64,000 nucleotides of DNA, from the NCBI GenBank assembly GCA_964521955.1, contig CAZFTX010000005.1, positions 804-64,803 on the forward strand, given 5' to 3'. A model generated the notes under the pieces. That model was not told the DNA's origin and made no database searches. It saw only the letters and a list, made by a program, of their open reading frames with translations. The translations under genes were made by a program, and so were the position numbers. Of this stretch, positions 1 to 64,000 are shown piece by piece (the stretch's first letter is position 1; each line of letters starts with the position of its first letter). The DNA comes from an uncultured Candidatus Saccharibacteria bacterium (GTDB taxonomy: Bacteria > Patescibacteriota > Doudnabacteria > UBA920).

Positions 1-1456
1 AAAAATCATCGGGTTTATTTGCTGAAGTCTTGGCAAAGGCGGGCCAGCCTAAAGTTGAAAAAGTCCAAAGGCCAGAGCTAAACCAAGTATCTAGAGTATC
101 AGGATCTTGCTGCCAATCATTGTCTTTAGGAGTGTCTACTCCGACATATGTTTGACCGTTTTTATACCAAACAGGAATTCTGTGACCGTACCAAATTTGC
201 CTTGAAATACACCAGTCTCTAAGATTGTCTACCCAATGGAAATAGATTTTTTCAAAATGTTGAGGAATAATTTTAATCAAACCTTCCTGGACTGTGTGAC
301 GCATGAGTTGTTTTAAAGTCACCATGTCACCAGGATTAATACCGGGAATTTCCGAGTGTTTCATGGCAAATTCGCGGTTTACGTCTATAAACCACTGTTC
401 TTTTATTTGTGGTTCAATTATTCCGCCGCCGCGTGAGTTTGTGGCGATGCGGTGGGTATAGTTTTCATCAATTTTTTCAATTAAACCTTTGCTTTGAAGT
501 TTTTTTATAATTGCCGCCCGAGCTTTTTTAATGTGCTGGCCGGCGAATTCACCAGCAATAGGTAGGAGCACTCCGCGTTCGTCAATAATTTGTTCTTTGT
601 CTAAGCCGTGTCTTTGGGCAATTTCAAAGTCTATAGCATCATGCCATGGAGTAATGGTCATGGCTCCCGTTCCAAATTCCATGTCCACGCTTTCGTCTTT
701 GATAACTGTGGCAGTAATTTTACCGTTGATCCACTCAACTTCGATTTTTTGATTGTGTTCGTATTGTAAAAAGCGTGGATCTTTAGGATGCATAACTACG
801 TATTTGTCGCCGAACTTAGTTTCAGGGCGAGCCGTGGCAATGGTGAAAGGTCCATACTTTAAATAGTAGAAGGCAGATTTTTCTTCTTTCCATTCAATTT
901 CGTCGTCTGAAACTGTGGTTTTAAGTTTGGGATCCCAATTTACAATTCTAGCTCCGCGGTAAATTATTTTGTCTTCGTACATATGTTGAAAAGCCAAACG
1001 AACTGCCAGGGTTCTTTTTTCGTCCAAAGTATAAGCCTCTCTGCTCCAGTCGGCAGAAGCACCTAAGCGTTTGAGTTGGGTAAGTATTGTGTCATGACTT
1101 TTTTGGGCGAAATCTTCAACCATTTTCAAAAATTCTTCTCGAGAAAAGTCAAAGCGTGTTTTATTTTCTTTTTTGTAAAGTTCTGCTTCTACTTTTGACT
1201 GAGTGGCTATGGCAGCATGGTCAGTACCCGGTAGCCATAAGGCTTTTCGGCCTTGCATTCTGCGCCAACGAATTAAAATATCTTGAATGGTTGTACCTAA
1301 TGCATGGCCAATGTGAAGAGTGCCTGTAACATTTGGCGGCGGCATAATTATTGTGTAGGGCTCGCCATTTAGCTTGTCAGGATTAAAGTAACCTGAATTT
1401 TCCCAGGTTTTGTAAATTTCACTTTCTACTTTTGTGTGATCGTAGGCTTTTTCCAT
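1..1456 (-). CDS. valS: valyl-tRNA synthetase, N-terminal ~485 aa (gene continues beyond window start)
   Basis: Minus-strand frame is open from position 1 to an ATG at 1456. Its translation is MEKAYDHTKVESEIYKTWENSGYF...IIMPPPNVTGTLHIGHALGTTIQDILIRWRRMQG...TWFSSGLW, with the class I HIGH motif in the PPPNVTG context typical of ValRS. It is absent from the ORF track because it runs off the edge. Confidence 0.9.
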   Translation of the reverse strand, partial: MEKAYDHTKVESEIYKTWENSGYFNPDKLNGEPYTIIMPPPNVTGTLHIGHALGTTIQDILIRWRRMQGRKALWLPGTDHAAIATQSKVEAELYKKENKTRFDFSREEFLKMVEDFAQKSHDTILTQLKRLGASADWSREAYTLDEKRTLAVRLAFQHMYEDKIIYRGARIVNWDPKLKTTVSDDEIEWKEEKSAFYYLKYGPFTIATARPETKFGDKYVVMHPKDPRFLQYEHNQKIEVEWINGKITATVIKDESVDMEFGTGAMTITPWHDAIDFEIAQRHGLDKEQIIDERGVLLPIAGEFAGQHIKKARAAIIKKLQSKGLIEKIDENYTHRIATNSRGGGIIEPQIKEQWFIDVNREFAMKHSEIPGINPGDMVTLKQLMRHTVQEGLIKIIPQHFEKIYFHWVDNLRDWCISRQIWYGHRIPVWYKNGQTYVGVDTPKDNDWQQDPDTLDTWFSSGLWTFSTLGWPAFAKTSANKPDDF

Positions 1457-1741
1457 ATCGCTAATCTTCTTGCGGATCGCTACGCAAATATTCGCGCTGA
1501 TCTGCAATTTAAAAATAAAAAGAACACAAAATGTGTTCTCACAATTCCCCCTAAAGGGGAAGGTACCATCGTGAAAGTTGCTTAGTTCACTGCTTTAACG
1601 GGCAGTCTCCGGCTAGGTCTACATCGTGAATGTCACGGGTTCTTCTAGCATCTCTACCGTTTGCCAGTTGGCCGAGGTGAGCCGGGTGACGCCCGGCATT
1701 AGATTTGTAAATATTATAACTTGATAGTGAACAAGTGACAA
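1457..1741 (-). promoter_or_regulatory. valS leader: sigma70-like promoter (TTGTCA-17-TATAAT at 1741..1713 on minus) plus ~245 nt structured leader, candidate T-box-like attenuator
   Basis: Read on the minus strand, the leader has -35 TTGTCA and -10 TATAAT with exact 17 nt spacing. It contains AGAGA (in GGUAGAGAUG), an F-box-like CCGUUA, a GUC-A in a GC hairpin loop and a GAUGGUACC (UGGU) element. It ends in a hairpin plus U-run about 60 nt before the valS ATG. Confidence 0.35.
1508..1541 (-). terminator. intrinsic terminator/attenuator hairpin inside valS leader
   Basis: Minus-strand reading is GAGAACACAUUUUGUGUUCU followed by UUUUAUUUUU, a 7 bp stem plus U-run. Confidence 0.5.
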
Positions 1742-1751
1742 GTCTGTAGTT

Positions 1752-2813
1752 TTAAAGCTCTAAATTAGAGTCGGCTTTGACTTGTTTAAAGTTTTTTGGT
1801 TTAAAACCGTTGTGGAGCATAAAGCTGGCAGCTAGGCCAATCATTTCCGCGTTGTCACCACTTAAGCTTAAAGGAGAGGGGAGGAACTTAACTTTTGACA
1901 ATTGACAATTAACTTTTAACATTTCACGCAGTGAGCGGTTTGCGGACACGCCTCCAGATAGACTTACAGACTTGGCTTTGTATTCTTTTACGGCACGCAT
2001 TGTTTTTTGCACTAATACATCCACAACTGCCGCTTGAAAACTGGCACAGACATCAGCTTTTAGTTTGTAGCTTTTAGCTGTTAGGGGATTATCGCGTAAA
2101 TAATATAAGACAGCAGTTTTAAGACCAGAAAAAGAGAAGTTATAGTTTTTGTGAGTTAGCATGGGTCTGGGAAAAGCAATTGCGTTTGGGTTGCCTTGTT
2201 CTGCCAATTTAGAAACCTCCGGACCGCCCGGGTAAGGTAGTTTTAAAAGTTTGGCTACCTTGTCAAAAGCTTCGCCTGCGGCATCGTCTACTGTTTGTCC
2301 TATTACTTTATATTTTTTTTTATTTTCCATTACAACAATCATAGTATGTCCACCGGAAACTATTAGAGCAATATTTGGAAAAACCTTTTCGCTAATCGGC
2401 TGATCAGCTGATTGGCTGAAAGCAGAGTAAAGGTGTCCGGCCATGTGGTTAACGGGAATGAGTGGTTTGTTTAAAGCCAAAGCAAGCCCTTTGGCAAACT
2501 CCACTCCGACTAAAAGTGAAGGCATGAGTCCCGGGCCGGCAGTGACAGCAATATAGCTTATAGCTTCTAGCTTATAGCTTGAATCTTTGAGGGCTTTTTC
2601 TACGACCGGACGAATGTTTTTTATGTGAGCCCTGGCAGCGGTTTCAGGCACTACGCCACCCATTTTGGAATGTAAAGCAATTTGAGATTTAACCACTGAA
2701 GACAGAGTAGTTATTTGTGGCCATTTTTCCCGGCTAAGATTAACGCTTAAAACCGCAGCCGCGGTTTCATCACACGAGGTTTCAATAGCTAGGATGTTAA
2801 TGCCTTTGTTCAT
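1752..2813 (-). CDS. tsaD: tRNA N6-adenosine threonylcarbamoyltransferase TsaD (Kae1/Gcp family)
   Basis: 353 aa; N-terminus MNKGINILAIETSCDETAAAV, internal HMAGH and GVSANR motifs typical of TsaD. Confidence 0.9.
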   Translation of the reverse strand: MNKGINILAIETSCDETAAAVLSVNLSREKWPQITTLSSVVKSQIALHSKMGGVVPETAARAHIKNIRPVVEKALKDSSYKLEAISYIAVTAGPGLMPSLLVGVEFAKGLALALNKPLIPVNHMAGHLYSAFSQSADQPISEKVFPNIALIVSGGHTMIVVMENKKKYKVIGQTVDDAAGEAFDKVAKLLKLPYPGGPEVSKLAEQGNPNAIAFPRPMLTHKNYNFSFSGLKTAVLYYLRDNPLTAKSYKLKADVCASFQAAVVDVLVQKTMRAVKEYKAKSVSLSGGVSANRSLREMLKVNCQLSKVKFLPSPLSLSGDNAEMIGLAASFMLHNGFKPKNFKQVKADSNLEL

Positions 2814-2850
2814 TTAACCACTATAGCAAATACTGCTTGTTGCTGAAAGT

Positions 2851-3783
2851 ATGTGTTATAATTTGAAAATGCAAACAGAACTTTTAATTCTTTTTGGGAT
2901 AGTTGTGGTGGGGTTTTTAATAGCAGATTTAGGGTTTTTTAATCGTAAGGCTCATAAGATTGGGTTTAAGTCAGCTTTTTTGCAATCCGCTTTTTGGGTT
3001 GCTGTCTCTTTGGTTTTTGGCGGACTTGTTTATTTTTACATGGGCAAAGTTCCTGCTACGGAGTTTTTAAGCGCATACATTACGGAAAAAATGCTCTCAG
3101 TAGATAATTTGTTTGTTATTTTACTTTTGTTTAGTTTTTTTAAGTTGGATGAAAAATATCATCATAGGGTACTTTTTTGGGGAATTTTGGGGGCGATAGT
3201 TTTTAGGGCTTTGTTTATTGTTGCGGGAGGGTTAATTATTGGTCAGTTTCACTGGGTGCTGTATATTTTTGGTGCGGTATTAGTTTATACTGGGATTCGC
3301 TTGTTTACTGACAAAAAAGAAGAGCATATAAATTTTCATGACAACAGAGTATTTAAGTTGGCTGCCAAGTATTTACCTTTTACCACCAAAGAGCATAATG
3401 GCCATTTTTGGCTAAAGGAAAATGGCAAGCTGTATTTTACAATTTTGTTCATGATATTAATTTTGGTGGAAACTACCGATATTGTTTTCGCAGTAGATTC
3501 CATACCTGCAGCATTTGCTATTTCTCAAAATCCTTATATAGTGTTTACTTCAAATATTTTTGCTGTGATGGGTTTAAGAGCGCTTTTCTTTTTAATTGAA
3601 AATGTTTTGCATAGGTTTCACCATTTACAAAAAGGGCTTTCATTTATACTTTTGTTTATTGGGGCAAAAATGCTTTTGGGAATTTTTGGCGTTCATGTTG
3701 AATCTTTTTGGAGTTTTGCAATAATAATGTTGGCTTTGGTTTTATCTTTAATTTTATCAGTAATATTTCCTAAGAAAATATAA
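2851..3783 (+). CDS. TerC family integral membrane protein
   Basis: 310 aa polytopic membrane protein with SVDNLFV and ETTDIVFAVDSIPA motifs characteristic of TerC. Confidence 0.7.
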   Translation: MCYNLKMQTELLILFGIVVVGFLIADLGFFNRKAHKIGFKSAFLQSAFWVAVSLVFGGLVYFYMGKVPATEFLSAYITEKMLSVDNLFVILLLFSFFKLDEKYHHRVLFWGILGAIVFRALFIVAGGLIIGQFHWVLYIFGAVLVYTGIRLFTDKKEEHINFHDNRVFKLAAKYLPFTTKEHNGHFWLKENGKLYFTILFMILILVETTDIVFAVDSIPAAFAISQNPYIVFTSNIFAVMGLRALFFLIENVLHRFHHLQKGLSFILLFIGAKMLLGIFGVHVESFWSFAIIMLALVLSLILSVIFPKKI

Positions 3784-3784
3784 A

Positions 3785-4741
3785 ATGACTTACGTATTAT
3801 TTATAATTGGATTTGTTTTTCTAATTAAAGGCGCAGGTTTTTTAGTCGACGGAGCTTCTTCTTTGGCAAAAAAACTTCGGGTGTCAAATCTGGTAATTGG
3901 CTTAACTATTGTGGCTTTTGGTACTAGCGCACCGGAATTGTTTGTAAACTTGTATGCTTCTTTTAAAGGCGCAACAGATATTGCTATTGGTAACATAGTA
4001 GGAAGTAATATTGTAAATATTTTGTTTATTCTTGGAATTTCTGCAATTATTTTCCCTTTAAAAGTTAGTTCCAGTACTGTATGGAAGGAAATTCCTTTAA
4101 GTTTGCTGGCTGCGGTATTGGTTTTGGTTATGGCTAACGACAAACTGGTGGACGGATTAGGCTTTAACTCTTTGACAAGAAGTGACGGATTAGCATTAAT
4201 TGCATTTTTTATTATTTTTCTTTATTACACTTTTGGCATAGCCAAGATTGAAAATGGTGAACAGGAAACAGACACAGTGAAACTGTATTCAACTTGGAAG
4301 TCTGTGGGTTTGATAGTTTTGGGTTTAGCCGGGTTAGTGTTAGGCGGGCAGTGGATTGTATCTGGAGCTGTGGAAATTGCAAATTATTTCGGTATGAGTG
4401 ACGCACTTATTGGGCTTACTATAGTGGCTGTTGGTACTTCTTTGCCGGAGTTGGCAACTTCTGCGGTTGCCGCGTATAAGAAAAATTCTGATATAGCGGT
4501 AGGGAATATAGTGGGTTCAAATATATTTAATATTTTTTGGATATTGGGTGTAAGCGGGATTATTGCCCCTTTGGCTTTTAAGCCGGAATTGAATTTTGAT
4601 TTATTGGTTTTAGTAGGAACCAGTGTTTTACTTTTCGTTTGGATGTTTTTGGGTAAAAAACATACATTAGAAAAGTGGCAGGGTGCAGTTTTTGTTTTAC
4701 TTTATATTGCTTATATAGCGGCTATTGTTTCCAGAGGGTAG
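3785..4741 (+). CDS. Na+/Ca2+ exchanger (CaCA/YrbG) family membrane protein
   Basis: 318 aa; duplicated alpha-repeat motifs GTSAPELFV and GTSLPELATS. The start overlaps the TerC stop (TAAAATG). Confidence 0.8.
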   Translation: MTYVLFIIGFVFLIKGAGFLVDGASSLAKKLRVSNLVIGLTIVAFGTSAPELFVNLYASFKGATDIAIGNIVGSNIVNILFILGISAIIFPLKVSSSTVWKEIPLSLLAAVLVLVMANDKLVDGLGFNSLTRSDGLALIAFFIIFLYYTFGIAKIENGEQETDTVKLYSTWKSVGLIVLGLAGLVLGGQWIVSGAVEIANYFGMSDALIGLTIVAVGTSLPELATSAVAAYKKNSDIAVGNIVGSNIFNIFWILGVSGIIAPLAFKPELNFDLLVLVGTSVLLFVWMFLGKKHTLEKWQGAVFVLLYIAYIAAIVSRG

Positions 4742-4763
4742 GGTTAAAATTAAAAATTATAAA

Positions 4764-4797
4764 TAAAAAATATCCCAAATATTTGGGATATTTTTTA
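4764..4797. terminator. bidirectional intrinsic terminator
   Basis: AAAAAAUAUCCCAAAUAUUUGGGAUAUUUUUU palindrome flanked by A and T runs, between convergent genes. Confidence 0.6.
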
Positions 4798-4827
4798 TAG
4801 GACCTTAAGTTTATTGAATAAGCAAAT

Positions 4828-5529
4828 TTATTTAACCAAAACCCCAACAACCAACCCAACTATTAGCGCAATGCCGCCTACTACTAACATTTTTACACCG
4901 GACTTTATTATCGGTTGTTTAGTAAATTTAGTGGCAAACGCTCCAATACCAAATAGGCCAATTAATGTAAGAACAATAGAAGTTGGGATAGCGTTATTAA
5001 TTGGTAAAAATAAATAAGAAACTAGAGGTAATAAACCTCCTACAATATAGGAGCCAAACATATACAGGCCGCCTTTTATAGATACTGAATTATTTGAGGG
5101 GAAAATTTTAAGTTCCCTTAAAGCCATTTCTTTAAGCATGAGATTTGGATTTTGGGAAACCGTCTCTGACATTTCTTGCGCCAGTTTTGTTGGCCAGCCG
5201 TCTTCAACATACATTTGTCTTAACTCCTCTTTTTCTTCCAAAGGATAGTTGCTAATTTCGCTTTTTTCTTCAGCTAATTTTCTGTCCAGAACTTCTTCCT
5301 CAGATCGATTGGAAAGGTAAGAGCCAATACCCATGGAAATGGACTCAACGGCGATAATTACCAGCCCGGCTAAAACGACGGTAGAATGGTTGCCACTACC
5401 TACGGCGATTCCTGTTACAGAACCTAAAGTTGAAACCATGCCATCTTCCATACCAAAAACCACTTCTCGTATTACTCCTTCAAGTGAGGAAGTTGTGTGT
5501 TGAATTTTGTATCCTTTTTGTTGTTCCAT
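4828..5529 (-). CDS. VIT1/CCC1 family membrane protein (iron/manganese transporter-like)
   Basis: 233 aa; N-terminus VVFGMEDGMVSTLGSVTGIAVG followed by several TM helices, typical of the VIT family. Confidence 0.65.
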   Translation of the reverse strand: MEQQKGYKIQHTTSSLEGVIREVVFGMEDGMVSTLGSVTGIAVGSGNHSTVVLAGLVIIAVESISMGIGSYLSNRSEEEVLDRKLAEEKSEISNYPLEEKEELRQMYVEDGWPTKLAQEMSETVSQNPNLMLKEMALRELKIFPSNNSVSIKGGLYMFGSYIVGGLLPLVSYLFLPINNAIPTSIVLTLIGLFGIGAFATKFTKQPIIKSGVKMLVVGGIALIVGLVVGVLVK

Positions 5530-5651
5530 AAAAATAATTATATACCTAATACGTAAAAATTCCTATTTTTTAAATATCATAAAATTACCTTTTTGCTAAT
5601 TGTATCAAGGTTAAAAGAAGTCTGTGAAAATTAATTGCCCAAAACCGCTGG

Positions 5652-6179
5652 TTACGGTTTTGGGCTTTTGCTTGGTGTTGACGGCAACAATTCCACAACT
5701 GGACCGTTCGCCTCAATTCTGTTGCAAAGGTCGTCGAGTTTGCTTGCCGTGTGGACAGTTGCTGGTCGGAGCATGGGTCCGAGGCTGGACCCGGTGTAGG
5801 AGCGTTCGCAGGGTTGGGGGACTCCATTCATGGCACACTCCACTTGCCAGAGGGTTCTGCGAAGCTCCTCGCTGAGCGGTTGTTTAGGTGTAGAGGCTGG
5901 TTCAGTGGGTGAAACTAGAACTTTAAGCCATTCTGACGCTTCTTCGGCGTTTGGGACTGACTGCACAGAGCTTTTCTTAAATATGCTTCTTAGTTTGCGG
6001 CACAAACCGTTGTGTTTGGAATGAACCAACACGAACGGCGCCGCCTCTAGTGCTGTAACTGTGTTAGCAGAAACACTGAGTATTTCCGGGTGCCCTAGGT
6101 AAGCTCTCAGGGATTTGCACTGGAAGCTAAAACCAACAACAATTACGGTAGGTCCTTGGTTCATGAATCCTCTTTTCAA
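5652..6179 (-). CDS. hypothetical protein in GC-rich module
   Basis: 175 aa ORF in a ~600 bp block of roughly 55% GC within AT-rich surroundings. A TATAAT and AAGAGGA lie upstream, and a hairpin terminator overlaps the stop (5638..5668). No recognisable domain. Confidence 0.45.
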   Translation of the reverse strand: MKRGFMNQGPTVIVVGFSFQCKSLRAYLGHPEILSVSANTVTALEAAPFVLVHSKHNGLCRKLRSIFKKSSVQSVPNAEEASEWLKVLVSPTEPASTPKQPLSEELRRTLWQVECAMNGVPQPCERSYTGSSLGPMLRPATVHTASKLDDLCNRIEANGPVVELLPSTPSKSPKP

Positions 6180-6260
6180 AAAGGATTATAGCATATACAA
6201 AATAACTTTACTTAGGGTTTAGGAACAGGCTTATTTTTTGGCGTTGGTAGGGAAAAAGGG

Positions 6261-6289
6261 TTGATTTTTCTGCTGTATTATGTTAGAAT
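6261..6289 (+). promoter_or_regulatory. sigma70-like promoter upstream of tRNA-Glu (TTGATT-17-TAGAAT)
   Basis: Hexamers with 17 nt spacing, ~145 nt upstream of the tRNA. Confidence 0.4.
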
Positions 6290-6434
6290 TTACAAAGTTT
6301 TGAGTTATAAAAAAGACTCCCAAAAATTAGGAGCGTAGTCCCAGGCTAAGTTGGAACGAGCACGGATTTTTGGGAAAAAGGAATACTTTATGCAGACTAA
6401 AAAGAATGGCTTTAATTCTTGAAAGTTGAAATGA

Positions 6435-6509
6435 AGTATGACGCGGCGCTATCGTCTAATGGTTAGGACAAGTGGTTTTCATCCACTAAATCGGGGTTCG
6501 ATTCCCCGT
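6435..6509 (+). tRNA. tRNA-Glu (anticodon UUC), CCA encoded
   Basis: Cloverleaf by hand: acceptor GGCGCUA/UAGCGCU, anticodon stem AGUGG/CCACU with loop UUUUCAU (anticodon UUC), T-arm CGGGG-UUCGAUU-CCCCG, discriminator A and CCA. Confidence 0.85.
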
Positions 6510-6653
6510 AGCGCTACCAACAAAAGTTCCCGACCTTACGTCGGGACTTTTTGTTGGTATGCCGTGAGGTGGAATTCCCCGCCGAAGCGAAGCGTAGGTC
6601 CCGACTTTACGTCGGGGTAGCGCTACCAACAAAAGTTCCCGACCTTGTGTCGG
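6498..6653 (+). repeat. ~47 bp direct repeat of tRNA-Glu 3' end plus terminator hairpin (copies 6498..6545 and 6607..6653), att-site-like
   Basis: GTAGCGCTACCAACAAAAGTTCCCGACCTTACGTCGGGACTTTTTG is repeated with 2 substitutions (TAC to TGT in the loop). A third related hairpin (GGTCCCGACTTTACGTCGGGG) lies between the copies. Confidence 0.7.
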
Positions 6654-6755
6654 GACTTTTTGTATGATTATAATAAAGGTACCTGACACCTTTTCTTTTC
6701 CATTATTATAATAGCGGTCAATTTATTAAAGTGAACATTTAACAACTACGGTTTA

Positions 6756-6980
6756 CTACTCTTGAGAGTTGCCTTGCAGTTCAAACAGCTTGTCGTAATA
6801 GGCCTTGTAATAGGCGCTGTAGTAGGCTCGGTAGTATTCGCTACCATAGCCGCCAACCTCGTTTGCCGCCGCCTCTGCCTGTGCTTCTGCATAAGCGGTA
6901 GCTTGTTGCTCCAACTCCTGTTGGTCTCTGCTCACTTGCTTCCTCCTGTCAGGATTCACCTGAACAAGAAATACTACCAT
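6756..6980 (-). CDS. small Tyr/Ala-rich hypothetical protein
   Basis: 74 aa with the repeat YYRAYYSAYYKAYY; GGAG lies ~10 nt upstream. The region is GC-rich. Weak call. Confidence 0.3.
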   Translation of the reverse strand: MVVFLVQVNPDRRKQVSRDQQELEQQATAYAEAQAEAAANEVGGYGSEYYRAYYSAYYKAYYDKLFELQGNSQE

Positions 6981-7190
6981 AAAAACCCACTCCGGTCAAT
7001 ACTCGGCTGGTTAACCAAAGGTAAAATTGGAAAACTAATCCGGCTGTAATAAAAGAGTTTTCCAAAAGCCACTTGCTCAAGCAAAGGGAACTGGAAAACT
7101 TTTTTGTTTTATTTAATTGAAGTTTTAGGTATAATTATGCCATATCCATAGGAACACCCTATAACTAATCAAAATTCAGTAATAAAATCC

Positions 7191-8291
7191 ATGAAACCAG
7201 AACAACCACATGATTCCTCGGAGGTGTCTCCGGAATTAGAAGCCGCTATAACTCAAGATATTAATCTTTATATAGAACAAATTAGTCACCATGGTAGCGG
7301 TAGGCCGAATTTTAAATTCGTTAAACGTGGTGACAAAAGAGTGGTGGACTACTGGATTGAAAGAATTTCACAAAGGATCGAAAATTATAATTTTTCAACC
7401 ACATCTCTGATTTTTGATTACTTAAGCGATTTAAGTGACGACCAGCAGAGAGCAGGTGGTTACAATGGATTAATGGGTCCAGAGGGTGATGTACAGGAAT
7501 TAAGATTTAAGCTTTTACAAAAATTACAATCATTTAAAAGTCCTTCTCTGCAGGCTACCGATGAAGAGGGTGCCGTTGACCCGCAAGCTTATATTTCAAA
7601 ATTTGAGAGACTTTTTACCAGAGGGGTGGGAATGGCCAAAAGCGAGGTATTTCGCAAATCGAACCGGGACAATGGATACACCGAACCATCACGCAACCCT
7701 TATTTGAGCCTTTCACCGGACACAAGACATGAACTAATGCAAAAATTCATAGAGAAAACTTTAAAAGAGATTGAGAGCATAAGACAGGGGCAGACTTCAG
7801 AGTCACAAGCGGTAAATTGGCTGCAGGAAATTGCAAATGCTGAACCTGACATAGAATGGGCCACTTATATTCCAGAAAAATCTTACGGAGTGGTGATATC
7901 CCTACCTCACGAATGTACTATTTCGGGAACGTTGAATATCCAAGACGACGGCAGCAGAACGATGAAGATTGACATATTTCAGGTAAATGAAAAATTAAGG
8001 AGCAAAGGCGCGGGAACAGGAAGTGGTATTGGCACACGTTTATTAGAGGCTTTAGTACGAGAATCAAAAAAATATGAAGTCTCAACACTTTTTGGACATA
8101 TAACCAGTAAGTCAGCACTGGCAACAAGAGCAAAAGTTTGTGGTAAAAAAAATTTGGAGTTTTATAATCATCATACTGGCGAAAAACTAAACAAAGCTTA
8201 CGACGAGATCATGTCAGAAAAAAGTAACACCGAAGAAGAAAATTTAGATTACGATGTGGCCGTAGATTTAACTAAAGTTAAACTGGAATAA
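7191..8291 (+). CDS. hypothetical protein with C-terminal GNAT-like acetyltransferase fold
   Basis: 366 aa; C-terminal RSKGAGTGSGIGTRLLEAL resembles GNAT motif A (R/Q-x-x-G-x-G/A). Confidence 0.5.
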   Translation: MKPEQPHDSSEVSPELEAAITQDINLYIEQISHHGSGRPNFKFVKRGDKRVVDYWIERISQRIENYNFSTTSLIFDYLSDLSDDQQRAGGYNGLMGPEGDVQELRFKLLQKLQSFKSPSLQATDEEGAVDPQAYISKFERLFTRGVGMAKSEVFRKSNRDNGYTEPSRNPYLSLSPDTRHELMQKFIEKTLKEIESIRQGQTSESQAVNWLQEIANAEPDIEWATYIPEKSYGVVISLPHECTISGTLNIQDDGSRTMKIDIFQVNEKLRSKGAGTGSGIGTRLLEALVRESKKYEVSTLFGHITSKSALATRAKVCGKKNLEFYNHHTGEKLNKAYDEIMSEKSNTEEENLDYDVAVDLTKVKLE

Positions 8292-8435
8292 ATCTCTCTA
8301 ACCAAAGCCAAATAAGTTTTCCCATATACCATGTAGAGTATATGACACCGCACCCATACATAGCGGGTCTACCATTAGTTTGCAATATCGAGGGATCCTG
8401 ATGGATCTGAGTATAAGATAGCGCCAACTGATTAA

Positions 8436-8462
8436 ATTGCGACCTGCAAGGGTCGTGTTTTT
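8436..8462 (+). terminator. intrinsic terminator
   Basis: GCGACCUGCAAGGGUCG followed by UGUUUUUG. Confidence 0.5.
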
Positions 8463-8498
8463 GTTTAATTTACAAAACACCCGACCACCCCCTAAATT

Positions 8499-8891
8499 TC
8501 AAGGGGTAGTCGGGCCAGAAAAGATGCGTCTGGTAACGAAGTAGCTGGCGACCGTCAATACGACGGTTACGATCACTTGCGCGCCGAGGTACCAAATATG
8601 GACATACTCCACCAGAGCATACAACAGTAGCAGGTTTGATACAAACAAGACAGCCGCCATGACCGCATAGCTTACTGCTTGCCAACGGATATCTCTTGCG
8701 TCCTTGTTTTGGAATGTCCAATACTTCTGCAGTACGAAGTTGGAGGCCCAGTTGACTAACGATGCGATTATGGCCGAGGCGATATACCACATCCCGAAAA
8801 GATCGGTAAAGGTATAAAGTATCAGATAGTAAAGGGAGACACCCAGCCCCCCGGCACTCAAAAATCGGATAATGCGCAGAGCTTGAAACAC
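8499..8891 (-). CDS. GtrA-family membrane protein (polysaccharide synthesis/translocation accessory)
   Basis: 130 aa with 4 predicted TM helices and GtrA-like layout. It has a GTG start with AGGAGG 8 nt upstream and a TTGAAA-17-TATTAT promoter on the minus strand. The GC-rich module also has a hairpin terminator at 8463..8515. Confidence 0.6.
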   Translation of the reverse strand: MFQALRIIRFLSAGGLGVSLYYLILYTFTDLFGMWYIASAIIASLVNWASNFVLQKYWTFQNKDARDIRWQAVSYAVMAAVLFVSNLLLLYALVEYVHIWYLGAQVIVTVVLTVASYFVTRRIFSGPTTP

Positions 8892-9224
8892 TTGTTTTCC
8901 TCCTGTCTGCTCGCACTATAATAACAGTAACTAAGCCTTGTTTCAAGCAATTGCACTTGTCCAACTCGCAACTTGATGCGTTAACTGTCCTCTGGAAAGA
9001 TGCCCTAAAATCGCTTGAAAGACCCTCTGGTACCAAGTCCCAGACGCCAGTGCGCTACCACTAACAACCTCATTCCCCCGAATGGGGTTTTTAGTTTGCT
9101 TCTATTGATGCGGATTTAGTTTTCCAAAATTTTGGTCTGATGGTAGTAATTTTCAATTTGCCTTATAATTAAGGTAAATTAGTTTTCATTATCTAGAGAT
9201 TACTCAATTAATAATTCCAAATTT

Positions 9225-9908
9225 ATGAAAGATATTAGTAAAGATTATTTTGACTGTCCTGTCTGTGGGGTAAAGAACGTTATGTATAAAATTGAGAGCG
9301 AAGACTTTGAAGAATACAAGGTAGATAATACCGAAGGAAAGCAAATTGGCGGTATAGTGCCGGAATGGATATTGTATGAAGTAAAGCACTTAATTTTACG
9401 TTGTAAGAGAACTGCTTGCGAAAGGCTGTCTTATTTTAAGGTTATTATAAAACTCACAGTACCAGGAACAGGTTTATTTCCGGACGAACTAATTTTTCAG
9501 TATCCAGCAGATCAAGTTGAGCTGCCAAATTATATACCAAACAATCTAAGAAAATATTTTAAAGAAGCCGTGGAAGCGTTTTCATTTGGCTTGCTGAACT
9601 CAGCTTCCGTGATGTGCCGAAAAGTCGTTTACGAGCTGTGTGATAAAAAAGCTGTTTCTGAGGATGATTACAAACAGAAAATATCTAATTTAGGGCTGGA
9701 TAAAAGAATAACAGACCCACTCCTAAACATAAAAAATATCGGTGACGAAACAGTTCATGCACAAGGATGGGATGCGGTTACAATAGGCAAGGCCATTGAG
9801 GCATTAAGAATTATATTGGACATGATATACATTCAAGAAGAAAGAATTAAAGATTTTACCAAGCATTATTCAAAGGAAAATCAAACAAGAAAACAAAATG
9901 AAACCTAG
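9225..9908 (+). CDS. Zn-ribbon plus DUF4145-like domain protein
   Basis: 227 aa; N-terminal CPVCG...CKRTAC zinc-ribbon-like motif and a C-terminal segment resembling DUF4145, which is often seen next to restriction/abortive-infection genes. Confidence 0.5.
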   Translation: MKDISKDYFDCPVCGVKNVMYKIESEDFEEYKVDNTEGKQIGGIVPEWILYEVKHLILRCKRTACERLSYFKVIIKLTVPGTGLFPDELIFQYPADQVELPNYIPNNLRKYFKEAVEAFSFGLLNSASVMCRKVVYELCDKKAVSEDDYKQKISNLGLDKRITDPLLNIKNIGDETVHAQGWDAVTIGKAIEALRIILDMIYIQEERIKDFTKHYSKENQTRKQNET

Positions 9909-10066
9909 TGAGTAAGCTTGTTATAAACTCCCCTTACCAACCTCCTTCGTCAAGACTTCGGACGGTCAAGAAGCCATCCAACTTCGCCTTCGTATAAAGC
10001 TATGGCGGATCTTCGAAAAGTTTCGGTAGGGCATTGTCGACTTTTACCGGGTCAAGGCCTAGAGCC

Positions 10067-10095
10067 TTGACATTAGGTGTAATTTAGTGTAAAAT
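10067..10095 (+). promoter_or_regulatory. sigma70-like promoter TTGACA-17-TAAAAT with ~125 nt leader before 10221 gene
   Basis: Consensus-like hexamers with 17 nt spacing; the -35 overlaps a GC-rich hairpin GTCAAGGC-CTAGA-GCCTTGAC. Confidence 0.45.
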
Positions 10096-10220
10096 ACAGG
10101 CGAAAAATATGTAATATATAAATAAAATTTTTATGCGGCATGAAGCCGTTTTCTTTTTGGGGAAATGACTTTTTGCGGCCTAAAGATTTTCGTGGTAAAT
10201 GGCCGACTTAAGGAGGCTGA

Positions 10221-10436
10221 ATGAAGAAGTTGTTCGCGTTGGGAGTAATAGTGGCGTTTCTGCTTTTGTACTATGGGGTGGCAATGCCATGGTTAATGCA
10301 CCTGGACGACGCTCCCCAGTTTGGGGAGTTGCATAAGGTCGCGAACTTTTGGGGGACGGTCATGCTAAGCCTTCTCCCGCTATTGGGAGCGTTGGCGGTG
10401 GTTGCCTGTCGGAAGTTTTACAGGCCAGTGAAGTAA
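10221..10436 (+). CDS. small membrane protein (2 TM), GC-rich module
   Basis: 71 aa; AGGAGG RBS; followed by terminator CCGGACAAC...GCUGUCCGG plus U7 at ~10470..10512. Confidence 0.45.
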   Translation: MKKLFALGVIVAFLLLYYGVAMPWLMHLDDAPQFGELHKVANFWGTVMLSLLPLLGALAVVACRKFYRPVK

Positions 10437-10577
10437 ACCACTCGTTCCCGCTGACCCAATTTGGCAAGTACCGGACAACACGCAAGTTCAAGCGGCTGTC
10501 CGGTTTTTTTATGTTAAGTTGTTGAATATGAATAAAAAAGGTATATAATTGAAATATAAATTAACGAAAGGGGTTTT

Positions 10578-10802
10578 ATGTGGGAAGGTTATCAAGCGTT
10601 GCCGTTGAATCCGCAAACAACCGTCCTGCTAGGTATCCTGGTTATTTGGAGCCTAGTTTGGAAAGGGATTGCTTTGTGGCGAGCGGCACGCAACGGCCAT
10701 AAGGCTTTCTACGTTATAATACTAATTGTAAATACAGTTGGTATTCTAGAAATAATTTACCTTTTAACCAAAGGTAAAAAACAATCTTCAGACATGGTCT
10801 GA
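10578..10802 (+). CDS. small membrane protein (2 TM)
   Basis: 74 aa hydrophobic ORF with Lys-rich tail; AGGGG lies upstream. Confidence 0.4.
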   Translation: MWEGYQALPLNPQTTVLLGILVIWSLVWKGIALWRAARNGHKAFYVIILIVNTVGILEIIYLLTKGKKQSSDMV

Positions 10803-10898
10803 GTTAGAAGTGTTGTTGGTTAAAAAAATACTCTATGCTTAAAAAGCGGAGTATTTTTTTAACTTGAAAAACAGCCTAAACTGGAACATACTATAAAT

Positions 10899-12005
10899 AT
10901 GAATTTTTTTAAGGTTTTGTATAAATATGTTTTTAAGCCTGTGGCGTTTAGGTTTGACCCGGAGTTAGTTCATGATTTAGTTGTAAGTTTAGGTGTGCGT
11001 TTAGGTAAACATAAGCTTACGAAAAAGACGGTGAGCTGGCTTTTTAAATATTCTTCGCCAGTTTTACAGCAGACATTGTTAGGTATTTCTTTTCCAAACC
11101 CAATTGGCTTAGCCGCAGGGTTTGACAAAAACGCCCAGCTGATAGAAATTTTGCCCGAAGTGGGTTTTGGCTTTGCAGAGTTAGGTTCTGTTACTGGTGA
11201 ATTTTGTGTAGGTAATCCCAAACCTAGACTTTGGCGTTTGCCTAAGTCAAAATCTTTACTGGTATATTATGGTTTAAAGAATGACGGTGCGGAAAAAATT
11301 GCCGTAAGAATAAAAGAACAGCTTGCAAGTAAGCAAGCTAAAATTCCTTTTGGAATTAGCGTGGCTAAAACCAATTCGCCAAGTACAGTTAGTTTGGTTG
11401 GTGGAATAAATGATTACATTAAAGCTTTTCGCAGCTTTGTAGAAATTGGCAGTTTTACAACCGTGAACATAAGTTGTCCAAATGCTTTTGGAGGACAGCC
11501 TTTTACAGAACCTGATATGTTGGAAGCCTTGCTTTTAAAGCTTGAAGAAATTCCCACAACAAAACCTACTTTTGTGAAATTTTCACCGGACTTGGATTTT
11601 AAAAAAATTGACGAACTTTTGGAAGTAATTGGACGGCATAAAATTCAAGGTATAATTTGCTCCAATTTAACAAAGAACAGAAATAACAAAAATATTTTGG
11701 AAACCAGTCCGTCCCAGCATGGCGGGTTTAGCGGTAAAGTTGTGGAAAGTTTGGCAAATGAACTGGTGGCATACGTTTACAAAAAAACTAAAGGCAAATA
11801 TGTGGTAGTGGGGTGTGGTGGGGTATTTTCTGCCGAAGATGCTTATAAAAAAATTAGACTAGGTGCTTCTTTAATACAGTTAATTACAGGTATGGTTTAC
11901 GAAGGTCCTCAAGTGGTAGGGGAAATAAATGCCGGTTTGGTAAAACTTTTGTTGAGAGATGGTTTTAAAAATATTTCAGAAGCAGTGGGTGTAGACAGTA
12001 GGTAA
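10899..12005 (+). CDS. pyrD: dihydroorotate dehydrogenase (quinone-type)
   Basis: 368 aa; GLAAGFDKNAQ, FGFAELGSVT and the C-terminal TIM-barrel motif GCGGVFSAEDAYKKIRLGASLIQL. Confidence 0.85.
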   Translation: MNFFKVLYKYVFKPVAFRFDPELVHDLVVSLGVRLGKHKLTKKTVSWLFKYSSPVLQQTLLGISFPNPIGLAAGFDKNAQLIEILPEVGFGFAELGSVTGEFCVGNPKPRLWRLPKSKSLLVYYGLKNDGAEKIAVRIKEQLASKQAKIPFGISVAKTNSPSTVSLVGGINDYIKAFRSFVEIGSFTTVNISCPNAFGGQPFTEPDMLEALLLKLEEIPTTKPTFVKFSPDLDFKKIDELLEVIGRHKIQGIICSNLTKNRNNKNILETSPSQHGGFSGKVVESLANELVAYVYKKTKGKYVVVGCGGVFSAEDAYKKIRLGASLIQLITGMVYEGPQVVGEINAGLVKLLLRDGFKNISEAVGVDSR

Positions 12006-12040
12006 AATTTGTTCTTTGGCCATGGTATAATACACTTTGT

Positions 12041-12913
12041 ATGGATATGAAAAAACCAAGTATAGATGGAATAAAAAAACCGCATATAAAAAAGACTTTT
12101 TTGGTTAAAAAACCACAAAAGTTTTTAAAAAAGCTGAGCATGGACGGTATTGGCAGATCCGTGAATTTGGCTAAGGCCAAAACAGTTTTAAAGAAAAAAA
12201 CTATAGTTAAAAGTGTTGTCCAGTCGGCAAAAATTAAGTTAAGTTGGAAGCAGTCTTTTAAACGCTTGCCGGTGGCAGTTACTGCCGTTTTAATGTTTGT
12301 TGCATTTAGTTTTGGTGTTTGGATAACAGTACAAACACCGAAGAGCGAGGCTCAGAGTAAAGAAGTTGTAACCCAAAGTCCGGCAGCGGGTATTGTGCCT
12401 TTACCAAGCGAACCGCCAGTAACTTTGGGTCCTATTGCTAGTGTGCCAAACGACGTACTATTTAACCTTTCTTTGGAACAGTTAGAAGCTTACCTTGTTA
12501 GTATTTCCAAAACTCCCGAAATGAAAGAAGCGGAAAGGTTGGCTGATAGAAAAAAGAAACTTAAAGAATATTTAGCTGAAAAGAAATCTCCTTTTGTGGC
12601 AATTGTCGATACCATAGCAGAGCTCAAACATTGGAAAATGGTTTTAGCCATTTCTAATTCAGAAAGTACTTTAGGTAAAAGATGTCATAGCAATAATTGC
12701 AGCGGTATTGGGGTGGAGCCTGGGCATCCCTTATGGCGGGAGTACCCCTCTACTAGGGAGTGGGCAAAGGACTTAGACAAGCTTTTAGAAAGACGTTACA
12801 AGGACTGGACTTTGGAAAAAATGAACGGTGTTTACAATCAGCCAGGTAGCAGTAATTGGCTCTTGGCTTCCAAGCAAATATTGGAAGAATTGCAGGAAAG
12901 AGATATAGAGTAG
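12041..12913 (+). CDS. hypothetical membrane-anchored protein
   Basis: 290 aa with a Lys-rich N-terminus, one TM and a C-terminal Cys/His/Trp-containing domain of unknown family. Confidence 0.5.
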   Translation: MDMKKPSIDGIKKPHIKKTFLVKKPQKFLKKLSMDGIGRSVNLAKAKTVLKKKTIVKSVVQSAKIKLSWKQSFKRLPVAVTAVLMFVAFSFGVWITVQTPKSEAQSKEVVTQSPAAGIVPLPSEPPVTLGPIASVPNDVLFNLSLEQLEAYLVSISKTPEMKEAERLADRKKKLKEYLAEKKSPFVAIVDTIAELKHWKMVLAISNSESTLGKRCHSNNCSGIGVEPGHPLWREYPSTREWAKDLDKLLERRYKDWTLEKMNGVYNQPGSSNWLLASKQILEELQERDIE

Positions 12914-13017
12914 CAAATGAACAAAAATGACCATAAATGATCAAGAATGACAAAAATTAATGCAGTTTAAATTTTGATTAATCATTAAATTTTTATTTAA
13001 TCCTGGACAATTATTTT

Positions 13018-14073
13018 ATGAAAAATATTTTGAAATTAGTTGGTGTTGGAGGACTTTTAGCGATTTTGTTTTTTTCAACTCAAAGTTTTAGCCAAAATGT
13101 AAAACTTAATCCAATTTTACCTGGAGTTAAAAGTTCGGGAACAATAACAGACGAACAGCAAGGAATTTTAGCTGTCCGTAAAATTAAGCCTTCGGTTGTA
13201 AATATTGTGGGGGAAAAAACCGGACCTTTTGCCGAGAGTACTATTTTTGGTACCGGATTTGTTTATACTAGTGATGGTTATATTATTTCTAACAATCACG
13301 TGGTTTCGGATTCTGAGAAAAAATATTATGTAGTTTTTGCCGATGGTAGTGAGTATGATGCCAGGGTTGTGGGTTTGGACAAGTTTAACGACGTAGCATT
13401 AATTAAAATAGAAAAGAAAGGCCTTACACCAGCAGTTTTAGGCAACTCAGATATTTTAGAAACCGGACAAACTGTTTTTGCCGTTGGAAATTCTTTGGGT
13501 AAGTATCAAAATACAGTTTCAAAAGGTGTAGTTTCCGGTTTAGACAGGGCTTTGGAAGTTGGGACCAGTTATGACCCCAAGCCGAGAATGTTAAATTTAA
13601 TACAGACAGACGCAGCAATTAACCCGGGTAATTCCGGCGGGCCCTTAATTAACATGGCAGGGGAAGTAGTGGGTATGAATACGCTCATTGACCAAGAGGG
13701 TAGGGGCTTGGGTTTTGCAGTGCCAGTAACGATTATTAAACAGAGCGTTGAACAGCTTAAAGCTTTTGGTAAAGCTTCCCGAGCTTACATGGGAGTGCAA
13801 TATGTAACTGTTAATAAAAGCATTCAGGCTTTACGTAGCTTAAGCACAAGTGACGGAGCATTTATTTCTTTTGTTGCACCAAACGCGCCTGCGAGTTTAG
13901 CCGGAATACAGCCGGGCGACGTTATTGTTGAAATTAACAGAGAAAAACTTACACAGCAAAGAGAATTAGATACCATAGTTTCAAAGTTTAAAGCCGGGGA
14001 CCAAATACTTATAGCATTAATGCGGAGTACGGAGAAAATAGAAACAACAGTAATTTTAGTTGAATACAAATAG
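13018..14073 (+). CDS. htrA: trypsin-like serine protease HtrA/DegP family with PDZ domain
   Basis: 351 aa; signal peptide, catalytic His (SNNHVV), GNSGGPL serine motif and a C-terminal PDZ-like segment. Confidence 0.85.
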   Translation: MKNILKLVGVGGLLAILFFSTQSFSQNVKLNPILPGVKSSGTITDEQQGILAVRKIKPSVVNIVGEKTGPFAESTIFGTGFVYTSDGYIISNNHVVSDSEKKYYVVFADGSEYDARVVGLDKFNDVALIKIEKKGLTPAVLGNSDILETGQTVFAVGNSLGKYQNTVSKGVVSGLDRALEVGTSYDPKPRMLNLIQTDAAINPGNSGGPLINMAGEVVGMNTLIDQEGRGLGFAVPVTIIKQSVEQLKAFGKASRAYMGVQYVTVNKSIQALRSLSTSDGAFISFVAPNAPASLAGIQPGDVIVEINREKLTQQRELDTIVSKFKAGDQILIALMRSTEKIETTVILVEYK

Positions 14074-14081
14074 TAGAATTT

Positions 14082-14270
14082 ATGCACCGTAGTTTTAGTC
14101 ACGGGCAAAGCCCGATGTCAAAAAACTACTCTGACCAATTTTCACTAAGTGACCTCTTCGGGGCTTTGTTAAAATATTCCGGTTTTTCTCACCGTACTAT
14201 AGTACGCCTCGAAACATCCTCATATTTTGCCTCGAATTTGGTGCAATGCTTAAATTCTATTCGGGGTTTA
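14082..14270 (+). repeat. dispersed structured repeat element, copy A
   Basis: Near-identical to 19441..19630, with a shared core CTTTGACCAATTTTCACTAAGTGACC[T/C]CTTCGGGGCTTTGTTAAAATATTCCGGT... Hairpins are CGGGC-AAA-GCCCG and CGTACTA-TAGTACG. Confidence 0.6.
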
Positions 14271-14290
14271 TAAAATTATATTTAAAGAGA

Positions 14291-14324
14291 AAACCGGCGC
14301 ATCTGTAGCAGATGGCCGGTTTTC
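14291..14324. terminator. bidirectional intrinsic terminator
   Basis: AAAACCGGCGCAUCUG-UAG-CAGAUGGCCGGUUUU, a long palindromic hairpin flanked by A and T runs. Confidence 0.55.
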
Positions 14325-14375
14325 GTTTCAGGAGTCAGCGCGAGCAAATATGACTGAGTTTGTATGATGGCGAAA

Positions 14376-14648
14376 TTAGTGAAGCTCGCTGTCCGTTCCT
14401 GATTTGCTGGCCACAATAACTGCTAGAAGCAGTAAAGCGGCCGTGACTGTAACAATGGATGCATGTTCGACTACGCGAACAAGTTCAGTAGCTTGCGCTA
14501 CCAAAACTAGCATGCTCACTGCCCTGGAAGCTAAGGTTAGCCTTCCGGTTTTCTGTAGTACTTTGTGGTTAGTAGCCTTGGTGGCTTTAAAACTCACAAA
14601 CAGAATCCCGAAAGCCACAGCTCCCAAGAAAATCAGGAACAGGTTCAT
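14376..14648 (-). CDS. small membrane protein, GC-rich module
   Basis: 90 aa with 2-3 TM helices; roughly 50% GC. Confidence 0.4.
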   Translation of the reverse strand: MNLFLIFLGAVAFGILFVSFKATKATNHKVLQKTGRLTLASRAVSMLVLVAQATELVRVVEHASIVTVTAALLLLAVIVASKSGTDSELH

Positions 14649-14714
14649 ATGACTCCTTTCTTCGCGCTTTTGTGAGGCGCAAAGAGGTATGAGAACCCCC
14701 TGTTAATTGTAAAG

Positions 14715-14900
14715 TTCAGTATTTAGTACCGCTACTTTTAGGTCTGGCAAAGCCAGCCCCCAAAAGTAGCTTTGGCCAATTTCTTTGTTAAAATGCTTTC
14801 GTTGATTCTCACCGTAGATCCACTACGGCTCGAATCATCCGCGCATTTTGTCGCGAACTTGGCTCAATGCCTAAATCCTGAAAATACGTTCCGCTATTCG
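14715..14900 (+). repeat. dispersed structured repeat element, divergent copy C
   Basis: Shares CTGGC-AAA-GCCAG, CCAATTTC-TTTGTTAAAAT, CTCACCGTAG-ATCCA-CTACGG and CGAACTTGGCTCAATGCCTAA with copies A/B. It lacks the CACTAAGTGACCCCTTCGGGGC insert. Confidence 0.5.
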
Positions 14901-15012
14901 GCGGAAGAAGCGAGTCCCTTTAATCGACATCGTCAACGCGGGGGACCTTGCAGTTTAATTAAATTTCTATGGGTTGTCAAACGCCCGTTTTAAGTGTTAA
15001 AATCTATTTAAT

Positions 15013-15948
15013 ATGTCTAAACAAAATGTGAGAAAAGTTATTATTATTGGTAGTGGTCCGGCAGGTTTAACCGCTGCTCTTTATGCAGCTCGCGCAGAGT
15101 TAAAACCTTTAGTTTTAGCAGGGCTTAACCCGGGTGGACAGCTTATGCAAACTACAGAGGTGGAAAATTTTCCCGGTTTCCCTCAAGGAATTATGGGTCC
15201 TGACTTAATGCAAAATATGATTAAGCAGGTTGAAAGGTTTGGTACGGAAATTTTAGCGGAAAATGTTGTAAAAGTAGACTTTGTAAATAGGCCATTTACC
15301 GTAACAACTGAAAAAGGTGAGTACAAGTGTGAGTCTGTAATTATTGCTACAGGCGCTGAGGCAAACTGGTTAGGTTTGCCAAATGAACAAAAACTTCGCG
15401 GTAAAGGGGTTTCTGCTTGTGCTACATGTGACGGGTTTTTCTTTAAAGGTAAGGACTTGGCTGTTATTGGCGGAGGAGACTCTGCAATGGAAGAAGCAAT
15501 GTTTTTAACTAAGTTTGCAAACAAGGTTACCGTGGTGCACAGAAGACACGAATTTAAAGCTTCTAAAATCATGTTAACTAAAGCTAAAGCCAATTCTAAA
15601 ATAGATTTTGTAACTAATGTTTTTGTGGTAGACGTGCTTGGAGAAACTGCTGTCTCGGGTTTAAAAATAAAAGACAATGAAACAGGACAAGAAAGAGACC
15701 TAGCTGTTCAAGGTGTGTTTTTGGCTATTGGTCACACCCCTGCCAGCAAGATTTTTAAAGAAGTGGGTTTGGAAACTGATGAGCGGGGTTATATGAAAGT
15801 TACTAACTATACCCATACTAGTATTCCGGGTGTTTTTGTTGCGGGCGACGTTTACGACTCTCGGTATCGTCAGGCGGTTTCAGCTGCCGGTTTGGGGTGC
15901 ATGGCTGCCTTAGACGCGGAAAAGTACCTGGCTTCACTGGAAGGATAA
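15013..15948 (+). CDS. trxB: thioredoxin-disulfide reductase
   Basis: 311 aa; GSGPAGLTAALYAARA FAD motif, CATCDG redox-active disulfide, GGGDSAMEEA NADPH motif. Confidence 0.9.
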   Translation: MSKQNVRKVIIIGSGPAGLTAALYAARAELKPLVLAGLNPGGQLMQTTEVENFPGFPQGIMGPDLMQNMIKQVERFGTEILAENVVKVDFVNRPFTVTTEKGEYKCESVIIATGAEANWLGLPNEQKLRGKGVSACATCDGFFFKGKDLAVIGGGDSAMEEAMFLTKFANKVTVVHRRHEFKASKIMLTKAKANSKIDFVTNVFVVDVLGETAVSGLKIKDNETGQERDLAVQGVFLAIGHTPASKIFKEVGLETDERGYMKVTNYTHTSIPGVFVAGDVYDSRYRQAVSAAGLGCMAALDAEKYLASLEG

Positions 15949-15950
15949 AA

Positions 15951-16400
15951 ATGAATAAAGAATTAGGAATTAAAATAACCGGTAAGGTTGTTAAGGGCAT
16001 GGGGTATGGAAAAATTTTAGGTTTTCCAACGGCAAATTTAGACCGCAGGGGTTACGTTTTAAAAAAATTAAAAGTTAAGCTTGGCATCTGGTCTGGTGAA
16101 GCAGTAATTTTACCACCCCGCCGCAAGCGGCCCTCCCCTCCTAAATTAGGAGGGGAAAGAAGGAAGGTCTATCAGGCAGCGATAGTTATTGGTCCTTTGG
16201 ACAAAAACAACCTGCCTAAAATAGAAGCGCATTTAATAGGGTTTAAAGGCAATTTATACGGAAAAAAAGTTGAATTGGTTTTAAAAAAATATTTACGCCC
16301 GTTTAAGAAGTTTAAAAATGTTGAAGATTTAAAAAAACAAATTATGTTAGATATAAAACAAATTAACCCCCGTTCGACCTGGTTTCGTCCGGGCAGGTAA
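15951..16400 (+). CDS. riboflavin kinase domain protein (RibF C-terminal domain-like)
   Basis: Start chosen at MNKELGIK (AAGGA RBS), 149 aa. The GFPTANL motif is typical of riboflavin kinase, and a basic insert PPRRKRPSPPKLGGERRK is present. Confidence 0.6.
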   Translation: MNKELGIKITGKVVKGMGYGKILGFPTANLDRRGYVLKKLKVKLGIWSGEAVILPPRRKRPSPPKLGGERRKVYQAAIVIGPLDKNNLPKIEAHLIGFKGNLYGKKVELVLKKYLRPFKKFKNVEDLKKQIMLDIKQINPRSTWFRPGR

Positions 16401-16431
16401 TTATTCTAAAAAGAATTAAGAAATAAAATAT

Positions 16432-17355
16432 ATGAAGCGCTTGGGACCTTACCTTATTTTTTTAGCCGCAATGCTTTGGGCAACTGACGCCCCCTTTAGA
16501 GTTCATTTAACCAAAGACTTAAACAGCAGCTTTATTGTTTTAGTGGAGCATTTTTTTGACGTTTTGGTAGTCTTGCCTATTTTACTATTTAATTTAAAAA
16601 CTCTTAAAACTTTTAAACTTAAGCAGTGGTTGGCGGTTTTGTTTATTGCTGTTGGCGGTTCGGCCCTAGCCAGCATAGCTTTTACCCAAAGTTTTAGTTT
16701 TGTAAATCCTTCGGTAGCAATTCTGTTGCAGAAACTTCAGCCTTTAATTGCAATTGGTTTAGCTTCTACTTTGTTGGGTGAGAGAGCAGGGAAACATTTT
16801 TGGATTTTTGCAGGCCTTGCTATGGCTGGGGCTTACCTAATTTCGTTTCCGGGACTTAAGCCTGAAATTTTTCCGGGCGAACAGTTTAACCCCAACCTTT
16901 GGGGTGTAGGCTTAGCTTTAGTTGCAGCGGTTTTGTGGGGAGCCTCTACGGTTTTGGGTCGTTACATGCTTTCAAAAGTGGATTTTAAAGTTATGACAAC
17001 TTTAAGGTTTTCCTTAGCTTTTGTGTTTTTGTTGCTACTTAACCTTTACAACAAAACCATTCCAGAACTTTCGAGCGTCTCAGGTAAGGACTGGTTTTAT
17101 CTATTTATAATTGCCGTAACTTCAGGTGTGGTTTCTTTATTTATCTATTACAAAGGTTTGGCTTTTACAAAAGCTTCCATTGCCACTTTAGCAGAACTTG
17201 GCTTTCCCATGGCCGCAGTTTTAGTGAACTGGATATTTATTCCGGGCTCAGCTTTGGTTAAAGTTCAAATTTTAGGCATGGCAATTTTACTTTTGGCAGT
17301 ATTCAACTTAAGTCGGGAAAACAACAACACCCCGGATGAACTGAGATTACCATAA
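16432..17355 (+). CDS. EamA/DMT family transporter
   Basis: 307 aa, ~10 TM, two EamA-like halves. Confidence 0.6.
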   Translation: MKRLGPYLIFLAAMLWATDAPFRVHLTKDLNSSFIVLVEHFFDVLVVLPILLFNLKTLKTFKLKQWLAVLFIAVGGSALASIAFTQSFSFVNPSVAILLQKLQPLIAIGLASTLLGERAGKHFWIFAGLAMAGAYLISFPGLKPEIFPGEQFNPNLWGVGLALVAAVLWGASTVLGRYMLSKVDFKVMTTLRFSLAFVFLLLLNLYNKTIPELSSVSGKDWFYLFIIAVTSGVVSLFIYYKGLAFTKASIATLAELGFPMAAVLVNWIFIPGSALVKVQILGMAILLLAVFNLSRENNNTPDELRLP

Positions 17356-17521
17356 AAATTAATTTACATGAGATTTCTGTGAATTAATGATTTAGTGATT
17401 GAGAAATCCAAAAATCAATGAATCAATATAATCAGAAAATTATATTGGTGGGTTTGACAATGACCGTAAAAGAGGGATAAAATGTAATGTTGATACACTT
17501 TTAAACATTAAATTTACAAAT

Positions 17522-19441
17522 ATGAAATATATAAAAACAGGCCTTTTATTTGGACTTTTTGTAGTAGTTGGTGTTTTAAGTCAAACTGATCAGGCACAAG
17601 CGCAATATTATGGGGGATACGATTATAACTATAACTATTACAATAACTATAATTACGGTAGAACCCCCAGTTTAAGCGTTGTTCGTGAAAACAATTTTGA
17701 CAGTTATAACGTTACGGTTTCAAATGCAGACATTAACTCAAGAGTGGTTTTGTATGCCCGTTTGCAAGGTAGTACTTTATGGTCCACTACAATTGACCCA
17801 ATTGGTTATACTGACCAGTCTGGTTATTTAAGAACGACTGTTTCAAATTTAGGTTTAAATAACAACAATGTAGAATTTAAGATTTCGGTAAATGGTACAG
17901 AGTCAACGGTTGTAAGTTCAGGCAATTACGGTGGGTGTAATTATAATTGCGGAAGCCCAACAGGTTTGTCTTTAAGCCAAAATACTTTAACTCTTGCTGT
18001 TGGTCAGACACAAACAGTTACAATCAATAATAACTATAATTACAACTATAATAATAACTTTTATATTGCTTCCAATTCAAACTCTTCAGTAGTTTCAGCA
18101 AATGTGTCCGGGAGCCAAATAAATTTGTATGGGTTAACAAATGGTAACAGCACAATTTCTGTGTGTGTCAGTGGTAATATTTATTTAAACCAAGGCTGTG
18201 CCACTTTGTATGTTACTGTTTCGGGTGGTGTTGTAGTTGGAAATATTACTTTCAGTCAAAATAATATAAATTTAAGCGTCAATCAAAATACTAACGTAAG
18301 CATTTACCATAGTGTTTTCGGTGATGGTGCGTTTTATATATCTTCAAATTCCAACTATCAAGTTGTAGAAGCAAGTATTTCCGGGAGTACTCTATATTTA
18401 ACCGGTAAGTCGCAAGGTTCTGCTACTTTGAGTGTGTGTAAATATAACACTGTTGCTTGCGGACAACTTTATGTCATGGTCAATAGTAGTGGTAGCGGAA
18501 ATTATGGTTATTTAACTTTTTCACCAAGTAACCCTACTGTTTCAGTAGGTCAGACGCAAACGGTGACAATCTATAATAACAATAACTATTACAATAACAG
18601 CTATTATATTTCTAATAACACCAGCCAAGCAGCCGTCACCGCTTCGGTTTCCGGCAATATTTTGAGCCTTTACGGTTTAAATGCTGGCAATGCTAATATT
18701 ACAGTTTGTCAAACTTCAGGGAATATGAATTGTTCAGTCATTTACGTTACAGTGACAGGCAGTGGACAAGGCTACGGCAGTTTGTATTTTTCAACTACTT
18801 ACTTACCTCAACCGTCAATTGGACAGTATTACAGTCAGCAGTTAGTTGTAAGTGGTGGCAATTCTCCTTATAGCTATACTTTAACCAGTGGTAGTTTGCC
18901 TCCAGGTTTGTATCTTTCAACTTCAGGACAAATATACGGTACACCTCAAAGTAACGTTTTTTCCACTTTCTCAGTCAGGGTTTCAGACATTTACGGACGT
19001 AGTGCTACTCAAACTTTACTTCTAAATCCAATAGGAGGCAGTGGTGTTTTGGGTAGTAGTACATATCGTAACGGACAGTTAATTTCTGAAAATGGTACGG
19101 TCTATATAGTTTATAAAAACACTAAAACCGGATTTATTTCCGCGTATGTATTTAACGGTTTGGGCTATAGTTTCAACCAAGTGGTAAATGTTGGTTATAC
19201 AGGTTTGTTGGACAGTGGTTATACAGTTTCTTCTAAAGACGCTTCTCATCCTTGGGGCGCTTGGATTAAAAGCGGACACACTGTTTACTTTGTCCATGAA
19301 CTTGGACTTATTCCCGTTCCATCTTATGACGTATTTTTAAACAACAATGGTCAGGATAACTTGGTTGTTTCTGCAAATTCTTACGACTTTGTAAGACCAA
19401 TGCTTTCTCCTATGGTGTATAACGATTCTCGACTTAGGTAA
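17522..19441 (+). CDS. secreted surface protein with tandem Ig-like (Big_2-type) modules and Asn/Tyr-rich linkers
   Basis: 639 aa; signal peptide. A module of the form LSQNTLTLAVGQTQTVTINNN...YIASNSNSSVVSANVSGSQINLYGLTNGNSTISVC is repeated four times, with a C-terminal putative-Ig segment SGGNSPYSYTLTSGSLPPGLYLSTSGQIYGTP. Confidence 0.6.
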   Translation: MKYIKTGLLFGLFVVVGVLSQTDQAQAQYYGGYDYNYNYYNNYNYGRTPSLSVVRENNFDSYNVTVSNADINSRVVLYARLQGSTLWSTTIDPIGYTDQSGYLRTTVSNLGLNNNNVEFKISVNGTESTVVSSGNYGGCNYNCGSPTGLSLSQNTLTLAVGQTQTVTINNNYNYNYNNNFYIASNSNSSVVSANVSGSQINLYGLTNGNSTISVCVSGNIYLNQGCATLYVTVSGGVVVGNITFSQNNINLSVNQNTNVSIYHSVFGDGAFYISSNSNYQVVEASISGSTLYLTGKSQGSATLSVCKYNTVACGQLYVMVNSSGSGNYGYLTFSPSNPTVSVGQTQTVTIYNNNNYYNNSYYISNNTSQAAVTASVSGNILSLYGLNAGNANITVCQTSGNMNCSVIYVTVTGSGQGYGSLYFSTTYLPQPSIGQYYSQQLVVSGGNSPYSYTLTSGSLPPGLYLSTSGQIYGTPQSNVFSTFSVRVSDIYGRSATQTLLLNPIGGSGVLGSSTYRNGQLISENGTVYIVYKNTKTGFISAYVFNGLGYSFNQVVNVGYTGLLDSGYTVSSKDASHPWGAWIKSGHTVYFVHELGLIPVPSYDVFLNNNGQDNLVVSANSYDFVRPMLSPMVYNDSRLR

Positions 19442-19630
19442 AACTTAAGCATCACTATTTTTCTGGCCTGGCAGAGCCAGAGCCTAAAAAATAGCTTTGA
19501 CCAATTTTCACTAAGTGACCCCTTCGGGGCTTTGTTAAAATATTCCGGTCTTTCTCACCGTACTAAAGTACGCCTCAAAATATCCTCATATTTTGCCTCG
19601 AACTTGGTTCAATGCTTAAGCTTTACGTGT
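19441..19630 (+). repeat. dispersed structured repeat element, copy B
   Basis: Starts at the stop codon of the surface-protein gene. Hairpins are CTGGC-AGA-GCCAG and CGTACT-AA-AGTACG, with a ~90% identical core to copy A. Confidence 0.6.
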
Positions 19631-19692
19631 TAATGTAAATGAGTTAAAACCCCACCCTGTACAGGGTGGGGCGGGATTGTTAAAATATATAA

Positions 19693-20493
19693 ATGCAAAT
19701 AAAACTGGTTCAGTTAAACATTTGGGCAGGGGAGCTTTTAGACAATTCAACAGCTTGGCTTAAAGAACAAGATCCGGACATTCTGTGTTTACAAGAAGTA
19801 TACAACGAAACCAATGAAAGTTTTCCGGAAAAGTTTCGTCTTCTTTCAAAAGTACAGAAAGAATTAGGAATGCCTTTTGTAAGTTTTGCGCCGGCCATGG
19901 AATATGTAACTTTAGAAGGCAAGTTTGTTCAGGGTAATGCCATACTTTCAAAATTTCCCATCGCTTCTTTTAAGGCGCATTTTTTTGACGTGCCTTTTAA
20001 AGAATTTAAAAAAACTGACAACCCTGAGTATACACCCAGAAACGTACAAGAAGCACAAATAGACTTAAAGGGGAAAGTCTTAAATGTCTTTAATTTACAC
20101 GGTATTTGGGGTAAGCACGGGGACGACACAGAAAGGCGCTTGTCCATGGTAGAAAAGATTTTAATGCTTATGAAAGACAAAACACCAAGTGTTTTGTGTG
20201 GGGATTTTAACGTTAACGAAAGAGTTTTGCTAAATCCGGAAAGTTTTGAAACTGAAGGATATAGGTGGAAAAAGACCCAAGCCATTCAAAATTTAGAAAA
20301 ACATTTGGTTAATGTTTTTAGAGAAGAAAGAACCAGTTCTTTTAATTTATTGCATAAGGCTACCAACACAGGTTACGCTTTCGCGGTGGTGGATATGGTT
20401 TTTGTAAGCCCGGATTTAAAAGTTGTGTCCCACGCATGTCCCGATGTAAATGTCTCGGACCATTTACCCACAGTGGTTATATTTGAAATATAA
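19693..20493 (+). CDS. endonuclease/exonuclease/phosphatase (EEP) family protein
   Basis: 266 aa; DPDILCLQEV near the N-terminus, SDHLP near the C-terminus. Confidence 0.75.
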   Translation: MQIKLVQLNIWAGELLDNSTAWLKEQDPDILCLQEVYNETNESFPEKFRLLSKVQKELGMPFVSFAPAMEYVTLEGKFVQGNAILSKFPIASFKAHFFDVPFKEFKKTDNPEYTPRNVQEAQIDLKGKVLNVFNLHGIWGKHGDDTERRLSMVEKILMLMKDKTPSVLCGDFNVNERVLLNPESFETEGYRWKKTQAIQNLEKHLVNVFREERTSSFNLLHKATNTGYAFAVVDMVFVSPDLKVVSHACPDVNVSDHLPTVVIFEI

Positions 20494-20553
20494 TAAATTC
20501 TTTATAAACAGTATTAGTTTAGGGTACTTAGTATAATTAGAATAAGTTCAATT

Positions 20554-20583
20554 AAAAAAATCCCCAAAAAGGGGATTTTTTTA
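20554..20583. terminator. bidirectional intrinsic terminator
   Basis: A7-UCCCC-AAAAA-GGGGA-U7 between convergent EEP gene and efp. Confidence 0.6.
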
Positions 20584-21141
20584 ATTTGTGGCTCTTTCTA
20601 CGTACTCTCCGGTGCGAGTGTCTATTCTTAAAACATCGCCTTCTTTTATAAACATAGGGACGTCTACAGAAAGTCCGGTTTCCATAATTACAGGTTTGGT
20701 AACGTTACCACCACTGTTGCCTTTGGTGTCAGGTGGGGCTTCTTTAACTTTAAGTTCTACTTTAATTGGGAGTTCAACTGAAACTGGCTTGCCGTTGAAG
20801 CGCACAATTTGGACTTCAAAACTTTCTTTTAAAAACTCTTCCTGGTCTTGGGTAATTTCTTTAGGCATGTCTACGGTTTCAAAAGTTTCCTGGTTCATGA
20901 AGTGGGTGCCGTCCGTGTCTGCATAAAGGAAAGTTGCTTTTTCTTTGGTGACGTCAGCTTCGGTAACTTTTTCACCAAATTTAAAAGAATATTCTATTAC
21001 TTTGCCGGTAATAATGTTTCTTAATTTGGTCTGCATGACTGGTTTTCTTTGAGCGGTACGCATGCGGTTGGACCAAATTATTTGCCAAGGCTCATTGTTG
21101 TACATGAGTATGGTGCCGAGTTTGAGGTCAGAAATATCCAT
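20581..21141 (-). CDS. efp: elongation factor P
   Basis: 186 aa; MDISDLKLGTILMYNNEPWQII...KPVMQTKLRNI with EF-P KOW/OB layout. Confidence 0.9.
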   Translation of the reverse strand: MDISDLKLGTILMYNNEPWQIIWSNRMRTAQRKPVMQTKLRNIITGKVIEYSFKFGEKVTEADVTKEKATFLYADTDGTHFMNQETFETVDMPKEITQDQEEFLKESFEVQIVRFNGKPVSVELPIKVELKVKEAPPDTKGNSGGNVTKPVIMETGLSVDVPMFIKEGDVLRIDTRTGEYVERATN

Positions 21142-21302
21142 AAATTAATTTAATGATTGACCAAAATTGACATGATTGAATGATTTAAATCAATCAAATC
21201 AGTAGCTGCCGAGCAGAACGAATTTACTTCGGCTGCGAGGCAACAAATGAAAGGAAGGTGGGGATTGGGAAGGGGAAACCTTGGTTTCCACTCCCAGGAA
21301 GC

Positions 21303-21542
21303 TTATGCTGCAACAAAAGGTAAAAGTGCCATATGCCTGGCTCTTTTTAAAGAAGCCGTCACCATTCTCTGGTGCTTTGGGCAGGTGCCGGTGCGGTTAT
21401 GGCTTAAGATTTTAGCATGAGGTGACATAAACCTTCTTAGGGTTTGAGTGTCTTTGTAATCAACTGTAGAAAGTTTATTTGAGCAGAAGTAGCACTGTTT
21501 TTTTACTTGAGGTTGGGAGGTGTTGTTATTATTTGGACGCAT
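21303..21542 (-). CDS. rpsR: 30S ribosomal protein S18
   Basis: 79 aa; CYFCSNK...VDYKD...LRRFMSPHAKILSHNRTGTCPKHQRMVTASLKRARHMALLPF. Confidence 0.9.
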   Translation of the reverse strand: MRPNNNNTSQPQVKKQCYFCSNKLSTVDYKDTQTLRRFMSPHAKILSHNRTGTCPKHQRMVTASLKRARHMALLPFVAA

Positions 21543-21660
21543 AAGTTAAATGAACATAAATAATTAAAATTAAGTAAAATTGCACATAAATTGAGGATCC
21601 AAAATTTTATTTAATTCTGGCAATTATGTCAATTTTGTTCAATTCCTTTTTAAACAAAGT

Positions 21661-22164
21661 TTAAAAAGGAATGTCTTCCACGTTAATGTCTTCGCCTTGT
21701 TGAATAGTTGGAAGTTCGTCAACAACTGTGTTTGAAGCTTGGGACATAGAGCCGTTGTCAGAGAAGTTTGAAGCGGCGACAGGTTTAGTGCTTGGGGAAG
21801 TGGCTTGAAAACCGCCTCCGGAGCTACTGCTAGAATTTGAGTCTAGCATAATCATGTTGTCGCAAACTATTTCTGTACGGTTTTTCTTTTGACCGTCTTG
21901 TCCGTCCCAGGTGCGAGTTTGGAGTCTGCCTTCAACATAAACCCTGCGGCCTTTTTTTAGGTATTGAGCTGCAATTTCGGCAAGTTTTCTCCAGAGTACT
22001 ACGTTGTGAAATTCCACTTGTTCTACTTTTTGACCCGTGGCTTGGTTGGTGTAGACGTAGTTGGTGGCTATTCCCAAAGTGCAGACTGCGGCTCCGGCCG
22101 GGGTGTTGCGTAGTTCAGGGTCGCGAGTTAAGCGGCCAATAATCATGACTTTGTTTAAATCCAT
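21661..22164 (-). CDS. ssb: single-stranded DNA-binding protein
   Basis: 167 aa; OB-fold N-terminus MDLNKVMIIGRLTRDPELR, a Ser/Gly-rich linker and an acidic C-terminal DIPF tail. Confidence 0.9.
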   Translation of the reverse strand: MDLNKVMIIGRLTRDPELRNTPAGAAVCTLGIATNYVYTNQATGQKVEQVEFHNVVLWRKLAEIAAQYLKKGRRVYVEGRLQTRTWDGQDGQKKNRTEIVCDNMIMLDSNSSSSSGGGFQATSPSTKPVAASNFSDNGSMSQASNTVVDELPTIQQGEDINVEDIPF

Positions 22165-22240
22165 ATGTTTAAGAAATTTTTAATAATTAATTTCTAATTT
22201 TTAAATAATTTATAAAATTATAAAATTAAAAATTCAAAAA

Positions 22241-22723
22241 TTACTTTGTTAGGTCTTCTGACAAAGCGGCTTCAATTTTTTCTTCTAAAGCTTTTTCGTC
22301 TAACTCAACTACTGGCATGACAGGCTTCTTGTTTTCTGTAGGTTTACTTTCGGTTTTGCCTTCAACACTTTCCGGAATATTGCGTTTGCCCATTTTAGCC
22401 TGAGCAATTTTGTCTTTTTCCATTCTTTCAAAGTGCTCTTCCAGGTTAATTAAAATGTAGCGCACAATGTTCTGATCTTGGGTGCGAATTTTTGCGTCTA
22501 GTGCGTTTACTTTATTAGCCGGAATAGAAAAATTCACCACAACATAGTGACCGTTGCGGGTTTTCTTAATTGGATAGGCTAATTTCTTTTTTCCTAACTG
22601 CTCTTCTTTGACTTCAGTGCCGCCAAAGTCTTCTACGAACTTTAGAATTTGGCTGGTGATGGCTGGTACGTCCGGGTCAGCAATGTGGCTGCCCAAAATG
22701 TACATAAGCTCATATCGTGGCAT
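22241..22723 (-). CDS. rpsF: 30S ribosomal protein S6 (with C-terminal extension)
   Basis: 160 aa; MPRYELMYILGSHIAD...; lies in the conserved rpsF-ssb-rpsR arrangement. Confidence 0.85.
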   Translation of the reverse strand: MPRYELMYILGSHIADPDVPAITSQILKFVEDFGGTEVKEEQLGKKKLAYPIKKTRNGHYVVVNFSIPANKVNALDAKIRTQDQNIVRYILINLEEHFERMEKDKIAQAKMGKRNIPESVEGKTESKPTENKKPVMPVVELDEKALEEKIEAALSEDLTK

Positions 22724-22825
22724 AGAAAGTTTCCCTTTCTATCCCTAAGGCTAAAAGGCTTTAGGGAATATGTTAAAGCTATTAAATTTCCCTTATTTTA
22801 CTACATATTCTTGAATCTGTCACTA

Positions 22826-22854
22826 TTGACTAAATGTAAAATTTTAGGTATAAT
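22826..22854 (+). promoter_or_regulatory. sigma70-like promoter TTGACT-17-TATAAT
   Basis: Near-consensus hexamers with exact 17 nt spacing, ~30 nt upstream of an AAAGGAGGG RBS and the ATG of the 22884 ORF. Confidence 0.55.
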
Positions 22855-22883
22855 ATTCAGTCATCAAAGGAGGGTGACGGACA

Positions 22884-23189
22884 ATGAGTGAAGAAAGGCT
22901 TTTTAGGAATTATCAGGCAAGGCAGCGTGCAAAGGACGAAATGTGGGCAGCTGATCGCGCTGTAAGAGCATGGCGGGATAATCAGGATCCCAGTGGTTTT
23001 TTGGATCTTCGACTTTATCTTGCAACCAAGACGTCTTTCGGAAAGTGGGAGGACTATAGCGTTTCCGGGTGGGGGTGTGTGTTGAGCCCTGCTTTGACCG
23101 CCCAAGAATACGCGGCCATGAAAGCGGCGTGGCTGGAAACGGAGGCCGGGAAGGCTTGCACTTGGAGAATCGAGTCAGATTGGCTATAG
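22884..23189 (+). CDS. hypothetical protein (GC-rich self-contained module)
   Basis: 101 aa Trp/Arg-rich ORF at roughly 55% GC, with its own promoter, SD and terminator. No recognisable family. Confidence 0.5.
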   Translation: MSEERLFRNYQARQRAKDEMWAADRAVRAWRDNQDPSGFLDLRLYLATKTSFGKWEDYSVSGWGCVLSPALTAQEYAAMKAAWLETEAGKACTWRIESDWL

Positions 23190-23314
23190 GCCGCGCTTGC
23201 CGGAACTATCGTGCAGTTGGGCAATAATCGACGAGCTCCGCTGCAGACGACGGGTGCGCCGACGGTTCAAGGAGGGCCGGTCCCAATGAGGCGCGAAGTC
23301 ATCAAAGAATCATA

Positions 23315-23355
23315 GAGCAACGTTCAACCTGGTTTCAGGTGGCGTTGCTCTTTTT
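23315..23355 (+). terminator. intrinsic terminator
   Basis: GAGCAACG...CGUUGCUC hairpin followed by UUUUUC. Confidence 0.5.
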
Positions 23356-23376
23356 CTATGCTAATTTTTTACAGTC

Positions 23377-24459
23377 TTAGTTATTAAACAAAAAGTGAAC
23401 TACATCACCATCGTTGATGATGTATTCTTTGCCTTCAACTCTTAACCAGCCTTTACTTCTTGCGCCGGGGTAGCCGTTTGCTTCCAGGAGTTTGTCCCAA
23501 GAAACTACTTCTGCGCGAATAAAACCTTTTTCAAAGTCTGTATGAATTTTACCTGCCGCCTGGGGAGCTTTGGTACCTTTTTTACAGGTCCATGCTTTAG
23601 ACTCTTTAGGTCCGGCGGTAATAAAAGTAACCAGGCCTAAAGTTTCGTAGGCTTTTTTTATAATTTTATCTAAGCCGGATTCCGGCAGTCCAAGTTCTTT
23701 TAAATATTCCGCTCTTTCTTCGTCTGTCAGTTGTGCAAGTTCGGATTCCAGTTGAGCGTCAATGTTAATTGATAATTTGCTGATTGGCTGATTTTCTGAT
23801 TGGTTGTTAAATTGTTTTGTTGTTAAATCAAACTGGCTATTGGCAACAAAAAGCATGGGTTTAGTTGTGAGTAGCTCAATGTCTTTACTTGCTTCCTTTT
23901 CTTCTTCAGTTAAGCTTACGGTGCTGGCCATTTCACCTTTTTCTAAAACTACTTTGTATTTTTCTAGAACTTGTTTTTTTACAATCATTTCTCTGTCGCC
24001 GGAGCGGGCGTTTCTGGAAACTGTTTCTAAGCGTTTGTCCACGTTTTGTAAGTCTGCTAGTTGGAGTTCTATTGCAATAGTTTCCATATCCCTTTGCGGG
24101 TCAACCGAACCGTTTACGTGAATAATGTCTTTGCTTTCAAAAAACCTTACTACTTCTAAAATAGCATCTACTTCGCGAATATGGCTTAAAAATTTATTAC
24201 CTAAACCTTCACCAGTTGAAGCGCCTTTAACTAAGCCGGCTATGTCTACGAATTCTATAGTAGTAGGCACGACTTTTTCACTATTTTCTAACACAGCTAA
24301 TTTAGCCAGTCTTTCGTCCGGCACAGCCACCACTCCCACGTTGGGGTCAATGGTAGCAAAAGGGTAGTTGGCGGCTTCTACCTGGGATTTAGTTATGGCG
24401 TTAAAGAGTGTGGACTTGCCTACGTTAGGTAGACCTACAATTCCGATTTTGAATGACAT
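23377..24459 (-). CDS. ychF: redox-regulated ATPase YchF/Ola1
   Basis: 360 aa; GIVGLPNVGKSTLFNA P-loop and a C-terminal TGS-like domain. It carries a low-complexity insert (QFNNQSENQPISKLSINIDAQ) encoded by an ATCAG-periodic DNA repeat. Confidence 0.9.
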   Translation of the reverse strand: MSFKIGIVGLPNVGKSTLFNAITKSQVEAANYPFATIDPNVGVVAVPDERLAKLAVLENSEKVVPTTIEFVDIAGLVKGASTGEGLGNKFLSHIREVDAILEVVRFFESKDIIHVNGSVDPQRDMETIAIELQLADLQNVDKRLETVSRNARSGDREMIVKKQVLEKYKVVLEKGEMASTVSLTEEEKEASKDIELLTTKPMLFVANSQFDLTTKQFNNQSENQPISKLSINIDAQLESELAQLTDEERAEYLKELGLPESGLDKIIKKAYETLGLVTFITAGPKESKAWTCKKGTKAPQAAGKIHTDFEKGFIRAEVVSWDKLLEANGYPGARSKGWLRVEGKEYIINDGDVVHFLFNN

Positions 24460-24852
24460 GAGACTACAAGATTAATACACTTAACAATTTACAATTGACT
24501 TTTGACTGTTTATTAACAGTAGGCAGTATACAGGAAAAAGTATGGAGTGGGAACAGGGTTGTTGTCAGGTTGACTAAGCATGAGTTTAGTCGTAGTATTG
24601 GTAATTAGGAGGCAGGCTAAGGCTTGTCGACAATTTGAAAGAGAGGACAGAATCCATGACGAACCTGGCTGATGTAATGATCAGCGGCGCTGTGCGCCAG
24701 AGGTTTTCTTTTCATCTGAGGGAGGTAGGCCGTAATAAGATCTGCGCGGGCTTTCCTGTCCGTGCTCGTCTGAACCGTACCGGCTGTCAGCGCCGACGGC
24801 ACCATCATAAGTGTGATCTCCGGACTCGCCATAACCGGAAGTAGGGGAGCAT

Positions 24853-25059
24853 ATGAACGCTGACAGAGCAAATGCTGCGTCGTTCATGGCGCGGTATCGA
24901 TCCGATCGGATCGATGGTGACGCTGCAAACAATCATCGCCCTGTGACAACACCGGTGACACAGGCCGCCGCTCGGAATGCTTTTCATGATCTCTTCCGAG
25001 AAAGGCCTTCGTTTACGCCTCCCTTGAAAGGGGGGAACGGCAAACCAGCTGGCAAGTAG
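24853..25059 (+). CDS. hypothetical small protein in GC-rich insert (coding status uncertain)
   Basis: 68 aa with AGGGGAG 4 nt upstream and a hairpin terminator at ~25088..25125. Several overlapping ORFs on both strands exist in this 58% GC block, so the frame choice is tentative. Confidence 0.25.
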   Translation: MNADRANAASFMARYRSDRIDGDAANNHRPVTTPVTQAAARNAFHDLFRERPSFTPPLKGGNGKPAGK

Positions 25060-25150
25060 CCCGACATGAGCTTGTGAGGCTCCGAGGGGTAGTAACGCGC
25101 GCGTTGCTGCCCCTTTTTCTATTAACCTAAATTTTGGTATTATTACCTAT

Positions 25151-26518
25151 ATGAATATAGACACAAAGATTTTTAAAGCCTATGACATTCGGGGTATTTA
25201 CCCAACCCAAATAAACGGAGAATTGGTCTACGAAATTGCCCAAGCTTACGCCCATTTTTTAAAGCCTAAAACCGTGGTGGTGGGCAGGGACATGAGGCTT
25301 TCCGGAGAAGAATTTCGTGACCAAATAATTAAAGCTTTAACCGACGCAGGGGTGAATGTTATAGACATTGGCCTGGTTTCAACTGACCAGTTGTATTTTG
25401 CGGCCGCTACTTTAAAAGTAGACGGAGGGATTCAAATTACAGCCAGTCATAACCCAAAAGAATATGCAGGCATGAAAATGGTTAGGGAAAAAGGCATGCC
25501 TATTTCGGGAGACAGTGGAATTTACGAAATTAGAGACATGGTAGTAAGTGGAAAGTCCCGAAGGGGACCCTTTGGGTTCCAAAGTGAAAAGAAAGGGACC
25601 ATAGAAACTAAAGAAATTTATGAAGATTATTACACTTACGTTTTAAAGCATTTTGAATATCAAAATTTTAAACCTTTAACCATAGTTGCTAACACCAACT
25701 TTGGCATGGCTAATCCGGCAGTGGAATATTTGCAAAAGGTTTTGCCTGTAAAGTTTTTAAAAATAGTTAATAACACCATCGACGGTACTTTTCCTAAAGG
25801 CAGGCCGGACCCGCTAGTTTCAGAAAACCGGGGAGAAACAATTGAAGAAATAAAAACTTTAAAGCCGGACTTAGGTGTAGCTTGGGACGCCGACGCTGAC
25901 AGGTGTTTCTTTTTTGACGAACAGGGTAAGTTTGTCACCCCGGCTTACATTAACGCACTTCTTTCTAAGTATTACATAGAGAAATTTTCCGGCGGAAAAG
26001 TTATTCATGACACCAGGGTGGTTAGGGTCATTCAAAAAGCAGTTAAGCAGGCTGGGGGAGAAGCGGTTATGAATAAAGCGGGGCACTCTTTTATTAAAGA
26101 ACGCATGATAAAAGAACAGGCAGTCTTTGGTTCAGAGACTTCCGGACATTATTATTTTAAAGATAATTTTTATTTGGATAACGGACTTTTTCCTTTTTTA
26201 GCAGTGTTGGACATGCTTTCAAAGGAAAATAAAACTTTCAGCGAAGTTTTAAAACCCATGCGTGAGAAGTTTTTTGTTTCAGAAGAAATAAATTTTAAAG
26301 TACAAACAGAAAATATTTTAGAAGAGTTAAAACAAAGCTATAAAGACGCAGAGGTAGACTCAACTGACGGGTATAGTTTTAACTACCCAGATTGGCGGTT
26401 TAACGTGAGAAAGAGTAATACGGAAAATTTACTTAGAATAAATATAGAAGCAGACAGTGAAAAGTTGCTTGAAGAAAAAACTAAAGAAGTAAGTTTGTTA
26501 ATAAAAAAATTAGGCTAG
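25151..26518 (+). CDS. phosphomannomutase/phosphoglucomutase (alpha-D-phosphohexomutase family)
   Basis: 455 aa; KAYDIRGIY N-terminus, TASHNP active-site serine loop, four-domain layout. Confidence 0.85.
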   Translation: MNIDTKIFKAYDIRGIYPTQINGELVYEIAQAYAHFLKPKTVVVGRDMRLSGEEFRDQIIKALTDAGVNVIDIGLVSTDQLYFAAATLKVDGGIQITASHNPKEYAGMKMVREKGMPISGDSGIYEIRDMVVSGKSRRGPFGFQSEKKGTIETKEIYEDYYTYVLKHFEYQNFKPLTIVANTNFGMANPAVEYLQKVLPVKFLKIVNNTIDGTFPKGRPDPLVSENRGETIEEIKTLKPDLGVAWDADADRCFFFDEQGKFVTPAYINALLSKYYIEKFSGGKVIHDTRVVRVIQKAVKQAGGEAVMNKAGHSFIKERMIKEQAVFGSETSGHYYFKDNFYLDNGLFPFLAVLDMLSKENKTFSEVLKPMREKFFVSEEINFKVQTENILEELKQSYKDAEVDSTDGYSFNYPDWRFNVRKSNTENLLRINIEADSEKLLEEKTKEVSLLIKKLG

Positions 26519-26527
26519 AAAAGGCGA

Positions 26528-26563
26528 AACGGACAACCCTGTGCAGGGGTTGTCCGTTTTTTG
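26528..26563 (+). terminator. intrinsic terminator
   Basis: AACGGACAACCCUGUGCAGGGGUUGUCCGUUUUUUGG. Confidence 0.6.
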
Positions 26564-26565
26564 GC

Positions 26566-26838
26566 TCACGAAGCCTGGTGAAGGAGAGCCTTTCGGCTTA
26601 CAACGCTAATGGCGAGGTGGCCATTTTCAGCTTCGGGTTGGTTCCCTTTTTTGTTTTTGGCGATGGCAGTGACTGCGTCCCCAGACACTTTCACTGATCC
26701 GGGAATCATCCAAAATCCGTTCCATGGTCTGCCTTCGGAGATGCGAGACCGTATTTCGCACGCCAGTTGTTTTGCCCGGATGGATCCGTCCGATACGACG
26801 GTAACTTCAAACATTTCCGGCCATTGAAACAATTCCAT
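26566..26838 (-). CDS. hypothetical protein (GC-rich module)
   Basis: Start taken at MELFQWPEM with GGAGGGGG 6 nt upstream, 91 aa; roughly 55% GC; no family recognised. Confidence 0.4.
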   Translation of the reverse strand: MELFQWPEMFEVTVVSDGSIRAKQLACEIRSRISEGRPWNGFWMIPGSVKVSGDAVTAIAKNKKGNQPEAENGHLAISVVSRKALLHQAS

Positions 26839-26880
26839 TTTACCCCCTCCTCTCTCAAACAAACAATCGGCACGCTATGT

Positions 26881-27858
26881 TTATAGCAGGCCGATTTTTT
26901 GTTTGACTTCCAAAAGTGTTGTTTGGGCAACGGCGCGGGCTTTTTCTGCACCCTCGCCTAAGACTTCTGCAATGTAGTTTGGTTTTGCTAGCAGTTCTTT
27001 TTTCTTTTCCCTGAATTCTGCAAAGTATTCAATAATATTTTTAGCCAAAGTTTCTTTGAGTTCGCTGTATTTTAACTTACCAGAATTTTGAGCTTCACTG
27101 AAGTATTTTACACTTTCTGCTGAACCAAAATGCGAAAGTAAAAACATTAGGTTTTCTTCACCGGGTGACTTCTTGCCGACTTCAGAAGCGGTTACTGCTT
27201 TTTTTATTTTACGGGAAATTTCTGTAGGGGAGTCGTCTAACATTAAAGCTTCGTCACCTGTTTTACTCATTTTTTTCGTAGGCTCGGTTAAGGACATAAT
27301 CCTTAAAGATTTTTTTAAAAAGGTGTGAGGTTCAGGAAAAGTTTGACCAAAGCGGTTGTTAAACTTTCTTGCTACTACTCGGGCAAGTTCTACGTGTTGG
27401 GTTTGATCCTCGCCCACGGGGACTGACTCCGGTTTGTAAATGAGAATGTCAGCAGCCATTAACGAAGGGTAGGTTAAAAGCCCGGCGTTGATATTTTTGG
27501 CGTTTTGTTTAGACTTGTCTTTAAACTGGGTCATTCTTTCCAGTTCAGATATTGGGGTTAAGCAGTTAAACAGCCAGGCTAAAGTCGCGTGTTCTAAAAC
27601 GTGGTTTTGTAAAAAGAAAGTACTTTTTTTAGGGTCAATGCCTGAGGCCAGGTATTCTGCCGCAACTTCAAGTGTAGTTTTTTTAAGCTCTTTAGGTTCA
27701 AAAGGCGTGGTAAGGGCGTGTAAGTCGGCAATAAAGAAAAAACAGTTAGTTTGGCTGTCTGCTTGGATTTCTACAAACTGTTTTAAGGCTCCTAAGTAGT
27801 TGCCAACATGTAAGTTTCCTGTAGCTCTTATACCGGAAAGAATGGTTTTTTGCTTCAT
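26881..27858 (-). CDS. trpS: tryptophanyl-tRNA synthetase
   Basis: Start at MKQKTILSGIRATGNLHVGNYLGAL (HIGH-type motif) and a KMSKT motif; ~325 aa. Confidence 0.9.
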   Translation of the reverse strand: MKQKTILSGIRATGNLHVGNYLGALKQFVEIQADSQTNCFFFIADLHALTTPFEPKELKKTTLEVAAEYLASGIDPKKSTFFLQNHVLEHATLAWLFNCLTPISELERMTQFKDKSKQNAKNINAGLLTYPSLMAADILIYKPESVPVGEDQTQHVELARVVARKFNNRFGQTFPEPHTFLKKSLRIMSLTEPTKKMSKTGDEALMLDDSPTEISRKIKKAVTASEVGKKSPGEENLMFLLSHFGSAESVKYFSEAQNSGKLKYSELKETLAKNIIEYFAEFREKKKELLAKPNYIAEVLGEGAEKARAVAQTTLLEVKQKIGLL

Positions 27859-27874
27859 ATAAAAATAGTATATC

Positions 27875-27910
27875 AAAAAATCCCGCCCCTCGTAAGAGGC
27901 GGGATTTTAT
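27875..27910. terminator. palindromic hairpin terminator between rnj and trpS
   Basis: AAAAUCCCGCCCCUCGUAAGAGGCGGGAUUUU. Confidence 0.5.
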
Positions 27911-29767
27911 TTAGATTTCTATGATTACGGGAAGGATCATTGGCCGTCTCTCTGTTTTTTGGTAGAGATATTCGCCAACTTCGTCGCGAATGACGTTTCG
28001 TAGGTAAGCCCAGTTTGGTTCTAACTTTTCTTTACCTTTGGATTCAACAAGTTTTCTAACTTCATGTTTGACTTCACGAATTAGGTCATCGTTTCCTTTC
28101 ATGTAAATAAAGCCACGAGAAATAATATCCGGTTGGTTAATAAGTTTACCACTCCTGCGGTCTAGGGTTAGTATTATTACAAACATACCGTCTTGTGCCA
28201 TGACTTGTCGGTCGCGGATAACTACTTCACCTACGTCGCCAATTCCCAGTCCGTCAATAAACACGTAACCGGAAGCAATTTTACTGTCTTCAACAATTTT
28301 GGCTTCTTGAGCGGTGGTAAGTTCCAAAATTTGTCCGTTGTCTAAAGCAAAGACTTGGTTTTCAGGAATACCCATAACTTTACCCAGTTCAGCGTGAGCG
28401 GCAATCATGTAGTGTTCTCCATGAATTGGCATGAAAAACTTAGGCTTGGTTAAAGACATCATGAGTTTTAGTTCTTCTTGGTGGGCGTGTCCGGAAGTGT
28501 GAATGTCTAAAATTTTGCTGTAAATAACATGAGCGCCTAAACGGGTGAGGTTGGAAAGTACAACACCAACAGCGCGTTCGTTACCGGGAATAGGGGAAGC
28601 AGAAACGACAGCGGTGTCACCCTTTTTAATTTTAACGGTTTTGTGGTCGCCTCTGGCAATACGTGAAAGCCCGGCGGCTTCTTCGCCTTGGCTACCGGTG
28701 GTTAAAACAACAATTTGGTTGTCAGGGAATTTTTTAGCAACTTCTGACTTAATTACTATTTTGGGTTGGATTTTTAAATAACCCAAAGACAAAGCAGTTT
28801 CAATGGTGTTAACCATGCTTCTGCCGGTTACTATAACTTTGCGGTTAAACTTAGCCGCGGAGTTAAAGAGTTGTTGGATACGGGAAACGTTGGTGGAAAA
28901 AGTTGCAAAAACTATTCTACCTTTGGCTTCTGCAAAAATTCGGTCAATGGTATTTCCCAATTCGCGCTCGCTCACACAGTAACCGGGCTTGGTGGCGTTA
29001 GTGGAGTCAGACATTAAAAGCAAAACGCCTTCTGCGCCAAATTTGGAAATTTTGTCGAACTCGGTTGGTTTGCCGTCGGCAGGGGTGTGGTCAAACTTCC
29101 AGTCAGTCGCGTAAATAATTTGTCCAACCGGAGTAGTAATTGAAAGACCCATGCTGTCAGGAATGTTATGGTTAAGTCTAAAGAAACGAATTTTAAAACT
29201 GCCTAAAGACAAAATGTCGTCTTTTGCCAGTACGTTTATTTTAGTTCTGCCTAAAAGTCCAAATTCTTCCAAACGCTTTTTAATAAACCCTGCAGTAAGT
29301 GGCATGGTGTAAATTGGCGGGTCACCAATTTTTGGAATTATGTAAGGGATTGCACCAATGTGGTCCAAGTGACCGTGGGTAATAATTACACCGCGAATTC
29401 TTCGTTTGTTTTCTTCCAGCCATTTGGTGTCGGGAATAATGTAGTCAATACCGGGCATAGTGTCGTCCGGGAAGGCTAGGCCCATGTCAATAACTATGAG
29501 GTCGTCGCCATACTCTAAGACAGTCATGTTTTCACCGACTTCTTCTACTCCACCCATTGGAATAATCCTCAAATTTTGCCTGGAAGCAGTGTGCCTGCTG
29601 GTAGGGTTAATTTGAATTCCGACTGGTTTTTTTTCTTCGCTAGTAAAGGTAGCGTTGTCTATGAGCCGTTCTAAACGGTCTTCGTCACGGCCTAAAGGGG
29701 CTTTGTGCCCGGCAGGTCTTTGGTTTCTATGACCGCTTTTAGGGTCAAATGTGTGTTTCTTAATCAT
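27911..29767 (-). CDS. rnj: ribonuclease J (metallo-beta-lactamase/beta-CASP) with ~70 aa basic N-terminal extension
   Basis: 618 aa; HGHLDHIGAIPY metal-binding motif, beta-CASP and C-terminal domain. Confidence 0.85.
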   Translation of the reverse strand: MIKKHTFDPKSGHRNQRPAGHKAPLGRDEDRLERLIDNATFTSEEKKPVGIQINPTSRHTASRQNLRIIPMGGVEEVGENMTVLEYGDDLIVIDMGLAFPDDTMPGIDYIIPDTKWLEENKRRIRGVIITHGHLDHIGAIPYIIPKIGDPPIYTMPLTAGFIKKRLEEFGLLGRTKINVLAKDDILSLGSFKIRFFRLNHNIPDSMGLSITTPVGQIIYATDWKFDHTPADGKPTEFDKISKFGAEGVLLLMSDSTNATKPGYCVSERELGNTIDRIFAEAKGRIVFATFSTNVSRIQQLFNSAAKFNRKVIVTGRSMVNTIETALSLGYLKIQPKIVIKSEVAKKFPDNQIVVLTTGSQGEEAAGLSRIARGDHKTVKIKKGDTAVVSASPIPGNERAVGVVLSNLTRLGAHVIYSKILDIHTSGHAHQEELKLMMSLTKPKFFMPIHGEHYMIAAHAELGKVMGIPENQVFALDNGQILELTTAQEAKIVEDSKIASGYVFIDGLGIGDVGEVVIRDRQVMAQDGMFVIILTLDRRSGKLINQPDIISRGFIYMKGNDDLIREVKHEVRKLVESKGKEKLEPNWAYLRNVIRDEVGEYLYQKTERRPMILPVIIEI

Positions 29768-30018
29768 TTTTTAAACACAAAAAACTTTCCGACCTAAATT
29801 TGCGTTTTTTAGGTCAATTAATTTATTGCCAAAACATTTTTGGCGTAAGCTCTAACGAGTGGCTTGTTCAGCCGACCTGTAAGAGTGTGCTTCGCAATTA
29901 GCAAATAAAAACTTAAAAATATTTTTTAGGCTTTTATTTGTAAACTGTTTAAGTTGCTTAAAGCTTACTCATTTCTGTTATTATATCACACCCTCCAAAC
30001 TTTGTCAAAGTTTTATAT

Positions 30019-30093
30019 TGGTGGGCGTAGAGAGACTCGAACTCTCACGGCCGTTAGGCCACACGTACCTGAAACGTGCGCGCCCCGCACAAG
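30019..30093 (-). tRNA. tRNA-Leu(CAG)-like partial copy (3' two-thirds) or D-arm-less tRNA-like element
   Basis: Minus strand reads CACGU-UUCAGGU-ACGUG (anticodon CAG), variable arm GGCC-UAAC-GGCC, T-arm GAGAG-UUCGAGU-CUCUC, then UACGCCC-A-CCA. Only 15 nt (CUUGUGCGGGGCGCG) separate it from the upstream tRNA, so no D-arm is present. GGGCGCG could pair 6/7 with the 3' acceptor strand. Confidence 0.4.
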
Positions 30094-30180
30094 TGGTGCC
30101 GAAGGAGGGACTTGAACCCTCACGATCTTGCGATCATACGCACCTGAAGCGTACGTGTATGCCAATTTCACCACTTCGGC
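30094..30180 (-). tRNA. tRNA-Leu (anticodon CAG), CCA encoded
   Basis: 87 nt: acceptor GCCGAAG/CUUCGGC, D-arm GUG-AAAUUGGCAUA-CAC, anticodon arm UACGC-UUCAGGU-GCGUA, long variable arm UGAUCGCAAGAUCGU, T-arm GAGGG-UUCAAGU-CCCUC, discriminator A and CCA. Confidence 0.85.
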
Positions 30181-30318
30181 CCCAACTGTGCGGGGTAAAT
30201 ATACCAGCTTCTCCGCCGTAACTTTAGTGAAGGCTGAGCTCCGCCACATGCCTGAATTGTTCCAGAACTTGCCGAGACTGAGTAAATTTAAAAGATTTTA
30301 TCTGTGCTATTAGTGTGT

Positions 30319-30349
30319 CAGAAAAGATCCCTGCCTGCCGGCAGGCAGG
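30319..30349 (-). terminator. intrinsic terminator after SBP gene
   Basis: CCUGCCUGCCGGCAGGCAGG palindrome followed by GAUCUUUUC on the minus strand. Confidence 0.5.
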
Positions 30350-30357
30350 TGCGGTTA

Positions 30358-32103
30358 TTATTTCCAAACTCTTCGCTCTTCAATATACCATTCATTTACT
30401 CCAAAAAACCTGTAACTAGGCTCAAGCAGGGAAGTTCTTTGGAAGTTTTTGACTTTAGTGTCTAGAAAATAAACATATTGGGCCTGGGTAATAAACACAG
30501 CCGGGGTTTTGCTTAAAAACAAGCTGTAAAATTCTTCGTATTTGTTTTTTCTAATTTGAGTATTTGTTGTTGTTCTACCTTCAGTTAAAAGTTTGTCTAT
30601 TTCTGAGTCTTCCAGTCCCGTGATGTTAATACCGGGATCTTTAATCTGACTGGAATGCCAGAGTACAAAAGGATCCGGGTCTTCGCTGAATTTTTGGGAA
30701 AGGATGAGCGTGTCAAATTGACGAGGGCGAATAACTTCCTCTGAAATTTGTTTGCTTGGTAAAACTTGGAGATTTACTTTTATATTCAGACTTTGCCAGG
30801 CATTAGAAATTATTTCCGCAGTTTTAACGTTTGCAGACAGGTCATTAGTGGTTAGGTTAAGTTCTAAAGTCTCATTTTTTTTGGTTCGAAAACCAGTGCT
30901 CGGGTCAACTATCCAGCCTAAAGTTTCCAATTCGTTCTTGGCGGTTTCCAATTCAAAGTTTGAGCTTAAGTCTAACTCTAAGCTTAAGTTTTTAAATACT
31001 GACAGGTTAGGCTTTTGAGCTTGAGAATTAAAAGCTGTAGAAATAATTTTGTCTTGGTCAATAGTTTTTGAAAGTACTTGTCTTAGACTAATGTCCTTTA
31101 AAAACTTATTGTTTAAGTTAAAATACAGCATTTGGTATTGAGGTATGGCCAAAGTAATTTTGCCCGATTCAGACCCTTTTTTTGTATCAGTTTTTAATTC
31201 TCCTGTACCCGTAAAACCAAAACCTTGAATTTGTCCGCTGTGAAGTGCGTTAAATAAACCTTCGTCCGAGTCAAAGAATTTAAAGGTCAAAGTGTCTATT
31301 TTTGACTTTCCTTCAAAGTAGTTAGAGAAAGAATTTAAACTAATACTTTGAATTTCACCGTTTGATTTTTTTATTTCTTTAATTAGGTATGGTCCCGTGC
31401 CTATTGCTTTGAGATTGTTTTCTGAAAGAGGGAAGCTGGCAGAGTCCGTTTTGTTCCAAACAAATTTGGGAAGTATTGGTTGAGTAAGGTTGGGTAAAAA
31501 GGGTCCCGCAACGTCTTTTGTAGTAAATCTGACAACGAAATCAGAAAGTTTTTCTACATTGGTAGAAAGCCAAGTATTTCTGTTGGGGCTTTTAAAACTA
31601 GGATCTTTTAAAATTTGAAAAGTGAAAATAACATCTTCAGCGGTAAAAAGTCTGTCATTATGCCATTTAACATTCTTTTTTAAGTTTACGGTATACTGTT
31701 TTTGATCCTCGGAAATTTCCGGTAGGCTTTCTGCTAAGTCAGGAACAAGTGAGCCTTCGGCATTGTATTTATAGAGCCCAGAATAAACTAATCGAGTTAA
31801 ACTTAAGTCAGTTTCGGAAAAAGCCAATACCGGGTTTATGTATACTGGTTGACCTTTAAGTCCTTCTGTATAATTTCCACCGAAATCTGGGGCGGTTAAA
31901 GTTTGGTTATAGTAAGCGTTGCGTAAAGAAACATAAAAAGTAATTAAAGCAAGCAAGGCAAGAACGCTTAAAACAATTTTTTCTTTTTTGCTCATTAAAG
32001 AAAAAACTTTCCTGAAGGAGGAAAGGCGGGCGGTTTTAAGTGCTTTGGTTCCTGCTAAGATTTGCTTACCAAAGCTGAAAAAATTGTTGGTAGTTCCGTT
32101 CAT
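30358..32103 (-). CDS. ABC transporter substrate-binding protein, family 5 (oligopeptide/nickel type)
   Basis: 581 aa (a shorter start at MSKKEK is possible); N-terminal TM anchor and an SBP_bac_5-like core (GGNYTEGLKGQPVYINPVLA..., WHNDRLFTAEDVIFTF). Confidence 0.7.
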   Translation of the reverse strand: MNGTTNNFFSFGKQILAGTKALKTARLSSFRKVFSLMSKKEKIVLSVLALLALITFYVSLRNAYYNQTLTAPDFGGNYTEGLKGQPVYINPVLAFSETDLSLTRLVYSGLYKYNAEGSLVPDLAESLPEISEDQKQYTVNLKKNVKWHNDRLFTAEDVIFTFQILKDPSFKSPNRNTWLSTNVEKLSDFVVRFTTKDVAGPFLPNLTQPILPKFVWNKTDSASFPLSENNLKAIGTGPYLIKEIKKSNGEIQSISLNSFSNYFEGKSKIDTLTFKFFDSDEGLFNALHSGQIQGFGFTGTGELKTDTKKGSESGKITLAIPQYQMLYFNLNNKFLKDISLRQVLSKTIDQDKIISTAFNSQAQKPNLSVFKNLSLELDLSSNFELETAKNELETLGWIVDPSTGFRTKKNETLELNLTTNDLSANVKTAEIISNAWQSLNIKVNLQVLPSKQISEEVIRPRQFDTLILSQKFSEDPDPFVLWHSSQIKDPGINITGLEDSEIDKLLTEGRTTTNTQIRKNKYEEFYSLFLSKTPAVFITQAQYVYFLDTKVKNFQRTSLLEPSYRFFGVNEWYIEERRVWK

Positions 32104-32187
32104 TTTTATCCGATAAAATTTCTAAAGAAATTTTTACTTATACTGGCTTTTTTGAATTCGGATGTTTCAAAAAAGGATTGTTCGGGC

Positions 32188-32406
32188 TTATTTTACAAAT
32201 AAAAAGCTAATGTTAATACTAATAAAAAGAATGCCGGAGACAATTGTTGCGTAAAAGAGCCATTTTTCAAACCCGCGTCTAGTTTGGACTATATTACCTG
32301 CGCCACCAAAAACATTGGAAAGACCGGAGGATTTGTTTTGTAAGGAAACAAAAATAATCAGTAAAACCATGACTAGAATGTTTGCAAACTGCAAGATTTG
32401 ACGCAT
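32188..32406 (-). CDS. secG: preprotein translocase subunit SecG
   Basis: 72 aa, two TM helices with central GLSNVFGGAGN...RRGFE motif. Confidence 0.7.
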   Translation of the reverse strand: MRQILQFANILVMVLLIIFVSLQNKSSGLSNVFGGAGNIVQTRRGFEKWLFYATIVSGILFISINISFLFVK

Positions 32407-32576
32407 AAATTGAAAGTTTTTTACTTGGAATTCTAACTGGTGAATTATAACTAAAATTACCGGTTTAAGTCAAGAAGCAAGACAGAATTAACCTAATCTC
32501 TAATTGTCCTAATTATTCAAAAAAATGCAAAGAAAGTTTTTAGGTTAATTAGTAATTAGGTCAATTAGAATAATTT

Positions 32577-34511
32577 TTAAAGGTTTTGTTTAATAGTGAG
32601 AGCGAGTTTTTCTCCCACCACTGCTTTTAGTTCTTCTAAAGAAGCCTTTTTTATTTCAGCAACTGTTCCAAATTTGGTTTTAAGTATCTTTTTAGTTTTT
32701 GGTCCTACACCTGGTAAGGTATCCAGGGCAGAAGTATAAGCTTGTTTGCTTCTTAAGTTTCTGTGGAAAGTTATTCCAAACCTGTGAGCTTCGTCCCTAA
32801 GTCTTTGTAGAAGCTGTAGGGCCGGTTGGTCGTGTGAAAGTATAATGGGTTGTTTTTTCCCCGGAACAAAAATTTCTTCCAAGCGTTTTGCCAGTCCTAT
32901 AACTTTTAACTTTTCACTTTCTTGCCCTGAGCTTGTTGAATGGGCAACTTTCAACTTGCTTAATGCGGCTAATGCCGCATTAAGCTGACCCTTGCCTCCG
33001 TCTACTACTATTAAATCCGGCAATGGCCACTTACTAAGCTGGTCAGGCTGATTAGCTGATCTGCTGATCAGGCTGTGTGTGAGTCTTCGAGTAATAATTT
33101 CACGCATCATACTAAAGTCGTCAGGAGTCTCTTTAATTTGGACTTTAAATTTTCTATATTCTGACTTTGCTGCTAGTCCGTTTTTAAAAACCACCATACT
33201 GGCAACCGGATTAGTACCTTGGGTGTTGGAAATATCAAAACATTCAATTCTTTCGGGAATTTTTTTAAGACCTAAGACCTCTTGAAGTTGTTTTAAAGCG
33301 CGGCCAATTTTGTCTAAGTGGCCTGCTCTTTCTGTTAACCAGTTTTTCAAATGTTCTTTAGCATTAAGAGCGCTGGTTTTTAAAAGACTTAATGCTTTAC
33401 CTTTTTTAGGTACAGAAATTTTAACACTCTTACCAAAACGTGCTTTTAACAAATTTTTAACAACTTCGACATTGCTAACTGGTAGATTTAAATAAATTTC
33501 TTTAGGAATGTCGCTAGTTTCTAAGTAGTATTGTTCTAAAAAGGTTTCTAGAATCACTTGTTCTTTGTTACTTTCATTTTCTTTAGTTTGCTTTGAGTCA
33601 TAAACAAAATTTTCTTTGCCTACAAGCTTACCTTCTCTGACTTTGAGTAAGTTTACACAGTAAAAACCTTCGTCGGAGCTAAAGGAGGCAAGGTCCCAAT
33701 TAACTTTATTTGCAAAAATTACGCTTTGCTTTTCGCTTAAAAGTTTTAGGCTTAAAAATTGGTTTCTAAGTCTTGCTGCGGTTTCAAAACGTTTTTTTTT
33801 GGCGGCGCTGAGCATTTCTTTTTTTAAGTCATGCATGGCGCCGGCAATGTTACCGGAGAGAAATTGTTTAATTCTTTCTAAGTGAGTTTTATATTCGTCT
33901 AAGCTAATTTTGCCGAAGCATACACCAGGACAACGGTGGAGGTGGTAGTAAAAACAAGGTTTTTGGGAAACTTTTTCAGCGCTACAGTAAGGGAAGATTC
34001 TTCTTACGGTTTGGAGAGTTTCTCGGATTTTCAGTGCAGATGTGTACGGTCCAAAATAATCAGACTTGTTGTTTGTTATTTTTGATCTGGAATTGGCTTT
34101 GTATTTGATATCTGCCTGCCCGCCGAAGCCTTGGCGAAGGAGGGGTTCTTGGATTCTTCTTGTTATGTTGATTTGAGGGATTTGGGTGGAGTAGTCTAAA
34201 ACAATAAACGCGTAAGATTTGTCGTCTTTAAGTTCAATGTTGTATTTAGGCTTGTGGTTTTGGATTAGGGTTCTTTCTAAATACAAACTTTCCAATTCGG
34301 TGTGGACTACAGTGTAGTCTAAGTCAGTTGCCTCGTTAATTAAAAAAGGAATTTGAACCCTGGTGTCAGTACCCTTAAAATACTGGTTAACTCGGTTTTT
34401 AAGGTTTTTAGCTTTGCCAATATAAATAACCTCACCGGATTTGTTTTTAAAAAAATACACTCCGGGCTGGGTGGGTATAGACTTTAGTTTTAGAGTTATA
34501 AGGTTTTTCAA
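32577..34511 (-). CDS. uvrC: excinuclease ABC subunit C
   Basis: 644 aa; GIY-YIG N-terminus (GVYFFKNKSGEVIYIGKAKNLKNRVNQYF), UvrBC, endonuclease V-like and HhH domains. It contains an ATCAG-periodic insert (SANQPDQLSKW). Confidence 0.9.
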   Translation of the reverse strand: MKNLITLKLKSIPTQPGVYFFKNKSGEVIYIGKAKNLKNRVNQYFKGTDTRVQIPFLINEATDLDYTVVHTELESLYLERTLIQNHKPKYNIELKDDKSYAFIVLDYSTQIPQINITRRIQEPLLRQGFGGQADIKYKANSRSKITNNKSDYFGPYTSALKIRETLQTVRRIFPYCSAEKVSQKPCFYYHLHRCPGVCFGKISLDEYKTHLERIKQFLSGNIAGAMHDLKKEMLSAAKKKRFETAARLRNQFLSLKLLSEKQSVIFANKVNWDLASFSSDEGFYCVNLLKVREGKLVGKENFVYDSKQTKENESNKEQVILETFLEQYYLETSDIPKEIYLNLPVSNVEVVKNLLKARFGKSVKISVPKKGKALSLLKTSALNAKEHLKNWLTERAGHLDKIGRALKQLQEVLGLKKIPERIECFDISNTQGTNPVASMVVFKNGLAAKSEYRKFKVQIKETPDDFSMMREIITRRLTHSLISRSANQPDQLSKWPLPDLIVVDGGKGQLNAALAALSKLKVAHSTSSGQESEKLKVIGLAKRLEEIFVPGKKQPIILSHDQPALQLLQRLRDEAHRFGITFHRNLRSKQAYTSALDTLPGVGPKTKKILKTKFGTVAEIKKASLEELKAVVGEKLALTIKQNL

Positions 34512-34694
34512 GTTATAAAGTTATTTAACAATTATTCTAATTATAGTAGGCTTGTAAATAAAAATCCAAAGCGACACTAAAATACGAATTACATGCGAAT
34601 GACACTAATACTTAAATACTCTTCACAAAAGTCATGTTTTAAGCTAATATTGCAGGCAAGAATAGAGGTTGTTTAACAACCGGAAAGAGGGAAT

Positions 34695-34844
34695 ATGGAC
34701 AGTAGGTTTGAGGGTAACAACGTATGTGTTGGCGGGGCGCTGGTTTGTGGTCTCGTCGTGGTTGGTCTGTTTCTTTGCGCACTGTACTTCGGCGCAAAGT
34801 TCGTTGGACAGTTGGGCATGAGCCACCCGTTCGCGGGATTGTAG
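34695..34844 (+). CDS. small single-TM protein (49 aa), GC-rich two-gene cassette, gene 1
   Basis: AAAGAGGG RBS 6 nt upstream of the ATG; MDSRFEGNNVCVGGALVCGLVVVGLFLCALYFGAKFVGQLGMSHPFAGL. Below the ORF-track size cutoff. Confidence 0.3.
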   Translation: MDSRFEGNNVCVGGALVCGLVVVGLFLCALYFGAKFVGQLGMSHPFAGL

Positions 34845-34856
34845 AGAGGTGCTGGC

Positions 34857-35072
34857 ATGGAAAACAGATCTTGGCGGATTTTTTTGTGGGTTGTGGTTGT
34901 GGTTACGGTTTTGGCGCTGGTATTTATGTCAGTCGCTTTGGCAAAGAATAATGAAGGCAGGCTCTTTCTCCTGTGCTTCAAAGTCCTTGCTGTGGTGACT
35001 GGCTACTTTGGGGAAGCTAATTGGCGACAGGGCAGTGGTAACAGCGCTCAGTCTCGTGACGGCAAACAGTGA
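34857..35072 (+). CDS. small membrane protein (71 aa), GC-rich cassette, gene 2
   Basis: GAGAGG RBS; hydrophobic core WRIFLWVVVVVTVLALVFMSVALA; followed by hairpins at ~35100..35190. Confidence 0.4.
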   Translation: MENRSWRIFLWVVVVVTVLALVFMSVALAKNNEGRLFLLCFKVLAVVTGYFGEANWRQGSGNSAQSRDGKQ

Positions 35073-35420
35073 GAGCTTGGCAAAACAGAAATCTATTTCC
35101 AGCAGTAATCCGGAGCCCCAGCGGGGCGGTTCGGATTAGCCGGGTGAGCAGCGCGCTACGAGCGCGATGTTTACCCGGTTTAATTTTGTCTTGTTTCTAA
35201 GTATTTCAATTATTTCTCTTATTTCTGGAGCGGGATAAACCTATTTTCCTTATAAGCTAAGAGCTATTGTCTATAAGCTGTCTTAGGCTCTTGCTCAACC
35301 CGTATTTTTGTGGTAGACTTTTTATCAGTTTGTTTTTTCTACAGAAACAAACATTACTTTACAGATATCTGCAGATTTTTATTTGAGTTTAGTTTTTTTA
35401 GAATAATTAGAACAATTTTT

Positions 35421-38261
35421 ATGCGTGATGTTATCTCCATTCGCGGTGCGCGAATGCACAATTTAAAAAATATTAACGTAGACTTGCCTCGTAACAAACT
35501 TATTGTTATGACCGGACTTTCCGGGAGTGGCAAGTCTTCTTTGGCTTTTGACACTATTTATGCAGAAGGTCAAAGGCGCTATGTAGAAAGCTTGTCCGCT
35601 TACGCCAGGCAGTTTATTGGGCTTATGGACAAGCCCGACGTGGACAAGATAGAAGGTTTGTCTCCGGCTATTTCCATTGACCAAAAGTCTGCTTCTCACA
35701 ACCCGCGTTCAACTGTGGGCACGGTTACGGAAATTTACGACTACATGCGTCTTTTGTGGGCGCGTATTGGCGTACCTCACTGTCCGGTTTGCGGCAAAAA
35801 AATTCACGGTCAAACTTTGCAGGCTATGACCGACCAGCTTTTGGCTTTGCCTTCAGGTACAAAATTGGTTTTGCTTGCCCCGTTTATTAAAGATCAAAAA
35901 GGGGAGCATAAACATATCTTTGAACAAATAAAAAAGGCCGGTTTTGCCCGTGTTCGAGTTGACGGGACTGTTATGGATCTTTTTGAAGCCATGGGTCTTA
36001 GTTTAGACAAACAAAAAAAGCATAGTATAGAAGTCGTGGTTGACCGGGTGACAGTTTCCACTGAAGAAAAGGGGCGTTTGGCGGAAAGTTTGGAAAAGGC
36101 GGCTGACTTGGGCGACGGTTTGGTTTTAGTTTCCAAAACAGACAGTAAGGACGCTGACATTGTGCTTTCCCAAAAATATGCCTGTCCGGACGGACATGTG
36201 CAGTTAGCCGAACTTGATCCTAGGGATTTTTCTTTTAACAGTCCTCACGGTGCTTGTCCTGAGTGTAAAGGTTTGGGTACCAAGCTTACAGTTGAGCCTG
36301 ACTTGGTTATACCTAACCCAAAACTGACTTTGGCTGAAGGCGCGGTCAGGCCTTGGAGTAAAACCACTTCTAGGCAAAGCTGGTACATGAAAATTTTAGA
36401 GTCTGTAGCCAGGGAGTTTGGCTTTTCTTTAAATACGCCTGTAAAAGATTTACCGAAAAAATATTTAGATATTGTGCTTTATGGTACCGGAGATAAAAAA
36501 GTACACATGGTTATTGAGTCCACCACCAGTAATTCTAAAATAGACACTTATACTCCCTTTGAAGGCGTACTTTCTTATTTAGAGCGAAGATATTTGGAAA
36601 CCGACTCAGACTACATGCGCAGCGAAATAGAAAACTATATGCGGATTCGTCCTTGTCCGGTGTGTAAAGGTAAAAGGCTGAAAGCGGAAGTTTTGGCTGT
36701 GACTGTTGGTCAAAAGGGCATAGTGGACGTTTCGGGTATGACCATAGAATCTGCCAGCAAATATTTTACCGAACTTTTAAAACAGCTTTCTCAAAAAGAC
36801 CAGGCCATAGCTAAGCAGGTGTTAAAAGAAATTAACGCCAGGCTTTCTTTTTTGCTGAACGTTGGCCTTTCTTATCTTTCTTTGGACCGTACCGCCGACA
36901 CGCTTTCCGGTGGGGAAGCTCAGCGCATACGCTTGGCCACGCAAATCGGCAGTGGACTGACTGGCGTTTTGTATATATTAGACGAACCTTCTATTGGGTT
37001 GCACCAACGCGACAATGGCAGGCTGCTTAAAACTTTAAAAGATTTAAGAGACTTAGGGAATACGGTTATAGTAGTAGAGCATGACGAAGAAACTATTCGT
37101 GAAGCTGATTGGGTCGTAGACATTGGCCCCGGTGCGGGCAAGCACGGTGGGGAATTGGTTGGCGAAGGTACCCCAAAAGATATTGAAAAAAATAACAAGA
37201 GTTTTACTGGATTGTATTTGTCAGGGAAAGAAAGTATAGAAGTACCTAAGCGCAGAAAACCGGGTAACGGCAAAAAACTTTCCATAATCGGTGCTGAAGA
37301 ATTTAACTTAAAAAATGTAAACGTAGAAATTCCTTTAGGGAAGTTCGTTTGTGTTACCGGTGTTTCCGGCAGCGGCAAGTCCACTTTGTTAAACGATATT
37401 TTAGCACGGGCTTTAAACCGGCATTTTTGGGGAACCAAAGAAGAACCCGGCAAGCACAAGAAAATTTTAGGCTTGGAACATTTAGACAAAATTATTAACA
37501 TTGACCAAAGCCCAATTGGTAGAACGCCCAGAAGTAACCCTGCTACTTACACAGGATTGTTTACACCTATTCGCGAACTGTTTGCCGAAACTAGGGAAGC
37601 CCGCATGCGCGGTTACAAAGCCGGCAGATTTAGTTTTAACGTAAAAGGCGGGCGTTGTGAAAAGTGCGCCGGTGACGGGGTTATTCAAGTGGAAATGAAC
37701 TTCTTACCTGACGTGTACATTACTTGTGAAGAATGTAAAGGTAAGCGTTATAACCGCGAAGCTTTGGAAATACATTATAAAGAAAAAACCATTGCCGATG
37801 TTTTGGAAATGACGGTGGATGAAGCTAAAGTTTTTTTTGCCAGTATTCCCCAACTTTATAAAAAAGTGGAAGTGCTTTCCCAAGTGGGTTTGGGCTATAT
37901 GCACTTAGGTCAAAATGCCACCACACTTTCCGGGGGTGAAGCTCAGCGTATAAAGTTAGCCACTGAACTGTCACGTGCTTCTACCGGCAGAACTTTGTAT
38001 TTGTTGGACGAGCCTACTACGGGTTTACATTTTGCGGACGTAAAAAGGCTGATTCACGTACTTAATAAGCTTGTAGAAAAAGGCAACACTGTTGTAGTTA
38101 TTGAGCATAACTTAGATATGATTAAAACTGCAGACTGGATAGTAGACATGGGTCCCGAAGGCGGGGATAAGGGTGGTACTTTGGTAGCCGCCGGAACGCC
38201 GGAAGACGTGGCAAAAGTTAAGTCGAGTTATACGGGACAGTATCTTAAAAAAATATTATAG
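35421..38261 (+). CDS. uvrA: excinuclease ABC subunit A
   Basis: Start at [45 protein letters not shown]. The ORF-track N-terminal extension from 35310 was rejected. Two ABC ATPase modules with Walker [10 protein letters not shown] and the zinc-finger insertions are present. Confidence 0.95.
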
Positions 38262-38330
38262 AATTATTCTAAGTACGCTAATTACTCTAATTATTCTAAA
38301 ATAGATTTAGGACAATTAGAACAATAAAAA

Positions 38331-38378
38331 ACAGCCCGGACACCTCTGGAGTGAACCAGAGGGCCGGGTTGTTTTGTT
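38331..38378. terminator. bidirectional terminator between uvrA and PEP-CTERM gene
   Basis: CAGCCCGGACACCUCUGG...CCAGAGGGCCGGGUUGUUUUGUUG. Confidence 0.45.
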
Positions 38379-38404
38379 GCACGCGGCCAAAAGTTGGCCG
38401 CGTG

Positions 38405-38617
38405 CTACTTCTTGCGGTTCTTCCGCCACGCGGCAAACCCAATTGCCGCCACGCCGGCGCCCATGAGGCCGATGGTGGCCGGTTCGGGCACTTCGGAAGG
38501 GGTGCTGCCGTCGGTCGGTGCGCAGTTGTTGTCACTGCAGTCGGTGGCTTGGGCGAAATTCACGGAGCTAAGCAGAATCGTCAATGCGGTTGTGAGGAGA
38601 AGTTTCCTCATAGACAC
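38405..38617 (-). CDS. mini PEP-CTERM protein (signal peptide + ~20 aa Cys-containing mature region + PEP-CTERM sorting signal)
   Basis: 70 aa: MSMRKLLLTTALTILLSSVNFAQA/TDCSDNNCAPTDGSTPSE/VPEPATIGLMGAGVAAIGFAAWRKNRKK; roughly 60% GC. Confidence 0.7.
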   Translation of the reverse strand: MSMRKLLLTTALTILLSSVNFAQATDCSDNNCAPTDGSTPSEVPEPATIGLMGAGVAAIGFAAWRKNRKK

Positions 38618-38746
38618 CTCCTAGTGTCGGCTGGAACAACGCCATTTTTTAGGGCTTGCGATGAAACATGCAAGACCTTTTGACCCACAAGAAAATGAGT
38701 CCCTCTTTATGATTGATTTCGTATTCTACTACTTTTAGGGGTGGGT

Positions 38747-38868
38747 GTCAACCCAGTAATACAACATTTGATATTTAATAAAAAAATAGTGTTATGAAAT
38801 ATTAAGCTTTGTATAAGCATGTGTTTTTGTATAAATATAAAATCAAATGTTGATATACTGGGTCAACC
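38747..38868. repeat. 122 bp palindromic (MITE-like) element with ~25-30 bp terminal inverted repeats, copy 1
   Basis: GTCAACCCAGTAATACAACATTTGAT...ATCAAATGTTGATATACTGGGTCAACC. It is 97% identical to 39797..39917 and lies ~130 bp upstream of the minus-strand PEP-CTERM gene start. Confidence 0.7.
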
Positions 38869-38965
38869 TTCTTATGTTAAAAGAAAAGAGCGAACCGTCA
38901 CGTGACTGCGGTTCGCTCTTTTTGCGTTGTTAGGCGCTCTTGTTACTCCCGCATGGAGCGGAAGT

Positions 38966-39658
38966 CTAGAGCTTGTTGTTGCGTCGACGTCGGTGGAGGA
39001 ACAGCAGGCCTCCGAGACCTGCGCCCATGAGTACGTACGTGCCGGGCTCCGGAACTTCGCCCGGACGTTCATCGCCAAACAGGTACTGAGTGAATGTCAC
39101 AGAGTTGAGCCTTGTTTGACCGTTGCTGCGTACGCGAAGAAGCGTTTGTTCCCATGCTCCGAAAGCGCCGACGTTGTCGCGTAGAAACGTTCCCGCCGCG
39201 TAAGTGTTGTCGTACCAGTGATCCACGGATCCGTCGCCGTGAAGCAGGGTTTCCACCGTATGTGGTGTTCCGGCAACGCGCGGAGTGAGGTCAAAGAACA
39301 CAAACGTTTCAATCGCCGGTGCGTTGCTGTAGCGTTCGTAGCCGAGCAGAGAAGCGCCGAACAAGGATCCGTTTTGTGTACGCGGGTTGAGACCGTTGCT
39401 CAAGTTCTGCTGGAACATGTCGATGTTGGCGTTGGGATTGTCTTCGTAGCTCACCGACGCATAGGTTGAGCCGCTGTTGATGAAGATGCCGACCTCGGTG
39501 TTGGAATTCTGGGTGATGGTGATTGTGCCGTCGCCGTTGTCGGTAAACGTGCCGTCGCCGTATGTGGTCCACGTAAGACCACCGAAGTCAATGGTCGCGG
39601 CGTTGGCCGAGAGGGCCGCAACGGTCGCGAGAATCAAGAGAACGAGAAATTGCTTCAT
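38966..39658 (-). CDS. PEP-CTERM domain secreted protein
   Basis: 230 aa; signal peptide, Gly/Thr/Asn-rich body, C-terminal EVPEPGTYVLMGAGLGGLLFLHRRRRNNKL; GGAGG RBS; GC-rich codons. Confidence 0.8.
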   Translation of the reverse strand: MKQFLVLLILATVAALSANAATIDFGGLTWTTYGDGTFTDNGDGTITITQNSNTEVGIFINSGSTYASVSYEDNPNANIDMFQQNLSNGLNPRTQNGSLFGASLLGYERYSNAPAIETFVFFDLTPRVAGTPHTVETLLHGDGSVDHWYDNTYAAGTFLRDNVGAFGAWEQTLLRVRSNGQTRLNSVTFTQYLFGDERPGEVPEPGTYVLMGAGLGGLLFLHRRRRNNKL

Positions 39659-39796
39659 GACACCTCCGTGATGTGTCGGTTAGCACTACGCCTATTTTAG
39701 CCTTGCCTAAAAAATCCAAAGCAAGACTTTTTGCCTAACTAGTTATTAGGCCTCCTTATATAACGACTTATTAGTTTATAGTATTTCGGGCATGGG

Positions 39797-39917
39797 GTCA
39801 ACCCAGTAATACAACATTTGATATTTAATAAAAAATAGCGTTGTGAAATATTAAGCTTTGTATAAGTATGTGTTTTTGTATAAATATAAAATCAAATGTT
39901 GATATACTGGGTCAACC
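39797..39917. repeat. 122 bp palindromic (MITE-like) element, copy 2
   Basis: Near-identical to 38747..38868; ~140 bp upstream of the start of the 38966..39658 gene. Confidence 0.7.
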
Positions 39918-40194
39918 TTGTTAGGTAAATAAAAAAAGCCCCACGCAAATCGACGATTTCGATATTGGTGGGTAACTTTTTCGTTTGGAACTCCTAAGGT
40001 TCCTCCTGGTTGTGTCGCGTGTGAGTTTGCTTCGCACCCAAGCTCGTCTTAACGACGAACGGGAATTAGCCCCAAAGGGGCCAGTGGCTTTACATTCAAC
40101 CCTTTTTTAAAAGGATCTCCTCTACACACAACGGTTGTGGTTGTAAGATGCGTTTTCGGCGGTGCTCGCCTTGCGCACCTCATGATCTTGTTCC

Positions 40195-41520
40195 TCAAGC
40201 CTGCGCGGCTCGGGTGTCAATCACTTGTTGCGCGGCCTCCGAAGGGGGCGTGCTTGCGATGAGCCAGACTCGGCCGTTGGGATTGCTTGAATAACGGATG
40301 TTCAAACCCCTCCAGCCAAGACTTTCCATGCTCCTCCGAAGATCTTGGGCCTGTTCCAAGCCTTGTTTGCCGGCGCCGATTTGGACTTCTGCCGCGCCAG
40401 TTGTTCGGTCAATGTTCGGTTCTCGGTCAATCCCTTGTGAAAGCAGAAACTCCCTGAACTTTCCAACGAGCTCGTTTGGGGAATTCGCTTCAATTGGGAT
40501 AACCTTGTTTATTCTGGAAGGCAGTTTCGCCTGTTGTGGTCGCTTGTTTTCCTTGGAGTGTGCCCAAAGGCAGTATCCGAGTATAACAAGCAGAAAGAAG
40601 CAAGCGCCGCCCACTATTGAGCCAACCAGAATGAGGTTGTTGGTGGGTTGTTTTGTTACCACTTTCGCTTCGCCCTTCGCGAGACCGTTGCTGTCCTTGG
40701 CCGGAGCTTCTTCACAGTCAGCCGATGCGGCTGACATGATGTCAAAGCTCATGGAACCGTTTGGACTATTTGGCCTTTGGAAGCAGGGCATTTTGCTTTG
40801 CGGAATGGGCAGGGGCCCACGCCGGACAGCAGTTTGCGCAGGCGGGGGAGGAAGGGCTTTCGCAACTTGGGGTTTTGCCTGTTTCTGAACTGGTTGTTCA
40901 ACCTTAGGCGTTACTTTGGTTGCTATTTGCTTTTTCTCTTTTGCCGCCGTCGGCACTTTTGCCACTCCTGCCGGTTTCGGGGTTGCTTTCACCGCGACCT
41001 TGGCCGGAGCCTTGGGCGCGAGTGGTTTCGGAGCTGTTGCGACAACAGCCTTGGGGGCTGGAGCGGATTTCTTCACGGGAGTCGGGACAGCGGCCTTGGC
41101 CACTGCCGGCGACTTTTTGGCTGGGGTTCTGGTTTGGAGTGCGGGCTTCTTCGTGCCAATTGGTTCGGGCACGGGAGTCATTGCAGCCACGCCACTGTTG
41201 ACGTCGCTGACCACGTACTTGCCGGTTGGCATGTAGCGCCAAACTTCGGCGCGACAATTGCCGACAAACGCAACCTCGCTTCCAACTTCCGCCTTCGGGA
41301 AGTTGACTCGGATGAGCTTTTGGTTTTCCGGCGTTACCGTGACAGTGAACACCAGCTTTTCAACTTCGCAAAAGGCTCCGCGGAACATGCGAGCGAAGTG
41401 GCTCGCAGTTTGTCCGGGTGCCAAAATCACTTCCTGTGGCAACTTAACTTTCTCTTCTTGGGCAAGCCCAAGAGAGGAGAGAGCTGCTGCAAGAAGCAAA
41501 AGCCGAGATGTGTTAAACAT
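40195..41520 (-). CDS. Pro/Ala/Lys-rich membrane protein (signal peptide, PAK low-complexity region, TM, C-terminal globular domain)
   Basis: 441 aa; MFNTSRLLLLAAALSSLGLA signal, ~120 aa of AP/AK/PK repeats, TM LILVGSIVGGACFFLLVILGYCLW, then a 110 aa C-terminal domain. GC-rich. Confidence 0.55.
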   Translation of the reverse strand: MFNTSRLLLLAAALSSLGLAQEEKVKLPQEVILAPGQTASHFARMFRGAFCEVEKLVFTVTVTPENQKLIRVNFPKAEVGSEVAFVGNCRAEVWRYMPTGKYVVSDVNSGVAAMTPVPEPIGTKKPALQTRTPAKKSPAVAKAAVPTPVKKSAPAPKAVVATAPKPLAPKAPAKVAVKATPKPAGVAKVPTAAKEKKQIATKVTPKVEQPVQKQAKPQVAKALPPPPAQTAVRRGPLPIPQSKMPCFQRPNSPNGSMSFDIMSAASADCEEAPAKDSNGLAKGEAKVVTKQPTNNLILVGSIVGGACFFLLVILGYCLWAHSKENKRPQQAKLPSRINKVIPIEANSPNELVGKFREFLLSQGIDREPNIDRTTGAAEVQIGAGKQGLEQAQDLRRSMESLGWRGLNIRYSSNPNGRVWLIASTPPSEAAQQVIDTRAAQA

Positions 41521-41842
41521 CTTTTTTGGCCTCCTCTTCAGTTGTGAATCTAACTAAACTTCAGACCAAAAACTTCTGGTCCTGAAAAAAATCTAACTAG
41601 GTAGTAGCTTGTTAGCTAGTAGCTTTTTAGATACCTATCAGCAAAAGAAGTTTTTTTGATTTTTAGAACAATTAGGTAAATTAGAACAATTAGAATAATT
41701 CAGTATTTTTTCTTTTTTGACTTTACACTTTAACATTTTCTTTGATTTTTGTCAATGTATATTTTGCAGATTCTAATCTAAAGCGGGACCAGCTCCGTTA
41801 GAGGTTGGTTATTTTAAAAATAACCGTAAGCTCTAAGCGGGG

Positions 41843-41971
41843 GTTGACCCAGTAGAGCTACATTGCAAATATGTTTTTGTTTTATTCAGTATAAATAAGA
41901 GCATTTTTTTATAAAACGTTTAATTAGGAATTCAATTGCAATGTGATTCTACTGGGTTGACAATTTCTCTC
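41843..41971. repeat. palindromic (MITE-like) element, variant copy 3 (GTTGACCCAGTAGAG...CTACTGGGTTGAC)
   Basis: Shares the CCCAGTA terminal core and a CAxCATTGxAA inner arm with copies 1/2. It lies ~175 bp upstream of the third PEP-CTERM gene. Confidence 0.55.
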
Positions 41972-42146
41972 TTATATATTACGATGTTTGGTGCTACAGG
42001 GGTCGATTTTTTGATCCCTGTTTGTACGTTGTGTGTACACACTACGGTAGTTGGACAGCACTGCGCTGTCACAACTTACCGTCAACCGCGGTTCTTTAGA
42101 CCCCACCTTGAAGAGGGTGGGACAAATCCACGGAGGATTGAGTACC

Positions 42147-42854
42147 ATGAAGTTTAAGAGGAAGAAGCCCCAGACCATTGTGTCATGGGGTAAAATGATG
42201 TTTGCGATCGCTCTGATTGCCATGTTGGCCGGCCTCACGGCCGCGCCGGCGAACGCGGCGGTGATTGGACCAGGTGGATCTGGAGTGGCGTCTGATTTCG
42301 GAGTCATTTCCGGCACCGTCTTGGTGGAAACTACTGTGCTCGGGGTCGTGGGTGTTCCCACGGCAACCTTTACCGGTGATTACGCATACTCTGTGATTGA
42401 CGAGGGTGGCGGGATTCTCGCGTTTCTGTACCAGTTCAGCAACTGGGCCAGTTCCGATGATCCGGTGCTTCGCACGACTCATAGCTCATTCACCGGGTTC
42501 GTTACCGACGTTGGCTACACCACAGTCGTACCGGTTGGTACCACGGTGTTCAGCGCCGGCGGCGTAGCCTCGACGGATGTCTCGCGCAGTGGCAGTGGCA
42601 GTGTGGTTCGGTATGACTATGATGCGGGTGTGGATCCGGGTACGTTTACCTACATCATGGCCATTCGTGTCACTGCTGATTACTGGTCGCGTGGTGGTTC
42701 ATTCACGGCTCAAGATGGAAGCGTGGGAGCCGTGACGGCAGCTAATCCCGAATCGGTTCCCGAGCCCGGCACGTACGCGCTCATGGGCGGCGGCCTGTTG
42801 GCCCTCGCTGCCCTGCGTCGGCGCAACAAGGGAGGTGACGACACCTCCAACTAG
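42147..42854 (+). CDS. PEP-CTERM domain secreted protein
   Basis: Start at MKFKRKKP (GGAGG RBS; the ORF-track 42051 start was rejected). Signal/TM, Gly/Ser/Thr/Val-rich body, C-terminal SVPEPGTYALMGGGLLALAALRRRNKGGDDTSN. Confidence 0.75.
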   Translation: MKFKRKKPQTIVSWGKMMFAIALIAMLAGLTAAPANAAVIGPGGSGVASDFGVISGTVLVETTVLGVVGVPTATFTGDYAYSVIDEGGGILAFLYQFSNWASSDDPVLRTTHSSFTGFVTDVGYTTVVPVGTTVFSAGGVASTDVSRSGSGSVVRYDYDAGVDPGTFTYIMAIRVTADYWSRGGSFTAQDGSVGAVTAANPESVPEPGTYALMGGGLLALAALRRRNKGGDDTSN

Positions 42855-43098
42855 CGGTCTTCTGCTGACTGAGCCGAACCCCCGTTCGTAAGGGGTGTCG
42901 GACCGGCTCATGAAGCGGACGGGGAGAAGGGTTACCACGGCTCTTCTCCCTACGATTTCAAGCAGTGTTTAGTTTTGAGTTCGACCTGTACGCTGGTGGC
43001 GCAAGCTATCAATCGCGTTTGGGTCGCGCTGGTCGCAACTTATTGGTTACGGTCGCCCATCTCCAGTGGCGGTTGTTTCCTGGTTGCGGTCAGTATTT

Positions 43099-43139
43099 AG
43101 CGGGCGGGTCTCCACCAGAGACCCCCCGCCTCTTTTTTT
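43099..43139 (+). terminator. intrinsic terminator
   Basis: GCGGGCGGGUCUC-CACCA-GAGACCCCCCGCC followed by UCUUUUUUUA. Confidence 0.5.
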
Positions 43140-43179
43140 ATTCAACACCATTTTTTGACTATTTTTCCTTTACCTCGAC

Positions 43180-43213
43180 CACTATGATACTGTCCAGTAT
43201 CATAGTGGTTTTA
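43180..43213. repeat. 34 bp perfect palindrome AACCACTATGATACTGTCCAGTATCATAGTGGTT, copy 1
   Basis: Identical copy at 53576..53609; followed by TTTATTTTTT. Confidence 0.6.
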
Positions 43214-43980
43214 TTTTTTAAGTTTAATTGTTTGAATTTTAAAATATAATTGTTCGATGTTTTTTTGTTTCTATGTTTGAATGCTCGCATGCTCAAATGC
43301 TTGTATGTTTTTACGAAAGTCATGCTCTAGACAGGTTTGGGGGATTGTGATATTCTGCTTTTTACAAAAAGGGGGAGAAATAACAAAGAATTTTGGTCTT
43401 GGTCGCAGGGTACTTTGGGGAAGTGGTTTTCCTTAGGCCTTGTGACTTAGGGGTGGCAGGCGTTTTGTAAGAAGCGCAGTTTGTAAGACAGAGCCGCGCT
43501 GGTGAAGCTTGCGAGCGCCTGCTTAACCTTTTGGTCTTCCCGGACTCCAGACCCCTCTATGGGTACCGGGATTGGGCGGCGGGGTTGTTTCCCTCCATCC
43601 TCGCCGCTCCAAAATTTCTTCAAGCTCCCTTGCCCGCTCATGTGGGAGTCCATGAGTGCCGTAGCAGGGAAAAGTCCGGGTGAGTTGCCCCCAGCAGGCA
43701 CCACCCGGATCTTATTTATCCAGCACCATTTTTTGACTCCAGAAAATAATGCTGGATTTATCTAAAATTATTGTTCTTTTTAGAATAATTAGGTAAATTA
43801 GAATAATTTATTGGTGTTTATAAACCCTCTTTCCACATATTTTGTCCACATTTGGTGGATAAATACCCCTTTTACCCCCGCTATAGGCGGGCTTTTTTAT
43901 TTGCTAAAGTAATCCTACAAGTGTTTTAGTAATAGTTTTTAGAAACAAAATTTTAAAGAACCAAGGCTTTTTAAAAAAGC

Positions 43981-45204
43981 ATGTCCCAACTCAAGTCTAA
44001 AATCGAAGCAGAGCTTCAAAAAAATACTGACGTTTCTATTATTTCTTTGGTTCAAGACTTGGTTGTTTACGCTCACGAAACCCGCGCTTCAGACATTCAC
44101 ATAGACCCGGTGGAAAAATTTGTCAGAGTTCGTTTAAGAGTTGATGGAGTTCTGTTGGAAAGTTTTAAGTTTCCAAAAAACATTCACTCTGAAGTTGTTA
44201 CCAGAATTAAAATTCTTTCCGGATTAAGGACAGACGAACATCAAGCTGCACAGGACGGACGTTTTCGTATAGACAAAGTTGAAGGGGAGAGGCCGCTGGA
44301 TGTTCGTGTTTCTATTACTCCCACTTACTTTGGAGAGAACGCAGTTTTAAGACTTTTGTCAGACAAAGAAGAAGGTCACACTTTAGACACATTGGGTTTT
44401 TCTAAAAGTAACCAGCAGAAGATTTTAAAAGCAATTAAGCGTCCGTTTGGAATGATACTAGCAACAGGTCCTACCGGCTCGGGTAAAACCACTACGCTTT
44501 ATACGCTTATACAAATGTTGAACAATCCGGAAGTAAACATTGTAACCATTGAAGACCCGGTAGAGTACGCAGTGGAAGGTGTTGAGCAAATTCAGGTGAA
44601 CCCCAGAACTGGTTTAACTTTTGCAAATGGCTTACGCTCCATACTCAGACAAGATCCGAACATAATTATGGTAGGGGAAATCCGCGACTCAGAAACTGCA
44701 GGCATAGCTATAAATGTGTCCTTGACCGGACACTTGCTCTTTTCCACTCTCCATACTAACGACCCGGCAACTACTTTGCCTAGACTACTAGATATGGGTA
44801 TAGAAGCTTATCTTGTGGCTTCAACTGTAAATTTGGCCATTGGTCAAAGACTGGTCAGGAAAATTTGCAGTTCCTGTAAAAAAGAAAAAGTTTTTACTTC
44901 GGCTGAAACCAAAAGTCTTTCCGAACATATCCCTTCAAGTGTTTTAAAAAAGTTTAAAAACTTTTACGAAGGCAAAGGCTGTGAAGCCTGTAATAACACC
45001 GGCTACAAAGGTAGAGTCGCTATACACGAAGTTTTAGAAATAGACGAAGCGGTTAAGGAAGCAATTTTAAAAAAATCTACAGCAACAGAAATTAAAGAAA
45101 TTGCCATGAAAAATGGAATGATTCCTATGGGTCAAGACGGACTCCTGAAAGCTGCTGCCGGAATAACCACCATACAAGAAGTTTTACGCGTTTCTCATGA
45201 ATAG
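43981..45204 (+). CDS. pilB: type IV pilus assembly ATPase, GspE/PilB family (short form)
   Basis: 407 aa; Walker A GPTGSGKTT, Asp box, His box and C-terminal CxxC...CxxC zinc motif (CSSCKK...CEACNNTG). Confidence 0.85.
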   Translation: MSQLKSKIEAELQKNTDVSIISLVQDLVVYAHETRASDIHIDPVEKFVRVRLRVDGVLLESFKFPKNIHSEVVTRIKILSGLRTDEHQAAQDGRFRIDKVEGERPLDVRVSITPTYFGENAVLRLLSDKEEGHTLDTLGFSKSNQQKILKAIKRPFGMILATGPTGSGKTTTLYTLIQMLNNPEVNIVTIEDPVEYAVEGVEQIQVNPRTGLTFANGLRSILRQDPNIIMVGEIRDSETAGIAINVSLTGHLLFSTLHTNDPATTLPRLLDMGIEAYLVASTVNLAIGQRLVRKICSSCKKEKVFTSAETKSLSEHIPSSVLKKFKNFYEGKGCEACNNTGYKGRVAIHEVLEIDEAVKEAILKKSTATEIKEIAMKNGMIPMGQDGLLKAAAGITTIQEVLRVSHE

Positions 45205-45252
45205 TGGTGAATTATTCTAAGTACCCTAATTGATCTAATTATTCTAAAAGGG

Positions 45253-45612
45253 ATGCAAGATGAAAAAAATACAAAATATGACTTAGAAGAAAGAACAGCA
45301 AAGTTTGGTGAAGAAATTATTAGATTTTGTGTTCAATTACCAAGAAATGAAGTTACTAAGCCATTAATAAATCAGTTAGTGAAGTGCGGAACAAGTGTTG
45401 GTGCAAACTATTCAGAGGCAGACGACGCAGAAAGTCCTAAAGATTTTAAGCACAAGATTGGGATATGTAAGAAAGAGTCTAGGGAATGTAAGCATTTTTT
45501 AAGAATGTTATCGGTAGCAACTCCGGAAAAGACCGAACTAATTAGAGTTTTATGGAACGAAGCAAAAGAGTTACATTTAATTTTCAACGCAATTTATAGA
45601 AAGATTAATTAA
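45253..45612 (+). CDS. four-helix-bundle protein (23S rRNA intervening-sequence protein family)
   Basis: 119 aa; LVKCGTSVGANYSEADDAESPKDFKHKIGICKKESRECKHFLRML matches the family signature. Confidence 0.7.
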   Translation: MQDEKNTKYDLEERTAKFGEEIIRFCVQLPRNEVTKPLINQLVKCGTSVGANYSEADDAESPKDFKHKIGICKKESRECKHFLRMLSVATPEKTELIRVLWNEAKELHLIFNAIYRKIN

Positions 45613-45665
45613 TTGGGATTTATTTAGGTTAATTAGAGTAATTAGAACAATTAGAATAATTCAGT

Positions 45666-46730
45666 ATGTCATTTTTCTCCCCAAGCTTTTCTACAAAAGA
45701 ACAAACGCTCTTTGCCAAACGACTTTCTTTTCTCATGCGTGCAGGTGTGCCAATTTTAGAAAGTTTAAATTTGCTGAAAAAGCAAATGCGCACGAAAAGT
45801 TCAGTAAAGATTTTTGAGTCCATAATTACAGACGTTTCCAACGGCAATTTTTTGTCTTCTGCACTCGCAAAGTTTAAAGGCGTGTTTGGGGAATTTGCGG
45901 TTAACATTATTAAAGTTGGGGAAGAGGGCGGAATTTTAAGCGAAAACTTACACTATTTAGCAGAAGAGTTAAAGAAAAAACAGGCTTTAAAGAAAAAAGT
46001 TATTTCCGCACTCATTTATCCGGTGTTTATAGTCGTTGCCACTTTAGGAATTGTTGGGGTACTGACCGTGTTCGTGTTTCCAAAAGTCATGCCAATTTTT
46101 TCCAGCATTAACGTGCCTTTGCCTTTAACCACCCGAGCTTTAATTGTTATTAGTCGTTTTCTTATTGCATACGGTTTTTGGGTACTCTTGGGTTTTATAC
46201 TTTTGGTCTTTGCTGTTTCTATAATTTTAAAACAAGTTAAGCCATTCCGCTTTAGGGTTCAACAACTTTTGTTAAGACTTCCAATTGTCGGGAAAATTTC
46301 ACGGGATTATTACTTAGCAAACTTTTGTAGAACTTTAGGACTACTTTTAAGAGGGGATGCCAGACTTTACGAAGCTATTTTAACCACAGCGAAAACAACA
46401 GAAAATTTGGTTTATAAAAATGAGTTTGTGGGAATTTCTAAAGCAGTAAACAAAGGTGAAAGGATTTCTGCATACATGGCTAGGCGCACGCAGTATTTTC
46501 CGGAAATTACCGGACACATGGTAGCAATTGGGGAGACGGCCGGCAATTTGAGTGAAACTTTTATGTATTTGGCGGAAATGTACGAAAATGAAGTGGATGA
46601 AACTACCAAGAACCTTTCCAGTTTAATAGAGCCGGTGTTAATGGTGTTTATGGGGCTCTTGGTTGGGTTTGTGGCTATTTCAATTATCACCCCAATTTAT
46701 TCTGTGACGCAGAAACTAACCCCTAAATAA
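45666..46730 (+). CDS. pilC: type IV pilus assembly platform protein, GspF/PilC family
   Basis: 354 aa (short form) with three TM segments and two GspF-like repeats. Confidence 0.8.
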   Translation: MSFFSPSFSTKEQTLFAKRLSFLMRAGVPILESLNLLKKQMRTKSSVKIFESIITDVSNGNFLSSALAKFKGVFGEFAVNIIKVGEEGGILSENLHYLAEELKKKQALKKKVISALIYPVFIVVATLGIVGVLTVFVFPKVMPIFSSINVPLPLTTRALIVISRFLIAYGFWVLLGFILLVFAVSIILKQVKPFRFRVQQLLLRLPIVGKISRDYYLANFCRTLGLLLRGDARLYEAILTTAKTTENLVYKNEFVGISKAVNKGERISAYMARRTQYFPEITGHMVAIGETAGNLSETFMYLAEMYENEVDETTKNLSSLIEPVLMVFMGLLVGFVAISIITPIYSVTQKLTPK

Positions 46731-46762
46731 TAAAAAATTGATCCCGAAATAACTGACCAAAA

Positions 46763-47206
46763 ATGATCAAAATTGACATGAATGACAAGAATGAAAAAAA
46801 CTATGGATTCACTTTAATGGAGATATTGGTGGTAATGGGAATTATGGTGGTGCTTTCTACTTTAGGACTTTTGGTGGGATTGGATTTTTACAAGAGCTAC
46901 GCTTTTAATTCCGAAAGAGACTTAGTGGTAAGCATGTTACAGAAAGCCAGAAACCAGTCATTGGCAAACATAAATCAGAAAGAACATGGGTTTAGAGTAG
47001 TAGGTAATAATTATGAAATTTATGAAGTTGGCGGTGGTGATGTACAGACTTTTCAAAAGCATCCAGGGATTAATTCTGCTGATGTCGATGTAAGATTTGA
47101 ACAGCTTTCAGGGGATTCGTATATTTTTTCAGGGAATATTGTTTTAGATGATGGGAAAAGGGCAGCGACTATTTCTGTAAACTCTGAGGGAAGAATTAAT
47201 TGGTAG
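46763..47206 (+). CDS. type IV pilin-like protein (prepilin-type N-terminal cleavage/methylation domain)
   Basis: Leader ...NEKNYG / FTLMEILVVMGIMVVL with Gly(-1), Phe(+1), Glu(+5). Confidence 0.8.
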   Translation: MIKIDMNDKNEKNYGFTLMEILVVMGIMVVLSTLGLLVGLDFYKSYAFNSERDLVVSMLQKARNQSLANINQKEHGFRVVGNNYEIYEVGGGDVQTFQKHPGINSADVDVRFEQLSGDSYIFSGNIVLDDGKRAATISVNSEGRINW

Positions 47207-47251
47207 AAAAAATTAACCTAATTATTCTAATTTCTAATTAACCTAAAATTT

Positions 47252-48712
47252 ATGAAAATAAAAAATTTGTTTAAAAGGTCGCAAGGAGGATATACCACTG
47301 CAGAAATGCTAATTGCTTTTTTCATTATGACCGTGGCTATTTCCGGAGTTAGTACTATTGCTTTTGGAAACCAGTCAGTTTCTGTGGACACTGAAAAAAA
47401 CAGTGAAGCTTTGCGTATTGCCCAAGCTGTAGCAGAAGACAAAAGAGCCATGGCAAAAACTAACTTCGACAGTTTACAAACTTCAGACTGCGACACTGCC
47501 GGGTATGAGTGTGAAGTTTTGGTTTCCAGTCCTCAGCAGAACTTAAAACAAATTACCACAACGGTTTCTTGGGTAGAAGGTAACAGGCCGCAAAGCGTGG
47601 TTTTAAAAAGCCGAGTGGCAAACTTAGAGGAAGAAGAAGCAACCGGCGGAACCGAAGGTGGTGGTAACAGAGAAAGTTCAGGGGGTGACGACGGAGGAGA
47701 TGATGGTACGGGAAGTGGTGGGGGTAGTGGAGGAAGTAATGGTTTTTGTCCAACGGTTAATAATATTTTCTCTCAAGACACTACAGCTAGTTTGGCTGGT
47801 AAAACTACCGGATTGGACGTTGTTAATAATTTAATATACCTAAGTTTAGATACGAGTGGAGATAATACTTTAAGTGATTTTGTTATTCTCGATTCAAATA
47901 ATTTAAATAAAATTGTAAAAATTTCAGAACTCAAAACTCAATCCGGAGGCTTAAATGCTATAGATATTGCAAATGGGTACGCGTATACTGTGGGGAAAAA
48001 GTTGGGAGCACAGTTAGAAATAATAAATGTTTCGAGTTCTACTAGTCCAAGTTTAGAAAGTTTTTTAGATTTATCATCCGCTGGGCTTAGTATATTTTAT
48101 AGGGACAATAAAGTTTATGCAGGTACCGAAAACAATCCCAGTGGCCCAGAGTTTTATGTAATAGATGTGACTGATTCCAGTTTGCCTTCGGTTTTAGGTA
48201 GTTTTGAAATTGGTGGGGGAGTTAATCAAATTGTGGTTCGGGGAAATACAGCCTATCTTGCAACTACTCACGGAGCTAAGGATATTGTAGTATTAGACGT
48301 TTCAAATCCTACCAGTATTTTAGAGACAAGAGTTTACAATAATTCCTATGCTGCAGCTGCACAGAGTTTGTATTTCTATGATAGTAAAATTTTTGCAGGT
48401 TCAAATCCTAACCTATTAGTCTTGGACCCAAGCACTAATCCAGTGAATTTAACTGCTTCAAATTCCATGCCTATGAATATTAATGATATTGTTATTTCTG
48501 GAAACTTAGGTTTTCTTGGAACAGATTTGGCAAATAAACGTTTTCAAATATGGGATATGAGTAATTTATCCGACATGAAATATTGCACAAGTTCAGATAA
48601 TATTAGTCCTTTGTTTAACGCTCCGGTTACAGGGATAATTTATCAAAACGGTTTGGCTTATGTTGCCATGTATAAAAATGGAATATCGGTTCGTGTTGTA
48701 AAGTTGAATTAA
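47252..48712 (+). CDS. pilin-like protein fused to Gly/Asp-rich linker and LVIVD-repeat beta-propeller-like domain
   Basis: 486 aa; prepilin-like N-terminus SQGG/YTTAEMLIAFFIM (Glu+5), then an EEEATGGTEGGGN...GSGGGSGGSNG linker. Repeated motifs follow: LEIINVSSSTSP, FYVIDVTDSSLP, DIVVLDVSNPTS, LLVLDPSTNPV, FQIWDMSNLSD. Confidence 0.55.
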   Translation: MKIKNLFKRSQGGYTTAEMLIAFFIMTVAISGVSTIAFGNQSVSVDTEKNSEALRIAQAVAEDKRAMAKTNFDSLQTSDCDTAGYECEVLVSSPQQNLKQITTTVSWVEGNRPQSVVLKSRVANLEEEEATGGTEGGGNRESSGGDDGGDDGTGSGGGSGGSNGFCPTVNNIFSQDTTASLAGKTTGLDVVNNLIYLSLDTSGDNTLSDFVILDSNNLNKIVKISELKTQSGGLNAIDIANGYAYTVGKKLGAQLEIINVSSSTSPSLESFLDLSSAGLSIFYRDNKVYAGTENNPSGPEFYVIDVTDSSLPSVLGSFEIGGGVNQIVVRGNTAYLATTHGAKDIVVLDVSNPTSILETRVYNNSYAAAAQSLYFYDSKIFAGSNPNLLVLDPSTNPVNLTASNSMPMNINDIVISGNLGFLGTDLANKRFQIWDMSNLSDMKYCTSSDNISPLFNAPVTGIIYQNGLAYVAMYKNGISVRVVKLN

Positions 48713-48713
48713 T

Positions 48714-49163
48714 ATGAAAAAAGCAAAGGACAGCAAACAAGAAGCATTCACTTTAATTGAAACTTTAATTTACATTGCTTTTTTTGCGGTGCTGGTTGGC
48801 AGTTTGCTTGGAATTACTTTTCAAACCATAGACAATTCTGCCAGACTTTCAAAGAAAATAACCATTCAGCAAGAAGCAAACTTTATTTTAAGAAAAATAG
48901 AATGGGCAATTAACAGCGGGGAAGTTGTATCTTCAGCCGGGGATGTTTTAACTGTTACTTTGTACGACGGTGGTGGAATTGTAGAGTTTAAGCGTGACGG
49001 AGACAATATGGTAATAGTTAGGGGAACAGAAATAAAAGAACTGAACAGTGAAAATGTTAAAGTGACAGACGTGTCTATACAAAATCCTACCGCAAGTGAA
49101 TTTAAAATTTCTTTAAACGTTGAAGGTGAAAATTTTCAATTAACTAAATTCCTTCGTAAGTAA
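48714..49163 (+). CDS. pseudopilin-like protein
   Basis: 149 aa; KQEAFTLIETLIYIAFFAVLVG N-terminal helix with Glu+5 (Ala at the -1 position instead of Gly). Confidence 0.5.
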   Translation: MKKAKDSKQEAFTLIETLIYIAFFAVLVGSLLGITFQTIDNSARLSKKITIQQEANFILRKIEWAINSGEVVSSAGDVLTVTLYDGGGIVEFKRDGDNMVIVRGTEIKELNSENVKVTDVSIQNPTASEFKISLNVEGENFQLTKFLRK

Positions 49164-49193
49164 CAAGTCTAAAGTAAAAAGTTAAAAGCTTGA

Positions 49194-49637
49194 ATGAAAT
49201 TTAAAAATTATAAAAATATTCTTTGCCCTAAACCCTTAGCACTTAGCGCTGGCTATATCGCCATCACTTCTGTAATGATTATTTCTCTATTACTTATAAC
49301 CATTACTGTGGCATTAAGTACAAGTAACTATTTTAGTCGGTTTAACATTTTAGAAAGTGAGTATAAAACCAGAAGTTTAGGTTTAGCAGAAGCATGTGTT
49401 GACCAAGCACTTTACAGGTTGGTACAAAAATTAGACACGCCAAATAATTTTAACGTAAACATAGGAAACAGCCAGTGTAAAATTGTTTCCATAAGTCCTG
49501 CAGGAGCAGCTAGAACCATAAAAACTCAAGGAGAGTTTCAGAAAAGCTTTTCAAATATTAAAGTGGTAGTAAATACTCCGGGGTATACAGTCAGTTCTTG
49601 GCAGGAATGTAAAACAGAAAATGACCCTTGCCAGTAA
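49194..49637 (+). CDS. membrane-anchored hypothetical protein, possible minor pilin
   Basis: 147 aa with N-terminal TM LALSAGYIAITSVMIISLLLITITVAL; placement between pilin genes. Confidence 0.35.
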   Translation: MKFKNYKNILCPKPLALSAGYIAITSVMIISLLLITITVALSTSNYFSRFNILESEYKTRSLGLAEACVDQALYRLVQKLDTPNNFNVNIGNSQCKIVSISPAGAARTIKTQGEFQKSFSNIKVVVNTPGYTVSSWQECKTENDPCQ

Positions 49638-49702
49638 GTACTGGTAGGTGTATAAATAATGAAAGTTAATTAACAATAATTTTAATAAGTAAAGGAAAAT
49701 AT

Positions 49703-50188
49703 ATGAATAAAGAGAAAGAACAGAGTGGATTTACACTCATAGAAATTTTGGTGGTTATTGGTATTATTGCCATTTTGGCAGTTATAGTGCTCATAGCCAT
49801 TAACCCAGGCAGACAGTTTGCTCAGTCTAGAGACACTCAAAGGACTAGTAATGTGAATGCTTTACTAAATGCTATTGGTCAACGTATGGCAGATAATAAA
49901 GGTGTGTTTGAAGGAAGTTTTTTTGATGGGACTAGTACAACAACTTGTCCTATTATTACCACAGGAGCTGATTTATCTATTTTGAGCGGTGGAACTGCTG
50001 GTAGTGGAGAGGTAAATCTTTCCTGTCTTGTGCCAACATATATTCCAGCTTTGCCAACTGATCCTAAGCATACAAGTAGTAATGGTAATGATACTTTGTA
50101 TGACATTTTTGTTAACTCTTCAACAAAAAGAACAACTGTAAAAGCTCCATTAGCAGAAATTAATAAACCAATAGAAATCGAGCGCTAG
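49703..50188 (+). CDS. type IV pilin (major pilin candidate)
   Basis: 161 aa; MNKEKEQSG/FTLIEILVVIGIIAILAVIVLIAINP class III signal with Glu+5. Confidence 0.85.
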   Translation: MNKEKEQSGFTLIEILVVIGIIAILAVIVLIAINPGRQFAQSRDTQRTSNVNALLNAIGQRMADNKGVFEGSFFDGTSTTTCPIITTGADLSILSGGTAGSGEVNLSCLVPTYIPALPTDPKHTSSNGNDTLYDIFVNSSTKRTTVKAPLAEINKPIEIER

Positions 50189-50202
50189 TATTTTATTTTT
50201 TA

Positions 50203-50238
50203 AACCCCGCTTTGGAAATTCCAAAGCGGGGTTTTTGT
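50203..50238 (+). terminator. intrinsic terminator after major pilin
   Basis: AACCCCGCUUUGG-AAAUU-CCAAAGCGGGGUU followed by UUUGUU. Confidence 0.6.
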
Positions 50239-50253
50239 TATGCTAAAACAGGC

Positions 50254-50282
50254 TTGATTTTCAAATTTTGGCATTATATAAT
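50254..50282 (+). promoter_or_regulatory. sigma70-like promoter TTGATT-17-TATAAT for PEP-CTERM gene
   Basis: Hexamers with 17 nt spacing, ~45 nt upstream of the AAGGAGG RBS. Confidence 0.45.
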
Positions 50283-50324
50283 AGGTAGTCGCAGCTAGAA
50301 GTACGCTAGCGACCACAAGGAGGA

Positions 50325-50993
50325 ATGCGCATGGTTTATTTGCGCTTTCGTGTAGTTTTGCTCGGAGCTCTTCTGGGCATCTTGCCAATTTCTCAGGCCT
50401 TCGGAGCCACGTTGACGTACGATTCTCTCACGGGAAGCACGGAAACGATTGGAACTTGGGGAGCACAAGCAACTGAGAAGTATGGTCAGACGACTACTGT
50501 ACCAGTCACACACACGCTTCTGACATCGTTTGCTTTTTCAATGAATTTCAACGGCGACAGCGCCGCGAGTGCAAACCTTCAGGTGCATGTGTACGGCTGG
50601 GACGGCAGCGCGCCAACAGGGGCGGCCCTTTGGTCCAGTGGCGTGTTGAACGCTTCCGGCGCCGGGTTCATTGACCAGTCTTTGAACATCGGTCTGAATT
50701 TGGTGGGTGGCCAGAACATTGTCTTGTACGTTGAGGCTCTTTCTGGTGACATTGCCGTATTCAAACGGCCGGGAATTTCACAACCGCTCATTGGGGTCGA
50801 CGTTTTTCCCGGAGGGTTTGTATTCCAGAATGGCATTGAGCCGTGGGTTCAAGATTTCATGGGTACTGACACCGACCTGGGCGTCATTCTCACATGGGAT
50901 CAAACGGAGGGCGGCGGCGGGGAAGTTCCTGAACCTTCTACGGTCGCTCTTGTCGGCGCTGGTGTTGCGGCGTTGTTGTTTCGCCGGCGCTAA
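50325..50993 (+). CDS. PEP-CTERM domain secreted protein embedded in pilus locus
   Basis: 222 aa (start may be the second ATG at 50331); signal peptide, then a C-terminal GGGGEVPEPSTVALVGAGVAALLFRRR; roughly 55% GC. Confidence 0.8.
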   Translation: MRMVYLRFRVVLLGALLGILPISQAFGATLTYDSLTGSTETIGTWGAQATEKYGQTTTVPVTHTLLTSFAFSMNFNGDSAASANLQVHVYGWDGSAPTGAALWSSGVLNASGAGFIDQSLNIGLNLVGGQNIVLYVEALSGDIAVFKRPGISQPLIGVDVFPGGFVFQNGIEPWVQDFMGTDTDLGVILTWDQTEGGGGEVPEPSTVALVGAGVAALLFRRR

Positions 50994-51227
50994 CGGTAAG
51001 CTCGCCACTTCGTGGCATCGTGGTCCGGGACCTGTACTCTTTAGGGGGTATGGGTTCCGGGCTGTTTTTTTAAACACAATATCAACAATGCGGAAATTTT
51101 CAATATTTATTCTCTTATTTAAGCCACTTTTTATTTGAAATTTTGTGTAGAATTTAAGTATTTTGTTTGCTAAACTTAAGGAAGTAAAAAATACTGTTTA
51201 GAAATAAAACTAAATATAAAAATATAT

Positions 51228-52361
51228 ATGAAAGTTAAAGTAAAGGTTGTTACCAACAATATTAATAGTAATAAAAAGTTTTTGAAAAAAAATTTGCTTT
51301 ATAAAGCAACAGCGTTTTTATGTATAGTTACTTTGGTTTTTTCTTTAATGTCTTCTAAAGACAAAGTTGTTGCAGCTGACTATCCTACTGCTACTTTGAT
51401 TGTGAAGAAAATTGTTGAAAACAATAATGGCGGTACCAAAGTTTCCTCTGACTTTACTATGTATGTAATTGGTTTGTCCGGAGTTCCTGGACCTGTAGCA
51501 ACACCTGACACTTATTCAACATCTTTTCCTGGTGACGCTTTTGGAACGCCAATCCTTTTAGGAGTAGGGAACTATCAAGTCACAGAAACTGTTTTGCCGG
51601 GTTATGCTGTAACTTACTCTGACGAATGTAGGAGTTCTACAGGCGGAATTCTAGAAGAAAACGTTGAAAGAACTTGTATAGTTACCAACTCAGACATTCC
51701 TGCAAAATTAAACGTAGTAGTGCAGGTGTTAAACGATAACGGTGGAAGTAAAGTGCCAGGTGACTTTAATGTTGTTGTAACTGGCGGTAATGCCAACCCA
51801 AGAAATTTTCCCGGAGATGAAAGCGGTACAGAAGTAGTCATGCACTCCGGAGTATATTCTGTAGACGTAGATCCTGACAGTAATTACGACATTACTTATT
51901 CTCCTGAATGTGCGGACAGTTTAGCTTTAGCTGAAAGTGTGACTTGTACTGTGAATATAAACGACATTGAACAAACAGGTGGTGGAGGTACTGGTGGTGA
52001 TGGGGAAGACGAAGAAGAAACACCCCCTCCTGGTGGTGGCGGTGGAAATTCGAGCGGTGGTGGCGCAGGTGGCCCAACTCCAACAGGTCCAGGATCTTCG
52101 GGAGGTGGCGGAACTTCTTCCGGCGGCAGCGGAATTCCAACCCCACCAACTCAGCCTAGTGACGGTGAAGTTTTAGGAGTTTCTACTACCAATGTCCCAA
52201 GTATTTCCATGCCCACAGACGGTGGTATACAGCCCGAGGGACAAGTATTAGGAGCTTCAACTGAATTGCCAAGAACCGGTACAAATGCTATGAGTGTTGT
52301 TATTTCCTTACTTGCTGGACTTTTGGTTTTTGTTCCCAAAATGAAGTTAAAGTTCAAGTAA
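51228..52361 (+). CDS. LPXTG-type cell-wall-anchor protein with two tandem beta-sandwich (prealbumin/Cna-B-like) domains
   Basis: 377 aa; N-terminal TM/signal; repeats ATLIVKKIVENNNGGTKVSSDFTMYV and AKLNVVVQVLNDNGGSKVPGDFNVVV; Gly/Ser/Pro-rich stalk. The C-terminus is LPRTG followed by a hydrophobic stretch and KMKLKFK. Confidence 0.75.
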   Translation: MKVKVKVVTNNINSNKKFLKKNLLYKATAFLCIVTLVFSLMSSKDKVVAADYPTATLIVKKIVENNNGGTKVSSDFTMYVIGLSGVPGPVATPDTYSTSFPGDAFGTPILLGVGNYQVTETVLPGYAVTYSDECRSSTGGILEENVERTCIVTNSDIPAKLNVVVQVLNDNGGSKVPGDFNVVVTGGNANPRNFPGDESGTEVVMHSGVYSVDVDPDSNYDITYSPECADSLALAESVTCTVNINDIEQTGGGGTGGDGEDEEETPPPGGGGGNSSGGGAGGPTPTGPGSSGGGGTSSGGSGIPTPPTQPSDGEVLGVSTTNVPSISMPTDGGIQPEGQVLGASTELPRTGTNAMSVVISLLAGLLVFVPKMKLKFK

Positions 52362-52416
52362 TTTTAAAAATTCCGGGTCGCCAGTTTAGGCACTCGGAAT
52401 TTTTGTTTTTATCAAA

Positions 52417-53001
52417 ATGAATAAGTTTAAAAAACCATTATTAGCAATTTTAGTTTTTACTATGGTTTTTATTGCGCTTAACTTTTCTTTTTTTAAGAAC
52501 AAATTTAACTTTACTTTTGAAGGTAGAAAAAGCATATACAAATCCCCGGCAGTTATACCCGTGATAAAAAAAGTTACGCCGAATTTTTTAACGATTGAAA
52601 CTTTAAACATAAAAGCCCCTATAGTTTATGTGGGAGAAAATAAAGAAGAAGTTTTTCAAACTGCCTTGCAAACCGGTGTAGTGCATTTTCCAGGGACTGC
52701 AAAACCCGGAGAATATGGAAATGTTTACATACTAGGACATAGTTCAGACTATGCTTGGGCTAAAGGGGAGTTTAAAACCGTTTTTGCAAGTTTACCTGAG
52801 ATTCAAAAAGGTGTGGAAATTACTGTGAGTGATTCTGAAGGCAACCCTTTTACTTACACAGTTACAGGCACTAAAATTGTTGCCCCGGAGGAGCTTTCGG
52901 TTTTAGACCAAGACTTTAAAAAGAAAACTTTAACTTTGCAAACTTCTTACCCCCTAGGCACTGCTTTAAAACGTTTTATAGTAACTGCCGAATTGAAATA
53001 A
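52417..53001 (+). CDS. sortase-family protein with Ser in place of the catalytic Cys
   Basis: 194 aa; N-terminal TM; VYILGHSS (His motif); KKTLTLQTSYP aligns with sortase QLTLITCDDY but has TCT (Ser) where TGT (Cys) is expected; KRFIVTAEL carries the conserved Arg. Confidence 0.65.
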   Translation: MNKFKKPLLAILVFTMVFIALNFSFFKNKFNFTFEGRKSIYKSPAVIPVIKKVTPNFLTIETLNIKAPIVYVGENKEEVFQTALQTGVVHFPGTAKPGEYGNVYILGHSSDYAWAKGEFKTVFASLPEIQKGVEITVSDSEGNPFTYTVTGTKIVAPEELSVLDQDFKKKTLTLQTSYPLGTALKRFIVTAELK

Positions 53002-53081
53002 CTTGACTTAAGTACGCGGGTTTATGGTAAAATAAGTCCATAAAGTATTCCCTTAAGAAATCAAAAACTAAAATTAAATAT

Positions 53082-53573
53082 ATGACAAAACTTTCTCGGA
53101 GGTCTTTAGACCCTAGTCAGTTGGGCTACTTAGTTAATAACTTGTGGTCGGCTTTTACTTTAATGAGCACCAAGGAAGACATTCGTCTTTTGTTTAAAGA
53201 TGTATTAACTCAGACTGAAATAAGAATGATTGCTAAACGTTTAGAAATAGTGAGGAGACTTTTAAAACAAGAGTCTTATGAGAATATTCAGAAAGAATTA
53301 AAAGTAACTTCCGGTACTATTAATGCAATAGGCAATATTTTAAAATTGAGAGGCGATGGTTTTCGTAAGGTATGTTTAAAGTTGGACGGTTTGGAAGAAA
53401 AATACATTAAACAACAAAGAGAAATAACAAAAAATCTTGAGAATCCATTTAGGAAGAAAACTCAAAGAAAAACATTATTGGGAGAAGTAATTAAGGCAGG
53501 TATTAGTGCCTTAGATAAAAAGATTATTCAGACTCAAAAGCATAATTCTGCCAAAAAAGTATTGCCTTCCTAA
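53082..53573 (+). CDS. TrpR/YerC-YecD family helix-turn-helix protein
   Basis: 163 aa; LFKDVLTQTEIRMIAKRLEIVRRLLKQESYENIQKELKVTSGTINAIGNILK matches the YerC/Trp-repressor-like fold; Lys-rich C-terminal tail. Confidence 0.6.
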   Translation: MTKLSRRSLDPSQLGYLVNNLWSAFTLMSTKEDIRLLFKDVLTQTEIRMIAKRLEIVRRLLKQESYENIQKELKVTSGTINAIGNILKLRGDGFRKVCLKLDGLEEKYIKQQREITKNLENPFRKKTQRKTLLGEVIKAGISALDKKIIQTQKHNSAKKVLPS

Positions 53574-53575
53574 CC

Positions 53576-53609
53576 ACTATGATACTGTCCAGTATCATAG
53601 TGGTTTAAA
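53576..53609. repeat. 34 bp perfect palindrome AACCACTATGATACTGTCCAGTATCATAGTGGTT, copy 2
   Basis: Identical to 43180..43213. It sits between the yerC-like stop and the start of the next pilin-like gene. Confidence 0.6.
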
Positions 53610-53610
53610 T

Positions 53611-55026
53611 TTGGGGATTTTTATGAAGAAGGTAAGAATTAAAGTAGAAAGTTACTTAGGGGGTTATGTGGCTATGGAAATGATTTTAGCCTTGTTTGTT
53701 TTTGCTCTCTTGGTTCCGGCTGCAGTGGTTTTAATTTTTTCAAACCAATTTGCAATTATAGACACTGAAAACAACCATACAAGTTTAATTTTAGCTAAAG
53801 AAGTTTTTGAAGAAACTCAAGCAGTTGGTAGGAGTAATTTTAGTTCACTCTCACCTTTAGCGGAGATTCCCGAAGGTGATTTTTTCAAAGACAATTATTT
53901 AGAAGAAATTTCAGACTATGCCTTTTTTTCTGACAGTCGTTCCTGGCATAAAAACTATACTTTAAAAAAAGTTGAACTGCCAACCGCATTTATAGACTGG
54001 AAAAACGCTCTAGGAAAAGACAGTTGTGCTTTAAGTTTTTCCGACAGTTGGGGATCACCGGTTTTAAAAGGAAGTATGAATTTGGGTTTAGGAAACGAAG
54101 CTTTAGATTTAGATGTTCATAATAAAAAAGTTTATATTACCGCTAATTTCTCTCCGGTCTCACAGAGAGATTTTTTTATAGTTGAGGTTACAGATCAAAA
54201 TACTCCTTTTCTTATTTCTTCGCTTCATTCTGGACCTGGGTTATCTGCTGTGCATGTTGCAGGTGATTATGCTTATGTTGCAAATGCAACCCTGACCAAT
54301 CAGTTTCAAGTAATAAGTATTGCAGATAACAATAATCCTATTTTAGTTAAGACTTACAAAATACCGGGGGTTACAGGCACCGGTGGAGCTGGTGTTGGTA
54401 AAAGTATTTTTTATTTAAATAAAAAAATTTATATTGGACTTACAAAAGCCACCGGCCCAGAGTTTCATATTCTTGATGTTGCAATTCCAAACTCGCCGGT
54501 GTTGCTTGGTGCTTTTGAAACTAACACAGTTGTTAGCAGTATTTTTGTAAAAGATGGACTCGCTTATCTGGCAACTGGGGAAGGGGATCAGTTTAGAATT
54601 TTGGACGTAAGTAATCCGAGTAATATTTTTGAACTTGGTAGTTTAGGTTGGCTTAGCCAGTCAGGCCAAAGTGTTACTGTTTTAGGTAATCAAGTAGTTT
54701 TTGGAAGAGCAGGAGGACTTTCTAACTCAGGGCAGCATGAACTTTTTTTGTTAGATGTTAAAAACAAAACATTACCCACATCAGTTTTTTCTTCAGATTT
54801 AAATTTTAGTATTAGGGATATTTTTTGGAGAGATGGATTGGTGTTTTTAGCGACTAACAAAGCTGGGGCGGAATTTCAAGTGTTTGAAAAGTTGGGTAAT
54901 GTATTGGTTTTTAAATCAGGCTTGGATTTAGGCAGTCCGGCTACAGCTTTAGACTGTGAAGATGAAAGCATATTTGTGCTTTCAGAAAATGGTAAATTGA
55001 GCATACTTAATCCGGGTTCTTATTGA
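53611..55026 (+). CDS. pilin-like protein fused to LVIVD-repeat beta-propeller-like domain (paralog of 47252..48712)
   Basis: 471 aa; prepilin-like SYLGG/YVAMEMILALFVFALLV (Glu+5); repeats FFIVEVTDQNTP, FQVISIADNNNP, FHILDVAIPNSP, FRILDVSNPSN, LFLLDVKNKTLP. Confidence 0.55.
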   Translation: MGIFMKKVRIKVESYLGGYVAMEMILALFVFALLVPAAVVLIFSNQFAIIDTENNHTSLILAKEVFEETQAVGRSNFSSLSPLAEIPEGDFFKDNYLEEISDYAFFSDSRSWHKNYTLKKVELPTAFIDWKNALGKDSCALSFSDSWGSPVLKGSMNLGLGNEALDLDVHNKKVYITANFSPVSQRDFFIVEVTDQNTPFLISSLHSGPGLSAVHVAGDYAYVANATLTNQFQVISIADNNNPILVKTYKIPGVTGTGGAGVGKSIFYLNKKIYIGLTKATGPEFHILDVAIPNSPVLLGAFETNTVVSSIFVKDGLAYLATGEGDQFRILDVSNPSNIFELGSLGWLSQSGQSVTVLGNQVVFGRAGGLSNSGQHELFLLDVKNKTLPTSVFSSDLNFSIRDIFWRDGLVFLATNKAGAEFQVFEKLGNVLVFKSGLDLGSPATALDCEDESIFVLSENGKLSILNPGSY

Positions 55027-55045
55027 TTTGTGATATTATATAGGT

Positions 55046-55567
55046 ATGAATAAATTTTTAGACCAAATGCCGGCAAATATGAAACCGGCAAATTTTCAAG
55101 GAAATCCGGAAGAGCAAAAACAACTAAATAAAAAACTTAAATCCATGCAGAAAAAGAACAGGCCTTGGGGTAAGTTTTTAGCTTTTTTGTTAATTTTGGG
55201 TGGTGTAATTTACGCAACACACTATTTTGAAATTTGGGCTATTTATGAAGCAAAAATTGAAGTTGTATCAAAAGAGCAGAAGGTGGACGGTGGGTTTGAT
55301 GGGCAAGTTTTAGACTTTGGAAGAATTTCAGAAAATGAGATGAGTCAGGTGAATTTATCTTTTGAAAATAAGTCTAAATATGTACAAGCAGTTTATGTTT
55401 ATAAAACAGGAAAAATTGCTCCTCATGTAAAGTTTAGCCAGGAGCAGTTTTTAGTCGCTAGAAACGAGGTTAAAACAATTTTTGCTTATACTTTAGCTGG
55501 TAGTTATGATCTTTACGGTAAGTATACCGGTAGGATAATAGTTTTCAGAATTCCAAAACTTTGGTAG
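55046..55567 (+). CDS. membrane-anchored hypothetical protein
   Basis: 173 aa; Lys-rich N-terminus, one TM, C-terminal beta-rich domain; last gene of the pilus cluster. Confidence 0.4.
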   Translation: MNKFLDQMPANMKPANFQGNPEEQKQLNKKLKSMQKKNRPWGKFLAFLLILGGVIYATHYFEIWAIYEAKIEVVSKEQKVDGGFDGQVLDFGRISENEMSQVNLSFENKSKYVQAVYVYKTGKIAPHVKFSQEQFLVARNEVKTIFAYTLAGSYDLYGKYTGRIIVFRIPKLW

Positions 55568-55626
55568 AAAAATTTGGTTAAAAGACTTCCAATAATTTAG
55601 CGGTTGGCTGAGGAAGTTTTTTTAAT

Positions 55627-55665
55627 TTATCATTATCACTTGACTACCTAGAGTGATAATGATAA
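55627..55665 (+). promoter_or_regulatory. CIRCE-like operator (HrcA binding site variant) immediately upstream of hrcA
   Basis: TTATCATTATCACT-TGACTACCTA-GAGTGATAATGATAA inverted repeat. The core TTATCACT-N10-GAGTGATAA resembles CIRCE TTAGCACTC-N9-GAGTGCTAA. Confidence 0.55.
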
Positions 55666-55674
55666 AATCATTTT

Positions 55675-56424
55675 ATGAATGAGATTCAAGAATTAAGCCA
55701 TAGACAAGCCAAAATATTGGCAGCTATAGTCAAAGAGCATTGTGATACTAGTCTGCCAGTAGGTAGCCAGGATTTGGTGGAGAAGTATAATTTTGAAGTC
55801 TCTGCTCCTACTATTCGTAATGAAATGCAGTCTTTGGAAAAGATGGGTTATATAGCTCAGCCTTATACTTCGGCCGGTAGGGTGCCTACCGATAAAGGTT
55901 TTCGCTATTTTGTAAACCAGTTAATGGACAGGGTGAGTTTGGGTATGGAAGAACAGACTCGGTTGAAAAAAGAAATGATAAAATTACAGATGGCGCATGT
56001 GGAAATGGGAAGACGTTTAGCAAAACTGCTTTCAGATCACAGTCAACAGGCCAGCTTTGCTATTTTTCCCGAAGAAGTTTCAACTACAGGGATTTCAAAT
56101 ATTTTAAATACACCTGGATTGCCAGCAGAAGACGCGAAGGAAATTGCTAAATTTTTTGATGACATAGATCAGTACGCAGAAAAAATGATGACTGAATACG
56201 CTCAGGAAGACTCACCTAAAACTTTTATTGGTAAAGAAATTCAACTTTCTCCAAAATCCGGTTACTCTATGATTGTTTCAAGATTGAGTTTGCCTTCTGG
56301 TAAAAAAGGAGTTATTGGTCTAGTTGGTCCTAAGTCCATGCAGTATGAAAAGAATTTGAGTTTATTGGAATATATTTCAAAGTTAATAGGTGGGACTTCT
56401 GTAATTCTTGTTTTATTTTTTTAG
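55675..56424 (+). CDS. hrcA: heat-inducible transcription repressor HrcA (short form)
   Basis: 249 aa; N-terminal winged-helix LSHRQAKILAAIVKEHCDTSLPVGSQDLVEK...APTIRNEMQSLEKMGYIAQPYTSAGRVPTDKGFRYFV. Confidence 0.8.
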   Translation: MNEIQELSHRQAKILAAIVKEHCDTSLPVGSQDLVEKYNFEVSAPTIRNEMQSLEKMGYIAQPYTSAGRVPTDKGFRYFVNQLMDRVSLGMEEQTRLKKEMIKLQMAHVEMGRRLAKLLSDHSQQASFAIFPEEVSTTGISNILNTPGLPAEDAKEIAKFFDDIDQYAEKMMTEYAQEDSPKTFIGKEIQLSPKSGYSMIVSRLSLPSGKKGVIGLVGPKSMQYEKNLSLLEYISKLIGGTSVILVLFF

Positions 56425-56527
56425 TTATTATGAGTAATAATTAATCTAATTTCTAATTAACCTAATTTACCTAAAACTCTCAATTATTTAGAACAATTAG
56501 AGTAAATAGAATAATTTTTTAATATTT

Positions 56528-57055
56528 ATGGACGAGCAAGATCAAGGCACAAATTTGGTTAGTGAGGTAGACAGTGAAAAATTACAAGCAGATTTAGACA
56601 AAGCGTTAGATTCTTGGAAAAGAACAGCAGCAGATTTTGAAAATTTTCGCAGACGAAAAGAGGAAGAAAACAAAGAACTGGTAGAATTTGCCAGAGAAGT
56701 CACAATTGCAAAACTTTTACCCACTTTGGATTCTTTGGAACAAGCTTTAAAACATATGCCTGAAATGAATCTTGAATCTGGAAGTATGAATCAAGAGTTT
56801 GAAAAACAGTACAAAAACTGGCAAACGGGCGCAAACGGGATTGTTTCGCAGTTAGATAAAGTTTTGGAAGAATTGGGTGTGAAAAAAATACAAGCATTGG
56901 GTAATAAATTTGACCCGCATTTACACGAAGCTTTAAGAGAAGAGGAAAGTGAAAAAGAAGCTGGGACTGTAACGCAAGAAATTCAGACTGGGTTTGAGTT
57001 AAACGGTAAAGTTGTTCGCCCAAGTCAAGTGGTGATTAGTAAGGGAAATAGTTAA
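56528..57055 (+). CDS. grpE: nucleotide exchange factor GrpE
   Basis: 175 aa; DFENFRRRKEEENKELVEFAREVTIAKLLPTLDSLEQAL. Confidence 0.85.
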   Translation: MDEQDQGTNLVSEVDSEKLQADLDKALDSWKRTAADFENFRRRKEEENKELVEFAREVTIAKLLPTLDSLEQALKHMPEMNLESGSMNQEFEKQYKNWQTGANGIVSQLDKVLEELGVKKIQALGNKFDPHLHEALREEESEKEAGTVTQEIQTGFELNGKVVRPSQVVISKGNS

Positions 57056-57077
57056 ATATTAAAGTTAATATAAATAT

Positions 57078-57467
57078 ATGGGAAAAATAAATCCGGAAAA
57101 TCATCCAAATCAACAAGAAGTGAATGACGATAAAAGCGCCAGAGCATACTTAGACGCAACGACACCTCCAATTGAATTTCGTTTTCATAACGATATGTAC
57201 AAAAAGCAGGTAATGGAAATGATTAACGACTTGTCTAGCGGATATTTTTTACAAAGCCCGAATGAATTTGAGGATGGAGAGTATAAAGTAGTTTTGGAAC
57301 ATGGTAAAACAGGTCAAACAAAAAATTATTTTTTTGAAGTTCCTTTACCCCTTGAATCATTAGCCAAAGTTAGACGAGAAGCAAAAGAGCAAAAGCAAAG
57401 CCTTGAAGATGTTAAAGATTTAGAAAATGAGCATTTAATAGAGTTACTAGAAAGTTGGATTAAATAA
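57078..57467 (+). CDS. hypothetical protein inserted between grpE and dnaK
   Basis: 129 aa, acidic, no recognised domain. Confidence 0.45.
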   Translation: MGKINPENHPNQQEVNDDKSARAYLDATTPPIEFRFHNDMYKKQVMEMINDLSSGYFLQSPNEFEDGEYKVVLEHGKTGQTKNYFFEVPLPLESLAKVRREAKEQKQSLEDVKDLENEHLIELLESWIK

Positions 57468-57582
57468 TTAATTATGAAATATTAACCTCAATTCAGCTCT
57501 CTCCTGTTTACCCCATTCCTGCAAAGCAGAAGAATGGGGGAATTCCAATCTCAAGAGAGGGAGGTAATAAGGAATTACTATT

Positions 57583-59463
57583 ATGTCAAAAATTATTGGT
57601 ATAGATTTAGGAACTTCAAACTCCGCAGCTTCAGTTGTTGAAGGCGGTACCCCTGTAATTATTCCGGCAGCGGAAGGGGCTTCTTTGGGAGGTAAAGCTT
57701 TTCCTTCTTATGTGGCTTTTACCAAAGATTCACAGCTTTTGGTTGGTGAGCCTGCAAGAAGACAAGCCGTAACAAATCCTGAAGGCACAATTTTTGAAGC
57801 CAAAAGAAAAATGGGTACTAATTTTAAGTATTCGGTGTTTGGCAAAGATTATTCCCCGGAACAAATTTCAGCTTTTATTTTGCAAAAAATTAAAAAAGAT
57901 GCCGAAAGTTTTTTGGGTCAACCTGTAACCAAAGCAGTAATTACTGTTCCAGCTTATTTTGACGATACACAAAGGCAGGCAACAAAAAACGCAGGTGAAA
58001 TTGCCGGCTTGGAAGTAGTTAGGGTGATCAATGAGCCTACTGCAGCAGCTTTTGCTTATGGTTTGGACAAGACCGGAGGTAAAGACCAAAAGATTTTGGT
58101 TTTTGACTTAGGTGGTGGAACTTTGGATGTAACTATTATGGATTTTGGCGAACACGACGGCCAGGCAACTTTTGAAGTGCTTTCTACTTCTGGGGACACT
58201 CAATTAGGTGGTAAAGACATGGATAAAGCATTAATTGATTTTATAGTTGGTCGGTTTAAAGACGAAAATGGAGTAGATATTTCAGTTGATAAAATGGCAA
58301 TGAACCGTGTAAGAGAGGCTGCAGAAAAAGCGAAAATTGAACTTTCTACAGTGCTTGAAACCGAAGTTAATTTACCGTTTATAACTGCTGATCAAAATGG
58401 TCCAAAGCATTTACAGTTAAAAATTACCCGTGCTAAGTTAGAAGAATTGATTAAACCAATTACAGAGCGCATGCATAAGCCTGTAGAGCAGGCAATTACA
58501 GACGCGAAGCTAACCCCTGATAAAATAGACAAAATTATTTTGATTGGTGGACCAACTCGTATGCCTGCTGTTAAGAGTTTTGTTGAAAATTATATTGGTA
58601 AAAAAGTAGAAGGTGGTGTTGATCCAATGGAAGCAGTGGCTAAAGGCGCTGCAATACAGGCAGGGATTTTAGGCGGTGATATTAAAGATAAAGAAATTTT
58701 ACTTTTGGATGTAACGCCTTTAACTTTAGGTTTAGAAACTTTAGGTGGGGTTAGAACTCCGCTTATTGAAAGAAACACAACAATCCCAACTTCTAAGAGT
58801 CAAGTTTTTTCAACAGCAGCTGATAACCAGACCAGCGTGGAAATTCACGCTTTACAAGGTGAGAGAGAATTTGCAAAAGACAACAAATCTTTAGGTAGGT
58901 TTATTTTGGACGGGATTCCTCCTGCCCCACGCGGTGTACCTCAAGTTGAAGTTACTTTTGACATAGATGCTAATGGAATTTTAACTGTTAAAGCTAAAGA
59001 CAAGGCTACGGGTAAAGAGCAGCATATTACTATTCAAGGCTCTTCTAACCTTTCAAAAGACGAAATAGAGAGAATGAAAAAAGAAGCTGAAGCTCATGCT
59101 TCTGAAGATCGCAAGCGTAAGGAAACTATTGATACGAGAAACCAAGCTGATACTTTAATCTCAGTAAGTGAGAAAACCTTAAAGGATGCCGGGGACAAAG
59201 CACCTGAGGCTGATAAGAAGGTGGTAGAAGAAAAAATACAAGCTTTAAAGGATATTAAAGATAAAGAAGATATTGATGCGATTAAAAAAGCAATGGATGA
59301 GCTTTCTGAGGCTGTTCAAAAAGTTGGGGCGGCTATGTATTCAGCTCCTGCTGGCGGAGCGGCCGAAGGACAGGCAAATTCAGGACAAACATCTTCTGAA
59401 GAAAAAAAAGACAATGATTCCGTAGATGCTGAATTTAAAGAAGTACCTAAGGATCAAGCTTAA
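57583..59463 (+). CDS. dnaK: molecular chaperone DnaK (Hsp70)
   Basis: 626 aa; [26 protein letters not shown], and a C-terminal lid with an acidic tail; GGGAGG RBS. Confidence 0.95.
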
Positions 59464-59467
59464 TTTT

Positions 59468-60199
59468 ATGAAAAATTTCCTTGCCATTGTCTTTGTTATT
59501 TTTGCCGCAATATTTTTCTATTTATTGTTGCAGACAAGAGGTGATTTAAATAGTGAGTTTAACCGTACAACTCGGTTTACTTTAGGTAAGTATTCTTGGG
59601 CAAGGAAAATTTTTCAATTACATAACCCCGGTGATGCACGTAAGTATTATTTAACCGGTAATGGTTCTTTAATTGTGGAAATAGTTACTGCTGACGGTAC
59701 GGCATTTTCCGAAACAATGTTAAATGAATTTAAAGCGGAGGTAAAAAGGTTAATTGGTAGAGAAGTGGAGGTGTTTAACGAGGATCGTATTGGCGGTGAA
59801 AGTTTAAGTAATGCTGAAATTTCTGAAATTATAAAGACTAAAAGACGCAGGTTTTTACCTGGTCAACCTAATCTTTTTATTATTTATGCTTCAGATTATA
59901 ACTTTCGTGGGGAGGAAGCCTCAAGAACTTTATGGGAATATGGTATTTTGGTTTCGGACCAAAGAGCTACTGAGTTAGCTGCTCGTTATGGGACACCTAA
60001 AGATAAGTTTTTAAAGTCTAGCTTGCTTCATTTTTTTGGCAAGCAAATGGGTCTTTCTAACAACGATAATCAGTCTTGTGTAATGTATAGAAAAGTTGCA
60101 GAAGTAGACATGCAAGGTAAAGTTGACCCAGGGTTTACTGCAAGCGAATACTGCGATTCTGAAATAGAAGAATTAGGAGTAATTAAAAAAAGTTTTTAA
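59468..60199 (+). CDS. membrane-anchored hypothetical protein inserted between dnaK and dnaJ
   Basis: Start at MKNFLAIVFVIFAAIFFYLLL (243 aa); an N-terminal TM followed by a soluble domain containing two Cys. Confidence 0.5.
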   Translation: MKNFLAIVFVIFAAIFFYLLLQTRGDLNSEFNRTTRFTLGKYSWARKIFQLHNPGDARKYYLTGNGSLIVEIVTADGTAFSETMLNEFKAEVKRLIGREVEVFNEDRIGGESLSNAEISEIIKTKRRRFLPGQPNLFIIYASDYNFRGEEASRTLWEYGILVSDQRATELAARYGTPKDKFLKSSLLHFFGKQMGLSNNDNQSCVMYRKVAEVDMQGKVDPGFTASEYCDSEIEELGVIKKSF

Positions 60200-60226
60200 T
60201 ATCACCGGTGTAGCGACAGAAATTTC

Positions 60227-61360
60227 ATGAGTAAAAATTATTATGACATTTTAGGTGTGGCTAAAGGCGCTTCTGAAGAAGAGATAAAGCGAGCTTTTAG
60301 AAAAAAAGCCCACGAACATCATCCCGACAAAGGTAACGGTAATCCGGAAAAATTCAAAGAAGTGAACGAAGCCTATCAAGTTTTATCTGACTCTCAAAAA
60401 AGGCAACAATACGATACTTTTGGTGAAAATTTTTCACAGTATCAGAGCGGTGCCGGCCAGTCCGGCGGTGGTTATCAATGGCAAGGCGGGAATCCATTTG
60501 GTGGTTTTAACCCTTCTGATTTTGGGGGTTTTGGGGATATATTTTCAGATATTTTTGGCAGTCAAGAAGAGCGTAGTACTCGTAGAAATCGAGGTATAGA
60601 TTTAGAAATGGTCTTGGAGATAGACTTTCAAGAAGCGGTTTTTGGGGTTGAAAAAAATATTTCTATAGAAAAACAGGACGTATGTAAAATTTGTTCTGGA
60701 AGTGGAGCGAAACCCGGGACAAAAGTTTCCACATGCTCAAAGTGTCACGGACAAGGTCAGGTAGTTACTACTAGAAATACTATTTTTGGACAAGTCCAAT
60801 CAAGAGTTTCTTGTCCAACTTGCGAAGGTTTGGGTAAGGTTCCGGAAATTCCTTGCGAGACTTGCAAGGGTAGAGGAGTGCTTAAACAGAAAAAAACTTT
60901 GGAAGTTAAAATTCCCGCAGGTATAGACGATGGTCAAAGAATTCGCATTCCTAAAGAAGGTGAAGCCGGTTATAGGGGTTCTGCTCCGGGAGACTTGTTT
61001 TTAGTCATGTCAGTAAGACCTTCTAAGGAATTTGTTCGTGATGGGTTTAATTTATACAGAGAACTTCCTGTTAGTTTTTCACAAGCAGCTTTAGGAGATA
61101 AAATTATTGTAAAAACTTTAGATGGGGATATTGAACTGAAAATTCCTAACGGCACACAAAGTAGCACCATGCTTAAAGTTAAGGACAGAGGGGTACCGCA
61201 TATTAACGGTAAAGGAAGGGGGGATTTAATTTTTACTGTTAGAGTTGTAGTGCCAAAAAAACTTTCTAAAAAAGAAAAAGAATTACTCAAAGAGCTGGCT
61301 AAAGAACAAGGACAGACTGTCAAAGTTGATGAAGGCTTTTGGGACTCTTTTAAAGCTTAA
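60227..61360 (+). CDS. dnaJ: molecular chaperone DnaJ
   Basis: 377 aa; J domain with HPD (HHPDKG), G/F-rich region, four CxxCxGxG zinc-finger repeats. Confidence 0.95.
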   Translation: MSKNYYDILGVAKGASEEEIKRAFRKKAHEHHPDKGNGNPEKFKEVNEAYQVLSDSQKRQQYDTFGENFSQYQSGAGQSGGGYQWQGGNPFGGFNPSDFGGFGDIFSDIFGSQEERSTRRNRGIDLEMVLEIDFQEAVFGVEKNISIEKQDVCKICSGSGAKPGTKVSTCSKCHGQGQVVTTRNTIFGQVQSRVSCPTCEGLGKVPEIPCETCKGRGVLKQKKTLEVKIPAGIDDGQRIRIPKEGEAGYRGSAPGDLFLVMSVRPSKEFVRDGFNLYRELPVSFSQAALGDKIIVKTLDGDIELKIPNGTQSSTMLKVKDRGVPHINGKGRGDLIFTVRVVVPKKLSKKEKELLKELAKEQGQTVKVDEGFWDSFKA

Positions 61361-61475
61361 GAAGCGCCCCGAACTTGGCTCAATTCTTAAACTTAAAAAT
61401 TTTGTAGTTAACTGAGATATTTGATATAATAAAAAGGTAAAAGTCTTCAGATTTTGAAATAAATACCTAAAAATT

Positions 61476-62015
61476 GTGTCAGAAATACTAAACTTAGCAA
61501 AAGCATTTAATTGGCAAAATCCTTCCTGGGATTTGTTCATTTTTTTGTTTTGGACAGTTGCCAGTGTAATTTATGCTTTTACTTCGGGTAGGGGAAGAAT
61601 TATAAACATTTTGTTTAGTGTATATATTGCAAAATTACTTACTTTAGAAGCGCCTTTTTTAACCACAGCCATAGAAAATAAATTACCTGAAAATTTAGCC
61701 TCAGTTCAACAATTGGTTTCTTTTGTAATTTTGTTTTTAGCGCTTTTCTTTTTTTTAGGTAGGTTCGCTTTTAGAACTTCTGCAGACGGCAGGCATTTGG
61801 GTTCTTTAGTTTTTGGTTTAATTTTTGCAGTTTTACAAATAGGTTTGTTAATAAACATTATTTTAACTTTCTTGCCTGCAGATATTCAGCAAAACTTTGG
61901 TGAATTGGTTAGAGTTTTGTTTATTGGTCAAACAGCCAGTTTTGTTTGGCTTTTGGCGCCTTTAGGTTTTTTGATTGTTTTAGGCAGACATATTTCTGAC
62001 GGAAATGAGATTTAA
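61476..62015 (+). CDS. CvpA-like small membrane protein
   Basis: 179 aa, 4 TM, layout similar to the colicin V production (CvpA) family. Weak. Confidence 0.4.
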   Translation: MSEILNLAKAFNWQNPSWDLFIFLFWTVASVIYAFTSGRGRIINILFSVYIAKLLTLEAPFLTTAIENKLPENLASVQQLVSFVILFLALFFFLGRFAFRTSADGRHLGSLVFGLIFAVLQIGLLINIILTFLPADIQQNFGELVRVLFIGQTASFVWLLAPLGFLIVLGRHISDGNEI

Positions 62016-62059
62016 AAATGATCAAAAGTGATCAGAATTGACCATAATTGATCAAGATT

Positions 62060-62440
62060 ATGAAACCAGCCGATTTACAAATAAGAACCAAAACTTTTGC
62101 TTTACGAGTAATTAAGGTAGCTGAATTTTTGCAAAGACATCCTATTGGTAAATTTATTGCTAATCAAATATTTCGTTCAGGTACTTCAGTAGCGGCAAAT
62201 TTATAGAGCGGCTTGTAGAGCTAGGTCGGCAAAAGATTTTATTGCAAAACTTGGAATAGTTATTGAGGAAGTTGACGAAACAGCTTTTTGGTTAGAGTTA
62301 TCAGGTGAGTCAGGCTTTTTGAAGTCAGAACAAATTATTGATTTATTTAAGGAAGCAAATGAGATTACTGCAATTATGGTAGCTTCAAAAATTCGACAAT
62401 TAAAAATCAAAAGCGAAAGTAAATTTTGGTCAATCTTTTA
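62060..62440 (+). pseudogene. four-helix-bundle (23S rRNA IVS protein family) gene disrupted by a frameshift
   Basis: Frame 1 gives MKPADLQIRTKTFALRVIKVAEFLQRHPIGKFIANQIFRSGTSVAANL then TAG. A +1 frame continues YRAACRARSAKDFIAKLGIVIEEVDETAFWLELSGESGFL...KIRQLKIKSESKFWSIF. Together they match the family (compare the 45253 paralog). Confidence 0.55.
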
Positions 62441-62474
62441 AATCTTATTTAATTTTGGTCAATTAATATATTTT

Positions 62475-62858
62475 ATGAAAAAACATATAATTTTAATTAT
62501 TGATGACGATGCTTTAATCGTTGATACTTTAAGAAAGAAATTTTCAGTTTTGGGCACAGAAGTTTACACTGCCAATGGTCCGGAGAAAGCCAAGGAAATT
62601 TTAGAAAAGGTTTTTCCAGAAATTGTGATCTTAGACTTGCTTTTGACCAAAGACGACGGTAGTCAAGGTATTTTAGACTACATGAAAAGCAAACCGGCAT
62701 TAGAAAATGTGCCAGTGATTGTTTTAACAAATATGGACAAACCGGAAATAAAAAGCCTCTTACTCTCTCAAGGGGTAAAAGAATATTTAATAAAAGGATC
62801 TTTGAGTTTAGATGAAATTTATAAAAAAGTTTTTAGCTATCTTGAACCGCAGGGATAA
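62475..62858 (+). CDS. stand-alone response-regulator receiver (CheY-like) protein
   Basis: 127 aa; ILIIDDD, phospho-acceptor Asp in IVILDL, T (LTNMD) and K (IKG) positions conserved. Confidence 0.8.
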   Translation: MKKHIILIIDDDALIVDTLRKKFSVLGTEVYTANGPEKAKEILEKVFPEIVILDLLLTKDDGSQGILDYMKSKPALENVPVIVLTNMDKPEIKSLLLSQGVKEYLIKGSLSLDEIYKKVFSYLEPQG

Positions 62859-62934
62859 AGAAACTTATTACCTTTAATTGATAACTTATAACATATAAAA
62901 ACAAAGTTAGTAGTTAAAAATTAATTGTTATTAG

Positions 62935-63876
62935 TTAGTTCAATGACCATCTTGTAAAAATTCCGGTAGATATTAATCTTCCGGTTTTTTTATGGGGATG
63001 TTTTAAACAGAGTTCCCCGAATTCTATTTTTCCAGCGCGGTCTTTTAGGGAATCTTGTAACAAATTGTTTAAAGCTAAAGCCGAGGAGTTGGTTGCGTAA
63101 GCGTTGACAATTAAAAATTTTGCGTTTTGTGAAAGTAGTGAAATGCAGTCGCTGAGTAAGTCAGGTAAGTCTTGGTTAAATCTCCAAGTTTTTCCGGTTG
63201 GGGAGTGGCCGAAAGCGGGTGGGTCCATGATTATACCTTCATATTGTGCGCCTCTTTTAAGTTCGCGTTTTACAAATTTTGCTGCGTCGTCGAGTATCCA
63301 CCTAACAGAGTCTTTAGGTAGGTTGTTAAGTTTGTGGTTTTCGTTCGCCCAAGTTAATGTAGGCTTAGAAGCGTCTACGTGGGTTACCAAGGCCCCAGCT
63401 TTGGCTAAAACTACAGTTGCCCCACCGGTGTAACCAAATAAATTTAGTACTTTAAATTTATTTGGAGTTATAAAGTTATCAGGTTGAAAGTTTTTCAAGT
63501 TTTGACTCTTTATAACTTTATGACTTGATGAACTTGATAACTGTTTAGTCATCCAATCCCAGTTGGCTGCTTGTTCAGCAAACAGACCCGTATGTTTAAA
63601 TGGAGAGAGCTTAAGCTTAAAAACAGTGTTTTTAAACTTAATACTCCAGTTATGAGGGATATTTTTTTTAATTTTCCAAGAACCTTTTTCTTTGTCTTTG
63701 TCAGTTGTAAAAACCGCCCAAGCTTTGTTCCATTCAGACTCAGGTAGTGTTCTTTCCCAAATAATTTGAGGGTCAGGCCTTTGCAAAATTACTTCACCCC
63801 ATTTTTCTAAACGAAAACCAGACCCCGTGTCCAAAAGTTCAAAGTCCCAGGGTTGGTCGTAAAATTCTAAAAGCAT
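62935..63876 (-). CDS. class I SAM-dependent RNA methyltransferase (RlmI/YccW-like)
   Basis: 313 aa; LNLFGYTGGATVVLAKAGA SAM motif, IIMDPPAFGHSP (DPPxF) catalytic motif, N-terminal PUA-like region. Confidence 0.7.
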   Translation of the reverse strand: MLLEFYDQPWDFELLDTGSGFRLEKWGEVILQRPDPQIIWERTLPESEWNKAWAVFTTDKDKEKGSWKIKKNIPHNWSIKFKNTVFKLKLSPFKHTGLFAEQAANWDWMTKQLSSSSSHKVIKSQNLKNFQPDNFITPNKFKVLNLFGYTGGATVVLAKAGALVTHVDASKPTLTWANENHKLNNLPKDSVRWILDDAAKFVKRELKRGAQYEGIIMDPPAFGHSPTGKTWRFNQDLPDLLSDCISLLSQNAKFLIVNAYATNSSALALNNLLQDSLKDRAGKIEFGELCLKHPHKKTGRLISTGIFTRWSLN

Positions 63877-64000
63877 ATTATAAAATGATCAAAAATGACA
63901 CAATTGACCAAAATTGATCAAAAATAGTTAATAAATAAATTATCACTAATCACTATTTCGCGACTATGTCACCTAGGCGGAAAACTTCCAAAGTTCCTTC

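Follow-up and report, generated by a model that had tools for sequence, protein, structure and literature searches.

The pilus operon and its pilins

The window, that is, the whole stretch of 64,000 nucleotides that was analysed, carries at 43981-50188 a single type IV filament operon that ends in a strong terminator (Table 1). This operon encodes a PilB-like ATPase, an inserted four-helix-bundle protein, a PilC platform protein, four minor pilins and a major pilin. All genes of the 43981-55567 region lie where a previous sequence-only reading of this DNA had placed them, and its naming of PilB, of the four-helix-bundle protein and of PilC agrees with the matches obtained to PF00437, to PF05635/TIGR02436 and to two PF00482 domains. 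The extent that it gave to the pilus cluster has to be reduced: 50189-53610 is not pilus-related and holds a PEP-CTERM gene, an LPRTG protein, a sortase homolog and a TrpR-like gene, and ORF 55046-55567 (173 aa) is not conserved with the system, having neither a counterpart in 17 related loci nor a Pfam/NCBIfam family.

Table 1. Features of the pilus operon and of the two LVIVD pilins (a slash marks the end of the leader)
Feature	Position	Strand	Remarks
PilB/GspE-type assembly ATPase	43981..45204	+	407 aa; PF00437 T2SSE E=4.9e-119
Four-helix-bundle protein (23S rRNA intervening-sequence protein family)	45253..45612	+	PF05635 E=2.1e-12; TIGR02436 69.2 bits
PilC/GspF platform protein	45666..46730	+	354 aa; two PF00482 T2SSF domains E=1.4e-50; TIGR02120 275 bits
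Minor pilin 1, possibly GspH/FimU-like	46763..47206	+	147 aa; NYG/FTLME; PF07963 23.9 bits (above gathering score); TIGR02532
Modular pilin LVIVD1, second minor pilin	47252..48712	+	486 aa; PF08309 26.3 bits
LVIVD1 leader	residues 1-12	+	SQG/GYTTAE, Glu5
LVIVD1 pilin module	residues 13-130 = 47288-47641	+	
LVIVD1 Gly/Asp/Ser tether, predicted disordered	residues 131-165 = 47642-47746	+	pLDDT <50
LVIVD1 predicted propeller, 7 blades	residues ~166-485 = 47747-48709	+	
Minor pilin 3, GspJ/PilW position	48714..49163	+	149 aa; QEA/FTLIE; orthologs in 15 loci
Minor pilin 4, GspK/PilX-like	49194..49637	+	147 aa; pilin-like N-terminus SAG/YIAIT without Glu5
Major pilin (probable)	49703..50188	+	161 aa; QSG/FTLIEILVVIGIIAILA; PF07963 31.5 bits; TIGR02532
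Intrinsic terminator, end of pilus operon	50202..50234	+	stem of 15 pairs (8 GC) and T run, 3' of the major pilin gene
Modular pilin LVIVD2	53623..55026	+	467 aa from ATG 53623; PF08309 40.7 bits; paralog 3.4 kb downstream
LVIVD2 leader end			YLG/GYVAME; Glu5 = E23
LVIVD2 pilin module	residues 17-128		followed by a short conserved junction with Cys139
LVIVD2 predicted propeller, 7 blades	residues 146-469 = 54046-55017	+	carries Cys449

Lacking the N-terminal domains, the ATPase is of a short form; it scores 504.7 bits on TIGR02533 (GspE) and 496.8 bits on TIGR02538 (PilB), each below the equivalog cut-off, and in 15 of the 17 related loci an ortholog stands first in the operon. No homolog of the four-helix-bundle protein was found in any of the 17, where pilB has pilC as its next pilus gene; the four-helix-bundle gene is probably inserted between the two, and its product is unlikely to be a component of the machine. 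As the sequence-only reading had pointed out, the PilD, PilT and PilM/N/O families are absent from the window, here among ORFs of at least 110 aa. PilD was likewise missing from the flanking sequences retrieved, and the prepilin peptidase motif GxGD[VI]K occurs in no frame of the window and in none of the loci L001-L019.

Six pilin-like proteins are encoded in the window, five contiguous ones and the one at 53611-55026. The sequence-only reading had rightly recognised class III N-termini, but it counted five such proteins; of the six, 49194-49637 lacks Glu5. N_methyl/TIGR02532 is matched by 46763-47206 (GFTLME), 48714-49163 (AFTLIE) and 49703-50188 (GFTLIE). Gene position and weak HMM matches (GspH E=5.8e-5) suggest that the first of these may be GspH/FimU-like, and its orthologs occupy the same operon position in 15 loci; the second gives weak matches to N_methyl, ComGE, ComGF, GspI and GspJ; the third, the probable major pilin, shows the highest conservation of all pilins between loci (operon-linked orthologs at E=1e-24 to 1e-46). 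The 49194-49637 protein matches no Pfam or NCBIfam family, and all 15 of its orthologs with a readable N-terminus keep G[YF][IV][AML]L..S and have no Glu5. Its homolog reaches 658-672 aa in two loci (L013 and L014) and is therefore itself modular there.

Two modular pilins with an LVIVD propeller

Sequence motifs and structure prediction identify LVIVD1 (47252-48712) and LVIVD2 (53623-55026) as modular pilins composed of a class III leader, a pilin module and a predicted 7-bladed LVIVD propeller. The propeller fusions had been proposed by the sequence-only reading and are upheld by PF08309 matches of 26.3 and 40.7 bits, both above the gathering score of 20.2 bits, and by AlphaFold models in which each protein has a long helix at the N-terminus, followed by a small antiparallel sheet and a closed propeller of seven blades. 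In LVIVD1 (pLDDT 87.5, pTM 0.82), the helix spans residues 16-70 and strands occupy 78-123, followed by a low-confidence segment (143-162) and 27 strands; the Gly/Asp/Ser linker noticed earlier in one of the fusions is the tether of this protein (residues ~131-165). The LVIVD2 model (pLDDT 89.2, pTM 0.79) comprises a helix at 17-75, strands at 91-128 and 28 strands. The 28 and 27 strands fold into seven four-stranded blades with pLDDT mostly >90. The second gene, which the sequence-only reading had opened at 53611, is real, but its start is most likely ATG 53623, giving the 467-aa product on record, and not the TTG 53611 of the mechanical ORF; LVIVD2 residue numbers nevertheless follow the 471-aa version that starts at this TTG. 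LVIVD1 is identical to P0121 and was also found in an independent assembly.

The two proteins are full-length paralogs (27% identical, E=5e-33), and their alignment begins at the GGY..E motif. Foldseek returned only propellers for the models, the top matches being 7- and 8-bladed with a TM score of 0.6-0.7 on the target: LVIVD1 retrieved 7-bladed WD40 propellers (E~1e-10) and LVIVD2 generic propellers (E~1e-10). Searched with a profile, PDB sequences yielded no significant match (best LST8 E=9e-4, YncE 0.005, PilA helix 0.35). As neither search revealed a solved structure specifically like the LVIVD propeller, no ligand can be read from the fold.

The N-termini, RSQG/GYTTAEMLIAFFIM in LVIVD1 and SYLG/GYVAMEMILALFVF in LVIVD2, both display the short basic leader ending in Gly, the hydrophobic stretch of ~20 residues and the Glu5 of class III pilins. 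Among 63 family members, 62 have Glu5 and 55 have Gly-1, which is replaced by Ala in 5 others. Of the two profiles named in the sequence-only reading, PF08309 is exceeded by both proteins, whereas PF07963/TIGR02532 stays below threshold in LVIVD1 (12.3 versus a gathering score of 21.2 bits) and is unmatched in LVIVD2; across the family, 9 of 25 N-terminal modules match PF07963 at E<=1 (best 8e-6). The N_methyl motif is present in a diverged form, position 1 being Y, Q, G or H and not F. A pilin fold, with an alpha1 of ~50-55 residues and an antiparallel sheet, is predicted in both AlphaFold models with pLDDT about 80-90 in these segments. Plain transmembrane anchors, which the sequence-only reading had named among the findings that would overturn it, were rejected on the conservation of Gly-1 and Glu5 together with this fold.

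Family breadth and operon position

The 17 related loci were retrieved with an alignment of 12 closer sequences. We found 148 homologs of LVIVD2, and nearly all LVIVD pilin homologs carry a precomputed PF08309 match. With clustering at 50% identity, the best 150 representatives all have E<1e-128, and about 105 of them align over their full length (440-540 aa) in one stretch. By sequence comparison the family is large, and its full-length members are found only in Patescibacteria.

PilB and PilC are encoded in one operon with the LVIVD pilin not only in the window but also in 14 of the 17 related loci. Of these 17 Patescibacteria loci, 11 keep the order PilB-PilC-pilin-[LVIVD pilin]-pilin-[no-Glu5 pilin]-major pilin, in which the LVIVD pilin occupies the GspI/PilV position of classical systems. 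In three loci it is displaced to after the major pilin, which still leaves exactly four minor pilins per locus. Both paralogs occur together in two related loci (L006 and L015), as they do in the window. The GspH-I-J-K and FimU-PilV-PilW-PilX sets likewise consist of four minor pilins in the same order, the first being weakly GspH-like here and the last devoid of Glu5, as is GspK. The likeness to these sets is limited by the three displaced genes and by the slot of the LVIVD pilin being given by gene order only. The N-terminal-module profile matches M. xanthus PilA, starting at its first mature residue, with E=0.097, and the pilin module itself matches ComGE with E=6e-4; since these best matches are weak, we read the GspI/PilV placing from gene order. 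The profile gave no assignment to a GspH/I/J/K class.

The pilin module and the propeller are joined by a short segment of ~29-31 residues in most family members and by ~35 disordered residues in LVIVD1. A Cys pair, Cys139/Cys449 in LVIVD2, is present in 34 sequences and absent from 29, and is never split.

A candidate tip adhesin

PilX2 of Nanosynbacter lyticus TM7x (Saccharibacteria) is a T4P-2 minor pilin with a heptabladed propeller, the deletion of which lowers host binding from 10.6% to 4.6% (PMC11623550). Like the LVIVD pilins, it is encoded among minor pilins beside the major pilin, and it was proposed to be a tip adhesin; PilD was reported in TM7x locus one (PMC11623550). Going by its published description, the PilX2 propeller differs in having RCC1 repeats, whereas ours is of the LVIVD type (PF08309) with no RCC1 family match at E<=1. 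Furthermore, no PilD signal peptide is predicted for PilX2, whereas the LVIVD pilin family keeps Gly-1 and Glu5, and the TM7x pilin locus lies apart from pilB2/pilC2, whereas all genes are here in one operon.

Because this analogous propeller-bearing pilin contributes to host binding, the most likely role of the LVIVD pilins is that of tip-displayed adhesins for host or surface binding. We estimate at about 60% the probability that the operon specifies a type IV filament of an ultrasmall Patescibacteria/CPR bacterium whose tip complex includes an LVIVD-propeller modular minor pilin. PilB would drive assembly on the PilC platform, and the four minor pilins, presumably matured by PilD in the case of the LVIVD pilins, would prime assembly and finish at the tip; these are 46763 (GspH-like), the LVIVD pilin (GspI/PilV gene position), 48714 (J) and 49194, which as a K-like pilin without Glu5 would be the topmost subunit. 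The major pilin 49703 would polymerise below them. A propeller of ~35 kDa would be too bulky for the filament body and would therefore be displayed at the tip, a placement already argued for bulky modular pilins (PMC8179133), its loop-rich face binding a ligand on the host cell or surface. Two interchangeable versions would exist, LVIVD1 with its propeller on a flexible tether of ~35 residues and LVIVD2 with a short junction that is probably rigid and disulfide-stapled; they likely represent two binding specificities or two reaches.

It might also be that the LVIVD pilins are not filament subunits and that they are pilin-anchored surface proteins held in the membrane, or part of a short pseudopilus stub, with the propeller at the cell surface. 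The window ORFs scanned include neither a retraction ATPase nor alignment proteins, the assembly ATPase does not favour PilB over GspE (T2SS) in score and, since TM7x without pilX2 is still piliated (PMC11623550), such a protein is dispensable for extrusion. We nevertheless find this distinctly unlikely, given that near invariance of Glu5 and Gly-1 is not expected unless the helix undergoes processing and packing into a filament, and that the LVIVD pilin gene lies among the minor pilins beside the major pilin in most loci.

It is in one loop class of the propeller that length varies and entropy is highest, the strands and DVSNPxxP turns being conserved, and blade topology and strand order, rather than coordinates, place these variable loops on one face. 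Such indel-rich loops suit the diversifying recognition of varied partners better than that of uniform DNA and make it unlikely that the propeller is the DNA receptor of a competence-type pilus, which would bind extracellular DNA for nucleic-acid scavenging in a genome unable to make nucleotides. The short-form ATPase does match ComGA (239 bits) and PilC matches ComGB (144 bits), but neither score reaches its own cut-off and both fall far short of the scores on GspE/PilB and GspF. Several pilins give weak ComGE, ComGD or ComGF matches and one source names one family member 'competence protein ComGC', but comEA, comEC and dprA are absent from the window ORFs scanned. E. coli YncE binds ssDNA; the marginal match of the LVIVD family profile to YncE-family propellers (E=0.005) is not significant.

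An acidic or amide residue is kept just before the 'FxIxD' strand of each blade (D187, Q231, the invariant E284, Q327, E377 and E421). These residues could belong to an enzyme delivered on the pilus, for example a hydrolase of host envelope polymers, and not to an adhesin; the propeller phosphotriesterase 5hrm is among the fold and sequence matches, and modular pilins with peptidase modules are listed in the 2021 survey (PMC8179133). We hold this to be very improbable: the sequence match to 5hrm (E=0.039) lacks significance and 5hrm falls outside the best fold matches, the conserved residues belong to the repeat consensus and may be structural, and no catalytic motif was identified in the propeller.

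The adhesin role that we favour recalls that of PilY1/PilC of type IVa pili (Pseudomonas, Neisseria, Myxococcus), a 7-bladed propeller found at the tip with four core minor pilins. PilY1, whose operon is of the fimU-pilV-pilW-pilX type, is not a pilin and docks non-covalently on the minor pilins. In both cases a 7-bladed propeller is presented with four minor pilins, at what we infer to be the tip in the present system, where it differs in being covalently fused to one of them. No sequence relationship to PilY1 is seen, its family PF05567 (IPR008707) being unmatched at E<=1 in both LVIVD pilins, and none of the top 50 Foldseek matches is PilY1; the LVIVD pilins may work like PilY1 and are not members of its family. 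We tentatively put forward, with less than even confidence, that the LVIVD pilin is a host-recognition determinant in a large, mostly environmental branch of Patescibacteria, with the 'PilY1 job' fused to the core minor pilin of the I/PilV slot, and that genomes with a tethered and a rigid paralog could make alternative tips for two hosts or ligands. If true, the variable propeller face would make the host range of uncultured episymbionts predictable from sequence. To our knowledge, attachment to other microbes is the way of life of all cultivated Patescibacteria, and TM7x is the only tested case of a propeller-bearing pilin in host binding.

Modular pilins were described by Raynaud et al. 2021, with S. 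sanguinis PilB (vWA module) and PilC (lectin module) as examples (PMC8179133). Dataset S1 of that survey lists the IPR012902 - IPR013211 (LVIVD) architecture with 1 to 13 repeats, 30 proteins in all, the LVIVD motif being called only 'of unknown function', with no fold, operon context or family analysis (PMC8179133). According to their models, both proteins combine a pilin module, a linker and a module not specific to pili, as modular pilins do; the pilin-LVIVD architecture was thus already known, and no new principle is proposed here. Our literature search (CC-licensed PMC papers and bioRxiv preprints) found no experimental study of any LVIVD pilin. A propeller-pilin in a conserved operon slot across many uncultured lineages is a concrete, sequence-defined adhesin candidate. 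Residues ~146-469 of LVIVD2 form a clearly bounded soluble domain suited to expression and ligand screening, and the variable loop face can be compared across genomes.

GC-rich PEP-CTERM genes share a common promoter/operator region. In the window, two tRNAs were the only Rfam matches; the repeated element near these genes is accordingly no known RNA. We rejected an origin of the GC-rich inserts as assembly chimeras, as the join recurs in an independent assembly and the same gene arrangement is found in a related genome. The literature search returned nothing relevant on serine sortases in Patescibacteria. Sortase homologs in which Ser replaces the catalytic Cys form a large clade, which, together with the shared promoter/operator of the PEP-CTERM genes, may be more novel than the pilins.

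The pilus operon and the fold of the LVIVD pilins

The genes previously read from the sequence as a type IV pilus cluster are borne out by the ORF map and by HMM scans, and the operon closes with an intrinsic terminator (see table). The sequence-only reading had counted five pilin-like proteins with both large LVIVD fusions among them; the run of five consecutive plus-strand genes stands and includes LVIVD1 (486 aa), but its paralog LVIVD2 is encoded by a further, sixth pilin-like gene on the plus strand. Translation from the ATG at 53623 yields a product of 467 aa, which is the form on record, whereas residue numbers used here follow the 471-aa version starting at TTG 53611. Four genes unrelated to pili, encoding a PEP-CTERM protein, an LPRTG surface protein, a sortase homolog and a TrpR-like protein, lie between the operon and the LVIVD2 gene. 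PilD, PilT and PilM/N/O had been placed outside the window and indeed none of these families occurs among the other window ORFs scanned, nor is the prepilin peptidase motif GxGD[VI]K found in any frame of the window. The four-helix-bundle gene, a member of the 23S rRNA intervening-sequence protein family, separates pilB from pilC in this genome only: none of 17 related loci yielded a homolog, and in them no other pilus gene stands between pilB and pilC.

Features of the window and of related loci (loci named where they differ from the window)
Feature	Position	Strand	Support
PilB/GspE ATPase, 407 aa	43981-45204	+	PF00437, E=4.9e-119
Four-helix-bundle protein	45253-45612	+	PF05635, TIGR02436
PilC/GspF	45666-46730	+	two PF00482 domains
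Five successive genes with pilin-type N-termini	starts 46763, 47252 (LVIVD1, to 48712), 48714, 49194, 49703	+	ORF map, HMM scans
Intrinsic terminator, 15-bp stem	50202-50234		
LVIVD2	53611/53623-55026	+	
Glu5-less large minor pilins	L013 12016-13992; L014 12003-14021		
LPRTG protein	51228-52361	+	
Sortase homolog	52417-53001	+	PF04203, E=4.4e-25; TIGR01076 above cut-off
LPRTG proteins in relatives	L006 987-2606 (-); L015 6689-7975, 8715-9026		
Further sortase homologs	L005 3917-4522; L006 323-919 (-); L015 8015-8629, 9092-9997		
PEP-CTERM genes	38405-38617 (-), 38966-39658 (-), 42051-42854 (+), 50325-50993 (+)		all above TIGR02595 cut-off
PEP-CTERM gene in a relative	L006 2834-3478		
Shared upstream region, ~155 nt	38734-38887, 39784-39936, 41842-41962		
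Pro/Ala/Lys-rich protein, 441 aa	40195-41520	-	
Surface-type protein, 639 aa	17522-19441	+	Big_2, He_PIG

The class III prepilin N-termini proposed for the two LVIVD pilins are confirmed by motif. Both LVIVD pilins score below the threshold of the Pfam N_methyl model, which matches 9 of 25 N-terminal modules of the family, and a profile of this module weakly matches M. xanthus PilA (E=0.097), in an alignment that starts at the first mature PilA residue. Among 63 full-length family members, 55 have Gly and 5 have Ala immediately before the predicted cleavage site, and Glu occupies mature position 5 in 62. An ordinary transmembrane anchor would not keep Gly-1 and Glu5 conserved and was thus rejected as an explanation of these N-termini.

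LVIVD1 and LVIVD2 are paralogous end to end, N-terminal module included (27% identity, E=5e-33), and the LVIVD repeats claimed for them exceed the PF08309 gathering score of 20.2 bits in both (26.3 and 40.7 bits, respectively). AlphaFold models built on alignments of 54 and 63 sequences reached pLDDT 89.2 and pTM 0.79 for LVIVD2, and pLDDT 87.5 and pTM 0.82 for LVIVD1. In both models, an N-terminal helix of 55-59 residues precedes an antiparallel sheet of 3-4 strands, together giving the pilin fold, and the suspected propeller appears as 27-28 strands forming seven four-stranded blades. Foldseek searches of the PDB returned generic 7- and 8-bladed propellers only (beta-TrCP, BamB, designer propellers; E~1e-10, 10-14% identity), and no solved relative was found by sequence profile.

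The paralogs differ in how the two modules are joined. The Gly/Asp/Ser linker noticed in LVIVD1 corresponds to about 35 disordered residues between pilin module and propeller, and such a long tether is limited to the LVIVD1 subclade, whereas the remaining family has a short junction, about 29-31 residues long, in which the motif GGDTC...GDWxNP is conserved. Cys139 in the junction and Cys449 in the last blade of LVIVD2 covary perfectly across the family (both in 34 sequences, neither in 29, singly in none), and we therefore infer a putative disulfide stapling the junction to blade 7.

A conserved operon position in a Patescibacteria family

Comparison of the ORFs of 17 related loci with the window proteins revealed the order PilB-PilC-pilin-[LVIVD pilin]-pilin-[pilin without Glu5]-major pilin in 11 of them. 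Three loci (L003-L005) carry the LVIVD pilin gene 3' of the major pilin and have none in the second slot, and two (L006 and L015) possess both paralogs as in the window. Genomes with a single LVIVD pilin therefore have four minor pilins, of which it is one. The fourth lacks Glu5 in the 15 orthologs with a readable N-terminus, showing the pattern G[YF][IV][AML]L..S, and a missing Glu5 is a known feature of GspK. This arrangement and its Glu5-less fourth member suggest a parallel with gspH-I-J-K and fimU-pilV-pilW-pilX, in which the LVIVD pilin would occupy the I/PilV slot, an assignment made from gene position only because HMM support for a specific minor-pilin class is weak. In L013 and L014, the Glu5-less (GspK/PilX-like) minor pilin reaches 658-672 aa vs the usual ~140 aa, so that a second putative tip subunit also bears a large extra module.

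LVIVD2 has 148 database homologs, about 60 of them full-length (450-520 aa); the latter all come from metagenomes or Patescibacteria MAGs, and some sources name them PulG, ComGC or 'prepilin-type'. A profile search over 1.84 billion cluster representatives gave about 105 full-length matches in a single stretch (440-540 aa) among the best 150, all with E<1e-128, and the family would therefore comprise no fewer than about a hundred clusters at 50% identity. When one genome per species was scanned, all 16 full-length matches fell in Patescibacteria (labelled Saccharibacteria, Doudnabacteria or Paceibacterota), while matches in other phyla and archaea spanned the propeller only. Some members from the large profile search, P0145 (1998 aa), P0160 (1266 aa), P0192 (1023 aa) and P0209 (939 aa), start with a complete pilin and propeller unit followed by more propellers or other domains, and giant LVIVD proteins of 2000-6000 aa with many propellers also score very high with the family profile.

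This kind of protein is known. The modular pilin concept is established, with a tip location proposed, and the 2021 survey already lists the architecture: its Dataset S1 contains IPR012902-IPR013211 combinations with 1 to 13 repeats (8+8+7+4+1+1+1 = 30 proteins), IPR013211 being the database entry for the LVIVD repeat, which its text treats as a motif of unknown function (PMC8179133). No publication on LVIVD pilins was found among CC-licensed PMC papers and bioRxiv preprints. What the present analysis adds is the fold of these proteins, their conserved slot in the operon, the finding that the fusion is confined to Patescibacteria, the size of the family, and the pair of paralogs, one tethered and the other putatively stapled.

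Proposed function of the propeller

The bulky module of modular pilins has been argued not to pack inside the filament body, and by the same logic the 35-kDa propeller would not fit there (PMC8179133). The four minor pilins would instead prime assembly and stay at the tip, the Glu5-less subunit topmost and the propeller exposed. PilY1, the classical propeller tip adhesin, is not itself a pilin, and its family model matches neither LVIVD1 nor LVIVD2.

Entropy and indels, mapped onto the strands of LVIVD2, show that strands and 'DVSNPxxP' turns are conserved and that, in each repeat unit, insertions and the highest entropy fall in the loops that follow strands one and three. By blade topology, both loop classes would lie on one propeller face, which is thus predicted to be the variable one, as expected for a recognition surface. 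In each blade, an acidic or amide residue is kept directly before the FxIxD strand (D187, Q231, the invariant E284, Q327, E377 and E421), and these residues could form a candidate ring near the central channel, either a cation/ligand site or purely structural.

A tip adhesin that binds a host or a surface is our preferred reading, with a probability of roughly 0.6; its rivals are a DNA receptor, a surface-anchored protein outside the filament and an enzyme borne on the pilus. TM7x PilX2 from Saccharibacteria provides the best functional precedent. This minor pilin with a heptabladed propeller was tested genetically: its deletion lowered host binding from 10.6% to 4.6% with pili still made, although it contains RCC1-type rather than LVIVD repeats and reportedly lacks a PilD-type leader (PMC11623550).

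Neighbouring genes for surface proteins

The sortase homolog contains no cysteine, and TLQTS stands in place of the canonical TLxTC motif. The 120 best-matching homologs (45-99% identity) are called sortase A by their sources; Ser replaces the catalytic Cys in 117 of them and 80 have no Cys anywhere, while 113 retain the catalytic His (xFGHS) and 110 the Arg. These sequences would appear to form a large clade of putative serine-nucleophile sortases in Patescibacteria, for which no literature was found. The protein encoded directly upstream is its likely substrate, combining SpaA_2 prealbumin-like domains, a Gly-rich spacer and a C-terminal LPRTG motif with hydrophobic stretch (TM) and basic tail. 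The same motif recurs in all four examples (window, L006 and two in L015), each beside a sortase homolog.

The four genes for PEP-CTERM sorting-signal proteins lie in GC-rich stretches of an otherwise AT-rich, Patescibacteria-like genome: GC3 is 0.57-0.69 in the three larger ones vs 0.22-0.40 in neighbours, and the smallest, encoding just 70 aa (38405-38617), shares such a GC-rich stretch with them. A gene for an exosortase was not found in the window. An assembly chimera was rejected since an independent assembly (L001) reproduces the join at the insert; furthermore, the equivalent site beside the pilus operon of L006 is likewise occupied by a GC-rich PEP-CTERM gene. Three of the genes share an upstream region (two copies 90-93% identical, the third diverged) arranged as GGTTGACCCAGTA, ~90 nt of AT-rich DNA, TACTGGGTTGACA-N17-TAGAAT and an RBS. 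It holds a near-consensus sigma-70 promoter (TTGACA-N17-TAGAAT) and paired palindromic half-sites, ACCCAGTA/TACTGGGT, which are probably an operator. This region has no Rfam match and no copies in the 82 loci compared. Between the PEP-CTERM genes lies a GC-rich (0.55) gene whose product, rich in Pro, Ala and Lys, has a signal peptide and a single, centrally placed TM segment and matches no Pfam or NCBIfam family. Finally, a surface-type protein encoded in the window carries Ig-like domains of the Big_2 and He_PIG families, and the latter (PF05345) is among the modules listed as fused to pilins in the 2021 survey (PMC8179133).

Follow-up and report, generated by a model that had tools for sequence, protein, structure and literature searches.

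A GC-rich PEP-CTERM protein gene, probably an ancient acquisition, beside the type IV pilus and sortase genes of a Patescibacterial clade

The PEP-CTERM gene that follows the type IV pilus operon in the DNA considered here (a stretch of 64 kb, hereafter the window) probably encodes an anciently acquired, separately transcribed surface adhesin, which stands beside the pilus and sortase genes without being part of the pilus. By the sequence criteria of the family, the predicted 220-aa product is a PEP-CTERM sorting-domain protein. The gene is native to the genome, neither contaminant nor chimera, and its reading frame is not a chance one, because dN/dS is 0.11, orthologs exist and the protein family has 328 representatives. 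The host is a Patescibacterium, as judged from the relatives of its PilC protein. The original prediction had counted this gene as the fourth PEP-CTERM gene of the window, and the other three are indeed present (Table 1).

Table 1. Features of the PEP-CTERM gene, its surroundings and the other PEP-CTERM genes of the window (positions refer to the window)
Feature	Position	Strand	Basis
PEP-CTERM gene, 68 aa, GC-rich, uvrA-pilB island	38405..38611	-	TIGR02595 / PF07589
PEP-CTERM gene, 230 aa, GC-rich, uvrA-pilB island	38966..39658	-	TIGR02595 / PF07589
PEP-CTERM gene of a different protein family, just upstream of pilB	42147..42854	+	TIGR02595, PF07589
Putative major pilin, 161 aa, last gene of type IV pilus operon	49703..50188	+	N_methyl / TIGR02532 prepilin motif
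Predicted intrinsic terminator of the pilin gene: 15-bp stem (50202-50234), then T-rich tail	50202..50241	+	Terminator scan
Sigma-70-like promoter: -35 TTGATT (50254-50259), 17-nt spacer, -10 TATAAT (50277-50282)	50254..50282	+	Consensus scan
Putative 5' UTR, GC 0.59, with Shine-Dalgarno AAGGAGG (50317-50323)	50289..50330	+	Sequence; transcription start near 50289 inferred
PEP-CTERM coding sequence, 220 aa + stop	50331..50993	+	ORF; exact product called in two other assemblies; HMM matches
Predicted signal peptide	Residues 1-25, 50331-50405	+	Inspection; cleavage after AFG inferred
Predicted beta-sandwich domain	Residues ~26-192	+	AF2 model
Gly linker GGGG	Residues 194-197	+	Sequence
PEP-CTERM tail	Residues 199-220, 50925-50990	+	TIGR02595 / PF07589
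Predicted intrinsic terminator of the PEP-CTERM gene: long GC-rich hairpin (51020-51065), then T7	51020..51072	+	Terminator scan; kept in L003
LPXTG (LPRTG) surface protein, SpaA-like prealbumin-fold domain	51228..52361	+	PF19403 E = 4.5e-9; LPRTG tail in translation
Sortase	52417..53001	+	PF04203 E = 4.4e-25; TIGR01076 above cut-off

The list of open reading frames opens the gene at ATG 50325; the credible start is ATG 50331, which is preferred because the AAGGAGG motif lies 7 nt before it and 1 nt before ATG 50325. Gene calls in independent assemblies likewise give a 220-aa product starting at 50331. The N-terminus, MVYLRFR-VVLLGALLGILPI-SQAFG followed by A, has on inspection the pattern of a Sec signal peptide, and the AF2 model places a helix at residues 2-15. 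At the other end, the last 22 residues (VPEPSTVALVGAGVAALLFRRR) score 24.1 bits with TIGR02595 (cut-off 16) and 29.1 bits with PF07589 (cut-off 20.7), so that the PEP-CTERM identity given to the protein in the original prediction is borne out by the TIGR02595 HMM, with which PF07589 agrees. All three parts of the tail are present (VPEP-STVALVGAGVAALLF-RRR), namely the P-E-P motif, a TM helix (residues 202-219 in the AF2 model) and a basic cluster. In addition, P-E-P-x-T is invariant in all six Patescibacterial sequences aligned, whose identity is otherwise 26-37%, and no other nearly contiguous invariant block in that alignment is as long; this invariance argues that the motif is still read by something.

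The window protein is a divergent member of an unnamed PEP-CTERM family of about 220 aa, being ~24-36% identical to its other members while having the same architecture and length. An exhaustive HMMER search among 1.84 billion representatives (E <= 1e-3) returned the 328 representatives of this family, mostly 210-240 aa long and aligned end to end, with the best matches to the window protein at E = 1e-10 to 1e-26. The family motifs are TxTYGQTF, AWDGxxATG, YxGGxFVFxN, DLAF and VPEP. It was through this exhaustive search that the family became visible: a word-indexed search found one close relative, and 8 matches were obtained with a profile. A metagenome scan with the ortholog alignment used the tail pattern alone and returned tail-only matches to unrelated proteins. 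For the N-terminal domain there is no NCBIfam or Pfam model. Named PEP-CTERM subfamilies such as NF038129, the floc protein PepA (NF033554) and XDP1 (NF041927) have the C-terminal tail in common with the window protein, and membership in these or in the THxN, EDSAP-1, CCXG, QFxxD and cistern subfamilies was rejected, as the tail aligns alone, at 15.8-20.5 bits against cut-offs of 60-125.

The AF2 model, built with 102 family sequences (pLDDT 86.4), predicts a 12-strand beta-sandwich between the N-terminal helix and the C-terminal one. Foldseek matches include CBM6/35/36/61, the lectin-like domain of Cwp84, the PHR domain and a baseplate domain of phage phi812, as well as many phage tail and fibre proteins (probability ~1.0, E = 6e-6 to 3e-3, TM-scores 0.3-0.5, identity 8-17%). 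What the window protein has in common with the CBM, Cwp84 and phage receptor-binding domains is the predicted fold class, which is a resemblance and not membership. At fold level the model thus points to a beta-sandwich of the binding or adhesion type; as the structural matches are themselves fold-level, a role as adhesin or in glycan binding is putative.

PEP-CTERM proteins count as a hallmark of Gram-negative bacteria that have an exosortase and produce EPS, and the PEP-CTERM/exosortase protein-sorting system (TIGR02595, PF07589) was reportedly described by Haft and colleagues in 2006 and 2012. The window protein exhibits similarities to that system, but there are also differences. A putative signal peptide and a tail of P-E-P motif, hydrophobic helix and Arg cluster above the HMM cut-offs are present, a Gly-rich linker precedes the tail, and several paralogs occur per genome. 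However, the host is a Patescibacterium with sortase/LPXTG anchoring next door, and no exosortase was found in the 64 kb or near the relatives' genes. A Pfam scan of the window's proteins with at least 4 predicted TM segments, which comprise TerC, a Na/Ca exchanger, EamA, VIT1, PilC and one 179-aa protein without a match, gave no exosortase; neither did a Pfam scan of the neighbouring proteins checked in the relatives' loci, which reach about 10 kb to each side of PilC. Nor did the scanned window proteins include any of EPS biosynthesis. Because an exosortase was seen neither in the window nor in the relatives' loci, we do not assert membership of the full PEP-CTERM/exosortase system.

In its position the gene resembles the sortase-anchored LPXTG loci of monoderm bacteria, as it adjoins an LPXTG protein with a SpaA-like domain and a sortase, and it probably belongs to this surface-display neighbourhood. 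The difference is that the sorting signal of the window protein is a PEP-CTERM tail, and there is no sign of the sortase acting on it; the partner of the sortase is presumably the LPXTG neighbour and not the PEP-CTERM protein. The open-access literature searched contains no paper linking exosortase to Patescibacteria/CPR. Two papers in it name both PEP-CTERM and Patescibacteria without a link between them, in one case through a reference-list title on floc formation in Zoogloea. Overall, the protein type is known, and its setting in Patescibacteria is unusual and unreported in the literature searched.

The conservation of this setting is evident from the corresponding loci of relatives. When genomes representing species were scanned with PilC, the matches came almost solely from Patescibacteria/CPR MAGs (best identity 71%); among the loci so obtained are L005 (CAYVNU01), L006 (CAZEKH01), L007 (CAZACP01) and L008 (CAZAED01). 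The order pilB-pilC-minor pilin-LVIVD protein-pilin-p147-major pilin recurs in most of the Patescibacterial loci compared, and orthologs of the major pilin, 49-57% identical, occupy the same position in L005-L008. Beyond the pilin gene, L005, L007 and L008, which are the closest loci of sufficient length and have PilC proteins 61-66% identical to that of the window, show the order of the window: the major pilin is followed by a GC-rich PEP-CTERM gene, then by the LPXTG protein, the sortase and another LVIVD protein. The comparison with relatives' pilus loci, which had been proposed together with the original prediction, thus gives the same arrangement in three other loci. The PEP-CTERM genes in this slot encode proteins of 215-223 aa that are 26-37% identical to the window protein, and the flanking proteins are ~32-71% identical (sortase 59-62%, major pilin 53-57%).

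The best non-self match of the exhaustive search (P0003) lies on a further contig, L058, between the 3' end of uvrA and the start of an LPXTG-protein gene, and has a GC content of 0.57 in flanks of 0.43. Since the adjoining uvrA and LPXTG genes closely resemble those of the window, L058 is counted as another relative, with a rearranged layout of uvrA, PEP-CTERM gene and LPXTG gene. Orthologs of the LPXTG protein therefore follow the PEP-CTERM gene directly in L005, L007, L008 and L058. Among about 40 more distant Patescibacterial pilus loci no PEP-CTERM gene was found within 10 kb, with the sole exception of L022, which has two upstream of pilB, and the conserved slot is limited to the clade with a PilC identity of at least 61%. 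The second PEP-CTERM family of the window, located before pilB, has homologs at the corresponding place in L046 (34% identity) and L008 (27%), so that PEP-CTERM genes bracket the pilus operon in this clade. Against the four paralogs of the window, there are 1-3 per locus in L005-L008, L046 and L022.

The base composition of the gene differs markedly from that of its surroundings. GC is 0.51-0.57 over 50300-51100, 0.33 upstream and 0.19-0.35 downstream, and the gene itself has 0.54 vs ~0.39 for the host, in good agreement with the roughly 55% first estimated for it within AT-rich surroundings. Its GC1/GC2/GC3 values are 0.59/0.48/0.57 vs 0.48/0.38/0.31 for pooled host genes, and four-fold codon families that are T-ending in host genes become G- or C-ending. 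The 5' and 3' UTRs, at 0.59 and 0.53, are likewise richer in GC than the flanking intergenic DNA, at 0.31 and 0.20. Amino-acid content alone does not account for this shift, because GC3, codon choice and the UTRs are GC-rich as well. Codon bias through high expression was considered and rejected, since the putative major pilin and DnaK genes have the lowest GC3, 0.22-0.25 (0.22 for the major pilin). Other GC-rich patches exist in the window, and their ORFs gave no informative family.

The same shift is found in five Patescibacterial lineages, in which GC of the PEP-CTERM gene is 0.13-0.17 above that of the flanks and GC3 is 0.48-0.64 vs 0.22-0.42. In L005, L007 and L008 in particular, the gene has GC 0.53-0.55 and GC3 0.48-0.58, and its neighbours have GC 0.35-0.44 and GC3 0.22-0.42. 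Outside the clade, the family members with retrievable context lie on conventional bacterial contigs, next to genes for a LysR regulator, peptidase S9, cytochrome c and PQQ enzymes. There the copies are concordant in GC with their genomes (0.62 vs 0.63-0.65, 0.68 vs 0.71-0.73 and 0.48 vs 0.50), whereas the Patescibacterial copies are discordant. Because the GC of the family matches the genome in non-CPR contigs and exceeds the flanks in Patescibacteria, the gene would be of foreign origin in the latter.

This persistent composition is not simple to reconcile with any single history. If the gene had entered once, in the ancestor of the clade, its synonymous sites would long be saturated, given flanking proteins so far diverged, and GC3 would be expected at host level; observed GC3 remains high. 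Repeated re-import would lead one to expect close donors, and the nearest non-Patescibacterial matches are only ~33-36% identical among the 1.84 billion representatives. GC-richness is thus kept across lineages, and the candidate causes are selection on composition or mRNA, biased conversion among the paralogs, and turnover at a hot spot.

The last of these deserves the most attention among the alternatives to ancient acquisition, although we regard it as unlikely. It holds that the post-pilin slot and the uvrA-pilB gap repeatedly take up foreign GC-rich cassettes, so that the genes seen in different lineages would be separate or replacement acquisitions. A GC3 far above that of the host in every lineage is what this predicts, and the uvrA-pilB gap, which measures 28-436 bp in the outgroups L021, L013, L024 and L047, is filled in the window, L006, L008 and L050 with GC-rich cargo of varied content, 2.6-5.7 kb long. 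Furthermore, the region behind the pilin gene of L006 contains a distinct GC-rich ORF, one whose tail is degenerate, and in an NJ tree the overall monophyly of the Patescibacterial sequences is recovered in 27/200 bootstraps. On the other hand, the full-data tree does unite all seven of these sequences in one clade, L005, L007 and L008 group together in 192/200 bootstraps, and the distance of the nearest non-Patescibacterial matches gives no trace of a recent donor. The unit at 50.3 kb itself has no mobility genes, no flanking repeats and no AT-rich elements of the island type around the gene, which speaks against a hot spot at this site. The island at 38-43 kb does contain repeated AT-rich inverted-repeat elements and TTAGRAYAA arrays. 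Integron- or MITE-like capture of 50331..50993 was rejected, as these repeat elements and arrays are absent there.

The arrangement of transcription signals bears on the relation of the gene to the pilus. The predicted promoter agrees with the consensus at 10 of 12 positions, a score equalled but not exceeded elsewhere in 49600-51400, and both of its hexamers are identical in L003, a contig of ERR3169465 that is ~94% identical to the window. The pilin terminator is kept in L003, where stem substitutions are paired, and few substitutions separate L003 from the window in the promoter, UTR and terminator regions. Promoter-like sites also precede the orthologs in L005 (TTGACT-17-TACAAT), L058 (TTGACA-17-TATAGT) and L008 (TTGACC-17-TAGATT); in every ortholog, a terminator-like hairpin after the preceding gene is followed by an own promoter-like site and a GC-rich leader. 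An RNA leader or riboswitch was considered and set aside, there being no Rfam match at permissive E-values in the window or the orthologous loci; in the predicted fold of the 5' UTR the Shine-Dalgarno sequence is unpaired, and stability is no better than that of shuffled sequences (z = -0.12). The gene would therefore appear, from these consensus matches, to be a self-contained single-gene unit with monocistronic transcription. The promoter TTGATT-17-TATAAT, the AAGGAGG ribosome-binding site and the location directly after the major pilin terminator (the stem plus a T run) were all found as originally predicted. The statement that the gene lies inside the pilus operon is right in so far as it adjoins the pilus genes; transcriptionally it lies outside, because terminators on both sides insulate it.

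One might nevertheless think of the protein as a working part of the type IV pilus, such as a tip adhesin or an assembly factor co-expressed with the pilins, since a PEP-CTERM gene is conserved beside each end of the pilus operon, before pilB and after the major pilin gene. We consider this quite improbable. The PEP-CTERM protein has no N-terminal prepilin (N_methyl) motif, a strong terminator and a promoter separate its gene from that of the pilin, and the same operon occurs without a PEP-CTERM gene in the ~40 other Patescibacterial loci. Moreover, the L058 copy sits after uvrA instead, and the non-CPR members of the family lie away from pilus genes. The link to pilus or surface biogenesis that had been drawn from the placement of the gene thus stands as physical linkage to a locus of pilus and surface-protein genes, but not as a role in pilus biogenesis, given the missing prepilin motif and the existence of the operon without the gene.

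The word "inserted" in the original prediction suggests a recent event, that is, a strain-specific horizontal insertion into the pilus operon. The sharp compositional boundary and the possession of an own promoter and terminator agree with such an event, yet it is very unlikely. The slot is filled in L005, L007 and L008, where PilC is only 61-66% identical and the orthologs themselves 26-37% identical, which makes the gene an old, retained resident, and the flanking proteins have diverged as well. Between the window and L003 dS is 0.29 and dN/dS 0.11, so that purifying selection has conserved the gene in a lineage already at that distance, and the databases hold no close donor. A recently acquired island was rejected for the same locus on similar grounds: the composition deviates, but the gene occurs at the same site in relatives, and repeats and mobility genes are lacking.

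That the gene might be an assembly chimera or contaminating DNA of a GC-rich organism, for which the GC shift alone speaks, is refuted for practical purposes: the exact 220-aa protein occurs on two short, independently assembled Logan contigs (SRR16481187 and SRR31968663), which match the window at 100% identity over 49605-51325 and 50063-51711 and therefore span both composition boundaries; the L003 contig repeats the layout of the window from the 3' end of the pilin gene through terminator, promoter hexamers and UTR to the gene and its own terminator; and contigs of three other species, from three other studies, have the same gene order. The original prediction had itself argued against a contaminant, and rightly so.

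The reading that we prefer, namely an anciently acquired surface adhesin with its own transcription unit, would comprise the following steps. The ancestor of one Patescibacteria (CPR) clade would have acquired the gene from conventional bacteria, after which purifying selection would have retained it at one constant place, flanked by the major pilin gene and the LPXTG-protein/sortase pair. Transcription would start at its own promoter after the pilin terminator and stop at its own terminator. The product would be exported by Sec, with the signal peptide cut after AFG, and the model suggests that a beta-sandwich of ~170 residues, of the lectin or receptor-binding type, would be shown outside the cell on a short Gly linker. 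The C-terminal tail of PEP motif, TM helix and RRR would hold the protein in the cytoplasmic membrane, with RRR acting as stop-transfer; an enzyme of the exosortase type, encoded elsewhere, might then cleave and transfer the tail, or the tail might stay as an anchor. The likely role is surface adhesion or glycan binding, alongside the pilus and not as part of it. Against this explanation stand the GC3 that is still undecayed, the low bootstrap value for overall monophyly, and the fact that the window and the relatives' loci show no exosortase.

A bolder extension, which we hold to be rather doubtful, is that monoderm-like, host-dependent Patescibacteria keep diderm-derived PEP-CTERM proteins without an exosortase of their own, the tail serving either as a bare anchor or as a handle for the exosortase/EPS system of the host, and that selection, not recent import, keeps the genes GC-rich. 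If true, the host-exosortase handle would tie the epibiont into the matrix of its host.

Finally, it should be noted that the value of the finding lies in the conserved Patescibacterial context, the unseen exosortase and the base composition, and not in the protein type itself. Lineages that diverged deeply still have a donor-like composition at this gene, and very large databases show no recent donor, which provides a test case for whether foreign genes drift to host composition in tiny genomes. In addition, a checkable question is raised, namely whether these genomes encode an exosortase. Patescibacteria live attached to other microbes, and to our knowledge their attachment molecules are mostly unknown. 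A positionally fixed set of PEP-CTERM genes that brackets the type IV pilus operon and adjoins an LPXTG/sortase pair in Patescibacteria offers concrete candidate adhesins for these bacteria.

The uvrA and pilB genes are adjacent in outgroup Patescibacteria, whereas in the window they are separated by a 5.7-kb gap (38290-43770) that is composed of discrete GC-rich units with AT-rich spacers between them. This island carries three PEP-CTERM genes, a secreted protein for which no family matches were found, and one GC-rich stretch without a convincing ORF.

The island also has three copies of an AT-rich element, ~120 bp long and with arms GGTCAACCCAGTAATACAACATTTGAT ... ATCAAATGTTGATATACTGGGTCAACC; two of the copies are 90-93% identical to each other and the third has diverged. 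For the core of the element, TACTGGGTYRAC, 6 occurrences were counted where 0.9 would be expected. The right arm of the third copy supplies the TTGACA -35 box of the PEP-CTERM gene upstream of pilB.

Coordinates of the features in the window
Feature	Coordinates	Strand	Description
GC-rich units of the uvrA-pilB island	38291-38691, 38849-39743, 39932-41539, 41980-43199, 43367-43767		
Secreted protein	40195..41520	minus	441 aa; P/A/K-rich spacer and one TM segment
AT-rich element	38746-38868, 39796-39917, 41842-41962		~120 bp; inverted-repeat arms of 25-30 nt
23S_rRNA_IVP family gene (PF05635) with its flanking inverted arms	45208-45663		119 aa; between pilB and pilC
TTAGRAYAA, example sites	20519-20545, 32504-32573, 35398-35415, 38264-38324, 41663-41698, 43780-43806, 45212-45247, 45624-45659, 47213-47230, 56457-56514		
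Large LVIVD-repeat (beta-propeller) proteins	47252-48712, 53611-55026		pilin-like N-termini
Further short GC-rich patches	5620-6134, 22905-23385, 24599-25155, 26497-26880, 34650-35210		GC 0.49-0.53

The AT-rich motif TTAGRAYAA is found in tandem, with 9-bp periodicity, at many intergenic sites of the window (26 matches versus 2.4 expected), and it looks like a genome-wide intergenic repeat or a regulator-binding array; no such array in the window adjoins the PEP-CTERM gene that follows the major pilin gene (the 50.3-kb gene). Repeats of this motif also make up the 41-nt inverted arms on both flanks of the 23S_rRNA_IVP gene, which together with these arms may be a small inserted element. Among the members of the 23S_rRNA_IVP family are the Avd proteins of diversity-generating retroelements.

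The end of the major pilin gene was compared with that in L003, a contig about 94% identical to the window. Over the final ~15 pilin codons (L003 1-60 versus window 50140-50188), the two differ strongly and by an indel, and all sequence downstream of the pilin end is conserved. As judged from this alignment, the divergence suggests either that the C-terminus of the pilin is hypervariable or that recombination has a boundary at the pilin stop codon. L006, the pilus locus of a relative, has a different secreted ORF, GC-rich and 263 aa long (16723-17514), in the stretch that follows its pilin gene. This ORF has a weak DUF4350 match, ends in PDMPTWILAGTGGLGIWGVPEFRRRRRSRK, a PEP-CTERM-like signal in which the PEP motif is altered, and is adjoined by AbiEii toxin-antitoxin genes.

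In addition, five short GC-rich patches are set among AT-rich housekeeping genes; they contain small ORFs only, none with a family, and an Rfam search of them at a permissive threshold returned zero matches. Finally, both LVIVD-repeat proteins are conserved members of the pilus and surface-protein locus across Patescibacteria.

Follow-up and report, generated by a model that had tools for sequence, protein, structure and literature searches.

A sortase homologue with serine at the position of the catalytic cysteine, encoded next to an LPRTG surface protein in a Doudnabacteria-like genome

Textbooks present sortases (MEROPS C60) as cysteine transpeptidases, and the cysteine serves as the defining trait when the family is delimited, inhibitors are designed and annotations are filtered. 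The 194-aa sortase homologue described here shares with sortase A from Staphylococcus aureus (His120-Cys184-Arg197) the positions of the histidine, the nucleophile and the arginine as well as the threonine preceding the nucleophile, and the 377-aa protein encoded next to it resembles the substrates of that enzyme in its LPXTG motif, hydrophobic segment and basic tail. When Cys184 of S. aureus SrtA was exchanged for serine, activity 'decreased dramatically' (PMC4827206). The bare swap of cysteine for serine thus fails in a canonical sortase, whereas serine is the fixed natural state in the protein and its relatives studied here.

Sequence and structure searches alike gave their best matches among class D, C and E sortases (Clostridium perfringens SrtD, 4D70; Actinomyces oris SrtC2, 8T28; Streptococcus agalactiae SrtC1; Streptomyces avermitilis SrtE, 5GO5), with phmmer E-values of 1.3e-08 for 4d70 and 1.3e-07 for 8t28 and Foldseek E-values of 2e-12 to 1e-9. 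They have the beta-barrel fold and the T-x-P-x-G...R arrangement after the nucleophile in common with the serine-bearing protein and, just as in class B/C/D systems, the latter shares an operon with its dedicated substrate. It differs from class D, C and E sortases in having serine for cysteine, GHSS instead of GHR, no lid motif DP[FWY] (its translation lacks any 'DP' dipeptide) and an LPRTG signal with an upstream VLGA..E extension.

Exchange of the nucleophile by lineage is established for the PA clan of proteases, where serine in the chymotrypsin-like and cysteine in the picornain 3C-like enzymes are found with the same fold and the same catalytic histidine. The present case is similar in the Cys/Ser change with retention of the histidine, but fold and reaction differ. 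We know of no description of such a swap in the sortase fold, and full-text searching of the literature yielded no description of a serine sortase. Sortases were reported to be common in CPR bacteria with no mention of the nucleophile (Méheust et al., 2019; PMC6744442). Our findings point to an as yet undescribed serine-using version of this classic cysteine enzyme in the ultra-small bacteria of the CPR/Patescibacteria.

The surface protein and the adjoining sortase gene

The two genes follow each other on the same strand of the window, that is the whole 64-kb stretch of DNA that was analysed:

51228..52361, + strand: surface-protein gene, 377 aa, predicted sortase substrate (open reading frame and translation)
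52167..52190, + strand: first copy of the 'xVLG..T/D' motif, EVLGVSTT, without LPRTG after it (sequence)
52242..52280, + strand: extended sorting motif QVLGASTE-LPRTG, LPRTG at 52266-52280 (sequence; 68-locus consensus)
52281..52358, + strand: membrane-spanning hydrophobic stretch TNAMSVVISLLAGLLVFVP, then the basic tail KMKLKFK (sequence)
52417..53001, + strand: gene for the serine-type sortase, 194 aa, membrane anchor at about residues 5-35, beta-barrel at 57-193 (Pfam, NCBIfam, AlphaFold2, Foldseek)

An earlier note on this DNA had described the 377-aa protein as ending in LPRTG, a hydrophobic segment and KMKLKFK, and this was confirmed by translation of the open reading frame. The C-terminus reads ...QVLGASTE-LPRTG-TNAMSVVISLLAGLLVFVP-KMKLKFK, with 19 hydrophobic residues between LPRTG and the basic tail. 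A Sec-type signal peptide (about residues 1-50) is followed by two SpaA_2/prealbumin-like domains, a Gly/Ser/Pro-rich linker and finally the sorting signal. Pfam SpaA_2 (PF19403) is matched in two stretches with E = 4.5e-09, the best of them covering residues 54-129, and each of the two domains contains a cysteine pair (134/150 and 228/240). The 'xVLG..T/D' motif is duplicated in 34 of 68 homologous substrates.

The next gene had been taken for a sortase homologue on account of its His motif, active-site strand and Arg strand. This assignment is borne out by phmmer alignments and by Pfam Sortase (PF04203), which is matched over positions 1-124 of 125 with E = 4.4e-25 and 88.3 bits (cut-off 26.6); the generic sortase model TIGR01076 of NCBIfam is likewise exceeded (51.5, cut-off 39.35). 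The AlphaFold2 model has a mean pLDDT of 87.6, and its top PDB matches in Foldseek are all sortases, belonging to classes D, C, A and E (E = 1e-12 to 1e-9). Residues 7-26, PLLAILVFTMVFIALNFSFF, are hydrophobic, and two helices (5-21 and 23-35) precede the barrel in the model. These features suggest an N-terminal membrane anchor that would leave the catalytic domain extracytoplasmic.

Assignment to a named sortase class was rejected, since all class scores in NCBIfam are far under their cut-offs: 62.2 versus 140 for the LPxTATN-specific SrtD, 60.8 versus 165 for class D, 44.8 versus 160 for class E, 44.1 versus 160 for class C, 39.7 versus 166 for class F and 33.7 versus 158 for class GN. The other members of the serine clade and their cysteine-bearing sisters introduced below also stay under the named-class cut-offs. 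A function in pilus assembly of the class C type was considered and rejected. A lid motif is absent from the sortase and a pilin-motif lysine from the substrate (no YPK pilin motif was found in the 377-aa translation, the nearest sequence being ADYPTA only); polymerisation is therefore unsupported.

Active site and conservation of the serine

Four codons of the sortase gene are central to the following:

52738..52740, + strand: codon CAT, His108, catalytic histidine of the GHSS motif (alignment to solved sortases; 235/235 serine-clade and 29/29 cysteine-sister sequences)
52939..52941, + strand: codon CAA, Gln175, specific to the clade and paired with Ser177, which follows two residues later on this strand (234/235)
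52945..52947, + strand: codon TCT, Ser177, at the position of the sortase catalytic cysteine (alignment to solved sortases, clade conservation)
52972..52974, + strand: codon CGT, Arg186, conserved sortase arginine on the last strand (233/235 and 29/29)

In phmmer alignments with the solved sortases 4d70, 8t28 and 3rcc, TLTLQTSYPLG falls onto TLVTCTPLG/TIVTC such that Ser177 stands in the column of the catalytic cysteine of the TLxTC motif, while His108 (ILGHS) and Arg186 (KRFIV) align with the catalytic histidine at the end of strand beta4 and with the catalytic arginine on the strand that follows the nucleophile. Ser177 resides on strand 170-180 of the confident sortase-fold model. Gln175 occupies what we take to be the position of Ile182 in SrtA. 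The earlier note was right in reading serine at the nucleophile position, with a codon that a single C>G transversion separates from the cysteine codon TGT, but it placed this codon one triplet too early: bases 52942-52944 are ACT and encode Thr176. A catalytic cysteine elsewhere in the protein, which the note had considered a possible outcome of profile alignment, is rejected; profile and structure both put Ser177 at the cysteine site, and the 194 residues do not include a single cysteine, so that there is no alternative nucleophile of this kind. A Ser-His-Asp triad via Asp111 is not proposed because conservation of this residue is incomplete beyond the nearest homologues. The nearest 115 homologues all have Asp111, but among the 151 sequences of the alignment made from the representative search it is Asp in only 122, and within the serine clade it stays under the 90% conservation filter.

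The note had left three options unranked: a sequencing or assembly error, a catalytically dead pseudo-sortase and a serine-nucleophile variant. The first of these is refuted. Identical 194-aa genes with TCT are present in four independent assemblies (SRR16481186, SRR16481187, JGI 3300045330 and JGI 3300045398), the last of which retains TCT despite three synonymous or other nucleotide differences, and a 99% variant, also with TCT, occurs in three further runs, giving seven independent assemblies in all. Sequencing error as the origin of Ser177 is thereby excluded. Even when a recent inactivating mutation of a normal cysteine sortase (TGT to TCT) is included, such an origin has a negligible probability: nothing but the distance of one transversion speaks for it, and it conflicts with the seven assemblies as well as with the fixation of serine, encoded by six different codons, in the homologues described next.

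Alignment of homologues, as proposed in the note, revealed a lineage-conserved serine: it is found at the nucleophile position in 235 of the 235 collected clade members, which are about 45-55% identical to each other. Closed genomes with clade members include CP129476.1, the 1.29-Mb JGI contig Ga0377233_000001 and the 0.95-Mb contig Ga0604634_0000006. Within this clade, His108 is conserved in 235, Thr176 in 232 and Arg186 in 233 sequences, and His108 is invariant in all 264 sequences when the 29 cysteine-bearing sisters are added. As the first homologue search was based on a word index and could have favoured matches containing QTSYP, it was repeated against 1.84 billion representatives with a profile search that uses no index; cysteine-bearing relatives were found there only as a more distant sister group. 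At E <= 1e-30, the representatives number 853. A scan of genome collections was run with the serine motif itself as the pattern. Its matches carry serine by construction and were therefore used solely for context, codon usage and taxonomy and not for serine conservation.

The sister sequences, which stem from CPR-sized contigs (e.g. P0222, P0230 and P0242), are about 44% identical to the serine type over the catalytic domain, are of equal length, carry the same N-terminal anchor and share the GNxxxxGHSS His motif, Asn102, Tyr147, Thr176, Pro179, Gly181 and Arg186. They differ in the cysteine nucleophile and in the residue at -2, and an adjoining LPXTG gene is not present in the three loci examined. 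Position 175 is Gln in 234 of the 235 serine-clade sequences versus Ile, Met, Val or Phe in 29 of the 29 sisters. In fact, Gln175, Tyr104, Tyr/Trp178 and Ala183 change together with the serine when compared with the sister motif TL[IM]TC[WTYV]P[VI]GT. An NJ tree calculated with the switch columns masked has all 29 cysteine sequences on one side of a single branch. Among 86 occurrences of the motif in the fetched loci and the window, the serine is encoded by TCG (23), TCT (23), TCA (18), TCC (18), AGC (3) and AGT (1). Use of all six codons indicates long purifying selection for serine itself.

These data bear directly on the possibility of a dead pseudo-sortase, which would bind LPRTG as a chaperone, retention factor or regulator and leave any cleavage to a cysteine sortase encoded elsewhere. 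The strong impairment of SrtA C184S (PMC4827206) is in line with this view, as are the occurrence of the sortase family in more than half of the CPR genomes (PMC6744442) and the cysteine-type relatives on CPR-sized contigs, which together leave room for the genome to encode another sortase that is active. A pseudoenzyme would, however, be expected to lose its catalytic residues, and in the 235 sequences His108, Thr176 and Arg186 are 99-100% and Ser177 is 100% conserved. The co-varying active-site substitutions and the use of all six serine codons argue in the same direction. Furthermore, mean identity is 0.52 within the serine clade versus 0.48 within the cysteine group, a comparison that is biased by sampling centred on the query; not being lower, the value gives no visible sign of relaxed constraint. 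We regard an inactive protein as unlikely, albeit deserving serious consideration. The serine-nucleophile variant is, as judged from sequence comparison, the best-supported of the three options.

Gene linkage and a proposed mechanism

The pairing of the two genes is not restricted to the window. In 68 of the 83 loci, which come from distant genomes, the open reading frame directly preceding the serine-type sortase gene on the same strand encodes a protein with LPxTG, a TM segment and a basic tail at its C-terminus; this recurrent order shows that the pairing is not due to chance. The substrate signals of the 68 loci give the consensus P-x-V-L-G-A-[TS]-[TD]-E-LPRTG, in which the X residue is Arg in 62 of them; that L, P, T and G never vary in this set is in part a consequence of the pattern used for the search. 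Two tandem cassettes of substrate and serine-type sortase are present in one locus, and in three cluster representatives both proteins are fused in one open reading frame (...ELPRTG-TM-basic-TM-sortase). Operon linkage, duplication of the cassette and fusions are typical of enzyme-substrate pairs and constitute a further argument against a pseudo-sortase. No cysteine sortase is encoded within ±6 kb of any of the serine-type loci, and an HMM search combined with regular expressions on all six-frame open reading frames detected neither a second sortase nor a second LPXTG-type open reading frame in the window.

Returning to a serine nucleophile, the 194-aa protein is probably a dedicated Ser-His-Arg sortase of a Doudnabacteria-like organism, with the SpaA-like surface protein of its operon as the substrate. 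What the data demonstrate is the sortase fold, the correspondence of residues, their conservation, the linkage of the genes and the conserved sorting signal; that the protein is active, that serine is the catalyst, that an acyl-enzyme forms and which acceptor is used are inferred. The two genes would form a surface-display cassette of a Patescibacteria (Doudnabacteria-like) genome, consisting of a SpaA-like protein and its own membrane-anchored sortase. After export through Sec, the substrate would be retained in the membrane by means of the TM segment and the basic tail at its C-terminus, whereupon LPRTG would be bound by the sortase domain. His108 may then activate Ser177 for attack on the Thr350-Gly bond of the substrate, giving rise to an oxy-ester acyl-enzyme instead of the usual thioester in an active site remodelled by Arg186 and the clade-specific Gln175, Tyr104 and Tyr178. 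The intermediate would be resolved by an amine, most probably supplied by a cell-wall precursor, and the protein thereby attached to the envelope. If this mechanism is true, the catalytic domain (residues ~50-194) should accept peptides such as QVLGASTELPRTGTN for cleavage or transfer.

With regard to the clade as a whole, we lean cautiously towards a widespread natural family of serine-nucleophile sortases (Ser-His-Arg, LQTS[YW]PxGTA) that would form an oxy-ester acyl-enzyme on VLGAxxE-LPRTG, would serve as the dedicated surface-protein anchoring enzyme of many Patescibacteria and may have had a single origin from a cysteine ancestor, with Gln at -2 acquired along with the serine. Such a family would amount to a new catalytic type in the sortase fold.

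The preference for aminolysis over hydrolysis is weaker in oxy-esters than in thioesters, and transpeptidation by a serine sortase is therefore not guaranteed. This bears the possibility that the protein is an active serine hydrolase that clips LPRTG and frees the SpaA-like protein from its membrane anchor, in a process of shedding or maturation, rather than anchoring it in the wall. The conservation data agree with such a hydrolase as well as with a transpeptidase, the stronger partitioning of oxy-ester acyl-enzymes to hydrolysis is a matter of general enzymology, and an acceptor was not found in the present analysis. On the other hand, serine acyl-enzymes are able to transpeptidate efficiently, as is generally known from the serine D,D-transpeptidases, and the TM segment, basic tail and long Gly/Ser/Pro-rich linker represent the architecture of an anchored, wall-spanning protein. 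Release by hydrolysis is considered improbable.

A large conserved serine clade would mean that the sortase fold supports a second nucleophile, in parallel to the Ser/Cys duality of the chymotrypsin-like clan, and the co-varying Gln175, Tyr104, Tyr/Trp178 and Ala183 offer a ready guide to how the site was rebuilt. A thiol-free, oxidation-insensitive ligase may be at hand, and its LPRTG signal with the upstream VLGA..E may be orthogonal to LPETG sortagging. For many CPR/Patescibacteria, which are almost entirely uncultured, the cassette is a probable route for the display of large SpaA-like adhesins, and these are prime candidates for attachment to host cells. Annotation pipelines that demand a cysteine would mislabel such sortases as inactive.

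Neighbouring DNA elements

Two elements lie outside the coding regions:

51135..51164, + strand: candidate sigma-70-like promoter 5' of the LPRTG-protein gene, tentative (consensus scan, 9/12 matches; pattern match only)
52365..52411, + strand: hairpin followed by a U-run between the substrate and sortase genes (RNA fold)

The hairpin at 52365..52411 was not picked up by the consensus terminator scan. RNA folding yielded a dG of -23.2 kcal/mol (z = -6.2), and equal stability was reached in 0 of 200 shuffles. The structure resembles an intrinsic terminator or attenuator separating the two genes. A further terminator-like hairpin is located at 51020-51065, 3' of the preceding PEP-CTERM gene, and the candidate promoter lies downstream of it.

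A sortase homologue with serine in the nucleophile column

Two adjoining genes and one codon are central to this analysis:

51228..52361, + strand: gene for an LPRTG surface protein, 377 aa (ORF translation)
52417..53001, + strand: gene for the Ser-sortase, 194 aa (ORF and Pfam Sortase)
52945-52947, + strand: TCT codon of Ser177 (sequence)

The Pfam Sortase model aligns with the Ser-sortase along virtually its whole length (positions 1-124 of 125, E = 4.4e-25), and the generic sortase model TIGR01076 also scores above its cut-off. Upon alignment to solved sortases, the protein's LTLQTSYPLGT pairs with LTLVTCTPLGI of A. oris SrtC2 (8t28) and MTIVTC of C. perfringens SrtD (4d70), thus placing Ser177 in the nucleophile column, while ILGHSS pairs with IAGHRN of 4d70 and KRFIV lies on the Arg strand (8t28, 4d70, 3rcc). 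An earlier note had proposed sortase homology with serine at the nucleophile position, and the alignments and domain models bear this out; the codon coordinates it gave, 52942-52944, are those of the preceding Thr. A catalytic cysteine elsewhere can be dismissed, as Ser177 occupies the nucleophile column and the entire translation lacks cysteine. An AlphaFold2 model built from 116 homologues is confident (mean pLDDT 87.6) and arranges its strands as sortases do: His108 follows strand 101-106 immediately, Ser177 lies on 170-180 and Arg186 on 183-193. The top PDB matches of the model in Foldseek are sortases without exception, from classes D, C, A and E (E 2e-12 to 1e-9). Additional sortases, contemplated in the earlier note, are absent from the 64-kb window, which likewise contains no other convincing LPXTG-type ORF.

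The 377-aa protein starts with a Sec-type signal (basic start, hydrophobic core, VVA-AD) and ends ...GQVLGASTE-LPRTG-TNAMSVVISLLAGLLVFVP-KMKLKFK, its tail from LPRTG onwards being the substrate signal previously ascribed to it. It contains two SpaA_2 prealbumin-like stretches (Pfam, E = 4.5e-09) with one Cys pair per repeat (134/150 and 228/240), and has a Gly/Ser/Pro-rich linker ahead of its sorting signal. The 55-nt spacer to the sortase gene folds into a strong hairpin (dG -23.2 kcal/mol, z = -6.2) followed by a U-run, which suggests that the substrate mRNA is abundant and that read-through from it into the sortase gene is attenuated.

Conservation of the serine and comparison with cysteine-containing sisters

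A sequencing or assembly error behind the Ser codon, as formerly considered, can for all practical purposes be discarded. The exact product with TCT occurs on contigs of four independent data sets (SRR16481186, SRR16481187, JGI 3300045398 and JGI 3300045330), and a 99% variant, also with TCT, is present in three more runs. All 120 homologues retrieved by word-indexed search (45-99% identity) have Ser in the nucleophile column within an invariant LQTS[YW]P.GT motif. Since such a search could favour sequences sharing the query's motif, a profile search that needs no index was run on 1.84 billion cluster representatives; 13,240 matches had E <= 1e-3, and for 853 the value was E <= 1e-30. Ser was found in 117 and Cys in 29 of the best 150 of these 13,240 matches. 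The Cys proteins are the lower scorers among these 150 (E = 1e-49 to 1e-42) and read TL[IM]TC[WTYV]P[VI]GT...R; the GHSS His motif is common to both groups. At 86 occurrences of the motif in the fetched loci and the window, all six Ser codons from both codon classes are used (TCG 23, TCT 23, TCA 18, TCC 18, AGC 3, AGT 1), a pattern that requires long-standing selection for serine itself.

Comparison of 235 Ser with 29 Cys sequences revealed residues near-invariant in both groups (Asn102, Gly107-His108-Ser109-Ser110, Tyr147, Thr176, Pro179, Gly181 and Arg186) and five positions that switch together.

Table. Positions switching between the Ser clade and the Cys group
Position 104: Ser clade, Tyr; Cys group, Val/Phe
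Position 175: Ser clade, Gln (234/235); Cys group, Ile/Met/Val/Phe
Position 177: Ser clade, Ser; Cys group, Cys
Position 178: Ser clade, Tyr/Trp; Cys group, mostly Thr/Trp/Val
Position 183: Ser clade, Ala; Cys group, Asn/Ser/Asp

Residue 175 faces the same way as the nucleophile because it lies two residues earlier on the same strand, and, judging by alignment, we take it to be the counterpart of S. aureus SrtA Ile182, a residue of the substrate-groove lining. In a neighbour-joining tree with the five switching columns masked, a single branch separates all 29 Cys sequences, plus eight divergent Ser sequences, from the rest; this crude and unrooted tree is compatible with a single nucleophile switch.

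The Ser-sortase belongs to the sortase superfamily by its fold and domain model, its His and Arg, its membrane anchor and its cognate substrate, but lacks the defining Cys and stands outside every named class. Both the Ser clade and the Cys sisters stay below every NCBIfam class cut-off (A-F-type models, 30-88 bits versus 140-166), which rules out assignment to a named class. Structurally, the Ser-sortase is closest to enzymes of classes D, C and E; in evolutionary terms, its closest relatives are unclassified Cys sortases from CPR-sized contigs. Sortases are common in CPR (PMC6744442). Multiple sortases per CPR genome do occur, since one Cys-sister genome (L087, 6001-6768 and 10078-10602) encodes a second, more distant Cys sortase (LTLYTCTP) at a distance of 3.3 kb.

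Substrate linkage and the proposed role of Ser177

In three distant genomes found by exact protein look-up, the gene directly upstream of the Ser-sortase encodes a SpaA_2/CLIPPER-type protein of 647-1062 aa ending in ...VLGA[TV]DE-LPRTG or ...AQ-LPRTG, a TM segment and a basic tail. An upstream same-strand ORF with LPRTG-type tail, TM and basic tail is present at 68 of 83 non-redundant Ser-sortase loci, drawn from 80 species-representative genomes, the three looked-up genomes and the window. The signal consensus is P-x-V-L-G-A-[TS]-[TD]-E-L-P-R-T-G-[LM]-P, in which the invariance of L, P, T and G, not that of other positions, is partly imposed by the search pattern; Arg occupies the X position in 62/68 and Glu position -1 in 40/68. 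Half of the substrates (34/68, among them L003, L004, L006, L015-L017 and the window protein) carry a second xVLG[ADV][ST][TD]E 20-30 residues upstream of the LPRTG-abutting copy, itself without LPRTG. In the window this is EVLGVSTT (52167-52190; abutting copy, 52242-52265). This additional copy might serve as a further recognition element or mark a site of processing or modification.

One locus (L025, 4597-7980) harbours two tandem cassettes: an LPRTG protein, a Ser-sortase, a 112-aa LPRTG protein and a second Ser-sortase. The +-6 kb around each Ser-sortase in the fetched loci are free of Cys-type sortases, and LPXTG genes are not adjacent to three Cys-sister sortases on 0.3-1.0-Mb contigs. 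Three independent 50%-identity cluster representatives, P0128 (517 aa), P0134 (673 aa) and P0135 (919 aa), are predicted single-ORF fusions with the layout ...ELPRTG-TM-basic loop-TM-sortase domain. Such a predicted fusion is topologically coherent and ties enzyme to substrate; these proteins would be candidates for self-processing.

Judged from sequence comparison, catalysis by Ser177 is favoured by absolute Ser retention despite full synonymous codon turnover, near-complete retention of His, Thr and Arg, coordinated remodelling around the nucleophile, and by tight linkage in an operon, duplicated cassettes and fusion to a substrate that bears a conserved signal. The protein is thus probably an anchoring sortase with a serine nucleophile, although S. 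aureus SrtA C184S is reported to be strongly impaired (PMC4827206). A non-catalytic, LPRTG-binding pseudo-sortase appears rather unlikely given the features that favour catalysis, and an active but hydrolytic processing enzyme is improbable. A serine-nucleophile sortase would follow the sortase scheme with an oxy-ester acyl-enzyme replacing the thioester; His108 would act as general base and acid, Arg186 would stabilise substrate or oxyanion, and the extra activation that serine needs might come from Gln175 and Tyr104. A full-text literature search, which may miss published work, yielded no report of a serine-type sortase, nor, being likewise not exhaustive, of the LPRTG/VLGA..E signal in a sortase context. 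The finding is well worth the attention of enzymologists and of those who study CPR cell surfaces.

Neighbourhood and strain variation

Most loci that carry a Ser-sortase bear the taxon labels Doudnabacteria, Uhrbacteria, Kerfeldbacteria, Veblenbacteria, Parcubacteria/Paceibacter or 'Patescibacteria group'; implausible automatic labels occur in a few cases. DnaK encoded in the window has an exact (100%) counterpart on a 68-kb contig and shares 82-83% identity with DnaK proteins assigned to Candidatus Doudnabacteria or Patescibacteria group. In the window the cassette is surrounded by UvrC, UvrA, a type IV pilus set (PilB, PilC, pseudopilins), LVIVD-repeat proteins and HrcA-GrpE-DnaK-DnaJ. The Ser-sortase directly follows uvrA in several genomes (L009, L027 and L034 were examined versus window 35310-56424) and in L034 directly precedes hrcA, without an adjacent substrate, whereas pilus genes, PEP-CTERM islands and the LPRTG gene intervene between uvrA and sortase in the window. 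This suggests an old uvrA-sortase-hrcA neighbourhood that collects surface-protein genes.

Directly 3' of the sortase lies a TrpR/YerC-like HTH gene (53082-53573, +; Pfam Trp_repressor, E = 8.5e-12), which is missing in 99%-related strains (L089-L091), where window position 52982 joins ~53654; it might regulate the cassette in a strain-variable manner. Two paralogues of ~470-490 aa (47252-48712 and 53611-55026, both +) combine LVIVD beta-propeller repeats with a hydrophobic, prepilin-like N-terminus. They flank the pseudopilin genes and the cassette, and might act as adhesins at the pilus tip or elsewhere on the surface. CAP-domain (cysteine-rich secretory protein) genes recur beside the cassette and near a Cys-sister sortase (L001-L005, L086).

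Four further ORFs are compositionally foreign (GC 0.54-0.58, GC3 0.56-0.69 versus 0.22-0.40 in neighbours), each a single-gene island between AT-rich spacers:

38966-39658, - strand: PEP-CTERM-tailed ORF (Pfam PF07589, E about 1e-6)
40195-41520, - strand: 441-aa ORF without Pfam match (composition)
42051-42854, + strand: PEP-CTERM-tailed ORF (PF07589, E about 1e-6)
50325-50993, + strand: PEP-CTERM-tailed ORF (PF07589, E about 1e-6)

PEP-CTERM/exosortase signals belong to diderm bacteria. No exosortase match was found among the window ORFs scanned against Pfam. The gene at 50325 occurs in an independent, 100%-identical assembly (L092) but is absent in a 97%-related strain (L090); it is therefore a genuine insertion that varies between strains, rather than a chimera.
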